From Octopus vulgaris (taxonomy: Eukaryota): a stretch of 64,000 nucleotides of DNA. Each line of letters opens with the position of its first letter. The first letter of the stretch is position 1. Of the stretch, positions 1 to 64,000 are shown in pieces. The stretch covers positions 9,610,001-9,674,000 of the forward strand of contig OX597821.1 of the NCBI GenBank assembly GCA_951406725.2, read 5' to 3'. Both the position numbers and the translations under genes were made by a program. The notes beneath the pieces are model-generated. The model did no database searches and had not been told where the DNA came from. It worked only from the letters and a program-made list of their open reading frames with translations.

Positions 1-706
1 CACACTGGTTATGAACATTCAAACGGAGGCGGATGTTATAGAGAAGATTACGGACAGCATAAAGACTGGAAATATTATTATGAGAGTGTGGGTGGAGGGT
101 AGGGCGCCCAGGTGCTACAAGTGTGGCCAAAGGGGTCACATAAGAGCCTACTGCCCTCCCCCACCAAAGGAAAAAGAAAAGGAAAGCGTTGAGGAAGCCT
201 CGGGAGAGGAAGAAAATAAACAGAAACAAACAGAGAAGGAAACGACAGAAGAAGAGGAGATGCAACAAGAGTGGAAAGAAGCGGGAACAAAGAGAAAAAG
301 AAGGAAAAAGAAAAACTGTGCGAAGCCCCAACCCACCCCGACACCACCCATACCCTTGGAGTCCCATCCTTCCCCTGCAAACAGTAATTCCACCCACTCC
401 CCGCCTACAAGAAAAATAAAAACAGACACACAGAGCAAAGAAAGTCCCAAGACCCATTTTTTATTTGTTATACATGGGAAAGACATACAAAACGTTAAAA
501 AACTGGTGTTAACCAAGTGGTACGAACACGAAGATTGGAGCTACACGGTTGTGGATAGTGATGATACGGGTATATTGGCGACAAGGTTAGAGGAAGAGGG
601 TGTGTGTTGGAAGTCAGTGAAAATGAAAGATGAATGGAGAGAGAGGGCTAAAAGAAAAACGAATGTTGTGATAGGTGAAACAGGAATACAAATTGGAAAT
701 GGGTGA
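1..706 (+). CDS. Unit 1, 3' part of the ORF1p/Gag-like CCHC zinc-knuckle protein (5' end outside window); C-terminal type A1
   Basis: Identical to the C-terminal half of unit 2; contains CYKCGQRGHIRAYC. Confidence 0.85.
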   Translation, partial: TLVMNIQTEADVIEKITDSIKTGNIIMRVWVEGRAPRCYKCGQRGHIRAYCPPPPKEKEKESVEEASGEEENKQKQTEKETTEEEEMQQEWKEAGTKRKRRKKKNCAKPQPTPTPPIPLESHPSPANSNSTHSPPTRKIKTDTQSKESPKTHFLFVIHGKDIQNVKKLVLTKWYEHEDWSYTVVDSDDTGILATRLEEEGVCWKSVKMKDEWRERAKRKTNVVIGETGIQIGNG

Positions 707-963
707 AGAAGGACAGACAAGTGATGCTGGCGGATGGGGCCGTCGGTATCACTCTCATATATCATTTTTCATATTCCATTTTGCTCATATATATGTAATT
801 GTGATGTTCCATGTCCCCATGTCTTGTAATGTCCCCCTCTTCGTTGGCCCCTTGTGGGTAATAAAAAATCACGTGGTTTTTTCGGCTCTGTGTTTTTTGC
901 TCTCTGTGAAATTCGGTAAAAAGAAAAAGAACAAAAAGTGAATGGTTGTTGGTGTAAAATTTT

Positions 964-1045
964 GAACATAGTTGATGAGGTTTCGCGTCTCACTGGTTCT
1001 GCGCGTTACACTTTTTCGGTTCGGGAGGCCGTTTCTCGGCCGGAG
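964..1045 (+). promoter_or_regulatory. Two GC/CpG-rich stem-loops in the 5'UTR just upstream of the ATG (present in all full units; B version at 12678-12770)
   Basis: Type A: GAAC-A-UAGU...ACUG-GUUC and UUUCGGU-U-CGGGAGG...UUUCUCG-GCCGGAG. Type B: CUGAACG-GCG-UU-GACGCG(GUUU)CGCGUU-U-CGC-U-CGUUCAG and UUUUCUGUU-UUGGCGG-CCG(UUUU)CGG-U-CUGUCA-GACAGAAGG. Folded by eye. Confidence 0.6.
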
Positions 1046-1051
1046 GCGACT

Positions 1052-2380
1052 ATGAGCCGCCTCCATCAAGCGGAGGAGATGGAAGGGAGAATTTACTCTG
1101 AAATTTCGACGGAAGTATCGACATCTGAGGAGGAGTTGGCGGTGAAAAAGATGGAAGGCACCTACGCAGGTGTAACGAAGAAGTCAACGGAAAGAGAGAT
1201 AGACTTGGCTAAGTTGGCGGGCCTCCAGGAATTTGTGAAGGAGGACGAGAACGGTGAAGTTGAGCTGCTGCATCCAGTAGGGTGCGGAGACTGGTTCCAT
1301 CGTAGAACCATTAAATATAAAGTATTTATGAATGGAGGTAGAAAGATGGAAGTAATTAACATGGAAGCAATTGAAGAGGCTCTTAAGCAGACGGGAGAGG
1401 AAATTGTGTACATGACGAAAGGATTACAATACGGAACGATAACGGTGCAATTTAAAAGTGAAAAAGCAGCCAGGAATGTAGCAGCCAAGGTGGTGAGTAC
1501 AGAAAAGATTTACTTGTTACCCTCGTATCTGAATAGGCGGACAACTAGAATTAGGGTGGAGGGAATACCTCCACACCTAGAGGGCGAAGTAATAACGGCT
1601 GCGGTTATAAAAGGAAATGAGGATAAGGTGGACATCCTCCACGCCAGTATGAAGTATGAAGGCGTGAGAGGTGCCACACTGGTTATGAACATTCAAACGG
1701 AGGCGGATGTTATAGAGAAGATTACGGACAGCATAAAGACTGGAAATATTATTATGAGAGTGTGGGTGGAGGGTAGGGCGCCCAGGTGCTACAAGTGTGG
1801 CCAAAGGGGTCACATAAGAGCCTACTGCCCTCCCCCACCAAAGGAAAAAGAAAAGGAAAGCGTTGAGGAAGCCTCGGGAGAGGAAGAAAATAAACAGAAA
1901 CAAACAGAGAAGGAAACGACAGAAGAAGAGGAGATGCAACAAGAGTGGAAAGAAGCGGGAACAAAGAGAAAAAGAAGGAAAAAGAAAAACTGTGCGAAGC
2001 CCCAACCCACCCCGACACCACCCATACCCTTGGAGTCCCATCCTTCCCCTGCAAACAGTAATTCCACCCACTCCCCGCCTACAAGAAAAATAAAAACAGA
2101 CACACAGAGCAAAGAAAGTCCCAAGACCCATTTTTTATTTGTTATACATGGGAAAGACATACAAAACGTTAAAAAACTGGTGTTAACCAAGTGGTACGAA
2201 CACGAAGATTGGAGCTACACGGTTGTGGATAGTGATGATACGGGTATATTGGCGACAAGGTTAGAGGAAGAGGGTGTGTGTTGGAAGTCAGTGAAAATGA
2301 AAGATGAATGGAGAGAGAGGGCTAAAAGAAAAACGAATGTTGTGATAGGTGAAACAGGAATACAAATTGGAAATGGGTGA
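1052..2380 (+). CDS. Unit 2 ORF1p/Gag-like protein, 442 aa (Tx1/L1 ORF1p or ZCCHC3-like); C-terminal type A1
   Basis: The first ATG conserved in all type-A units is GCGACTATG at 1052. Motifs: TYAGVTKK; RRM-like GTITVQFKSEKAAR...TRIRVEGIPP; VWVEGRAPRCYKCGQRGHIRAYC (CX2CX4HX4C); KRKRRKKK NLS-like stretch; Pro-rich linker. Confidence 0.85.
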   Translation: MSRLHQAEEMEGRIYSEISTEVSTSEEELAVKKMEGTYAGVTKKSTEREIDLAKLAGLQEFVKEDENGEVELLHPVGCGDWFHRRTIKYKVFMNGGRKMEVINMEAIEEALKQTGEEIVYMTKGLQYGTITVQFKSEKAARNVAAKVVSTEKIYLLPSYLNRRTTRIRVEGIPPHLEGEVITAAVIKGNEDKVDILHASMKYEGVRGATLVMNIQTEADVIEKITDSIKTGNIIMRVWVEGRAPRCYKCGQRGHIRAYCPPPPKEKEKESVEEASGEEENKQKQTEKETTEEEEMQQEWKEAGTKRKRRKKKNCAKPQPTPTPPIPLESHPSPANSNSTHSPPTRKIKTDTQSKESPKTHFLFVIHGKDIQNVKKLVLTKWYEHEDWSYTVVDSDDTGILATRLEEEGVCWKSVKMKDEWRERAKRKTNVVIGETGIQIGNG

Positions 2381-2394
2381 AGAAGGACAGACAA

Positions 2395-2426
2395 GTGATG
2401 CTGGCGGATGGGGCCGTCGGTATCAC
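2395..2426 (+). promoter_or_regulatory. Conserved 3'UTR RNA hairpin (13-15 bp stem, ANGGGG loop), repeated in every unit (e.g. 721-752, 14184-14219, 17543-17578)
   Basis: GUGAUGCUGGCGG-AUGGGG-CCGUCGGUAUCAC; the variants in units 9 and 11 keep every pair through G-U/G-C/A-U swaps. Confidence 0.75.
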
Positions 2427-2726
2427 TCTCATATATCATTTTTCATATTCCATTTTGCTCATATATATGTAATTGTGATGTTCCATGTCCCCATGTCTTG
2501 TAATGTCCCCCTCTTCGTTGGCCCCTTGTGGGTAATAAAAAATCACGTGGTTTTTTCGGCTCTGTGTTTTTTGCTCTCTGTGAAATTCGGTAAAAAGAAA
2601 AAAGAACAAAAAGTGAATGGTTGTTGGTGTAAAATTTTGAACATAGTTGATGAGGTTTCGCGTCTCACTGGTTCTGCGCGTTACACTTTTTCGGTTCGGG
2701 AGGCCGTTTCTCGGCCGGAGGCGACT

Positions 2727-4055
2727 ATGAGCCGCCTCCATCAAGCGGAGGAGATGGAAGGGAGAATTTACTCTGAAATTTCGACGGAAGTATCGACATC
2801 TGAGGAGGAGTTGGCGGTGAAAAAGATGGAAGGCACCTACGCAGGTGTAACGAAGAAGTCAACGGAAAGAGAGATAGACTTGGCTAAGTTGGCGGGCCTC
2901 CAGGAATTTGTGAAGGAGGACGAGAACGGTGAAGTTGAGCTGCTGCATCCAGTAGGGTGCGGAGACTGGTTCCATCGTAGAACCATTAAATATAAAGTAT
3001 TTATGAATGGAGGTAGAAAGATGGAAGTAATTAACATGGAAGCAATTGAAGAGGCTCTTAAGCAGACGGGAGAGGAAATTGTGTACATGACGAAAGGATT
3101 ACAATACGGAACGATAACGGTGCAATTTAAAAGTGAAAAAGCAGCCAGGAATGTAGCAGCCAAGGTGGTGAGTACAGAAAAGATTTACTTGTTACCCTCG
3201 TATCTGAATAGGCGGACAACTAGAATTAGGGTGGAGGGAATACCTCCACACCTAGAGGGCGAAGTAATAACGGCTGCGGTTATAAAAGGAAATGAGGATA
3301 AGGTGGACATCCTCCACGCCAGTATGAAGTATGAAGGCGTGAGAGGTGCCACACTGGTTATGAACATTCAAACGGAGGCGGATGTTATAGAGAAGATTAC
3401 GGACAGCATAAAGACTGGAAATATTATTATGAGAGTGTGGGTGGAGGGTAGGGCGCCCAGGTGCTACAAGTGTGGCCAAAGGGGTCACATAAGAGCCTAC
3501 TGCCCTCCCCCACCAAAGGAAAAAGAAAAGGAAAGCGTTGAGGAAGCCTCGGGAGAGGAAGAAAATAAACAGAAACAAACAGAGAAGGAAACGACAGAAG
3601 AAGAGGAGATGCAACAAGAGTGGAAAGAAGCGGGAACAAAGAGAAAAAGAAGGAAAAAGAAAAACTGTGCGAAGCCCCAACCCACCCCGACACCACCCAT
3701 ACCCTTGGAGTCCCATCCTTCCCCTGCAAACAGTAATTCCACCCACTCCCCGCCTACAAGAAAAATAAAAACAGACACACAGAGCAAAGAAAGTCCCAAG
3801 ACCCATTTTTTATTTGTTATACATGGGAAAGACATACAAAACGTTAAAAAACTGGTGTTAACCAAGTGGTACGAACACGAAGATTGGAGCTACACGGTTG
3901 TGGATAGTGATGATACGGGTATATTGGCGACAAGGTTAGAGGAAGAGGGTGTGTGTTGGAAGTCAGTGAAAATGAAAGATGAATGGAGAGAGAGGGCTAA
4001 AAGAAAAACGAATGTTGTGATAGGTGAAACAGGAATACAAATTGGAAATGGGTGA
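2727..4055 (+). CDS. Unit 3 ORF1p/Gag-like protein, 442 aa, type A1
   Basis: Intact ORF with the same protein sequence as unit 2. Confidence 0.85.
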   Translation: MSRLHQAEEMEGRIYSEISTEVSTSEEELAVKKMEGTYAGVTKKSTEREIDLAKLAGLQEFVKEDENGEVELLHPVGCGDWFHRRTIKYKVFMNGGRKMEVINMEAIEEALKQTGEEIVYMTKGLQYGTITVQFKSEKAARNVAAKVVSTEKIYLLPSYLNRRTTRIRVEGIPPHLEGEVITAAVIKGNEDKVDILHASMKYEGVRGATLVMNIQTEADVIEKITDSIKTGNIIMRVWVEGRAPRCYKCGQRGHIRAYCPPPPKEKEKESVEEASGEEENKQKQTEKETTEEEEMQQEWKEAGTKRKRRKKKNCAKPQPTPTPPIPLESHPSPANSNSTHSPPTRKIKTDTQSKESPKTHFLFVIHGKDIQNVKKLVLTKWYEHEDWSYTVVDSDDTGILATRLEEEGVCWKSVKMKDEWRERAKRKTNVVIGETGIQIGNG

Positions 4056-4401
4056 AGAAGGACAGACAAGTGATGCTGGCGGATGGGGCCGTCGGTATCA
4101 CTCTCATATATCATTTTTCATATTCCATTTTGCTCATATATATGTAATTGTGATGTTCCATGTCCCCATGTCTTGTAATGTCCCCCTCTTCGTTGGCCCC
4201 TTGTGGGTAATAAAAAATCACGTGGTTTTTTCGGCTCTGTGTTTTTTGCTCTCTGTGAAATTCGGTAAAAAGAAAAAAGAACAAAAAGTGAATGGTTGTT
4301 GGTGTAAAATTTTGAACATAGTTGATGAGGTTTCGCGTCTCACTGGTTCTGCGCGTTACACTTTTTCGGTTCGGGAGGCCGTTTCTCGGCCGGAGGCGAC
4401 T

Positions 4402-5730
4402 ATGAGCCGCCTCCATCAAGCGGAGGAGATGGAAGGGAGAATTTACTCTGAAATTTCGACGGAAGTATCGACATCTGAGGAGGAGTTGGCGGTGAAAAAG
4501 ATGGAAGGCACCTACGCAGGTGTAACGAAGAAGTCAACGGAAAGAGAGATAGACTTGGCTAAGTTGGCGGGCCTCCAGGAATTTGTGAAGGAGGACGAGA
4601 ACGGTGAAGTTGAGCTGCTGCATCCAGTAGGGTGCGGAGACTGGTTCCATCGTAGAACCATTAAATATAAAGTATTTATGAATGGAGGTAGAAAGATGGA
4701 AGTAATTAACATGGAAGCAATTGAAGAGGCTCTTAAGCAGACGGGAGAGGAAATTGTGTACATGACGAAAGGATTACAATACGGAACCATAACGGTGCAA
4801 TTTAAAAGTGAAAAAGCAGCCAGGAATGTAGCAGCCAAGGTGGTGAGTACAGAAAAGATTTACTTGTTACCCTCGTATCTGAATAGGCGGACAACTAGAA
4901 TTAGGGTGGAGGGAATACCTCCACACCTAGAGGGCGAAGTAATAACGGCTGCGGTTATAAAAGGAAATGAGGATAAGGTGGACATCCTCCACGCCAGTAT
5001 GAAGTATGAAGGCGTGAGAGGTGCCACACTGGTTATGAACATTCAAACGGAGGCGGATGTTATAGAGAAGATTACGGACAGCATAAAGACTGGAAATATT
5101 ATTATGAGAGTGTGGGTGGAGGGTAGGGCGCCCAGGTGCTACAAGTGTGGCCAAAGGGGTCACATAAGAGCCTACTGCCCTCCCCCACCAAAGGAAAAAG
5201 AAAAGGAAAGCGTTGAGGAAGCCTCGGGAGAGGAAGAAAATAAACAGAAACAAACAGAGAAGGAAACGACAGAAGAAGAGGAGATGCAACAAGAGTGGAA
5301 AGAAGCGGGAACAAAGAGAAAAAGAAGGAAAAAGAAAAACTGTGCGAAGCCCCAACCCACCCCGACACCACCCATACCCTTGGAGTCCCATCCTTCCCCT
5401 GCAAACAGTAATTCCACCCACTCCCCGCCTACAAGAAAAATAAAAACAGACACACAGAGCAAAGAAAGTCCCAAGACCCATTTTTTATTTGTTATACATG
5501 GGAAAGACATACAAAACGTTAAAAAACTGGTGTTAACCAAGTGGTACGAACACGAAGATTGGAGCTACACGGTTGTGGATAGTGATGATACGGGTATATT
5601 GGCGACAAGGTTAGAGGAAGAGGGTGTGTGTTGGAAGTCAGTGAAAATGAAAGATGAATGGAGAGAGAGGGCTAAAAGAAAAACGAATGTTGTGATAGGT
5701 GAAACAGGAATACAAATTGGAAATGGGTGA
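4402..5730 (+). CDS. Unit 4 ORF1p/Gag-like protein, 442 aa, type A1
   Basis: Intact ORF; one synonymous ACG>ACC change relative to unit 2. Confidence 0.85.
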   Translation: MSRLHQAEEMEGRIYSEISTEVSTSEEELAVKKMEGTYAGVTKKSTEREIDLAKLAGLQEFVKEDENGEVELLHPVGCGDWFHRRTIKYKVFMNGGRKMEVINMEAIEEALKQTGEEIVYMTKGLQYGTITVQFKSEKAARNVAAKVVSTEKIYLLPSYLNRRTTRIRVEGIPPHLEGEVITAAVIKGNEDKVDILHASMKYEGVRGATLVMNIQTEADVIEKITDSIKTGNIIMRVWVEGRAPRCYKCGQRGHIRAYCPPPPKEKEKESVEEASGEEENKQKQTEKETTEEEEMQQEWKEAGTKRKRRKKKNCAKPQPTPTPPIPLESHPSPANSNSTHSPPTRKIKTDTQSKESPKTHFLFVIHGKDIQNVKKLVLTKWYEHEDWSYTVVDSDDTGILATRLEEEGVCWKSVKMKDEWRERAKRKTNVVIGETGIQIGNG

Positions 5731-6076
5731 AGAAGGACAGACAAGTGATGCTGGCGGATGGGGCCGTCGGTATCACTCTCATATATCATTTTTCATATTC
5801 CATTTTGCTCATATATATGTAATTGTGATGTTCCATGTCCCCATGTCTTGTAATGTCCCCCTCTTCGTTGGCCCCTTGTGGGTAATAAAAAATCACGTGG
5901 TTTTTTCGGCTCTGTGTTTTTTGCTCTCTGTGAAATTCGGTAAAAAGAAAAAAGAACAAAAAGTGAATGGTTGTTGGTGTAAAATTTTGAACATAGTTGA
6001 TGAGGTTTCGCGTCTCACTGGTTCTGCGCGTTACACTTTTTCGGTTCGGGAGGCCGTTTCTCGGCCGGAGGCGACT

Positions 6077-7405
6077 ATGAGCCGCCTCCATCAAGCGGAG
6101 GAGATGGAAGGGAGAATTTACTCTGAAATTTCGACGGAAGTATCGACATCTGAGGAGGAGTTGGCGGTGAAAAAGATGGAAGGCACCTACGCAGGTGTAA
6201 CGAAGAAGTCAACGGAAAGAGAGATAGACTTGGCTAAGTTGGCGGGCCTCCAGGAATTTGTGAAGGAGGACGAGAACGGTGAAGTTGAGCTGCTGCATCC
6301 AGTAGGGTGCGGAGACTGGTTCCATCGTAGAACCATTAAATATAAAGTATTTATGAATGGAGGTAGAAAGATGGAAGTAATTAACATGGAAGCAATTGAA
6401 GAGGCTCTTAAGCAGACGGGAGAGGAAATTGTGTACATGACGAAAGGATTACAATACGGAACGATAACGGTGCAATTTAAAAGTGAAAAAGCAGCCAGGA
6501 ATGTAGCAGCCAAGGTGGTGAGTACAGAAAAGATTTACTTGTTACCCTCGTATCTGAATAGGCGGACAACTAGAATTAGGGTGGAGGGAATACCTCCACA
6601 CCTAGAGGGCGAAGTAATAACGGCTGCGGTTATAAAAGGAAATGAGGATAAGGTGGACATCCTCCACGCCAGTATGAAGTATGAAGGCGTGAGAGGTGCC
6701 ACACTGGTTATGAACATTCAAACGGAGACGGATGTTATAGAGAAGATTACGGACAGCATAAAGACTGGAAATATTATTATGAGAGTGTGGGTGGAGGGTA
6801 GGGCGCCCAGGTGCTACAAGTGTGGCCAAAGGGGTCACATAAGAGCCTACTGCCCTCCCCCACCAAAGGAAAAAGAAAAGGAAAGCGTTGAGGAAGCCTC
6901 GGGAGAGGAAGAAAATAAACAGAAACAAACAGAGAAGGAAACGACAGAAGAAGAGGAGATGCAACAAGAGTGGAAAGAAGCGGGAACAAAGAGAAAAAGA
7001 AGGAAAAGGAAAAACTGTGCGAAGCCCCAACCCACCCCGACACCACCCATACCCTTGGAGTCCCATCCTTCCCCTGCAAACAGTAATTCCACCCACTCCC
7101 CGCCTACAAGAAGAATAAAAACAGACACACAGAGCAAAGAAAGTCCCAAGTCCCATTTTTTATTTGTTATACATGGGAGAGACGTACAAAACGTTAAAAA
7201 ACTGGTGTTAACCAAGTGGTACGAACACGAAGATTGGAGCTACACGGCTGTGGATGGTGATGATACGGGTATATTGGCGACAAGGTTAGAGGAAGAGGGT
7301 GTGTGTTGGAAGTCAGTGGAAATGAAAGATGAATGGATAGAGAGGGCTAAAAGAAAAACGAATGTTGTGATGGTTAAAAGAGGAATACTAATTGAAAATG
7401 GGTGA
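6077..7405 (+). CDS. Unit 5 ORF1p/Gag-like protein, 442 aa, C-terminal type A2
   Basis: Intact ORF; C-terminus reads ...GRDVQNV...AVDGDD...MVKRGILIENG. Confidence 0.85.
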   Translation: MSRLHQAEEMEGRIYSEISTEVSTSEEELAVKKMEGTYAGVTKKSTEREIDLAKLAGLQEFVKEDENGEVELLHPVGCGDWFHRRTIKYKVFMNGGRKMEVINMEAIEEALKQTGEEIVYMTKGLQYGTITVQFKSEKAARNVAAKVVSTEKIYLLPSYLNRRTTRIRVEGIPPHLEGEVITAAVIKGNEDKVDILHASMKYEGVRGATLVMNIQTETDVIEKITDSIKTGNIIMRVWVEGRAPRCYKCGQRGHIRAYCPPPPKEKEKESVEEASGEEENKQKQTEKETTEEEEMQQEWKEAGTKRKRRKRKNCAKPQPTPTPPIPLESHPSPANSNSTHSPPTRRIKTDTQSKESPKSHFLFVIHGRDVQNVKKLVLTKWYEHEDWSYTAVDGDDTGILATRLEEEGVCWKSVEMKDEWIERAKRKTNVVMVKRGILIENG

Positions 7406-7750
7406 AGAAGGACAGATAAGTGATGCTGGCGGATGGGGCCGTCGGTATCGCTCTCATATATCATTTTCATATTCCATTTTGCTCATATATATGTAATTGT
7501 GATGTTCCATGTCCCCATGTCTTGTAATGTCCCCCTCTTCGTTGGCCCCTTGTGGGTAATAAAAAATCACGCGGTTTTTTCGGCTCTGTGTTTTTTGCTC
7601 TCTGTGAAATTCGGTAAAAAGAAAAAAGAACAAAAAGTGAATGGTTGTTGGTGTAAAATTTTGAACATAGTTAATGCGGTTTCGCGTCTCACTGGTTCTG
7701 CGCGTTACACTTTTTCGGTTCGGGAGGCCGTTTCTCGGCCGGAGGCGACT

Positions 7751-9079
7751 ATGAGCCGCCTCCATCAAGCGGAGGAGATGGAAGGGAGAATTTACTCTGA
7801 AATTTCGACGGAAGTATCGACATCTGAGGAGGAGTTGGCGGTGAAAAAGATGGAAGGCACCTACGCAGGTGTAACGAAGAAGTCAACGGAAAGAGAGATA
7901 GACTTGGCTAAGTTGGCGGGCCTCCAGGAATTTGTGAAGGAGGACGAGAACGGTGAAGTTGAGCTGCTGCATCCAGTAGGGTGCGGAGACTGGTTCCATC
8001 GTAGAACCATTAAATATAAAGTATTTATGAATGGAGGTAGAAAGATGGAAGTAATTAACATGGAAGCAATTGAAGAGGCTCTTAAGCAGACGGGAGAGGA
8101 AATTGTGTACATGACGAAAGGATTACAATACGGAACCATAACGGTGCAATTTAAAAGTGAAAAAGCAGCCAGGAATGTAGCAGCCAAGGTGGTGAGTACA
8201 GAAAAGATTTACTTGTTACCCTCGTATCTGAATAGGCGGACAACTAGAATTAGGGTGGAGGGAATACCTCCACACCTAGAGGGCGAATTAATAACGGCTG
8301 CGGTTATAAAAGGAAATGAAGATAAAGTGGACATCCTCCACGCCATTATGAAGTATGAAGGCGTGAGAGGTGCCACACTAGTTATGAACGTTCAAACGGA
8401 GGCGGATGTTATAGAGAAGATTACGGACAGCATAAAGACTGGAAATATTATTATGAGAGTGTGGGTGGAGGGTAGGGCGCCCAGGTGCTACAAGTGTGGC
8501 CAAAGGGGTCACATAAGAGCCTACTGCCCTCCCCCACCAAAGGAAAAAGAAAAGGAAAGCGTTGAGGAAGCCTCGGGAGAGGAAGAAAATAAACAGAAAC
8601 AAACAGAGAAGGAAACGACAGAAGAAGAGGAGATGCAACAAGAGTGGAAAGAAGCGGGAACAAAGAGAAAAAGAAGGAAAAAGAAAAACTGTGCGAAGCC
8701 CCAACCCACCCCGACACCACCCATACCCTTGGAGTCCCATCCTTCCCCTGCAAACAGTAATTCCACCCACTCCCCGCCTACAAGAAGAATAAAAACAGAC
8801 ACACAGAGCAAAGAAAGTCCCAAGACCCATTTTTTATTTGTTATACATGGGAGAGACGTACAAAACGTTAAAAAACTGGTGTTAACCAAGTGGTACGAAC
8901 ACGAAGATTGGAGCTACACGGCTGTGGATGGTGATGATACGGGTATATTGGCGACAAGGTTAGAGGAAGAGGGTGTGTGTTGGAAGACAGTGGAAATGAA
9001 AGATGAATGGATAGAGAGGGCTAAAAGAAAAACGAATGTTGTGATGGTTAAAACAGGAATACTAATTGAAAATGGGTGA
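7751..9079 (+). CDS. Unit 6 ORF1p/Gag-like protein, 442 aa, type A2
   Basis: Intact ORF with the central variant block (ELIT, HAIM, NVQT) and an A2 C-terminus. Confidence 0.85.
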   Translation: MSRLHQAEEMEGRIYSEISTEVSTSEEELAVKKMEGTYAGVTKKSTEREIDLAKLAGLQEFVKEDENGEVELLHPVGCGDWFHRRTIKYKVFMNGGRKMEVINMEAIEEALKQTGEEIVYMTKGLQYGTITVQFKSEKAARNVAAKVVSTEKIYLLPSYLNRRTTRIRVEGIPPHLEGELITAAVIKGNEDKVDILHAIMKYEGVRGATLVMNVQTEADVIEKITDSIKTGNIIMRVWVEGRAPRCYKCGQRGHIRAYCPPPPKEKEKESVEEASGEEENKQKQTEKETTEEEEMQQEWKEAGTKRKRRKKKNCAKPQPTPTPPIPLESHPSPANSNSTHSPPTRRIKTDTQSKESPKTHFLFVIHGRDVQNVKKLVLTKWYEHEDWSYTAVDGDDTGILATRLEEEGVCWKTVEMKDEWIERAKRKTNVVMVKTGILIENG

Positions 9080-9423
9080 AGAAGGACAGATAAGTGATGC
9101 TGGCGGATGGGGCCGTCGGTATCGCTCTCATATATCATTTTCATATTCCATTTTGCTCATATATATGTAATTGTGATGTTCCATGTCCCCATGTCTTGTA
9201 ATGTCCCCCTCTTCGTTGGCCCCTTGTGGGTAATAAAAAATCACGTGGTTTTTCGGCTCCGTGTTTTTTGCTCTCTGTGAAATTCGGTAAAAAGAAAAAA
9301 GAACAAAAAGTGAATGGTTGTTGGTGTAAAATTTTGAACATAGTTAATGCGGTTTCGCGTCTCACTGGTTCTGCGCGTTACACTTTTTCGGTTCGGGAGG
9401 CCGTTTCTCGGCCGGAGGCGACT

Positions 9424-10752
9424 ATGAGCCGCCTCCATCAAGCGGAGGAGATGGAAGGGAGAATTTACTCTGAAATTTCGACGGAAGTATCGACATCTGA
9501 GGAGGAGTTGGCGGTGAAAAAGATGGAAGGCACCTACGCAGGTGTAACGAAGAAGTCAACGGAAAGAGAGATAGACTTGGCTAAGTTGGCGGGCCTCCAG
9601 GAATTTGTGAAGGAGGACGAGAACGGTGAAGTTGAGCTGCTGCATCCAGTAGGGTGCGGAGACTGGTTCCATCGTAGAACCATTAAATATAAAGTATTTA
9701 TGAATGGAGGTAGAAAGATGGAAGTAATTAACATGGAAGCAATTGAAGAGGCTCTTAAGCAGACGGGAGAGGAAATTGTGTACATGACGAAAGGATTACA
9801 ATACGGAACCATAACGGTGCAATTTAAAAGTGAAAAAGCAGCCAGGAATGTAGCAGCCAAGGTGGTGAGTACAGAAAAGATTTACTTGTTACCCTCGTAT
9901 CTGAATAGGCGGACAACTAGAATTAGGGTGGAGGGAATACCTCCACACCTAGAGGGCGAAGTAATAACGGCTGCGGTTATAAAAGGAAATGAGGATAAGG
10001 TGGACATCCTCCACGCCAGTATGAAGTATGAAGGCGTGAGAGGTGCCACACTGGTTATGAACATTCAAACGGAGGCGGATGTTATAGAGAAGATTACGGA
10101 CAGCATAAAGACTGGAAATATTATTATGAGAGTGTGGGTGGAGGGTAGGGCGCCCAGGTGCTACAAGTGTGGCCAAAGGGGTCACATAAGAGCCTACTGC
10201 CCTCCCCCACCAAAGGAAAAAGAAAAGGAAAGCGTTGAGGAAGCCTCGGGAGAGGAAGAAAATAAACAGAAACAAACAGAGAAGGAAACGACAGAAGAAG
10301 AGGAGATGCAACAAGAGTGGAAAGAAGCGGGAACAAAGAGAAAAAGAAGGAAAAAGAAAAACTGTGCGAAGCCCCAACCCACCCCGACATCACCCATACC
10401 CTTGGAGTCCCATCCTTCCCCTGCAAACAGTAATTCCACCCACTCCCCGCCTACAAGAAGAATAAAAACAGACACACAGAGCAAAGAAAGTCCCAAGTCC
10501 CATTTTTTATTTGTTATACATGGGAGAGACGTACAAAACGTTAAAAAACTGGTGTTAACCAAGTGGTACGAACACGAAGATTGGAGCTACACGGCTGTGG
10601 ATGGTGATGATACGGGTATATTGGCGACAAGGTTAGAGGAAGAGGGTGTGTGTTGGAAGTCAGTGGAAATGAAAGATGAATGGATAGAGAGGGCTAAAAG
10701 AAAAACGAATGTTGTGATGGTTAAAACAGGAATACTAATTGAAAATGGGTGA
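9424..10752 (+). CDS. Unit 7 ORF1p/Gag-like protein, 442 aa, type A2
   Basis: Intact ORF; unit-2-like centre with an A2 C-terminus. Confidence 0.85.
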   Translation: MSRLHQAEEMEGRIYSEISTEVSTSEEELAVKKMEGTYAGVTKKSTEREIDLAKLAGLQEFVKEDENGEVELLHPVGCGDWFHRRTIKYKVFMNGGRKMEVINMEAIEEALKQTGEEIVYMTKGLQYGTITVQFKSEKAARNVAAKVVSTEKIYLLPSYLNRRTTRIRVEGIPPHLEGEVITAAVIKGNEDKVDILHASMKYEGVRGATLVMNIQTEADVIEKITDSIKTGNIIMRVWVEGRAPRCYKCGQRGHIRAYCPPPPKEKEKESVEEASGEEENKQKQTEKETTEEEEMQQEWKEAGTKRKRRKKKNCAKPQPTPTSPIPLESHPSPANSNSTHSPPTRRIKTDTQSKESPKSHFLFVIHGRDVQNVKKLVLTKWYEHEDWSYTAVDGDDTGILATRLEEEGVCWKSVEMKDEWIERAKRKTNVVMVKTGILIENG

Positions 10753-11097
10753 AGAAGGACAGATAAGTGATGCTGGCGGATGGGGCCGTCGGTATCGCTC
10801 TCATATATCATTTTCATATTCCATTTTTGCTCATATAAATGTAATTGTGATGTTCCATGTCCCCATGTCTTGTAATGTCCCCCTCTTCGTTGGCCCCTTG
10901 TGGGTAATAAAAAATCACGTGGTTTTTCGGCTCTGTGTTTTTTGCTCTCTGTGAAATTCGGTAAAAAGAAAAAAGAACAAAAAGTGAATGGTTGTTGGTG
11001 TAAAATTTTGAACATAGTTGATGAGGTTTCGCGTCTCACTGGTTCTGCGCGTTACACTTTTTCGGTTCGGGAGGCCGTTTCTCGGCCGGAGGCGACT

Positions 11098-12426
11098 ATG
11101 AGCCGCCTCCATCAAGCGGAGGAGATGGAAGGGAGAATTTACTCTGAAATTTCGACGGAAGTATCGACATCTGAGGAGGAGTTGGCGGTGAAAAAGATGG
11201 AAGGCACCTACGCAGGTGTAACGAAGAAGTCAACGGAAAGAGAGATAGACTTGGCTAAGTTGGCGGGCCTCCAGGAATTTGTGAAGGAGGACGAGAACGG
11301 TGAAGTTGAGCTGCTGCATCCAGTAGGGTGCGGAGACTGGTTCCATCGTAGAACCATTAAATATAAAGTATTTATGAATGGAGGTAGAAAGATGGAAGTA
11401 ATTAACATGGAAGCAATTGAAGAGGCTCTTAAGCAGACGGGAGAGGAAATTGTGTACATGACGAAAGGATTACAATACGGAACGATAACGGTGCAATTTA
11501 AAAGTGAAAAAGCAGCCAGGAATGTAGCAGCCAAGGTGGTGAGTACAGAAAAGATTTACTTGTTACCCTCGTATCTGAATAGGCGGACAACTAGAATTAG
11601 GGTGGAGGGAATACCTCCACACCTAGAGGGCGAAGTAATAACGGCTGCGGTTATAAAAGGAAATGAGGATAAGGTGGACATCCTCCACGCCAGTATGAAG
11701 TATGAAGGCGTGAGAGGTGCCACACTGGTTATGAACATTCAAACGGAGGCGGATGTTATAGAGAAGATTACGGACAGCATAAAGACTGGAAATATTATTA
11801 TGAGAGTGTGGGTGGAGGGTAGGGCGCCCAGGTGCTACAAGTGTGGCCAAAGGGGTCACATAAGAGCCTACTGCCCTCCCCCACCAAAGGAAAAAGAAAA
11901 GGAAAGCGTTGAGGAAGCCTCGGGAGAGGAAGAAAATAAACAGAAACAAACAGAGAAGGAAACGACAGAAGAAGAGGAGATGCAACAAGAGTGGAAAGAA
12001 GCGGGAACAAAGAGAAAAAGAAGGAAAAAGAAAAACTGTGCGAAGCCCCAACCCACCCCGACACCACCCATACCCTTGGAGTCCCATCCTTCCCCTGCAA
12101 ACAGTAATTCCACCCACTCCCCGCCTACAAGAAAAATAAAAACAGACACACAGAGCAAAGAAAGTCCCAAGACCCATTTTTTATTTGTTATACATGGGAA
12201 AGACATACAAAACGTTAAAAAACTGGTGTTAACCAAGTGGTACGAACACGAAGATTGGAGCTACACGGTTGTGGATAGTGATGATACGGGTATATTGGCG
12301 ACAAGGTTAGAGGAAGAGGGTGTGTGTTGGAAGTCAGTGAAAATGAAAGATGAATGGAGAGAGAGGGCTAAAAGAAAAACGAATGTTGTGATAGGTGAAA
12401 CAGGAATACAAATTGGAAATGGGTGA
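11098..12426 (+). CDS. Unit 8 ORF1p/Gag-like protein, 442 aa, type A1
   Basis: Intact ORF with the same protein sequence as unit 2. Confidence 0.85.
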   Translation: MSRLHQAEEMEGRIYSEISTEVSTSEEELAVKKMEGTYAGVTKKSTEREIDLAKLAGLQEFVKEDENGEVELLHPVGCGDWFHRRTIKYKVFMNGGRKMEVINMEAIEEALKQTGEEIVYMTKGLQYGTITVQFKSEKAARNVAAKVVSTEKIYLLPSYLNRRTTRIRVEGIPPHLEGEVITAAVIKGNEDKVDILHASMKYEGVRGATLVMNIQTEADVIEKITDSIKTGNIIMRVWVEGRAPRCYKCGQRGHIRAYCPPPPKEKEKESVEEASGEEENKQKQTEKETTEEEEMQQEWKEAGTKRKRRKKKNCAKPQPTPTPPIPLESHPSPANSNSTHSPPTRKIKTDTQSKESPKTHFLFVIHGKDIQNVKKLVLTKWYEHEDWSYTVVDSDDTGILATRLEEEGVCWKSVKMKDEWRERAKRKTNVVIGETGIQIGNG

Positions 12427-12772
12427 AGAAGGACAGACAAGTGATGCTGGCGGATGGGGCCGTCGGTATCACTCTCATATATCATTTTTCATATTCCATT
12501 TTGCTCATATATATGTAATTGTGATGTTCCATGTCCCCATGTCTTGTAATGTCCCCCTCTTCGTTGGCCCCTTGTGGGTAATAAAAAATCACGTGGTTTT
12601 TTCGGCTCCGTGTTTTTTTTCGGCTCCTGAAAATTCGGTAAAAAAGAACAAAAAAGGTTGTTGTTGTTGTGGAAATTCTGAACGGCGTTGACGCGGTTTC
12701 GCGTTTCGCTCGTTCAGCGCGTTACACTTTTTCTGTTTTGGCGGCCGTTTTCGGTCTGTCAGACAGAAGGAA

Positions 12773-14189
12773 ATGGACTATGAGTCTTTAACAGACTTGT
12801 CCACGACGGATGAGGAACTGGAACAGGCAATTGCAGTGAAGCTGATGGAGGAAAAGGCTGGAGTTTTTGAGTCTTTATCAGACTTGCCTATGTCTGAGAA
12901 GGAGCTAGAAATGGCAGCAAGGAAATTGGAAGACAAGCTGAGTTATACCTATGCCGGTGTAACCAAGAAGGCGGAAGAGAAAGGGGTCGACATGGTCAAG
13001 TTGCCAAGTTACCAGAAATACATGAAAAAGGAAAGCGGTGAGGTGGAACTATCACCGACACCCAGGAGAAAAGAATGGTATGATAAGAGGACCATTGTTT
13101 ACAGGGTGTGCGCAAACGAAAGGAAGAGGGTAGAAGTTGTATCCATGGAATGGATAGAGGAAGCCCTGCGAAGAACTGAGGAGGAAATAAATTTTCTGAC
13201 TCGAGGATCCAAGTACGGGACCGTAGTTGTGCACTTTAAAAGTGAATCGGCAGCGAGGAAGATGGCAGCGAAGGCGGTGAAGTCGGAAAAGGTAACACTG
13301 TTACCTACGTATTTAAACAGGAGGATTACACGAATAAGGGTGGAGGGAGTGCCACCAAACGTGGAGGCAGAATGGATTGTGGCGGCTGTGATCAGCGGCC
13401 ACGAGGACGAAGTGGATATTCTCCATGCCTCGGTTAAGTCCGAGGGCTGGAGAGGCGTAACAGTGGAGCTGAACGTACAGGCAGAGACCGAGGTACTGGT
13501 GGACCTGACGGAAAGCATCAGACTGGGAGAAGTGATCATGAGAGTGTGGGTGGAGGGCAGGGCTCCACGTTGTTACAAGTGTGGCCTGAGGGGTCACATA
13601 AGAGCCTTCTGCCCTCCCCAGGGAAAGAAATGGATCCCGAACCAGAGAGAGAGAAGCAGAAACCAGAGGAGAAGGAAACAGAGGAAGAGAATACACAGAA
13701 ATGGAAGGAAGCTGGAAGTAAGAGGAAGAGAAGAATATGTGGAAAAAAGAAAATAATATGGAACTCCAATCTACCCCAAAACCTCCCACACCCTCTGAGT
13801 CCCACCCTATCCATGCAGACATTGAACCCACCCGCTCCCCCCCAACAAGAAAACAAAAGAAAAAAAAGAATACACACACACAAGAGATTGAAATCGAACC
13901 CAGGCCGTACATTTGTACTATGACTGAACAGAGGGAAGTTAAAAGTCTAATGGAAGAGTATAAACGGTATGATGTTGGAGAGACTAGGTATGCTGTGATT
14001 GAAAAAAAGAACATAGGTGAGTTTATGGGGAGGTGTGAAAGGGAGAATTGGGAGGTGAAAGATATAAGAATGAGCGATGAATTCGTGGAAAATATGAATG
14101 AGTATTTCGGAGTAAGAATGGATATGGAATTTATTCGTATTGGCAAAGAACATTCAAGTGACTATGAAAAACAAAGGACAGGTAAGTGA
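12773..14189 (+). pseudogene. Unit 9: divergent subfamily B ORF1p/Gag-like gene with two -1 frameshifts (possibly sequencing errors)
   Basis: Homologous protein is split over ORFs 12773-13756, 13546-13923 and 13737-14189 (TYAGVTKK, RIRVEGVPP, VWVEGRAPRCYKCGLRGHIRAFC, ...RIGKEHSSDYEKQRTGK*). The shifts fall in a C-run (~13618) and an A-run (~13745-13753). Confidence 0.8.
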
Positions 14190-14523
14190 TGCTGACGGAC
14201 GGGGCCGTTGGTATCGCTTTCATTTTATCATTTTTTTCGTTTAACACTTCATGTTCATATAGTTTAATTATAATGTTCTATGTCCCCATGTTTTGTGATG
14301 TCCGGCACTCTTCGTAGCCCCTTAGTGGGTAATAAAGAAATACGTGGTTTTTTCGGCTCTGTGTTTTTTGCTCTCTGTGAAATTCGGTAAAAAGAAAAAA
14401 GAACAAAAAGTGAATGGTTGTTGGTGTAAAATTTTGAACATAGTTGATGAGGTTTCGCGTCTCACTGGTTCTGCGCGTTACACTTTTTCGGTTCGGGAGG
14501 CCGTTTCTCGGCCGGAGGCGACT

Positions 14524-15852
14524 ATGAGCCGCCTCCATCAAGCGGAGGAGATGGAAGGGAGAATTTACTCTGAAATTTCGACGGAAGTATCGACATCTGA
14601 GGAGGAGTTGGCGGTGAAAAAGATGGAAGGCACCTACGCAGGTGTAACGAAGAAGTCAACGGAAAGAGAGATAGACTTGGCTAAGTTGGCGGGCCTCCAG
14701 GAGTTTGTGAAGGAGGACGAGAACGGTGAAGTCGAGCTGCTGCATCCAGTAGGGCGCGGAGACTGGTTCCATCGTAGAACCATTAAATATAAAGTATTTA
14801 TGAATGGAGGTAGAAAGATGGAAGTAATCAACATGGAAGCAATTGAAGAGGCTCTCAAGCAGACAGGAGAGGAAATTGTGTACATGACAAAAGGATTACA
14901 ATACGGAACGATAACGGTGCAATTTAAAAGCGAAAAAGCAGCCAGGAATGTAGCAGCCAAGGTGGTGAGTACAGAAAAGATTTACTTGTTACCCTCGTAT
15001 CTGAATAGGCGGACAACTAGAATTAGGGTGGAGGGAATACCTCCACACCTAGAGGGCGAATTAATAACGGCTGCGGTTATAAAAGGAAATGAAGATAAAG
15101 TGGACATCCTCCACGCCATTATGAAGTATGAAGGCGTGAGAGGTGCCACACTAGTTATGAACGTTCAAACGGAGGCGGATGTTATAGAGAAGATTACGGA
15201 CAGCATAAAGACTGGAAATATTATTATGAGAGTGTGGGTGGAGGGTAGGGCGCCCAGGTGCTACAAGTGTGGCCAAAGGGGTCACATAAGAGCCTACTGC
15301 CCTCCCCCACCAAAGGAAAAAGAAAAGGAAAGCGTTGAGGAAGCCTCGGGAGAGGAAGAAAATAAACAGAAACAAACAGAGAAGGAAACGACAGAAGAAG
15401 AGGAGATGCAACAAGAGTGGAAAGAAGCGGGAACAAAGAGAAAAAGAAGGAAAAAGAAAAACTGTGCGAAGCCCCAACCCACCCCGACACCACCCATACC
15501 CTTGGAGTCCCATCCTTCCCCTGCAAACAGTAATTCCACCCACTCCCCGCCTACAAGAAGAATAAAAACAGACACACAGAGCAAAGAAAGTCCCAAGACC
15601 CATTTTTTATTTGTTATACATGGGAGAGACGTACAAAACGTTAAAAAACTGGTGTTAACCAAGTGGTACGAACACGAAGATTGGAGCTACACGGCTGTGG
15701 ATGGTGATGATACGGGTATATTGGCGACAAGGTTAGAGGAAGAGGGTGTGTGTTGGAAGACAGTGGAAATGAAAGATGAATGGATAGAGAGGGCTAAAAG
15801 AAAAACGAATGTTGTGATGGTTAAAACAGGAATACTAATTGAAAATGGGTGA
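14524..15852 (+). CDS. Unit 10 ORF1p/Gag-like protein, 442 aa, type A2 with more diverged core
   Basis: Intact ORF; by my count 10 synonymous and 4 non-synonymous core differences from unit 2. Confidence 0.85.
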   Translation: MSRLHQAEEMEGRIYSEISTEVSTSEEELAVKKMEGTYAGVTKKSTEREIDLAKLAGLQEFVKEDENGEVELLHPVGRGDWFHRRTIKYKVFMNGGRKMEVINMEAIEEALKQTGEEIVYMTKGLQYGTITVQFKSEKAARNVAAKVVSTEKIYLLPSYLNRRTTRIRVEGIPPHLEGELITAAVIKGNEDKVDILHAIMKYEGVRGATLVMNVQTEADVIEKITDSIKTGNIIMRVWVEGRAPRCYKCGQRGHIRAYCPPPPKEKEKESVEEASGEEENKQKQTEKETTEEEEMQQEWKEAGTKRKRRKKKNCAKPQPTPTPPIPLESHPSPANSNSTHSPPTRRIKTDTQSKESPKTHFLFVIHGRDVQNVKKLVLTKWYEHEDWSYTAVDGDDTGILATRLEEEGVCWKTVEMKDEWIERAKRKTNVVMVKTGILIENG

Positions 15853-16175
15853 AGAAGGACAGATAAGTGATGCTGGCGGATGGGGCCGTCGGTATCGCTC
15901 TCATATATCATTTTCATATTCCATTTTGCTCATATATATGTAATTGTGATGTTCCATGTCCCCATGTCTTGTAATGTCCCCCTCTTCGTTGGCCCCTTGT
16001 GGGTAATAAAAAATCACGTGGTTTTTTCGGCTCCTGAAATTCGGTAAAAAAGAACAAAAAGTGAATGGTTGTTGTTGTGGAAATTCTGAACGGCGTTGAC
16101 GCGGTTTCGCGTTTCGCTCGTTCAGCGCGTTACACTTTTTCTGATTTGGCGGCCGTTTTTCGGTCGGAGGCGACT

Positions 16176-17548
16176 ATGAGCCGCCTCCATCAAGCGGAGG
16201 AGATGGAAGGGAGAATTTACTCTGAAATTTCGACGGAAGTATCGACATCTGAGGAGGAGTTGGCGGTGAAAAAGATGGAAGGCACCTACGCAGGTGTAAC
16301 GAAGAAGTCAACGGAAAGAGAGATAGACCTGGCTAAGTTGGCGGGCCTCCAGGAGTTTGTGAAGGAGGACGAGAACGGTGAAGTCGAGCTGCTGCATCCA
16401 GTAGGGCGCGGAGACTGGTTCCATCGTAGAACCATTAAATATAAAGTATTTATGAATGGAGGTAGAAAGATGGAAGTAATCAACATGGAAGCAATTGAAG
16501 AGGCTCTCAAGCAGACAGGAGAGGAAATTGTGTACATGACAAAAGGATTACAATACGGAACGATAACGGTGCAATTTAAAAGCGAAAAAGCAGCCAGGAA
16601 TGTAGCAGCCAAGGTGGTGAGTACAGAAAAGATTTACTTGTTACCCTCGTATCTGAATAGGCGGACAACCAGAATTAGGGTGGAGGGAATACCTCCACAC
16701 CTAGAGGGCGAATTAATAACGGCTGCGGTTATAAAGGAAATGAAGATAAAGTGGACATCCTCCACGCCATTATGAAGTATGAAGGCGTGAGAGGTGCCAC
16801 ACTAGTTATGAACATTCAAGCGGAGGCGGATGTTATAGAGAGGATTACGGACAGCATAAAAACTGGAAATATTATTATGAGAGTGTGGGTGGAGGGTAGG
16901 GCGCCCAGGTGCTACAAGTGTGGCCAAAGGGGTCACATAAAAGCCTACTGCCCTCCCCCACCAAAGGAAAAAGAAAAGGAAAGCGTTGAGGAAGCCTCAG
17001 GAGAGGAAGAAAATAAACAGAAACAAACAGAGAAGGAAACGACAGAAGAAGAGGAGATGCAACAAGAGTGGAAAGAAGGGGGAACAAAGAGAAAAAGAAG
17101 GAAAAAGAAAAACTGTGCGAAGCCCCAACCCACCCCGACACCACCCATACCCTTGGAGTCCCATCCTTCCCCTGCAGACAGTGAACCCACCTGCTCCCCT
17201 CCAACAAGAAAACAAAAGAAAAATAATAATACAGACAGACAAGAGTTTGAAAACGAACCCAGGCCGAACATTTATATTGTGACGGAACAGAAAGAGGTTG
17301 AAAGGGTAATGGAGGAGTATGAATGGTATGAAATGGATGGGACCAGATATGCAGTGCTGGAAAAGAAGAATATAGATGAGTTTGTGTTGAGGTGTGAAAG
17401 GGAGAATTGGGAGGTGAAAGATACAAGAATGAGCGATGAATTCGTGGAATATATGGAGGACAGTTTCGGAGTAAGAATGGATATGGATGGTCTTCGTATT
17501 GGGAATGAACATTCAGGTAACAGTGAAATCAAAAGGACAGGTAAGTGA
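16176..17548 (+). pseudogene. Unit 11: chimeric ORF1p/Gag-like gene (B-type 5'UTR, A-type core, B-like C-terminal domain) with one frameshift
   Basis: ATAAAGGAAA replaces ATAAAAGGAAA at ~16733 (one A lost). The sequence switches to B-like at ~17178 (ADSEPTCSPPTRKQKK...RIGNEHSGNSEIKRTGK*). Confidence 0.8.
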
Positions 17549-17682
17549 TGCTGGCGGAGGGGGCCGTTAGCATCGCTTTCATATTATCATTTTTCATTTT
17601 CATTTGCTCATAAATTTAATCATATTGTTCTATGTCCCCCATGTTTTGTTATGTCCGCCATTCTTCGTAGCCCCTGGTGGGT

Positions 17683-17688
17683 AATAAA
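17683..17688 (+). terminator. AATAAA polyadenylation-signal-like motif at the 3' end of the last unit (same motif in every unit, e.g. 860-865)
   Basis: GGGTAATAAA(A/G)AAAT is conserved in A and B units, 4-5 nt before the junction. Confidence 0.55.
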
Positions 17689-17693
17689 GAAAT

Positions 17694-18012
17694 AGCATGG
17701 AGGAAAGCACCTTCAAAATGTGTCTTGGTGCGACTATGAAAGATATCTAATCAGAGGCGGTAAATTCGCCACAATAGAAGCAAGGTTCGAGTTAACGGAG
17801 CGTGCAAGGGAGTACTCGACTCGAACTTGCAAAGTGGAAATATTTTATTTTTACATTTATATCTGGGACGCAGGGTGTCCCGGAAAAAGACTTAAAATTC
17901 ACCCCCCCCCCCCACCAGAAGTAGAGGTAGGCTGGATTGTAACCACACTTCTATACAAGAGGGAGGACAAGATAGAATTGATCGAAATTACAAGAGACGG
18001 GCTAACAATTCC
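17694..18012 (+). pseudogene. Highly diverged relic of the same ORF1p-like family (RRM-like region only), abutting the array's 3' end
   Basis: YLIRGGKFATIEARFELTERAREYS aligns with FLTRGSKYGTVVVHFKSESAARKMA (unit 9). PPEVEVGWIVTTLLYKREDKIELI aligns with PPNVEAEWIVAAVISGHEDEVDIL. Confidence 0.75.
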
Positions 18013-20707
18013 AGTCTGTTATATATTTTGAGTATTGTTATCACTAGCGATATCAAGATATAACTTTGTATTTTGTATTTTATGTGTAGATGTATATATA
18101 TATAGATGTACATGTAATATGTACACATATATATACACATATATACATGCACTAGCACTATGACCCGGTAACGACGGGTCTTTAATGCTAGTGTATGTAT
18201 ATAATCTCCGTCGATATATGCGTGGTATATTTGTGAAAGGTAGTACAAAATCATACATCCCGAAAAAGAGAAACTCACAATCATAGATTCCTCATAAATA
18301 AGCATAAAAACACAAAAGCAACTACTACCATTTTAATATCCACAAAACGAATGAAAAACCTGCCATATACTTCATATCGGTTGGGCCGTCTATTGTCGGG
18401 TGGCTCATCTAATTACTCCCAAAAGAAAAGTATTCACCTAACATCTGAGCGTGCGCCTAAAGCACTGTCGATGTGAGTGTGCATTTTCCATACGCATACA
18501 CACAGGAACACCTGGAAGCATTAGTTTAGAATGATTTATAATGGGACTGAAATTCTGTAATTTTATAGGGTAATATATTTCTTATCATGCTAGATTTTTA
18601 TAGGAACCGATTACGTATTCACACACACATACACATACACACACGCGTACACACACAGACACACACACACACACATGGATACAATCGAACACACCTGTAC
18701 ACAGAGACCAAAAAAAATATACTCATCTTTCACAAATATCAGTGAACTTCTTACTGGTTATGGAGGTGGGTAGCAGAGATTGAACTAAAGAGGAATAATA
18801 GGATACTGAGGCAATTGCGAGTATAGAAAGAAGCAAAGAGGGTAGGAGGGAAGTGGATGGAAGCGCTACAGTGAAGGATAGGACACTAGGAAAATGAGAG
18901 AGATCGAAAGGTGATAAAAATATAGTAAACGAGAGAGAGAGAGAGGGAGAGGGAGAGAGGGAGAGGGAGAGGGAGAGAGGGAGAGGGAGAGGGAGAGAAA
19001 TCATAGCTAGTAGAAGATGTAGACAAAAAACAATTGAGCAAAGGAGGTGAATATGAGTCTCTGAGGAAAGGGTAATGCTAAAATGTAAGGACTTACTTTT
19101 AGTGAAATACTTTGACTTATTACTCTCACGAGGCACGAAATAAATCTAAGAAGTGATGTAGTATGTGTGGATTCTGCATAAGGACATCATATCACAGTAT
19201 CTGTTGTCTGGATATGAAATCCTTCTCGTGTGTAATGGTTAATGCCTGAATATTTCTTCTTTCAATAAAGATATAATATTTTTCTCAGGATCTTGGGGGT
19301 TATGTCCTTTTCTTTGACACGGAGCATGTGTCTTTTCTTAGCATTCATGTATGTATTTCAGTATCTACATGAAAGAAAAGTAATTCTAGTAACTAGGGAT
19401 TTGGCCTGGATTAGTAAATGGATAAAACCTACTTGGGTGGATAGAAATGATCTCAGAATAAAAGCCTTGTTCTTTTGCATTGTTACTGTTCTTGTTTGTA
19501 TATTTATATGAATTTATCGCTAAGTCAGCGATAATTAGTAGGCATGTTGAGACGGTACGTAATGATGATCATCCCATTTTTGTTCCATGAATACATATAT
19601 AGGATCATATTATGAGAAGTATTTTACACTCTTTTCATAATATTCGTGCAGTATGTAAATAATATTCCACTATTGCGCTCCACGATATAAGTTGAAATTA
19701 AAGTTCCACTTCTGTGGTATTAACGCAATTTTTAGATCAGAAATTTAAATAGGCTAACTCAATATTTTAAGTGAAATCGATCGCAAGTGTTAACCTGAAG
19801 TCCATACCCAGAAAATATATCAATGATATAGCAAACTCAATTGTATCATTAGAAGTAGCGTCATTAATCGTGCCGTTTTCTTCCTACTTAGCATTTATAT
19901 AACATGGCTGGCCGTTGTCCAACAGAGGTTGCATTGTTATAACGTTTTCTCATTTCTTAAGGGCATTTAAAACTTAGGTAAATTTAACTGGCTACAACTT
20001 AGAATCGATTACGTATTTCAGATTCCAGTCTCTGATATATTACATCCATTTCTGTGGTACTTTGCTTGCATTATTTTATTTGCTAATTTCAGTTGTTGGA
20101 CTTCAGCCATGCAGAGATCAGGCTGATAGCGAATAATTGATTGCGCTGACCCCACTATTTATGCTATGGAATTGATGTTTCTGTTCAAAACTATATACCT
20201 TACAAATAGATACGTGATGAAAGTTTGTAGAACATATGTGACAACTTAAAATAATATCAAAGATGATTGCTATATTTTATTTCATTTGTTAATGTGAAAT
20301 GAATTTGATTTCAAATTTCAAATGAAAACTCACCGAGGAAACTACTTTCAGAATGTTCTTATTACCCCTGCTAGCGACATACTGATTATGAGGTATTGAC
20401 TTATGAACATAAGGTCAGGGTTACGCTATCGGTTTTTGTAATTAAGCTAATGTCAACAGTTGTCAAGCGTTGGTACGTAACAATCTCAATAACATACACA
20501 GGCACACACAAACACACACACCTGCATATATAAGCATATGCTTTCTTACATATTTGCATATATATGTATATATGTTTGCGTGTGTGTGTATACATATTTA
20601 TATATATATATATATACGTATATGTATATAAACATATATATATATATACGTATATGTATATATACATATGTATATTTATATATATATATATATACGTATA
20701 TGTATAT

Positions 20708-20739
<32 letters not shown>

Positions 20740-20740
<1 letters not shown>

Positions 20741-21010
20741 CGTTTATGTCATAAGGTGCTCGGGCTGCCACCAAAACAACGTGGGGTCCACGGGACTATC
20801 ACTCAGACGTAGATGCACCCTGCATCGACAACATATTGTATTCCCAGAATACAGAATGATATCCTTTAGTGAGCATATTGAGAAATGCAAAGCAACTACT
20901 ACCACAATTTTTAATCTTTCCATTCTATCAAGGTGCTATTGGAACACCAACACAAATTAGATTAAACAAGGAAACATTCTTCATTGAAAAATATAAGCCC
21001 AAACTTAACC
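20740..21010 (+). mobile_element. Penelope-like element fragment, GIY-YIG endonuclease relic
   Basis: [31 protein letters not shown]...EHIEKC and a downstream RLNKETFFIEKYKPKLN; lies next to a (TA)n tract. Confidence 0.7.
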
Positions 21011-21371
21011 ACTCTAACATTCTTATACAGAGAAACTCAGCCCATTAAATAAAGGGAAAATAAATATAAAGCGATTATCTCCCTTATACCAGAAGAAATC
21101 GCTTATTACCTTCCCCTACCTGGAACTCTTCTTTGCACTTCATAACGAAGACATAACATGATGTAGATAAAGACATTTGAGAAATTTGAAAAGTTAACAC
21201 GAAACCGGTAATTTCTTCAAAAACTATGTTACTGTATGAAAAAATTTTATAACATTCTTCTAACATAATGACTCAAATATATTCTTTAACCTTTTAAAAC
21301 AAGCCTTCTGTAGTTTTTTCACTCTTTACTATTTTCTATATATCCAACCACGTGCTTTCACACACCAACTT

Positions 21372-21441
<70 letters not shown>

Positions 21442-22734
21442 GTATACACCGAATTAGATCGGTATAATGAATGTATAATTTATACTTTACCCGGAACATT
21501 TTCCTCATTAGCATGGGACTTCACAATATTAAATCCGGCGGCATTGGAAAAATTGAATATACCTCTCCAGCTAACAGTATCAGACAGATCATATTTAACG
21601 TCCAGTACCGGCGAATTTAAAATATACGAATGAGGTTCATCACCTTCCCCTGCCTATCCACGTGCATCGTCAAGTAAAAATACTACAGAAAAATCTATAG
21701 TTTATTATCCAGGAGAAAATTATATTGATATAAAATTATATTGAAAATTGATATATATTGATATAAAATTATATTGAAAATTGATATATATATATATATA
21801 TATATGAGTAAAAAGAAAGTTACATAGATACACAGATAGATTCATACATAAATTCATAGATACATGGATACATATACGTATAAAGTGGATGTCGGTGTGT
21901 ATGTGAGCTTCCCTTTGAGAATTATATTGGGCAGTCTTTTTATCGGTAAAAAAGCAAATTTATCGTTCATGACAAAAGTAATTATACTATTAATAATACA
22001 ATACATGGAATTTAATACATTGAAAAACCCAAGAGTTTTAAATAATTTATATTCACATATCACTTAAATTTCAACTGTTCCAATTTCCTAATTCTCCTTT
22101 GATTATGAGAGTAATTTTCAGTCAAATATCGAAATATCTCTTCGATTAGAAGTGAAACAAAATTACATTACTGGTTTGTACACACACAATCTGTATATTT
22201 CGCCTCAGTACTTCGTTGGATGGAGTAGTGAATAATAACATTTACGTGAATTCTATGAGACATCACTTGACACGAAATGATTGATTTCCTAATAATTTAT
22301 TGATTATAAGTAAAGAAAAAATGCATATATAAATTAATAACTCTGTAGAGTCACATTATTGGATTTCTTTACAGTCATTAATCAACGATTGAATTTACAG
22401 AAAACTAATTACTGGAAATGTTCTTTTAATGGTCTTCGATTACTCACGTTTATGAATAGCCTCAGTGTATCACAAGAAATTATATACTATTTCCCAGTCC
22501 TTAACTCTCGCACTCTCTTGCAATTTCTTGCTCGCTCAGACTTTTTACCTCTCGGTTATGCCATGCTTGTGTCCAAACGTGCGTCTGAATATATGTGTGT
22601 GTATCTGTATGTGAGTGTGTTTGTGTGTGTATGAGTATATGTTTGTATAAATGCATATATGTATAAATATATATATATATATATATGTATTTTTATATAT
22701 ACATATATATGTTTATACACAATATATTTATACA

Positions 22735-22796
<62 letters not shown>

Positions 22797-22797
22797 T

Positions 22798-22835
<38 letters not shown>

Positions 22836-23195
22836 TGCGTGTAAATTGATTATATCTTAGTTGTAGTTTCAGGCTGCATCACTTACCTAATTCTCAATTA
22901 TCCTTCTGCTCAGAAATGCTTCTTTATTCTCGATACGTAATTATCTCGAAATCATATAATTCTTATCAAGTTGATTATCATTATATCGGTCTGTTTAATA
23001 ACACATTTATTACATTACCGTCTGATTCAGTTCGCATTGCCATTCATTAATCAGAAATCAAAGACAAACGAAAATTAAGCGTACTTATGCAAAGATATAT
23101 TGTTTGCATACATTTTAAATATATATTATACGCATGTGCATTTATTTACGTATATGTGTGTGTGTCTGTGTAAGTGTACATAAGCGTTTGTGTGC

Positions 23196-23261
<66 letters not shown>

Positions 23262-23267
<6 letters not shown>

Positions 23268-23560
23268 GAATGGAGTTGAACGACGAATTAACAAAATTCC
23301 TTTATTTTCGACATATGTTTCGAAAGCTGCATATTCCTAATTGCGAAGGAATAAGGAGTATTTTATGCCGCTTATGAAGGAATTTTGTTAATTCGTCGTT
23401 CAAATCCATTCTTTCATATATTTATATTAAGAAAAAAACATACAAATTTCCACACGAAAGCACGTAACTTCAAACGTGTCATCTCTGATGTGAATTTGCT
23501 ACCCAGGTATCGGTTAACCGAATTGTCCAGAACAAGATAATTCATTCTACTACTCATAGT
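23262..23560. mobile_element. Internally deleted copy of the palindromic hammerhead-bearing element at 40970-41457
   Basis: Inverted ends ATGAAAGAATGGAGTTGAACGACGAATTAACAAAATTCCTT...AAGGAATTTTGTTAATTCGTCGTTCAAATCCATTCTTTCAT (23262-23417), followed by the reverse complement of the 40970-41115 flank. Confidence 0.7.
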
Positions 23561-24390
23561 GTACTTGTTCACACGATGTCAATTTGACGCGGGAATATAA
23601 TAACGCAATGCATTAGCATACGTAACTTCTCTGACTAGAGGTCGGGGCGTTTGTGTGGTAGAACTGGCGTGACTGTGTGCTACGATGTTTGCTTCACAAC
23701 CACATGGTTGTGGGTTGAGTCGGAATGCCTGTCATATTTGGCAAGTGACTTCTACTATAGGATTACGACGATCGTAGCATTATTTCGCTCTATCTACATT
23801 ATATGGTGTATCAACAGCAAATGCTGGCAAATGTCACGGTTGTCCCTACAGAAAGATTCAGAGTTTCAAACAAAATAATTGAGAAATATTTATTCACAGG
23901 GTGACACCTATTCATTTGTCACATTAAAATTGGCTCTCATAATATGACCTTTCGTTGAATATTGGCTTTGTATGAGTCTGTAAACGCGTGTAATTTCTTG
24001 ATTTTAGAAAATGAGCCCCGTTTTTAAGTTCTACAAATGCCTCAAGTATTAAGAACATTTAAGTAAACAAGTGGTAATTGTCTTATAAGGAGTTTGCTCC
24101 CCAGCTACATCATTCCGGGTTAACTTATATATGAATAGAAAAAGCGAAAGAGGTGGGCGAAAGTAGGGACATAATTGCTTCATATTAGTAGGATGTGCAT
24201 TTCTCCATATTATGCGGATCTGCGTGAGTTGCCTAATTCATTGGCATCCAACATTTTAGATTACTTGCAACTTGGAGTGGCGTTTGAACCACAAGCGTTT
24301 TGTTTTCTTCAGTAGTAAGACTGACTCAGTCAGCTCATATTTCAACTTATTCTCTTAACTGCCTGTCTTGACAGAGATGCACTTTGAAAT

Positions 24391-24934
24391 GATTCAGCCC
24401 ATTGTTGTCTAGTCATTTCTGCATTCTCAGTCTTCCAGGACTGCTTCATGATCGTTAACTGTCGTTAACTTCGTGCATGTGCGTTTATGTGTGTATGTGT
24501 TTGCGTGTGTGTGTGTGCGTGCGTGCATGTGTGTGTGTATATGTGTCTGTGTTAAGTGATGACTGTGTTTTTCCCCACCATCGATTAACAAATCGCTGTT
24601 GCTGCTTTTATGTCCTGTAACCTAGCGGTTCGGCAAGAAAAAACGATAGAAAAAGTACTAGACTTGTAATAAATAAGTACGCCGGTCGATTCGAGACACT
24701 ACAATTCTTCAAGGTGATGCTCTAGAATGACCGCAGTCTTATGACTGAAACAACTAAGTGTAAGTACAACCACTTAATCTGAGTGGAATATTCTTTTCGT
24801 TTCTCTATTTCTTTTCTACGGTGCGAATTCTTTCTATAATAAAATAGTTATGCCTAATTTCAGAAATGAACGATCACGAAGCAGTCCTGGAAGACTGAGA
24901 ATGCAGAAATGATTAGACAACAATGGACTAAATC
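24391..24934. repeat. 66-bp inverted repeat pair (24391-24456 / 24869-24934) enclosing a SINE 3' fragment
   Basis: The arms are reverse complements with 4 mismatches. The interior 24560-24760 matches the SINE tail seen at 34640-34800. Confidence 0.8.
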
Positions 24935-26524
24935 ATGACGTTTTGCCTTTCTCTGTTTCTCACTGGATCCCGAATTTTCTAAAGCTTAGACAAGACACTT
25001 CCCGTAATTCCAGGTAATGAAGCCTTTCACACGGCCATATTTTATCAGGTGCCAAGTCAGAACCCACTTATCTTAAGTGGCTTGAAATACTTCCAGCCGA
25101 TCAGTGCAGACTACCACTCTTTTCTCTTCGTCAAATGTAGTGAAAATTGCGAAGCCTCTTTAAAGTTTATTGACTGTGCTGTAGGTTTATGGTTGTAAAT
25201 CCTCTAATCACACTGTTCATACGAATAGTTTATCAACTGTCATTATTCACAATTGAAGGAGCGAGAAGAAAGGTTCGTTTGTAACTCGTTTTTCACCTCT
25301 TCTACTTGTTTACTCATCTGTGAGCATTGCAGTGGTCAATAATGCCAACTCTGTAAATAACTTGTTTGGATGTTGTAAAGACTACGTCAGTGTTTGTGAA
25401 GTGCTCACTGAAGAATCGCTGATTATGCAACGAAGATTACATAGAAAAATTAATATAGATATATTACACTATCAACACGTCCAAACCAAAAGTACTATGC
25501 CAATAGAAATTCTATACCCACTTTGACGTTACTTTCTGTACAATCATCGTAAGTTTAATCTGCATTTACGACATAATATTCCTTGAATGTGTCAAGATTG
25601 TGATATAATTTGAAATCTTCATTTCTACTAATTGATACTGGCTGCTTGCAGAACATCTCACGAAATGTTAAATAACTTATTTTCAAATAAAATCACCTCA
25701 TTTATGAGGATCCGAGTTTTCTTTTATGTTTCCTTATTGACCTGTCAGTTCATATATTCTTTTTCTCTTGTCTCATATCGTTCACGCAATAATATTTGAT
25801 TTTTAATATTCTACTGCACACGTAAAATAATATAATTGATAGAGTTTTCGTTACTTTTGCAACATATTTGACATTTATTATCACGATGGTTTCTTTCAAA
25901 CCTCCATATTTATTTTAACGATGTTACTTAGTATTAATTGCTTGCTCTTGCGCTACATATGCATTAAGAATTTCTACACTTTGTTTCCTACTCGAACTTT
26001 CTGCACCCCATTATTTTATGTTAGTATATGTCCTATATGTCTCAAAAAGATATATAAAATAACTTTCAATTTTTATTTTACATAATCAATGTTCGTCTTT
26101 AAAATGTTTTTGAGAGTTTCTGAAATAAATTTTTGCTATTTCTTTTTGTTCTGAATTGATTTTCCTCACTGTGCATGCAATCTTCTCTTCACCTTTCGTT
26201 AGAATGTCTTCCAGTTCAATTATTGACAAACATACTATGTAACTTTTATAGTTCGTTTCCTTGTTTGCTCCTCTTGTTTTCTTTTCCGGTTATATCTATT
26301 CTACTAATCTTGCATCCTGAATGAAAAATCTCTGTTGTAAACGAACTCATGCAAATAAGCATTACATCGAGATCATATTTTTTGTCGCTTGTATAAAATT
26401 TGCAAGTTATATATTTAGTTCTCTATATCCCTCTCTTTCTCTTTTCCCCTTCTTCCCCCACTCTGTCTACACACACACAATGCACACACACAGCACACCC
26501 ATACAAGTGCATGTATAAACAAAA

Positions 26525-26568
<44 letters not shown>

Positions 26569-26730
26569 CAAAATACACACACACATACATGAAGTACTAT
26601 ATGTAATGTGTGACGTTGCGTTTTCTTCTTTCAACGTTCAGATTTTTATTTGAATGAGATCTATTATAATCATTATTCTTATTGGAAATGTCATAATACA
26701 TCAACATTATCATCGTCGTCGTCGTCGTCG

Positions 26731-26768
<38 letters not shown>

Positions 26769-28114
26769 TTATATCGGTTCTTATTCTCTCCTTTCTTTCT
26801 TCTTTCTCTTCACATGCCACTCTGGCTCAGCCAGTCAATACATCGCTCGTTGCATCAGCTTTTAACGGCTTAACAACCGTAACATCAGAAATCTGCGTGA
26901 ACTATTCCTCTTAACAATATTTCTACTGTGCCAGACGTCACGCGAATTTTAGAGAAGAGGAACTAAAAATTCGCACGTATATGCAGCTTCTCATCTCAAT
27001 CCGTCGAAAAGTATGTAATGCTTTTGTGAGCACGTTGTACTACTGGCAATCGGCTCTTCGCACGGGGTTCGTTCCTGTATGTCGTCGAGCACGAGTTCTA
27101 ATTTTGTCAAATCATCATTCGTGTATTATAGTATCGCGTTCGAGAATCAGTCAAAAGATAATAACACCGACATCACGCCAGTCGTGACACCTTGCACAAG
27201 CTCTTCTCTTAGGCTACTAAAACTTCCTTTATTCGAAATTATTCTAAATGTCTATAAACATTATATTCGCATTTAACCATATCGACTCCAATTTAATACC
27301 TAATTTGAGATGAATCCATCATCGATGGTTTACGATTCATCCCATCAATTCTCACGTTAGTAATTTATTAACCCGGTTTCTGTAATGTAGGAAGCCGTGA
27401 AAGAGGTATTCAGCTCCCAATCATCGTATCCGTGCACATCAAATCTACAAAGCACTACCGTGCAGACGAAACTTTTCTTGTTTGTGTAGACGACAACTTG
27501 AATTCTTTACAACATATGCTGACCTAAATATTATTCTCTTTAGATATGATCTGGATTACGCAAAAAATTTTACCGTGTCTATATTGGTGCATTCGGGAAA
27601 TGTTTTCAACATGTTTGAGACATATTTTCGAGGCTTTTGACGACACCCAATCCGAGGAGCACCATAGGCATTTCAGTTGCTCATTATCCCCAAACAAAAG
27701 GTTGTTTTAAGAAAAACCTCCTGGCGTTTGAATACATCTAACCACTAAATGTACAGACAGCGTGAAATCTAAAGTAACAAAAGTGAAGACGGAATCAATG
27801 CCGCGAATAATTCCTACCATCGTGCTAATGATTCTGACAGCTCACCGTCTTGTTCATGAAATATTACAAAGCACAATACCTAGCAATTTGCATTTCATAC
27901 TTGCAGGGAAATGCAGAATACCCAAGACTAAGGAAGAACTTTGTAACTGTGTATGGATTGGTAAAATGCCTAGTTTAATTACTTGGAATTGTTCTAAGTC
28001 TTCATGTTTTAGCCAATGACACACGGAAGTGCTTTTTCTGAGTTAATTTGGCATGATCTATTTGATCCTCTTTGTGTGCGTATATGTATGTGCGAGCGTG
28101 TGTGTGTGTGAATA

Positions 28115-28195
<81 letters not shown>

Positions 28196-28393
28196 TCTCT
28201 TTTATTCTTTTATTTGTTTCAGTCATTTGACTGCGGCCATGCTGGTGCACTGCCTTTAGTTGATAAAATAGCAACCATGACCTGTTCTTTGTAAGACTAG
28301 TTCTTATCCTCTGGGTCTCTTTTATAGAACAGATAAGTTACATCACTTTAACGTTCTGTTACGGTATAACTCTCTCTGAGAGATTTAGGAATG

Positions 28394-28450
<57 letters not shown>

Positions 28451-29629
28451 TATATACATATATATATATGCATACATACATACATATGCGTATGTGTGTG
28501 TGTACGTGTATTTATGTATGTTTGTATGCAGACACATGTACACGTAGAAATACATACAATACATGAAACTGCCATCAGGAAGCCTGTGTACTCAATAGAT
28601 TCGTTTTGCAGCCACGCGGTTTCAGGATTAGACTCAATTCTCCATGTATGTATACACGTGTGTGTACGTGTATGTCTGTGTTTCGTCCCCTACTGACTGG
28701 CTACTGTTGGTTTGATTATCTCCTCACTACATTTATCAGCTAAAGTAGTGATTCAACAAATGAAGCTATTAAAAGAACCAGTATTACAAAATACTCCCTA
28801 CAATGAGGTGCGATACCGTGACCGTAGCCCAGTTTCTGAAACACGTAAACTGTGTATGGATGCCTGTGTATATATATATATATATAAAGTCATGCGTTTG
28901 CCTGTATACATGTGTGTGAGTATGAGTGTATTTCGCTTTCTGTTTCTATGATTTAGTCTCGACAGAAAATGCAATTACAGCCGAGAAAGACAGAAATAGA
29001 TTTCGGGCAATAGAAATTAATGAAAACTTACAAATGGTCCAAAACACACTCAAATGCTTTACAAATGTGTAAGGAAATTGTTGATTAAAATTACCATATA
29101 TCAATTCTCAATGTTGAATTTATGTAATGCTTCTAGAGAAATATAAATTTCCAATAGCCAAAACATTGTTACACATGATCAGTTTAGAAATCTCACTGTT
29201 GCAGTTTTATAATGGTTTCTATTTTGTATAATTTCAGACAAATAACATCCGATAAAATCCCATTGATTTAATATATCTAATATAAAACATTATTCGATGT
29301 GCAATATCCTACTGTATATCAGTACAACTATTTCAAAATTCAAACCCCCAAATTAAAAAAAAAAAAAAATTAAAATGGAAGTAAAGTAAAACTAAGAATA
29401 ACTTAAAAGGATTTCTTTAGGCGATAATAGAGTGAATTCATGTATAGCACTTTTTGACATTATTTCAATAACTAGGGATCTTTTCATACAGCCCACCCTT
29501 CTATCTCTCTGGCTCTCTCTCTGTGTCTCTGTCTGTCCCCGCCTCTCTGTCTCTTTCTCTATATGTCTCTTTCTCTCCCCCTTATCATATATATGTGTGT
29601 GTATGTGTGTGTGTGTGCGTGCGCATATA

Positions 29630-30471
29630 CGTGCTCTGATCAATAAGTATCCGGTATGTTGCCATACTAACCAACCTAAAGCGCACAGGGTAACGCGGCT
29701 TTGCAATGATTGACCCTGAGCTCTGCTGTGGATGCGCACTATGTTCAACCTCCTAGCTCACTTCTGCTGTTTACAGCAGTGCTGGGAAACAACGTGTGTA
29801 GCGTGTGTTCGCCTCATAGAACATCACAGAGAAAGTTGAGCAGAGAATCTGCATGAAATTTTGCGAAAAGCATGACGATACCTGCTCAGAGGCATACGCA
29901 CAGTATTCCAAGAGTTTTCATCTTTCTCGACACAGTCAAGAAGATTTTGTACAACTGAAACCCGAATGTATCTCTGATTTGCTGGAAGCTTTTTTGGCAC
30001 AAACTTGGCAGTCACGTGCCTCGTACAAAAATCGTCAGTGATAGAAGATTGAACTGAACTGCAACTAATCTGCACATCCTCTGCGCACAATTCTTCGATG
30101 ATTTTCTCATTTTTGCTGGTTTCATGCCTTCTAGAACCTTCATCACCATGACATGCTTTGGGCCATCTAGGAAACGTCTGAATTACTCGTACAGTTAGTT
30201 TTGTGTAGCTCATACACTCCACTCCAGACACTTTTGCAACCTTGTATAGACCTCTAAGCCAAGACAGCTCTGATGTGGTCAATGCGAAAATCACACGTTA
30301 CACACGGTATTTCGAAGTACTACTGTAAACAGCAGAAGTAAGCTAGAACGGTAAAGCTTAGTGCACTTGCACAGCAGAGTTCAAAACCAAACCGCGCCAA
30401 GCGGGTTCATTTTGCATGTTTTAGCTTCGTTATTATGACAACAGTCCTGCTACTAATAGATCAGACTTCGC
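29630..30471. mobile_element. Mariner-family DNA transposon relic, rearranged (two left ends in inverted orientation)
   Basis: TIRs CGTGCTCTGATCAATAAGTATCCGGTATGTTG / CAACAGTCCTGCTACTAATAGATCAGACTTCG. The + strand reads EQRICMKFC; the - strand reads VTAKFVPKKL...RVSVVQNLLDCVEKD, typical of a mariner transposase N-terminus. Confidence 0.75.
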
Positions 30472-30519
30472 GTGAGTGTGTGTATGCACACAAACACACA
30501 CACACATATCTATCTATTT

Positions 30520-31650
<1,131 letters not shown>

Positions 31651-32600
31651 TATGTATAAGCGATGTTTTCAGCAAACTATCCAAAATATAAACCTGCGCC
31701 TAATTATTTCATCTTGTCACAAATATGCTCAGATTGTATTCCATGCGGTAGAAGGTTATTTCTGGATGCGCTTGTAATATCCTTTGTGTGAAGATATTCA
31801 AACAGTGTTAATAGCACGTGCTTTCGCTATATTCGTTCCACAAAAGCCCTTTCAAGCAGAATATATCCTTATATATTTCTGGCACCAACTAAGTTTTCTT
31901 TCTTTAGCAATCTCAGACTTGTTATCACAAGTTAACACAAATTATGCCTAGAAACACCTGCCACTAATCTCAGCTCGAAATAACTACTCATGCTAAATTT
32001 TATAGTTACATTGTTATAACAAATTCCACCACTCCTCGTATTCATCTTATAACGAATCTGTCCAATTATAATTATCTTCGTCTCCTATGAAGTCCTAAAT
32101 CAGAAACGATGTTTATTTTCTTGAGTTTAAACTCCACTGAGAGTTCCCAGATCGATAAAATAAGCACCAGTCAGATACTGAGGTTAAATTATTTTATTAT
32201 TGACTTTTGCTATCATCACATTTGTAGCATATGTTACAAATTATAAAATATAACATTAAAAAAAAGAAAATCTTTATAAGGTATCTTTTTGTCGGACTGA
32301 GTGAGTAGAGTGGATGGATGCTTTTGCTTTTTAGCCTTTCGATGTCAAATACTATCCTCTTCTCTAACCGCAAGTTGTGGCTTTGTGCGTACGTTGTTAA
32401 GAGGTAACTACAAAATAGGTTTATGTTTGAATGATGTATAAACACTTAATACAAAGCTTTTGAGTTGTAATTCAGTCTACGAACGTATCTAGCCGTTCTT
32501 TATTTACTGAAAACAACTAAACTATAATGCTAAAGTCACAGAGACAAGGATTCAGGTATCTAGTTTTACTTTAACAGTGTTGCTCTGCGCATATAATGTG

Positions 32601-32790
32601 CAGTAGTCCCACGCTATATCGCGCTTCGTCTATCCCGTACTCAGTACATCACTGTTCACTTATCGCACACTCAGTAAATCACTGATTTTTTTCTGGCTAA
32701 TATATATGAATCTATATATTGTTGATTTTACTGCTAATATATGTAAATTTATATCGCGGACTCTTCAGTATATCGCGGGTTTCTGCGGCC
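32601..32790 (+). mobile_element. Possible Tigger/pogo-like transposon end
   Basis: CAGTAGTCCCACGCTATATCGCG terminus with repeated ATATCGCG subterminal motifs; no matching right end was located. Confidence 0.35.
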
Positions 32791-34344
32791 AGTAGGTATT
32801 TAATATTTTAGATTTTAACATGCGTATTTTCATTAATGCCCTGCAATCGGTTACTGACTTAATAATATCGTTAATTATTTTAATAAGAGATATGTATTCA
32901 AATCTAAATGATATGAGAAGTCAAACATTTTCGAAATTGGTCAAATTTGAAATTTGAAATGTGTCTACTGGATGGGAGAAAACTTACAAACAGAATCGCT
33001 GGCAATACGTGAACGCACCGTTGAGTTCTGTAAGGCCTAAGTAAATTTTGATTTTCATCATCACTAGAAAGTAAGCAGTAGGCGGACTGCGCATGCGACA
33101 GTGTAAGACTGAAATTGTTTTCATATGTTATCAATTTTAGATAAAACTTACATTATAAATATCTGCACGTCACCTGGTTGATTTCAGGCAATGCTGTAAT
33201 GTCTTATCTCGCTGCAGGTGGTAATGAATTATAGCACATAAACTTAATTTGAGGAGGACGTTTTGATGTCAAATGCTATTATTTATAGTGAAAAATAAAA
33301 GAAAAGTAATTTGTTGGTAATTACTTAACCTAGAAAATGAAATCGAATCCTTTTCAGCTCAGACTCCTGTAATCAAATAACAAAAAAGTCAAATTAAAAA
33401 AATCAAATATTTTTAGGAATTTCGCTATTAGAAAAATTTCGAACAGTGGTTTGCCTGCTCACAACATCACATACAAGGACAACAAAATCTATAACAACAT
33501 GAACAATGACAACAACAATTAATACAACTGTGAAATGAAACTGTGCATGCAACCTACGTGCCATATTTACTCCTAGATGTATCGTGTTACTGTTGTATAG
33601 AATCAATTCTAAATATATATCGATTCCTCCCTTACACGATAGAGAAAGAAAGAGAGAGAGAGAGGGGGGAGAGATGAAAGAAAGAGTGAACGAGAAAGAA
33701 ATAAAGTGCTACAATCTCTATTAATCGTGATCAGACTTCGCAGGGAATAAACACTATTGAGATTAGGTGTTAGACTGATGAAATTTGCCCAGTTCATTAC
33801 ATCTAAACAGCATCGACATGTAAATACAAATACTACAAAGCTATAAAGGTGAAATCGAAACTTGGTCACAGACAACTCTGCGAGGATTATACGAGTGGAA
33901 GGTGACAGACATAAACCCAAACGAAATTATATTCTGAAACAACAAATTTACCAGTAAATTCACATAGGAAATACGTACTAAATATGCGTATTGTTTGCTG
34001 AAGCCAGTTTTATTACAGAATGCTCCTAGAATAAATTAATGAAAGTTATATTATTTTCGGAAAATAAATATTCAATAAAACTGTCAGACAATCTACAGGA
34101 AGTATTCACTTCACGATCAACAATAAACGAGATTACTTCTACCAATAATCTCTCAATCAGAGTAAATTAGCACATGCTCAGATGATATAAAACATGTATC
34201 TTCAAAAGCCGAATTTTATGTGTCTTTATGTATTTATGCGCATTAATCTATTCCTCTTTCCGTACCTCTCTCTCTCTCTTCCAACCTGCCAACCTACATA
34301 TATACATATATATGTATATGTGAGTGTGTGTAGGTGTTTGTGTG

Positions 34345-34541
34345 TAGGTGCAGGCGTGATTGTATGGTAAGAAGATTGCTTCCCAAGAAAATGGATTTGG
34401 GTTCCGTCCCACTGTGTGGCACCTTGGGCAAGTGTTTTGTAATATACTCTCGGACCGACCAAATATCCGTCATTGAATTTGGTGCACGGAAACTGAAGCC
34501 CTTCGTACCCCCCACCCATATATATTTATATATATACATAA

Positions 34542-34608
<67 letters not shown>

Positions 34609-34800
34609 TTAATGCCAGTAACTGTCACTCATCACAGCGTGACAACCGCCGTTGCTGTTTTGACATCCCGTAACTTAGCGGTTCAGTATAAGTAACAGAT
34701 AGAGTAAGTACCAGGCTTCAGAAAAATTATACGAAAAAATGTCTTTAAGTGAGTAGTCCAGCATGGTGTCAGTCTAATGACTGAAGTAAGTAAGTGGTAA
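34345..34800 (+). mobile_element. tRNA-derived SINE, degenerate and near full length, with central (TA)/(TG) tract
   Basis: Head GGCGTGATTGTATGGTAAGAAG...GGTTCCGTCCCACTGTGTGGCACCTTGGGCAAG (A/B-box-like) and tail GTAACTTAGCGGTTC...GACTGAAGTAAGTAAG. Related pieces lie at 23660, 24560, 28205(-), 40160, 44630 and 50670(-). Confidence 0.7.
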
Positions 34801-34835
34801 AACTAACACACACACATATATATATATACACACAG

Positions 34836-34878
<43 letters not shown>

Positions 34879-35544
34879 AATCTGTGAATCTAGATTATGA
34901 CCATGATTACAAAATCTGTGCAGATTGTGTCTATATGTAACATCTGAATAAATCATAGAAATTAATAGAAAGTGTTAGAAGATACGTTCCCACAAGATGG
35001 GATAAGCGTTAGAAGATACGTTCCCACAAGATGGGATAATGTCCCAAGGATGGGAATTACTAAAAAGCTGAGTCACAAAATTGATAACATTTAGAAAAGT
35101 AGAAAGCAAGATATTTCGGCAGAACAACGATTTTCGGACTGAGCGATGTGTTTCGTGCGGAATTTTGGGAAAAATAAACATTGGTTATTTAAACTTCCAT
35201 GGCAGACATATGTAAACCTCAAATGTTTCAGCGGCATTCAAACCATTGCTGTCGTGATAGGATACATGACTGTCGAAACAGTCATTGTGTCATTGGTATT
35301 TATTTTTTCTAAGTAATTCCATGTAGTACAGGACTGTCTTTATCGGGATGTCAACAACCTTTTCACTGAAACGTAAGTGACGTCTCCTGAGAGACGGGCA
35401 GATTGATTCATGAACTAAGAGAAGAGAGGCACGGATAGGAGAGACGGAAAACATTACATTATTTTGATGCTATTCTATCGATTTCCAAAAGTATTTGAAA
35501 ACTTATATTCGGTTGTATATTAGTATGGAGTGAGAAAAGACAGA

Positions 35545-35590
<46 letters not shown>

Positions 35591-35749
35591 GGATGAATGA
35601 ATTATCCTTTGTTTACCGTTAACATTGAAAATTCAATAAACAGTTACCAGGGTAGCAAAATTCACGCAAGTAACACGGATGAAGCGACCTATTCAAAGGT
35701 AGAAACTCCGGGTAAATGCGCAGTAATTTGTGTATTATAATACACAATT

Positions 35750-35838
<89 letters not shown>

Positions 35839-36236
35839 ATTATTTGAGGGAATATAAATCCAAACTTAAAGGGAAAAAAATTCAATTTAGAAATACTAAA
35901 TCAAGTTTCACACAATATAATATATTTACTTAATCATTGATATTTTATTGTTAATTTAATTTTAATATTTCTATTATATGTAATTCTCTAGATGGTGTAA
36001 TTTAATTGTTCATTTTGAATTGATCTAAGGTGTTTTTTTCTAATTTATATACATATATATATGTATGTAAGTATGTATATATATATATTGTTATATTTCG
36101 GAATGGTCATTTTGCCAGTTTAGCCAATAAAAACACACGCACTATATATTTGGTGTTATTTTGCTTCAGTGTTATTTATTTTTTACATTAATCTTAATCT
36201 TATTTCAACACACGACTTCACATAAAAAATATAAAC

Positions 36237-36297
<61 letters not shown>

Positions 36298-36829
36298 TTT
36301 CAATTTTAGACTCAGGCAATTTCGGAAGAGAGTATATGTCGATTACATCGATCTCGTTGCTCAACTTATTTTATCGATTCCGAAATAATGAAAAGCAAAT
36401 TTGACCATTGCTCGGCTTTCGGCTTACTAAGGATGCTAATAGCTCGACAACTTCGATATTTACACATATTATTGTTCTATAAATGGCAATTCCTCATTCT
36501 ACAACATCCAATATGGCGATATTTAACTAAACAATCCTATGTTTAGGAAGGCAAAACTTCTCCTCTTTCTGTCTCTGGTGATGTCATTTATAATTGCATT
36601 TATATAAATGCTATTTTCAGATATGTTCGAGTGGAAATACATGAAGTATCATTAAAAACACACTGTTATATATTGGTATTTTAGTAATATAGGATTTGCA
36701 ATACTTCGGTGTGTTTCTAAATTGCAGATAAATCTAAGAGAATATACCGTGTGCCCGTATTACTTAAACGCAAATTTAAGACCATTCAAAGTGCACGGAG
36801 AAGAAAAAGTTAACTGACAATTATTGAAT

Positions 36830-37045
36830 TGAATAAGAGAAAAGATTGATAAATATGCAAACACGAGAAGTGAGTTCAGCAAGAAATGTCAGCTACGAGA
36901 ATCAAATATAAAGGTTGTGCTTGTTGTCATCGGTGCATTGGGTTCAATACCATACACGCTCAAGGAATATTTGGATAACTTAGATGTATTGCAAAAATCA
37001 GCATTACTTGGAACTTCATGCATATTGCGCAAAGTATTGTTGGAC
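36830..37045 (+). mobile_element. R4/Dong-like (RLE) non-LTR retrotransposon C-terminal fragment
   Basis: VVIGALGSIP...LQKSALLGTSCILRKVL matches the conserved C-terminus of restriction-like-endonuclease LINEs. Confidence 0.7.
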
Positions 37046-37499
37046 TTAGGTCCCTGTGGCGACTTCACAGATTGTACAAACCCGCGTTGCACACAATACG
37101 ATATTACTATATGTGCATCTCTGATCACGAGCAGAAGCAGTGGGAGAGCATCATAATCATGTGTCGAGAGAAATTCTGTGGTATTTAGATAATTAACCTT
37201 CTGAAACATGGGTTTGGATAATTCACCTTTGGAAACATGAGTGTTTCGTTAAATATCCTTAAACACCCCTTATCCAGGGATCTTTTGAGCGAGATGGCCT
37301 ACTCAACTTGAAGAAAAAACTGCCTGAGCACCACCTGTAAGTTCATGCGTTGTTTCTCTTGATATGGAATCACCAAGTCGCGCACATATTGTTGTGATGC
37401 GTGGGCCTGGTGAACCCTTATGAGACGGGAAGTCATGATGTGTATACTTGGTGTCCTAGAGTCACTTTGACGGACAGCACTGCTCTCTCACTCAATAAT

Positions 37500-38260
37500 A
37501 AAAACAGAAAGGAAGTAGACAAAGCAACATCCCCAAAATGGCTGAGAATTGCAGGACACAAAGCAGAGACTGAAGGATTTTTAACACCAGCAAAAGAGAA
37601 AAATCTTCCCACCTGAAGTCAACAAAAAACACATAATGAAAAGAACTACAAGTAACTTCAGAATATATGGTGATAGACAGAAAACAATAAATCATATTGT
37701 CTCTGGTTGCCCAGTCCTCGCTAAGAAGGAATATATTCACAGACACGACAGATTTGGAATTTATATACACTGGAAGCTATGCCAACACTATGGAATAACA
37801 ACAGGAAAAAAGATATTAAGGGCGCACACCAGAAAAAGGCACCGTAAATGAGAAATCAACCATACTATGGGATATGCCAATACACACAGTTAGAGAAACT
37901 TAGGCCAGTATACCGGATATAGTTGTGAGAGAACGGCAATAAAAATGCTTTTTAATCGATCTATCAATACCATGTGGAATCCATAAAGAGAAAATATTCG
38001 TATCATAATAAGCGCATTAGGTATGATTTAAAAAAAAAAAACATTCAGACAAATCCATAACAAAAACACCAGGTCTTACAAGTATATATAGCATACAGAA
38101 AATAGCTCTACCAGACACCGCACACCACCCACGCAAAACATTTTCAATGCAGTGAAAATAAGAGCATCCCAACAAACCACATGCCCAAGGCACACATAGC
38201 TGCGCTCGGTAGTGCAGTGAAATCACATGATAATAAAAAGACTGCTGAATAATAACAACA
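37500..38260 (+). mobile_element. R4/Dong-like LINE 3' fragment (zinc knuckle plus PD-(D/E)xK endonuclease), degraded, ending in an (AAT/AAC)n tract
   Basis: KWLRIAGHKAETEGFL; TINHIVSGCPVLAKKEYIHRHD..GIYIHWKLCQHYG; ILWDMPIHT...PDIVV; followed by AAT/AAC repeats at 38250-38365. Confidence 0.8.
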
Positions 38261-38364
38261 AAACAACTACAACAACAATAATAATTATATTAATAATAAT
38301 AATAACAATAATGATGCTGCTGATGATGATAATAATATCAATAACAACAACTACAACAACAACA

Positions 38365-38582
38365 ATGATTTTAAATTTTGGCATGAGACGAGCAGTTTCA
38401 GGGTAGAAGATAAGTTGCTTACATTGACCCCCAGCATTTCACTGGTGTTTATTTTATGGACCCCGAAATGATAAAAAGCAAAATCGACTCCAGCGGCATT
38501 TGCACTCAGAATGAAAAGACGGACGGAATACCGCTAAATATTTAGTCCCGCGTGCTAACGATCATGTCACTTCGCCGCCTTA
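38365..38582 (-). mobile_element. Nin/Deu-domain-type SINE fragment
   Basis: GGTGTTTATTTTATGGACCCCGAAATGATAAAAAGCAAAATCGACTCCAGCGGCATTTGCACTC resembles the Nin-domain core; a shorter copy lies at ~36295-36410. Confidence 0.55.
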
Positions 38583-38854
38583 ATGATGAGGATACTGATG
38601 AAGATAATAAGTTATGTAATCTCAAATATGAAAACAAACTTATATATTCTTGAACATTCTCTAGGACAATACTTTGTGCAGAATCAAATATACAGTATCC
38701 TACTCATAACATCTGATTAAAATATCTAATTTATTGTCTCTAGATGAGTCGGGGTGAGACTCAGAGTCAACTTGCACAAATTCAAAACAAAAGTAAACTC
38801 TGGTCAACTCTGGGCTATTCTGAACATGTCCTGACACCCAAATGTTTCTGGACA

Positions 38855-39035
38855 CCTATAACAGACATACAGGTCATTCAGGCACTTCAAAAACTGACCA
38901 AGAACAAGGCATCCAGGCGCAACACGATTCCTGATATCTGGCTAAAATATCTAACGGGAATACATAAGACACTAGCTGAAAAATTCAACGTGATACACGT
39001 AGCGCCAGTGACTTCGCCTGAATGGCTTACAGAGT
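38855..39035 (+). mobile_element. R4/Dong-like RT N-terminal fragment
   Basis: ITDIQVIQALQKLTKNKAS...IPDIWLKYLTGIHKTLAEKFN...PEWLT matches the KAPG/WLK/PxWL region of RT domains 0-1. Confidence 0.6.
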
Positions 39036-39284
39036 ATTTTAGTAAATCACGTATGAAAATAGGTGCAATAGTTTCATTAGATACAGAAAATTATGTAACC
39101 ATCGGATCTATATCTAGCGTAGGAGCGTCCACATAGTGGATTCTCTCTCCCATATTTGTGTATTAATATATATATATATATATATAGATAGATAGATACA
39201 TACATACATACATACATACATACACACACATATATATATATGCATATATATAGATACGTACATGTACATAATTACATTTATACG

Positions 39285-39322
<38 letters not shown>

Positions 39323-39469
39323 CTTGTGTGTGGGCACAGGACGTCATGAATCGTGTATAACAAAAAAACACGAAGTACGAATACATGGAATATGAACTAA
39401 TTTTTTCAACAACGAAAGACAAAAATGAAAGACAAAGTAGTTCAGAATCCTGCTCTCCACATCCTCCAC

Positions 39470-39801
39470 TTCCTTCTCCTTCTTCTTCCCCTTCTTATTT
39501 CTCTTCTCCTTATTCCCCTTCCATATTTCTCTTCCTCGTTCTCTTTCTTATTCTCCTTTTTCTTATCTTTCTCATTTCTCCTCCTTCTTATTTGTCCTTC
39601 CTCTCCTCCTTATTTCTTCTTCTTCTCCTTACTTCTTCTCCATCTTTCTTCCTCCTTCTTCCCTTTCATCCCCTCTCCTCTTCTTTTTCTTCTTCTTCTT
39701 CTTCTCCTCCTCTTTCTTCTTCGTCTTCTGCTTCTTCTTCTTCTTCTTCTTCTTCTCCTTCTTCTTCTTCTTCTTCTTCTTCTTTTTCTTCTTCTTCTTC
39801 T
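39470..39801. repeat. Polypyrimidine (TCT/CCT)n low-complexity tract
   Basis: Directly visible. Confidence 0.9.
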
Positions 39802-40363
39802 TTGGCTACTGTTGCTTATACAATCAAAGCCAAGAACACATCAAGTATTCTTTTAGAAATGCTACCACCTGCTACCTACTAACAAGCCTTCACAACAGTA
39901 AAAAAGAGGGAGACAGAATATTGGAAAATGTTCCTTGTATTTGAAAACTAAGGAATTATGTTTTAAAAACATTTCATATAATTTTTCCTCAATTTAATTA
40001 TTTTTCATGTTTTACTGTAAGTTTAACATTTTGCAAAGGCAGAAACCGGTACTGATATGTTCTTCATGATAAAAGCATTTTAGAATGTTCCACCTCGTCT
40101 TATCTTCCATATACATACATACATACTTACATATTTATATATATGTAAATCTCTATGACTCTGCTAGGCACCAACCACCGCTTGACAACCGATAGTTGTA
40201 TGTTTACATCACAATACATTAGGAGTTAATTAAAAAAAAATCGAGAGAATATGTGCCATGTTTCCAAGTAAAGTAATTTCAGACGTTGATTTATTCGAAT
40301 TAAAACTCTTCAAAGCGACACCCTACAAACAATGGCTACAGTATAATGGCTAAAACAAGTAAA

Positions 40364-40399
<36 letters not shown>

Positions 40400-40567
40400 G
40401 TGGAGAATTCCCAAGCATATATATATCTATATATATGTGTGAGTGTGGGGGGTGGTTATACACATTGGTTATTGTCAACAAGAAGATTGTAAATATTCCA
40501 TAAATAGCCAGGGATAATTATAAAAGCAATAGTTATCAATAGATTGTAGTCGCACTCTTTGTGTATA

Positions 40568-40612
<45 letters not shown>

Positions 40613-40790
40613 TTTATCAAATTACGTAAATGTCAAATTGAAACATATTGCATTTCTTTTCTTGTATACATTCGGTATGAAGCCTCAAACTACATGAAAC
40701 AGTTAATTTTATATATCCTATCATAATACCATATAAATTGAATTGATACCAGTGAATTACTTTTTGTTCTACAAAAGTATATGACTAATG

Positions 40791-40842
<52 letters not shown>

Positions 40843-40865
40843 CGTGCGTGTATCTCACTCTCCCT

Positions 40866-40921
<56 letters not shown>

Positions 40922-41114
40922 CACACATATATTTTGTGTATATGTATATATATATGTATATATAGATATTTAAGTAGTTGAATGAATTATCTTAGTATGG
41001 ATAATTCTGTAAACCGATACCTGGGTTGCAAATTCACGTCAGAAAACACGGTTGAAGCTACATGCCAAGGGCAGAGATCACGTGCTTTCGTGTGGAATTT
41101 GTGTGTTTTTATTA

Positions 41115-41457
41115 ATACAAATAAATGAAAGAATGGAGTTGAACGACGATTTAACAAAATTCCTTTATTCTCGACATATGTTTCGAAGGCTGCATATTCC
41201 TAATTTCGAAGGAATAAGGGGTGCATTATGCCGCCTTCTAATCTGGAAAAACAAGGAACTTATATCAGCATCAAGATGAACCAAAACTCTGTTCATCTTG
41301 ATGCTGACATAAGTTCCTTGTTTTTCCTGATGAGAAGGCGGCATAATGCACCCCTTATTCCTTCGAAATTAGGAATATGCAGCCTTCGAAACATATGTCG
41401 AGAATAAAGGAATTTTGTTAAATCGTCGTTCAACTCCATTCTTTCATTTATTTGTAT
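41115..41457. repeat. Near-perfect palindrome: 167-bp arms, 9-nt spacer, 3 mismatches; Penelope-type inverted terminus
   Basis: 41115-41281 is the reverse complement of 41291-41457; the ORF track shows the same peptide on both strands. Confidence 0.95.
41314..41412 (+). ncRNA. Type I hammerhead ribozyme with intact core (predicted cleavage after GUC at 41399)
   Basis: Stem I UUUUC/GAGAA plus UUCCUU/AAGGAA; CUGAUGA at 41327-41333; stem II GAAGGC-G-GCAUA...UAUGC-A-GCCUUC; GAAA at 41388-41391; short palindromic stem III AC-AUAU-GU followed by C. Confidence 0.8.
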
Positions 41458-41475
41458 ATGTATATATATACATAC

Positions 41476-41521
<46 letters not shown>

Positions 41522-41963
41522 TTCTGTTTGTTTTACCAATACGAAACAGAGACAAGGAGGGAGAGGAGGAGAAAAAGGGAGACGCACACACATACACAGA
41601 AATAGGGGAGAATGATCGGTACATAGATAATGAAAGATAGCAATCTTTCTTCCATGGACAATTTAGGTTACTTATAGTAAAAGCAGAAGTGTGCTGAGTT
41701 TACGTATCGCTATATATTCTTAACAATCATCATGCGGCAAACATAAAGCAAAGTAAAAGTAGTAAAACATAAGTGGCCTGGGGGTGCCTCAAATTGAAAT
41801 CCGTCGCACTTGTTTAATTTGGGAGAAACAAACTGTTGAATTCACTCACACTCACACAGTAGCTTACACATTTATGTTTATATATACACATGTATATCTA
41901 TAACTTCTAAAATATATATATGTTTATATATATTTCATATATTATATATATACATATATACAT

Positions 41964-42026
<63 letters not shown>

Positions 42027-43084
42027 TATGTATTATATATATATAAAATATATATATATGTATATATATAAACAGTCCTCCATATACGCACAAAATTATA
42101 TATTTACGCCTAATATACACACACCAGAAATTAATGTTCAAGACAAGCTCTCAGACGCACAAATACATACGCATACACTTATACATGAATGCATTCACAC
42201 ACCTTAAGCCAACATGCAGATATACGCTCCTGCGCATACACATACTCGCTGTCCCAACCACACAAACACACTCACACCGGCAACAGGCGTCACTAACAAT
42301 TCTCTTCTCAATTCATAGAAAGGAAAATCTCAGTTGCATCCTCACCAACTAAGAATAGGGTATATACCCGACTAATCGTGTATATATCCCCTTCTTATTT
42401 ATCTATTACAAGAAAAACGTTCTTCGGAAATTATGATGAATATATCAAACCTATTATCTCGTCAGTTCTATTATTGTTATGTCTACTGTCTTTCATCCTA
42501 GATTCCCGCCCAAATATTGATCAAATCATATCAGTCCACACTTTTAGTATTTTTCATATTCCTCTAGATTTCACTGCAATCTTCCATCAATTAAAAATGA
42601 AATGCATACAATTTAGCTGCTCCAGAGTGTCTCATAAATATTATACTCTCGTATTCTCAGCACTGAGCAATTCACGTATTTTTGAAGAAGCATAGAGCTT
42701 CAAAATTACTCAGCATGAACATTTGCTAAAGAATGTACTGAAAGGATAAAACCGGATATCACGAACAAACTACAATTCTGTCATTCAACACTCATCTTCG
42801 TATTACAATAACTTCATCACGACAATATAAAAGTGCAATAGAAATTATTTAAAAAAAGAATGGTAGAAAATTTGTTGTTTGTTACTCTTTTAGGCATGGC
42901 TTATTGCCATTCCTGCTTCCATCACAGAGACTATAACAAGTTACAAACGTTACACTTTTTCTAATGCTTTTTCTGATCAAGTTTGAAGAAAAATTGTATG
43001 AATTGAAATTAATCTTAGATTCGTACACAACAAAGAATTATAGATGTCTGCACAAATCTATCTTCTTTGCTTGAAGATATTCTG

Positions 43085-43433
43085 GATTTAGTTATTTGGC
43101 TGCGGCCAGGCCGGAGCAACGCCTTTAGTCGAACAAATCGACCCTCGTACTTATTCTTTGTAAATCTAGTACGTCTTCTATTGGTCTATTTTTTCGGAAC
43201 TACTAAGTGACGGGGATGTAAACACACCAACATCGGTGACCAATCGATGGTGGGAGGACAAACACAGACATAAGTATACGACGGGATACTTTCAGTTTCT
43301 GTCTATCAAATCCACTCACAAGGCTTTGGTCGGGACGAGACTATAATAGAAAGCACTTGTCCAAGGCGACTGAACCCGGAACCATGTGGTTGGGAATCAA
43401 GCTTCTTACCACACAGCCGCTCCCACACCTATG
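43085..43433 (-). mobile_element. tRNA-derived SINE, near full length
   Basis: Reverse-orientation copy of the 34345-34800 family (...GAACCATGTGGTTGGGAATCAAGCTTCTTACCACACAGCC). Confidence 0.75.
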
Positions 43434-45995
43434 TATATGAATTAACTTAACGGAGATCTGTTGTTGTATACTCTAAATTTATCGTATGACCCTCAACATG
43501 ATTTTGTTCTTATTCGTCTCTGTAAATTGAAAAATTAAAGGAACATAAGACTTCCATATATTATATAGTTACTCAGCAGATAATTGTAGGTTTCCTCTGC
43601 TGAAATTTTTAACGGTTTTAGTACTTCATTGGACATCGGTCGTGCACTTTATTTCAAAATGCAATCTCTTCATAATCTCTTCAACTTAGAAAGTCATCGG
43701 CGGACGGTACGTAATTTTGCAGTCGTGTAATTATAAAATAAAAATAAGGTATAATATTCCATGTTGGGAAATATTTTAATTCCTCTCTGATTTCTTTCTT
43801 TTCTTTTACCGTCAAAAATAGGTCATGGAAGATTTGATAGATGGTAAGATAAAAAGAAAAATCGATTATAATCAACATATTGGACAGTTGGAAGGAAATC
43901 TCATCTTTCAATTTAATTTAATAATTAGAGACATAAAGGGCAATGCTGTATAAAACTATTACTGAAAATATGAAAAGAACAAAAATAAAAACATGGAATT
44001 ATCGGCAGAGTTTGAATCACATGACTTCGAAGGTACCATGTTCAACCCATGGCTGATATGTAACACAAAGATATGTATGCATGATTAACAATCTTTGTAG
44101 GAAACATTGTCACTTAGTCTCACAGAAACTCTCACACACATGTTTATGTATACAAATTTATATATACACATACATATATAAATATGTTTGTGTGTGTTGT
44201 GTGTGTCTGTGCGTGTGAGAGATAAAGAAAGTAAGAGAGAGAGAGGGCGTGTGTATCTGTTTATATACTTCATTTACAAGTGTCTTGGTGTGAAATCTTG
44301 TGTTGAAACACATGTTGGTAATAGGGAATATACACTCATTACCCACTTTTGTCTTCAATGTCATCGTTTGTTTACATCTGACGTCTCGATACGAATCGTT
44401 GTAGCAAACATCAGTGTTGACTATAATTTCTGCCGAATATCTGTAGAAATAATATTTACAAAATAATGTAAACAGCACTGCTTACATAGTAGAACGTGGT
44501 GTTGAGTTACGAAAACATTTAATATAATTTATACTATGTTGTGTTTTCATAACGAAATATCACCTACCTATGAATCATTACCATGTTATTTTTGGGGGAT
44601 AGTATTCTTTTGCAAAATATAACAATATATACATAGGCATACGTGTTTCAATCACATGGTCCCGTCTTCAATCCCACAACATGCCAGTTTGGAGAAGGTG
44701 TCTTCTGCCATAGCCTCGAGCCACACAACGCCTTGTAAGTGGATTTGTTAGAGAGAAACTGAAAGAACACCGTCGTATCTATAAGTGCGTGTGTGTGCGT
44801 GTGTATGTGTGTATGCGCGCGCGCGCGTCTGTCTACCTGAGTCTCTGTGTCTGTGTATTTATATATTTGTTTTGCAAGATTAGAGATGTGAAATCGTGTG
44901 TTGAAAGAGATGCTGTATTGGTAAAACTGTGCAATATATATTTCCTAATTGATATTAAGTACACCGATGCGTGTGGCGAGTGTTTTTCATCATGGTACAC
45001 AGCGTTTAAATATATGAATTTAATGTGCAGTTAAAACCGTTTTATTCCAAATTATCCTAGGTGCATCCGATGGACAATATTTGTTCATAATGCATTATGT
45101 AAGAATTATATAAGTAACCCACTTCTTTACGTCAAATTAAAAGTCCATGACAAAGTCCTTCGATTTGTTTAACTTAATCACATGATTGTGGAGTAAAATT
45201 AAAAAATATAGTAAATTAACCAGTATTTTCTCTGTAACATCGATTTTCAAAAGCAAACGTAGGAATGTGAACATTATTGCCTATTATTGCTGTATCAACA
45301 TGGGTTTCTCATACGTACTAAATAGCAATAAATTAGTATTCTGTTGACTATAAAAAACTGTCCAGTCATTAGTAAAGGAAAACAGCTGAAATCAGAGAAT
45401 CAATTCTACCTAAAAGAGTAATGGTAACGATAAAGCGAAACGTAACAGTAAAACAGAATTAAAAATAACAATGATGAAACAGGTGGAATTGAAACGCTGA
45501 TGGTTATAGTAAACACTGAGATTATATGTAATTAAAAATCACACATACAGACATACAAAGACACACACACACACAGATGCGCATACACATATATAAGGAC
45601 ATACATACAAACATGCATACATTCATATACTATGAAGAGTAGTAACTTAAACTCTATGCTTAAAACAGACGGGATGACGACAATCGACTCCATACTCGGC
45701 AGTAGAATCCCTCTGTCTAAATGTACGCTCGAGAAATGCCACCAATGTGACTGGCCGTGTGTTTGTAATGTTTATCTGATTGTTTGTATGTATGTGTGTG
45801 TATAAATGCGTGTGTGCATGTGTGCGTGTGTGATTGCGTTTTTCTTTGTTATCCACCATCGCTTCACAGTCGATGTTGGTGGAGAATCCCCAAATATACA
45901 CTGATTAAATCTATGCTGAAACGAAAGATGTGCACACACAAACACACGCACACACACATGCATATATACTTATACATATACACACGCATATATAC

Positions 45996-46062
<67 letters not shown>

Positions 46063-46066
<4 letters not shown>

Positions 46067-46715
46067 GCAAAAAAGGGTGGAATATAATTAATTTAATAAA
46101 ATTAATAAATTTCACCTAGTATATTTATCGGTATGGAAAAGACCATATTTGGTAAGGATTATAATAATTATAATTAAGGGTTAATTGCAATAAGTTGCTC
46201 AAAACCACATACCGAAAATATTAGAAATAGCAGCCAAATTGATCACTATTTCTCCTACTAATAAAAAGTCTCCACAAACAAACAGAATTTGTAACCTGTA
46301 TATGGCAAAAAAGGAAGAAAATAACGAAATCCCAGCCTATGGATTAATTATATACGAATTGTTTCTGGATTAGAACCGAAGGCTCGTTTCCTTGTCAATA
46401 TAATATTTCCTATAAATCTAGAAATGCTAGGGGAAAAACTCACCCGTTACACCAGCTCGACCAGCGACTTCGAACGATCTAATGGACTGCCAGCATTCCT
46501 ACACTTATACAGACATGCGAATTCATATCTCCCTCCAAAATTACCACGTGAGCTACAAAAACATTACCAACGAAACGAAGTTTCGTAGATTTCTTGTAAG
46601 GGAGCAATAGTATTCAATATGCAAAAAAGGGTGGAATATAATTAATTTAATAAAATTAATAAATTTCACCTAGTAGATTTATCGGTATGGAAAAGACTAT
46701 ATTTAGTAAGGATTA
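46063..46715. mobile_element. ~650-bp element bounded by 99-bp direct repeats within (TA)n; pseudo-LTR-like arrangement, possibly Penelope-like
   Basis: 46063-46161 and 46617-46715 are direct repeats with 3 mismatches; (TA)n tracts flank both sides. Confidence 0.55.
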
Positions 46716-46769
46716 ATTAAATATATATATATATATATATACTTACAACATATTTCCAATATTTATCAA

Positions 46770-46826
<57 letters not shown>

Positions 46827-47234
46827 AAATATTGGAAATATGTTGTGTATAATTGATAGTAACAACCGTCCTATTAGCGTTGCAATTGTAACTTGTTCTC
46901 GTACGTTTCCTAAGGTTTTAAATAACAGTGTAAATAGGCACAACCGAGTCACTGACAATATAAACATAAAGAAAAATTGTAGTAATGATATTTTTGGTAG
47001 AGGCAAAATAAGGTGCTGCAAAAGTCATATGAATAGCAATAATACTCCACATACCATTAACATTTATAAAGATATTAGAAACATTTAACGCATTATTTTA
47101 GATGCCCTAACATCTGCTCCGAAAGAAATGGAATGTAATAGTAGTCTCATTATCAAGGAAGTAGTATATAAGCATATATTAACATAATTTAAATTGGTTT
47201 ACTAATGGTATCTAAATGACTTTCAAAAACCATT

Positions 47235-48410
47235 TACTAGGGGGGGCTGAATAATTCATTGGCCGAATATGAATGAAATCTGGCATGCATTTATTTTAAC
47301 ACTTCGTATCAATGATAACATTGTCTTTTTTGAGCTAAACTAGACATCTGACTGTTCAAACAAAATAGCAAATGTAACTAGTTGTGAGTTCTATTGTAAA
47401 TGAAGACAGTTTGGCATCGTGGTGTTAAGGAGTAATTGCAGGAAAAGACATATATGCATGCTGACATGGTTCCCACGTTAGGGTCTAGCTTTATCATGAG
47501 AGGTAGCTGAATTGAGAAGAAGAAGACAGAGTCTTGAAGATGAACCGAGACCTGGACTTGCTGCAACTGTCACTACCGGTTAAAACATTCAGCGTGTTCA
47601 CCACATGATGATCGACGACAGGTGATTGACTATAAATCCAGTGATCTTTCCATACATCGTGGGAGAGTTGAGAATATCGTGCGCTATAAACGTGTCATAA
47701 CGAAGATTTGTGCTCGGCGGATCTCACGTCATCTTACACGTGATTTAAAGCGCATCAGGTTGGTCATATCACGGGCAAATTAGACATAGTTTAAGGCAGA
47801 GATACCTGGCTTAATTGAACAATTTTGAAGTCAAGATCTTTGTGGAAAATTCGTGTAGTAAAAAGCCCACTTCTCAGCTGTTTCAATGAAGGCAAACGTC
47901 GTTTCACTTCCAGGGAAGAAGAAACCCTCATGTTTTCGGGGATGTAATATTCTTTGATTATCCTCAGAGACGCCACGCAGTCGATAAACAGCACCGCAGC
48001 AAATTGCTGAATGTGTCCCGAAAGGCTATCAAGACCAAATACACGGGAAATCGTATGAAAGGAAACTTGTTTCTTAAGGAAATATTCCAGCATACAACAT
48101 ATTGGTTAAACTGGCCGCTCTGCGTAACAGTGGGTTTGAATTTCATCTTCCTTCATAATTTCTTGCTCTGGCCTCATCTGCCTCTAAACTGTTTTCCAAT
48201 ATGAAAGAAAAAATAACAATGGCTTGGAAACAAATATGGCAGTAACGATCTGATCATATCTGTTGTTAACATTTCTGATAATAAGAATGAGAGCTTCTTC
48301 AACAAAGAGATCTAAGCATTGTAACACTTATGAAATAAATAAGTGGGCGGCAGGAGGGTCTATGTTTAAAAATTTAAGTCAGCCTATGTAAATGTTAGCC
48401 GACCCGCGTA
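47235..48410 (+). mobile_element. Degenerate mariner transposon, full-length span
   Basis: Imperfect TIRs TACTAGGGGGGGCTGAATAATTC / GTTAGCCGACCCGCGTA; relic motifs WHRGV, KICARRISR (WVPR-like) and LASSA..LF.NMK (DLAPSDF-like). Confidence 0.65.
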
Positions 48411-49013
48411 CATAACTGTTTGCATAGATTTCAAACAGCGCTTAAAACTAACTGCAGCTCGCTTTCCTGAAATATTTCAGACGTCAAAAAGCGTGGTATT
48501 GAATTTTCAATCTCCTGACAAATTGTGAAGTTTTTCATCCCATAGACAGATATAGGTTATGTTGCGGAGTATTAATGCTATTCAATTTAAAGTAACCTAC
48601 AGATATTATTGAAATAATAAAGGGCTGTCCAAATATACTGAGAAAAACATTTTTTATATAACCACTTGGAATCATTCAATAGGTAACACATTTATTTAAT
48701 TAAATTTAATCGCTTTATTGGATATTTCTCACCTCCATATGACTATAATTAAGTAGAATTCTTTTACATATTATATGTTCCTTATATATTGCCATATGTT
48801 TTTCATGTATTGTTTATGGTTATTTCGTATATATTCGATAATGGCTATGCTATATATACCCGATAATGATTTAATTATTTTTCATTATCTTGTGCAATCC
48901 ATATCGTAGATTATGCGTAAAGGCATGCAACTAACATTGATGCCTAAGTGTGTGTTTATATCCATAATACATACATACATAACATACATATATATATACA
49001 TACATACATATAT

Positions 49014-49046
<33 letters not shown>

Positions 49047-49049
49047 TAC

Positions 49050-49107
<58 letters not shown>

Positions 49108-49113
<6 letters not shown>

Positions 49114-49397
49114 ATATTTCGGAATGGTCATATTGCCAGTTTAGCCAATAAAAACACACGCACTATATATTTGGTGTTATTTTGCTTCAGTGATATTTGT
49201 TTTTTACATTAATCTTAATCTTATTTCGGCCAAAGTTCTTTCGTCACACTCCTGTGACCGCATCAGTGGTCCTTTGTTTTCTTCTCACTTACTTGTGTCT
49301 CTCCTTACTAACCGTCAGCCATTTTGTATTTCTATAGAAATATCTGTTTCAACACACGACTTCACATAAAAAATCTTGCACAACAAATATTTAAACG

Positions 49398-49400
<3 letters not shown>
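49108..49400 (-). mobile_element. (TA)n-flanked short element with a variant hammerhead-like motif (49228-49270); deleted copy at 36088-36240
   Basis: Minus strand CCA-CUGAUGC-G-GUCACA(GGAG)UGUGAC-GAAA-GAAC-UU-UGG. The 36-kb copy lacks this segment, deleted between TTTC microhomologies. Confidence 0.5.
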
Positions 49401-49434
<34 letters not shown>

Positions 49435-49519
49435 ATATATATGTATGTATATAATAGAAACAGGTTTCAAAGAAAAAGACTATACGAGGTATAAATAGGG
49501 CGAAAGCAAAAACAAGAAC

Positions 49520-50280
49520 AAATCAAATGCACACTACGTATAAAACGGCAGATTCAAAACAATACTTATTATTCAACTCTTGCCACCCCAAACACATAAA
49601 ATTTAATGTACCTTGTAATCTTGCGAAAATAATTTGTACGATAGTTTCGGATACCAATACCCTTGAAATAAGACTCCGTGAACTTAAATTAACACTCTTA
49701 AGACGACATTAACCAACAGCATTAATACATGCTGAGAGTAAACGAACAAATGAATTAGGCATACAATATTTAAGGGAAGTTAATAATACTCACAAAATTA
49801 TCAAAAGCAAAATGCAATCGAAATCACTTCAAAAAATAGTAAATGGCGCAAAACAGTTATCTTTTAACAACGGAACCAAACATTGAAAAATGCGGGCAGC
49901 CTAATTATGGGATATGCCGCCCCTTTTTGTATGGTGCAAAGTTTCACTTCAAACAAAGTGAAATATTTCAGATAAATCCAAACTTCACTTGTGACTCTGA
50001 AAACCTGATCTATGTTATTAGATTTTTACGTTGCGGAAACCATTATATAGGCCAAACACGAATGTCCCTCAGGGGAAGGACAATGCTTCACAAAGAATGA
50101 AATCGCTTCTCAAAATATAGACAGATACAGGTCAGTGATCTTGCAGATAGATGGGCTAGGAACATCAAACCAAACTTCATAATTTTACCTTTTTATCAAT
50201 GTTCCCAGAACACCTCAGTGTAGCAAAGACTAAATAATGAGTCAACATCCATTAATAAATATCAACCACAAAATAACAAG
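49520..50280 (+). mobile_element. Penelope-like element fragment: RT C-terminus plus GIY-YIG endonuclease
   Basis: YKTADSKQYLLFNSCHPKHIK..P.NLAKIICTIVS...RLREL; KCGQP...FTCDSENLIYVIR..RCGNHYIGQT..SLRGR..LH. Confidence 0.85.
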
Positions 50281-50851
50281 AACACACAACTTAATACAAG
50301 ACACTACTAACCTTACTATAATTCCACTCATCCTCATACATCACCTATAACATTCATACTCTATTAATCATATTAACCTAATTGCAGCACTTTTAGAATT
50401 GCTTACCTCACTTGCACGCAATCTCTTTACTCCGCTACAATTAGACTGAACACCGATTTCCAAATGGTAAGGATTGAAATCAGCCAACAGCGATGAGAGT
50501 GATTTTTATACCACCTAATTACACCTCAAATAAATTATTTGCCTGTATATATCTTTGTTTTTATAAAAACAGAAACAAAGGCTATTACTTTTATACCTAG
50601 CGGGCATGTGCTGTCTTTCTTTTTACTTTTCCCCTATACACACACACACATAGACACACACACGCACACATATATACGACAAGCTTCTTTCAGTTTCCGT
50701 CTAACAAATCCGCACACAAGGCTTTGGTCGGGCCGAGGCTATAGTAGAAGACACTTGACCAAGGTGCCAGGCAGTGGGAATGAACTCGGAACCATGTGGT
50801 TGGTAAGCAAGCTACTTACAACAGTGTCATTCCTACGTTTGTCTCCACACG

Positions 50852-50883
<32 letters not shown>

Positions 50884-50894
50884 TATATACATAC

Positions 50895-50926
<32 letters not shown>

Positions 50927-50961
50927 TCATGTATGTATCTATACGTGTGTGTGTGTATAAA

Positions 50962-51290
50962 CAGGGGTTGGACAAAATAATGGAAACTCCTTAAAATTTC
51001 AAACAAATTTATTTTAATAGTGGGTAGGGCCGCTTTGGGCAGTAATTACAGCTTAAATTCTACAAGGTATGGAATCATATACAGATTTAATTGTTTTTAA
51101 AGGAATTTTTGTCCATTCTTCAGCTAAAATAGTCTCCAGTTCTTGTAGTGATGATCGTGGAGGATATCGACTCCTTGCTTGTTTTTTTCTAAAATATACC
51201 ATAAATGTTCATTAATATTGAGACCTGGGGATTGCGGTGGCCAGATAAGATTTTCAACTTCACACGAATGTTCCTCTTGCCATTCCATAA
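50962..51290 (-). mobile_element. Tc1-family transposon 3' fragment with right TIR
   Basis: Minus strand WPPQSPGLNINEHLW...LQELETILAEEWTKIP...SIPCRI.AVI; TIR CAGGGGTTGGACAAAATAATGGAAAC. Confidence 0.8.
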
Positions 51291-54200
51291 TAAATGATGA
51301 ACAACCTTAATCGATCTTCGATCCTTATTGGGTTCACATCAGAAATGTCCACTACCTTCTGACAGTCTCCAGAGAAAGAAGCAAACTGTTTATATACTCA
51401 GGAAATGCAGCATTCCTCTATGGAGTCCCTAATTTGCATACCGAATGTATTTAACACTCTATAAATACCATAAAATACCATATATGCGCGTGTGTGTGTG
51501 TGTGTGTGTGTGTGTGAGAAAGAGAGAGAGAGAGCATGGATGTGTACACGTGTGTCTTTTCTTATGTCTCTGTGTCTCTTTGCATGTGACGTAAATACAG
51601 ATTAAATTTTCCCTCAACTCTAAAAATATCAGCATATCACTTGCTACTGTGACATTATCTTTATCATTACTATTAGTGTTTTAATGGCAGAGATTTTTTA
51701 TTGCTAGTGTTTTATTGTTTTTTTTTAAAACCCTACCGTACCTGTTTACTCAGTAATGTCATCTTCCGGATGTCGTCTGATGGCTTTCACTCTTTTATTG
51801 TTAACTGTACAAAAATTTACTGTTCTGTAGCCATTAGAGTCATTTCTGGTTAGTAAAGTTCTTATAGATATTATACAGTGAAAATGTTGACTACACACCT
51901 ACATGCTGACAATAACTTGTAACTGTCAAAAAAAAAAAAGAAGAAAAAAACCTGATTGATTTGGTGGTATTTTAAGTAACTTCCCCACCAGCTTCTGCTG
52001 TGATAAACATGAACTTACTCGTCTGAACATTTATTTTTACGGGAATATATTTTCACAATACTTTCTGGATATTATTCCCAATTCATCAGCGTTTTTCTGT
52101 GAGAGGCACTTAGCGCTTAAAGTACGTAATACTCTCCACTGCATTTCTTCATATATGACTGAAACTAAAATGTCATTGTTATTGCTCATTTTCTTCCAAA
52201 TTATAAATAATAACAAATTTAAAAATGACATTTCTAAATCTGAAAATGAAAGTACCGTTCTTTGACAATTATAGAAAAGAATATTAATTTCTACGGGAAA
52301 AACTCCAAAAGGCAGAAACTTTTATACTGAACATACACATTTTAAAACGTTTCATTTGATAATGGAAAATGTGTGTTGTGTTTAATTCATTATCACTTAC
52401 ATTTACATAGAAATTTATTCAAGTGGAAATGATTTTATAAGAATTGAATGAAGTTGCAACGGTATTAAACGCCGGGATTGCATGTTAAGCCATTCATCTA
52501 ATTTAATGCCGGACGAGTTTCCAATTATACTGAAATTAAAGTAAACTTACCAAGCATGTCCCTCATTGTGTACTAGAGTAGAAATTTCAGTTAAATATAG
52601 TAATGGAATCTATCATTGTCTATTATCCTTTACTTGTATTATTAATGAGTAATATGAGCAAATTTATTCATGCAGATATCATTACATATTTATGAGCATA
52701 TATAATGAATTGAATATAATGCATGTGATTTATTTGCGGATGTGTTTCAATTGACTTATATGCAATTATTCTTTAAAATTAGAGATATCAAAAATTAATT
52801 TTCCTTTGAGTAAGGCAATATGAAAAGATTGTTAAGATAGCAGGGAACATTGATTAATTTCCACTGCTTTGAGAAATAGATCACCCGTCATAATCGTTGG
52901 CAATGTATGTTCCAACAACTAAACTACTAACCACATCTATTTTAGCATAAACCAGAGAACATTCTAGAAAGATAGAAAGAGCATTTGAAACAGATATGGC
53001 GTAAAAGTGTAAAAGAGTGGTAAATTTTATCACCATTACAGTCCATGTTGCGAGTTTACACAATTTTCTGTTACCCGATTTACACAAACATATGTTTACT
53101 TGAGGTTATGGTAACAGAAATACTTCATAATTTAGAAATATAGGTTTCATAATATATCTAATAAGATCGCTTTCAACCTCAATATATCTAATATATCTAA
53201 TATTAGATCACTTTCAACATCAATCGCTGTCGGATTTCTTTAATTTTTTTCAGATATACTATGTGTTTTACATCCCACCAATTAGTGCTTTAGATTCTGG
53301 GCAGTCCTTATTGTTGTAGTGACACAAAAACAAATACAAAAGATTACAACAATAGTACCAACAACAACAGCAAAATAAGGTCGATATTTTTGATATTGAT
53401 AAAATAACCAATAAATCTATTTTAGTGATAGTGGTAAAAAAACAAGATTAAATAAAGTTTGAGATAGCTTGGAATGAACAAAGTGTGCCAATGGGGTAAA
53501 ATAAAATAAATAATCTTACATGAGATTCTGCTTCCTATCACACATCTCTTCTGATTTTTTTATGCTATCATTTTTTCGGCCCTAAACAGTATTTTGAATT
53601 TTTTTTAATTACCATTATGCATTCTGACCTTTTGAGTTAAAGTGTGTATTACATTCCCCACTAGTTGACTACGGCCCTCATTTCTTTCGTTTATTTTATA
53701 TGTATTTTCGTTTACTTACTTTTGCATTTTGAACATACATATCACACGTCATACGCTTACATATTTTCTAACCTAGATATACATCAATACTCATAGATAT
53801 TTGTATTCTATTGCTAAGCATTGGTCAATCTTCCCTTACTTAATAGTCTATTTAATAAATCCGCTACTAAAATTATACCATTTTAAATTAGCTACACTTT
53901 CTAGCAAAAAAACATATTCCGTGAGATTTCAGACTTTTGCGTTCATTTCAATTCATATGAATACGGCAATTCTGATTTGCTCTATATATATTAATCCACT
54001 TTTTCTTTACATTACATTTTGATATATTTCTTTCCACTTTCTCGTTATGCAAGTTCCATAGAAATGTTTATGTTGAATACTTTGTAGCCTCTTCTGATTA
54101 ATGTCGCCACATTGTTGCTGTTATAAATGTTATATTATATTAATCGTCCCCCCAAAATGTTAAAATCATTTTCTCCGAATATACTAACTTGTTATAACCA

Positions 54201-54499
54201 GTACACATCATATTACAAATTCTGTTTTGAAAGAACAATTTAACCACCTTCCTGAAAATTTTATATAAGTTTCCTAGATTTTGGAGATAAATGCATTTGC
54301 TTAAGTTTCCTGGGTTTTTCATATTATTGCAATTACTGTGGGATTATAATTGACAAACATATTTTTATAATTATTTTCACATTTAATGAAATAACAAAGC
54401 TAACTCGTTAGTACTAGACATCAGTTTATTTGAATATAATCGACTTATACAAATTATTCCCTACAACGTATACCAATTTTCATAATAATTTTCATACAG

Positions 54500-54843
54500 T
54501 TACTAAAAGTAATGATGCTAATACATTATTATGGGTCACAGACATGAGACTAGTATATATGCAACGACCTGAGGAAACTTGGAGAAATCCGGCAGCGGTT
54601 GACCGCATTCCAGCCAAGGTAATATCAGCACACAGCTATCGCGGCAAAATATTTTTTGGTAGTTATTCTAATATAATGATATATAAATGTAAGCTCAGTA
54701 AGTAAAAGCTGATGTTCGGTGCACAATAAAATGTTGTGATTTACTATTAAAGTATGATATTTTCTAGCTTCGTGGTATATTATTCTATTTATCCGATACA
54801 ATACTGAAGTTCGAAACCATGGAAAATACTCTTCAGCATCATG
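54500..54843 (+). CDS. Two candidate coding exons (54500-54618, 54768-54843) of an unidentified gene or pseudogene
   Basis: tttcatacag|...AAG|gtaata and ttttctag|...G|gtatgt are open and phase-compatible, giving TKSNDANTLLWVTDMRLVYMQRPEETWRNPAAVDRIPAK-LRGILFYLSDTILKFETMENTLQHH. No homolog recognised. Confidence 0.4.
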
Positions 54844-55211
54844 GTATGTTGAAACCAATAACGGTAGAAGAGCTTTGAAATATTCGTCATGAGATTTTAA
54901 CCCAGATTACACATATAGCTGCTATTATGTTCAACTGTCGTATATCCACATTTGCACAAATACGGTGTTTTCCAATATTTAATTTTTGCTTCTAGTAGCT
55001 GGTTCTTTTGGTCAAACTATTGTATCTCCAGTAACTTCATATGCCGAGATATCAAAAGTGTCGAACAAAAGTTTTGCTAAGGAATAGTGAAACTAATTTT
55101 TCGTTTTCTGAAAAAGCAACGATTTGGATTTATGATACTTTTGCATATCATCAGGGATACACACACATGTGTGCACATATACATACGTGCATATATATAC
55201 ATATATACATA

Positions 55212-55268
<57 letters not shown>

Positions 55269-56113
55269 TATGTGTACATATGTATATGTATACATGTATG
55301 TGTGTTTGTATTATATACACAAGCACACACACACACACATACTTATGTATATATTTGTTTTGTGACTTTCCGACATTTTCCTTGCAAGTCGTTGTACAGG
55401 ACAGTTTCGAAAACCGATCTGTACGTGAAATAATAATATTTTTTCCTGCTAATACTTTCAAAATATTAACTTTATTTATCACCTAACAATTCAAAATTGA
55501 GTGCTAGGTTTTAGATTCAGGAAATGTAGAATGACTGACCCAAAGGAATTTACCCAATGTTTTACTGGTTCTGCGAATCGACAGCTTTAGGAAAATATAT
55601 TATGTGGTGTGATTTCTATGGCATATCAAAGTATAACTATATTTTCTTCATTATAAATAACGTTTTTATATCTTTGTATCCAGGATATACTGTTACTTGA
55701 AATGCACTTCACAATTATTTCAGTTCTCCTTCCAGGCAAGTACCTTTTAAGGGCAATTTGTAAGAATCTCTACGATTACCCACGAAATATTACGAGACGC
55801 AAATTCATGCCGAAAGAAACTGCTCGTCTTATGTTACAGAACTTTATTTTATTTTATATAATTTTCATCTCTCATAGCGGGCCCGCTGCTAAGTCTGCCT
55901 CCTGTGTTTCGTTGATCACATCGAATGCAGTGCATATTATAAATCAAGTTCTTATTTGATACGAAAATTTTTGTTGAACGTCTAATTAGAGACATACATA
56001 AATGAATGTTGGTCAACGAGCAGTTTGAAATATACTCACACTGCACAAAGCGGCTAAGAGGCATGCGATAACACGCTCGCACGCATTTGTTTGTACGTAT
56101 CTATCTATAAATA

Positions 56114-56160
<47 letters not shown>

Positions 56161-56899
56161 ATCTATATATATATCTATCTGTCTCTCACCCCGTCTCTCT
56201 CTCTCTCTATATATATATATATACAGAGAAAGAGAGAGAGAGAGAGCGAGAGAGAGAGTGGTACGCACACATACACACATACACAAATACACACACACAT
56301 ACATACCTAATACATACATACAAACACGCCAACTTTTTGTGCACTATCCATTATTTTCCCTTGGTCTCGTTAACGTATAGCTTTAGACATTTACTGATAT
56401 TGTTGCTCTTTAGGCATGAAGTGTAAATATATGACTGAAATGTGAACATTTTATATGGAGATTTGTGCCTTCGCTTATACCGTAAATAAAAGCGTTAATA
56501 TTTAAAACTAGGGAGATGAAAACAAATGTAATTAAGCCAGCGACATTCTCATTTGTAATATATTTACTCAGGTATGTAATACTTCTCTCTATATCAATCT
56601 GAAAGATACCGGTTAAAATATACTTAAGTTACGTACTACTCACTAAATTTTCTGTGAAATATAAGACCATAAATGTGGTTGGTTGTCTTATTCTGTGGAA
56701 CTATTTTTCTTCTTTTGGCTCACTCTCTGCTATATATTATTTCGATGATTGGCAGTTCCGAAATTAAAGAAGATTGCCACGTGTTTGAGAGATTTTACAG
56801 AGACTTACGTGCGAGCGTACATTCATACATATATTCTGTACACATTAACTGATATGGCTTTCATACATAATTCAAAGCGTATAATTGTATAGGAAAAAC

Positions 56900-56956
<57 letters not shown>

Positions 56957-58857
56957 GACACACCCAAACACATGTGTGTGTGTGAGTACACTCACATGCA
57001 CGTATACTAAACAGTTGGGCATTAATGATATTTTTTTAAACAACAGAGGAAACTTAACCTGATTCAGTTTAGTTCAACATCTTTATATTATAACTGAACA
57101 TTCTGGGATGATAGATGTGCGCTCGTGAAATAAATATATGGGGAGTGGATTAAAACCAGGTTACTTTTCTGTCAGAATTTGAAAGTTTACCGTATCCTAG
57201 CCAAACGCACAACGGTGTTAAGCAGTAAACAAACCAGCTCTATCATCTCCCATCAACTAAATCTTTTTTAATTGCACTGTCAGCAGCTGCTAGTTTATAC
57301 ACTCAGACATATACAAAGTCATCCATACACACACAAACAACTGCACATACACCCTCTATAAATGCAGAGAAAGTGTTTCAGAGAGAGTGAGACTGAGAAA
57401 GAGAGAAAGAGAGAAGGGAGTGTATGCAGAGATCAGCGTTTCAGCAATTCGTTGCGCACACATAACGTTGTGTGTTCATTTCCACGGTGTCGGCTTACGA
57501 GTGGATCACCATAATAGATATTGTTGAAATGGCAAGCAGGGTTTCCGTGCATAGACCATTTGTATGGATTCCGAGTGTAATTGAAATGTCCAGCGAACAA
57601 CTTGTGTCACTCTAATTCTCAGTAAAAATCATGTTATGTCAAAATCTTTTAGTGCAATACGCGGTATAATTTTCGCTAATACAATAAGTAAACCATTCAA
57701 GTGAATGAACAGCAGCGCATTAAAACATCATACACGAGGTATGCTAGTGCCCATTTAAGTGTCTCTGTAAGTATTCGTCCGCATAAGTACCTTTGTTTGT
57801 GTGTCTGTGTCTGTAAGTACTTGCACAGGCATATTTCTATGTTTGCGTGTGTACGTGTGTCTATGATATTATCTCTTCGAGAATGATGTCTGAACAAAGG
57901 ATTTCTAGAAGGACCTATTTACCTTTGATATAGCTTTTCATGCATTATATCTCATGCAATCTTTCTTTCACATCACTCCCGTAATGAAAAACACTGATAA
58001 GAACATAACGAGCAGAATACGCAATACTCATGGGCCTTCCATAGAGGACGCTGGTGGACAAACAACTGGGAAAAATGTAAACGTTCCATTCCAACGTATA
58101 TGGCAACTTCTGTTCTCTAAGGAATGTGTAGAATAGGCAGATAGATCCAGTTTACACTTGCAGTTATGACTGACAGCTCAGTTATGAGGGACAGAACTGC
58201 ATTTTAGAGGTATTCCAAATACCTCGTATCTTAAATAGTTCTTGATAGAAAACAAAATATTGAAATATCTTCCAAGATGCAACACATCCCATTTCGCAAA
58301 GATAAACACTTGCACGACACATTATGCATTTAAATATTAGCAGTTGAAGCTGTTGCACAAGCAGCATGCAAAATACTTGGATGGCAAAAGGACAGTCAAC
58401 GAAGAGCGCAAGATTCATACTTGCTACAGACTTTTTTATACGTATGCAATTTTCTGAGTGAGTGTGTTTATCTGTTTTTATGTAAGTACGTACATGTCTT
58501 TGTGCGTGTGAGTATGTATGTGTGTGTGTGTGTGTGTATGAGTGTTTGTTTGTGTGTGCATGTGTATAAGTATATATGCACGCCTCACAGTCACAGTTGA
58601 AATTTTGAAATCATGTGGTTTTTGTCAAACTTTCGTTTATATTACGCAGGATAATTTAGCATGTAACTTGTCACGAAGCCCCAGCGCACGAATGGCGATG
58701 ACGGCTGATTTGTCGAAGGGCGGAACATGCAAAACGTCAGAACGATTACATAGTCACCAATTTACCTAGTAAGTAGAAATGTTGTAGGGGGCATAACTAG
58801 ACGCACTAGTAAACACATACAGAAGCATATGTGTGCATGTATATGTGTGTGTGTGTG

Positions 58858-58905
<48 letters not shown>

Positions 58906-58974
58906 TCTATCTATCTATCTATCTATCTATCTATATATATATATTGCTTTTCAGTATGTGACCTCGTGAAGACC

Positions 58975-59155
58975 ACTTGCAATTTTTTTTCCTCTGTCCT
59001 CCCACCTCGGGATCTTTCTTTCTCCTATGTTTCCGACGAAGAGCTCCTCTCGAAACGTCATACCCTCCTTCTTCCCTTCTTTCCTGAGCGCCCAATAATA
59101 CTTGATTTGTTCCACATCCTCGCGTTGTTGTCTTTTTGTTTTCTTGTTTGGATTA

Positions 59156-59160
<5 letters not shown>
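58975..59160 (+). mobile_element. (TA)n-flanked Penelope-type terminal repeat with a degenerate hammerhead-like motif (59033-59059)
   Basis: CCGACGA-A-GAG(CTCCT)CTC-GAAAC-GTC; the core deviates from CUGANGA. Confidence 0.4.
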
Positions 59161-59194
<34 letters not shown>

Positions 59195-59199
59195 CAGTA

Positions 59200-60133
59200 G
59201 GTTGTGAGAGGTAAACGTGTCACATTTGGCCATTCACATTTGTTAACCATTAGTTTCGCGGTTGATTTGTGAAGCTTCGCATTTGTTAGAAGTATCATTA
59301 GTGATTTATGTTGCTTTTGGCATTTGATGAATGTATGTGCTTTCAGGATGTTGTTCATTGCTGGGTCTCTAGTTAGGAAAAGAAGATTTTGCACAATAGT
59401 GTTTTATGCCTCATTGTTTCAAGGGTCGTGAGTTGGTATATAGAGTAGTGTTTTGAGATGTGGTGTAGTGTTATGTTTTGTTGTATTTAGCGTTTTCATG
59501 TCTAATTTATTGTCATCCTTAACCCCGCCGTATATAAGTGAGAGTGGATATTGTCTTTCAGTTAGTGTTGTTCTGAAGTCTTGAAGACAAAGGTCTCGAG
59601 TAGTTCTATCAGACTATTATGCAAATCGTTTTGCCAAATTAATGAGGTTATTTATTGATGTGTTTCGGGTAGCATGAGTTAAAAAGGAGATTTTTTCTTC
59701 GAGTCTGTTGGTTTATGATAAATGTCAGTTATAATTTGGTTGTTGAATTTTTTTATCATAACATCCAAAAATGGGAACTGGTCTTTGCTATATTCTATTT
59801 TGAAGTGAATATTACTGTTTATATAATTTAGTTTTGTTTTGAATTCCGAAAATTCCGAAAATCCCCTTCCAAATGATAAGACAGTCATCCAGATATCTTT
59901 TCTTGTTTTCCCTTATGTAATGGTGAAATGGGTAACCATATTTTTTCAGTGACACTTCATATATGGTGAATTCAAAGTAACTCATTATCATGTTCGCAAG
60001 AATATGGGATGCTTTCCTTCCCTCGCAATTCTGCATTTTTGACGATAGTAGGTGTCATCAAAAATGAAACAATTGTTCTGAAGTATACATTATAAGGATT
60101 GACTAATAAAGAGGTGATTTATGCGTTCCGGAA
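59200..60133 (-). mobile_element. Penelope-like element RT core and C-terminal fragment
   Basis: ILQNNCFIFDDTYYRQ; ANMIMSYFE...KRYLDDCLIIW (YxDD); LNYINSNIHFKIEYS...PFLDV...TDIYHKPTDSK. Confidence 0.85.
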
Positions 60134-61990
<1,857 letters not shown>

Positions 61991-62342
61991 TCCAAGCTCA
62001 TTAAAACTATATCCAAATCCGTTCATAACTTAAAGGGTTGTCCGGTTCGGCCAAATCCTGTTTGAACCTATTTCCTACGGAACCAGCAGTGTATTAACGT
62101 AAGATGGTAATTTACGAGAAGCTGGCGGGTCACAGAAAGAAACGGATGTCATATTCGTGATCTACACATAAAATACAGCGAGAAAATGTTATTCTCATTT
62201 CCTCTTATTTTTATTGTTATACAATGTTATCAGGAGTGTTCTAAGCACCTGAAAGTCTACGGAAAAGTGGATACTTAAGGTTACATGTAAACCGCTGCCC
62301 TCATAAATCCTAGCAGGAATATGACCGAATCTCAGTCAAACA

Positions 62343-62420
<78 letters not shown>

Positions 62421-62479
62421 AAGAAGAAGAAGAAGAAGAAGAATAACAACAACAATCTCATTTGTGAGTGAAAATGCCA

Positions 62480-64000
62480 AATAAAATATATGACAATAAC
62501 GGTATGAATGTGATTGGAAGAAATTTTCAAGGTGTGGCAGCCGGTAGGTACCCCAGTGTGCAGCAGGTTGTGCCCGGTGGTAATCCAGCAACAGCCTGCT
62601 TCAAGGCATATGTGGAGTAAACAACTAAACATGATGGTTATGGAGTGTTACTAACCGAGAAGTCCAGTGAATGCGAATTGCGTGACTGTCAGAGTGTACA
62701 GAAAACGAATGCACAGTGAATGGAAGTAATGGAACTGTTCGAACTTACTGAACAGAGATTATATGACCAAGCAAGAGCAATAACGAAAGAATTAGTGGTT
62801 AACAGAATTGGAGCTTGAAGCTATTAAAGAAAGGATATCGGGTGAGTTTAGTCATGCGAGAAATCAAAGTGTTATAGAGGAAGATATATACAATTGTTCT
62901 CAAGAATATAATACCGTGAATTGTGAAAGAATTGAGATCAGTGATTAATAATAGAGATCGATTAATAATAGACAGAAGGGACAGAATTTATGTGCGACTT
63001 TATGAAGGTTAACCAGTGGAGACTAAAGGATGAGTAAAGCCAATATTGTACTGAGACACATTGAAACAAAGAACCACACACAAACAAATAATCTGATCAA
63101 GGCCGCTAGTAGGATTGTGGTGGAAAGGAGGGAAAGGATTGAGAAATATTTAGAATAGTACAGCAACGATTAGAATAGGAAATAAATAATCGTGATGAAA
63201 AGGAGAATTTCTGAAGATATAAAATTCCTTGAAGAGTGTAGTGTCAATACCGGTCTGGAGAAGAAGTGGAGAACTTAAGAATGAAAGGAAATCCGAAAAA
63301 GTTAGGAAGAAGTACCGTGTAGATGCAAAAGAGGTGAATCTTGCAATTGAACTGAAGCAGCACATACATGCAAAAAAGACAAAAAAAAAAGAAGCTAACT
63401 AGGGATGAACAATACCAGCAAAACAAATTGTTTGGAACCGACAAAAAAATAAATCTTTCAAGGGATTAATGACGATGAAAAACATGAAAGACTAGACACT
63501 TATGCTGAAGTCAACTTTTTGCGAGTAAGAATTGAAGTAAGCAAGAATAACGTAATACTACCGCCGAATGGCTCTCCAGCCTGAAGCACACAGCTTCTTA
63601 TTTCCAGCAAGAATCTATCCACTTCACAGAAGACAGTAAACAGATAAGCAAATAGTAGGCAGCAGGACCTGATGGTGTACAGGGATTTTGGATTAAAATG
63701 TTCAGTAGGAGCCATAAGTTGATCGGAGAAACATTTAATGTATTGATCAAGGGATGAGATGAAATCTCGAGCTGGTTGACTAAAGGACGAACGGTGTTGT
63801 GCTTGAAGGATGAGTCAAATGGAAATGTTGCTGACAATTACAGACTAATTTCCTGCCTCCTGTTAATGAGGATGTTACTGTCAGGAGGAATTGCATAAGA
63901 ATTGTACAAATTTCTTGATGAGAACGATACCTTACTGCCGGAAGAAAATGGAGGTGCAGAGGTACCAAAGGTCAACAATTGATAGAGGAAATGGTAATGC
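62480..64000 (+). mobile_element. Degraded R4/Dong-like LINE, 5' half to RT domain 2, next to (AAT)n(AAG)n; runs off the right edge
   Basis: LTEQRLYDQARAI...TELELEAIK; EQYQQNKLF; GPDGVQGFWIKMF; [13 protein letters not shown]...NYR; microsatellite at 62343-62455 immediately upstream. Confidence 0.75.

Follow-up and report, generated by a model that had tools for sequence, protein, structure and literature searches.

The tandem units at the beginning of the window, by which is meant the whole 64,000-nucleotide stretch of Octopus vulgaris DNA analysed here, are almost certainly ORF1-only, non-autonomous non-LTR retroposons of a HAL1-like type, and in one family of them, type A, the C-terminal tail of the encoded protein has probably passed through a recent episode of positive selection, whatever its cause. 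In all five ORF1 families compared the tail is constrained less than the RRM-knuckle core. The labels HAL1-like, Tx1-like and Helitron-like rest on passages of the literature and on general features of these families; HAL1 (half-L1) itself reportedly goes back to Bao and Jurka in 2010.

The array and its units

The window begins within the array, which starts at G000:C8:9602507 and comprises 15 units in full, namely 13 of type A, one of type B and one chimera. Units are about 1.67 kb long and consist of a short 5′ UTR, a single ORF of 442 codons and a 3′ stretch of 143-162 bp after the stop codon, as seen in 10/10 window units. The host genome is 2.8 Gb in size and rich in microsatellites. Sequencing runs X1 and X2 span both the unit and the head-to-tail joint, and that these runs derive from RNA is a guess. 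The features are as follows, in window coordinates.

1..17691, + strand: portion of the array inside the window, head-to-tail (15 units in the full array)
1052..2380, + strand: unit 2 ORF1, type A with the other tail haplotype (tail 2081-2380)
2727-4055, 4402-5730 and 11098-12426, + strand: units 3, 4 and 8, tail identical in type to that of unit 2
6077..10752, + strand: units 5-7, mosaics within type A, the tails unit-10-like and the cores wholly or partly unit-2-like
12773..14189, + strand: unit 9, type B ORF1-only element, frameshifted
14524..15852, + strand: unit 10 ORF1, 442 aa, type A, intact
14761..15309, + strand: conserved core of unit 10, two predicted RRM-like domains and the CCHC knuckle
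15256-15303, + strand: CCHC knuckle of unit 10 (zf-CCHC, E=0.0013, barely below the Pfam cut-off)
15553..15852, + strand: variable C-terminal cassette, codons 344-442 of unit 10 ORF1
15580-15849, + strand: predicted folded part of the unit-10 tail (beta-alpha-beta-beta-alpha-beta-alpha-beta)
15853..16013, + strand: 3′ UTR of unit 10, with a terminal CCCCTTGTGGGTAATAA motif that is also present in the autonomous LINE
16176..17548, + strand: unit 11, B′-type tail on a type A core, frameshifted
17696..18191, + strand: right arm of the Helitron-like target repeat, from the insertion point to the hairpin and CTAG

The window begins downstream of the left arm of the target, which measures about 675 bp. 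Elsewhere in the window are two short ORFs; we take the one at 29824-30213 (− strand) to resemble part of a mariner transposase and the one at 38744-39136 (+ strand) part of an R4/Dong-type reverse transcriptase.

ORF1-only retroposons and a candidate helper LINE at one target site

Exact matches to the type-A tail motif (63) and to the type-B motif (246) are spread over many contigs and lie in head-to-tail arrays. Among the hallmarks of retrotransposition, poly(A) is present at junctions C1a and C6, target spacers are duplicated in C2a, and one 5′-truncated copy was found. No ORF2 match was found within the units, which share their 3′ end with a young LINE of this genome that has a 1132-aa ORF2. 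This ORF2 holds an APE endonuclease, a reverse transcriptase and a C-terminal zinc motif (Exo_endo_phos, RVT_1 and zf-RVT), and its best solved relative is human L1 ORF2p (E=7e-65). The common 3′ end and the 3′ target junction suggest that the units may be mobilised in trans by the ORF2 protein of that LINE, whose ORF2 lies immediately 3′ of the array at 8 of 18 examined type-A loci. The idea of a host tandem gene family was rejected, given the dispersal of the units, their mixed order, the 3′ end in common with the LINE and the truncated copies. Mammalian L1-derived HAL1 proper was also rejected, given that the CCHC knuckle is present and the L1 ORF1 family is absent from the Pfam matches.

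The arrays and the LINEs occupy one position in a repeat of ~1.1 kb with Helitron-type ends, of which empty sites exist; 10/30 sampled target sites were filled. A hairpin with CTAG was found in 19/30 loci and the 5′ end motif in 14/30, in each case within 1.5 kb, and the borders of the repeat fall mostly between A and TC at the start and between CTAG and T at the end. In 25/26 parsed copies the LINE is inserted behind the left arm of the target or behind another element of the site, with a short target duplication. Directly upstream of the LINE copies (n=30) stands the 3′ end of another element in 19 cases, the left arm in six and something else in one, four copies being unparsed. The nearest neighbour of the 56 type-A copies was in the same array for 32, in a different array for 20 and tied for four; units are added to arrays by fresh insertion as well as by local duplication. 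Two earlier candidates, a LINE remnant 3′ of the array and a LINE promoter at an upstream TATA-like motif, were discarded after the empty sites showed a target-repeat arm at these places.

Two further ORF1-only families, C and D, occur in the same stacks. Knuckle-ORF1 families with unrelated-looking tails were seen in or near stacks at L047:5041-6399, L039:2186-3607 and L119:6907-8316 (C, D and a third), and a second LINE family with an ORF2 identity of 72% and the same 3′ end motif lies inside one stack (L051:126-3755). An intact young LINE at L048:4827-9575 carries ORF1 and the 1132-aa ORF2, the latter 95-100% identical between loci; its 5′ end retains the right half-site of the target, which lets later elements stack in front of it. 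Within the C1 74.68-Mb array, part of a type-B unit was noticed in inverted orientation (L048:938-1878).

Units 2 and 10 differ in opposite ways in core and tail

The preliminary description had compared units 2 and 10 by hand, and all 27 differences were reproduced (ORFs 1052-2380 and 14524-15852). Codons 1-343 hold four non-synonymous and ten synonymous changes (4N/10S), and codons 344-442 hold 13N/0S, the same 13 as originally listed (Fisher p=1.5e-4). The start given for the tail, 15555, is off frame, and codon 344 begins at 15553. The cut was placed post hoc, which the contrast withstood, the best breakpoint being matched by 1/2000 label permutations for the unit pair and by 1/400 for genome-wide variants. 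Taken by itself, the 13/13 in the tail gives a p of about 0.02-0.05 with a neutral N fraction of 0.74-0.79. Codons 432-434 carry adjacent changes that had been thought to be possibly one event; they are not, since 432 and 433 changed on the unit-10 side and 434 on the unit-2 side.

The tails of types A and B had been called barely alignable; they are homologous by phmmer (E 2e-6) and about 22% identical. The near-identity reported for the A and B knuckles was found as described; the entire cores, however, are only 62% identical. Units 9 and 11 do bear distinct tails, both in frameshifted ORFs. Because units 5-7 are mosaics of both types, a single pair is a poor test, and copies from the whole genome were used.

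Probable positive selection on the type-A tail

The type-A set was obtained from 62 full-length copies by removing four with less than 94.5% identity and two that were A>G hypermutated, which left 56 copies at 17 loci; three copies found later were left out, and codons beneath the search motif were skipped. Variants common to at least two loci were taken as marking source lineages. These amounted to 24N/2S in the tail and 16N/19S in the core, corresponding to a pN/pS of 4-5 in the tail (p 0.01-0.02) and about 0.3 in the core (p<0.002). At the level of at least three loci the tail showed 23N/0S (stratified p=0.002; 0.04 without A<->G changes), and variants of one locus looked neutral (tail 15/6, core 38/18). 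Maximum likelihood with codon models gave the tail an omega of 2.56 (p=0.016), being 4.4 on internal branches (p=0.015) and 1.2 on terminal ones; the core had 0.30-0.35 and the RRM-knuckle 0.35. The dN/dS of the type-A tail is about 2-4 overall, with p about 0.02-0.05, uncorrected. Type A is the family that was chosen for looking extreme, and its p multiplied by five families is 0.08-0.17, the single tests spanning 0.002-0.05.

Tests free of kappa and stratified for transitions and transversions gave p=0.033 within the tail. Set against the synonymous changes of the whole ORF, the tail has an omega of about 2.2 (stratified p=0.020), and the stratified p is 0.026 with the 5′ UTR added and 0.053 versus core synonymous changes alone. 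Omega comes to 1.5 (p=0.18) when the 5′ UTR is the sole reference. Transversions account for 13/24 tail N changes versus 3/21 synonymous ones. Beyond the original 13, the tail variants numbered 11N/2S (p about 0.3); those present at three loci were 11N/0S (p 0.03-0.05). In 18 copies with unit-2 or unit-10 tails outside five arrays the counts were 12N/2S for the tail and 11N/11S for the core. Site models favoured M2a over M1a weakly, both in A (p=0.03) and in B (p=0.04), by a test that is sensitive to recombination, and 32/252 site pairs within the tail are four-gamete pairs.

Possible effects of RNA editing and of constraint on synonymous sites

It is also quite possible, if somewhat doubtful, that the tail is weakly constrained and nothing else, the excess in type A being a lucky draw picked out post hoc to which one burst of ADAR A-to-I editing, fixed by reverse transcription, was added. 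The variant density per bp is equal in the type-A tail and the 5′ UTR (0.087 and 0.084), as this account would have it. Furthermore, A>G accounts for 5/8 of the tail changes on the unit-10 side, and A>G hypermutation affects 8/135 of the A and B copies; these copies look like ADAR-edited RNA fixed via reverse transcription. Removal of all A<->G changes raised p to 0.29 within the tail and to 0.05 against the whole ORF. The A>G edits in the hyper-edited copies are 47N/17S, however, so that editing has no bias towards N, and with the five A>G codons masked the internal omega is still 3.6 (p=0.046). The 23N/0S at three or more loci also tells against a mere draw plus editing.

Clustered A>G changes on the sense strand were seen in two copies, where they make up 40/43 (L063:3867-5192) and 27/37 (L057:3335-4660) of the rare changes, and in six type-B copies too. 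The clusters are often in TAG/AAG context and limited to the 5′ part of the copies.

A skew produced by constraint on synonymous sites (an overlapping frame, RNA structure or a cis motif) or by assembly error is highly improbable. The type-A tail is slightly short of synonymous changes (2 vs 19, p=0.16; with three loci as the minimum, 0 vs 17, p=0.02), as such a constraint would produce, but the N excess holds against synonymous sites outside the tail, and the same variants turn up again on different chromosomes and in separate, independent runs. The preliminary description had itself named an overlapping frame and RNA structure as possible sources of the excess. The other five frames are closed, with 1-7 stops and a longest open stretch of 54 codons, and the RNA of the tail folds less well than its shuffled versions (z=+1.5), which already largely refutes both.

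Other ORF1 families

The B set consisted of 71/77 near-full copies after removal of six hyper-edited ones (31 loci before removal; 246 motif matches exist), and the other sets of the best 30 of 210 candidates for C, 30 of 421 for D and 30 of 264 for the ORF1 of the helper LINE. Shared N/S counts in RRM-knuckle and tail, respectively, were 17/29 and 22/6 in B, 5/27 and 9/5 among the best 30 of C, 10/29 and 19/12 in the 30 of D, and 1/9 and 6/1 in the 30 of the LINE; the contrast is significant in each of the four (p 0.0007-0.004). Purifying selection on the core, as originally claimed, was found with a dN/dS of 0.04-0.35 in five families.

An omega above 1 did not recur across independent lineages. 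The pooled tails of B, C, D and LINE are 56N/24S, which is not above neutral, and omega is 0.5-1.1 in the non-A tails, the seven variants of the LINE excepted. By maximum likelihood the B tail has 1.19 overall and 0.89 on internal branches; between B-type tail lineages it is 0.38-1.05, one hyper-edited copy being omitted, as against 0.08 for the A-B core. The non-A tails are thus merely relaxed, low constraint being general and omega above 1 limited to A, and the diversifying selection proposed for the module is probable for type A (dN/dS >1 in a near-complete copy set) and unsupported as a general claim. Values of this kind are those expected from weak constraint together with chance, but the A tail is unlike the other tails (Fisher p=0.03), which tells against that account.

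Relatives of window 14341-16010 are contained in sequencing runs of two other organisms. Among the 40 listed of 134 rows, synonymous differences predominate in the RRM region and non-synonymous ones in the tail.

Predicted fold and exchange of the tail

A model of the tail made from a 14-row alignment (pLDDT 84) predicts a beta-alpha-beta-beta-alpha-beta core followed by a helix and a strand. Its best structural match was to ferredoxin-like domains and is generic (VIA Z 4.6, rmsd 2.6 over 60 residues); Foldseek gave no match to the model at E<=0.001, and the structure searches gave none to L1-CTD. The preliminary description had suggested predicting the fold of the C-terminal ~90 aa and mapping the variable sites onto its surface; a compact alpha/beta fold is predicted, and the changed sites lie in every strand and helix of the model and not in one visible patch. 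Both length and fold anchors (the W, E and D positions) are retained between A and B tails, a further point against a tail that is only weakly constrained. The core is predicted to be RRM-like from its secondary structure, with low confidence, and a single-sequence model of the whole ORF1 had a pLDDT of 39, too low for use.

Homologues of full ORF1 or of the tail were absent at E<=0.001 from a length-limited index. An unindexed search returned 254 relatives of the core, and among the 150 listed one chimeric fragment alone matches the folded tail. In the atlas comparison no score of the tail exceeded 0.79, and the look-alikes of ORF1 were RNA-binding CCHC clusters. The ORF1 core (14761-15309) scores 0.90 against an atlas cluster holding ZCCHC3 RNA-binding domains, which is a lead only; ZCCHC3 is a reported L1 restriction factor.

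The tail moves as a block and is exchanged between families as a cassette. Four-gamete pairs were 313/667 between core and tail versus 32/252 within the tail, and A cores carry A tails in 61 copies, B′ in 17, E in five and B in one. In 13 mapped chimeras the core-tail switch point falls at nt 1044-1057. The swap route is likely template switching between co-transcribed RNAs, a process discussed for mouse L1 in passages of PMC3600994.

What may drive change in the tail

The stretch in unit 10 encodes the C-terminal domain of the ORF1p of such a retroposon, which has ORF1 only and likely relies on reverse transcriptase supplied by the Tx1/L1-like LINE resident in the same genome. Such an ORF1p would act in cis on its own RNA, so that selection could see it, and the fact that the core is under purifying selection in the source lineages suggests a protein that promotes the spread of the RNA encoding it. 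The tail is a tethered, weakly constrained and swappable module with a probable adaptive episode in type A, driven most plausibly by escape from recognition by a hypothetical host restriction factor. Taken from the borrowed reverse transcriptase through cassette tail and positive selection to host-factor escape, this chain is our tentative preference, at somewhat less than an even chance.

Real positive selection could also come from competition between elements, through self/non-self assembly of particles or through access to the common ORF2 protein or a crowded site, which we regard as unlikely. One site is common to at least four ORF1-only families and the LINE, and the crowding seen there (10/30 sites filled, another element's 3′ end just upstream in 19/26 parsed LINE copies), two young A tails side by side in the same arrays and, in Drosophila telomeres, the competition between ORF1-only and helper elements reported in parts of PMC13534243 all fit it. 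The tails of C, D and LINE give phmmer E values above 0.9 versus A, and A, C, D and LINE tails are mutually unalignable, which is awkward for a single ORF2-binding surface. Escape from a host factor is judged the likelier driver of the two. Rather unlikely when taken whole is a wider picture of conflict between a community of ORF1-only parasites and their helper LINE for a single insertion site carried by a Helitron, with a previously undescribed alpha/beta tail domain of ORF1p as a positively selected, template-switched recognition cassette, as an interstitial counterpart of the conflict among telomeric elements in Drosophila.

Relation to known systems

In passages of PMC5753468, HAL1 is non-autonomous, has ORF1 only, relies on an autonomous partner and arose repeatedly. 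The present units likewise encode ORF1 only and presumably depend on a partner; unlike HAL1, with its coiled coil, RRM and CTD, their ORF1 is RRM-like with a CCHC knuckle, and they are target-specific and form multi-family arrays. Target-specific Tx1 elements are described in passages of PMC4494074, with Tx1L in Tx1D, and Tx1-Mar and SINEU in Mariner-N4_AMi. As there, an APE-RT LINE and its dependants sit in a non-autonomous DNA transposon, often in tandem; here, however, the target resembles a Helitron and, in place of SINEs, the dependants are ORF1-only elements that code for protein. The helper LINE is called Tx1-like from its target specificity and ORF2 domains.

Head-to-tail ORF1-only families that use the ORF2 of another family are known from the HeT-A-type elements of Drosophila telomeres (PMC13534243, in part). 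Head-to-tail arrays, a probable reliance on foreign ORF2 and one contested niche are in common, whereas HeT-A-type elements belong to the Jockey clade and are telomeric and the present ones are interstitial, L1/Tx1-like and of no known host benefit. For mammalian L1 ORF1p, passages of PMC3600994 and PMC5940361 describe adaptive evolution with a fast N-terminal coiled coil and a conserved CTD, and an arms-race precedent located in the coiled coil (PMC3600994). A conserved RNA-binding core, here predicted, is again joined to a fast and exchangeable part, but this part is a predicted C-terminal globular domain with no L1-CTD match in the searches made. Tandem arrays of transposable elements may arise by double insertion and unequal exchange, R1 being an example in passages of 10.1101/158386; successive insertion at one site followed by local expansion is similar here, several coding families being mixed, unlike in R1.

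No prior description of this system was found in the literature searched, a scope outside which Repbase, Dfam and subscription journals lay. PMC13282606 reports 13 recently active L1-Tx1 families in an octopus genome, and the word ORF1 does not occur in its main text; its supplementary library may contain these elements.

These elements bear on two questions, namely why LINE derivatives that lack autonomy retain an ORF1 under selection, and what role the variable parts of ORF1p have. The genome offers a natural comparison set of five ORF1 families at one target, with young intact copies and natural core-tail chimeras, in which one tail has a signal of positive selection, at the protein end opposite to that of mammalian L1. 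If the tail is merely relaxed, a target-specific element community that looks undescribed is left, of interest mainly to transposon specialists. The genome also preserves records of A>G hyper-edited retroposon RNA.
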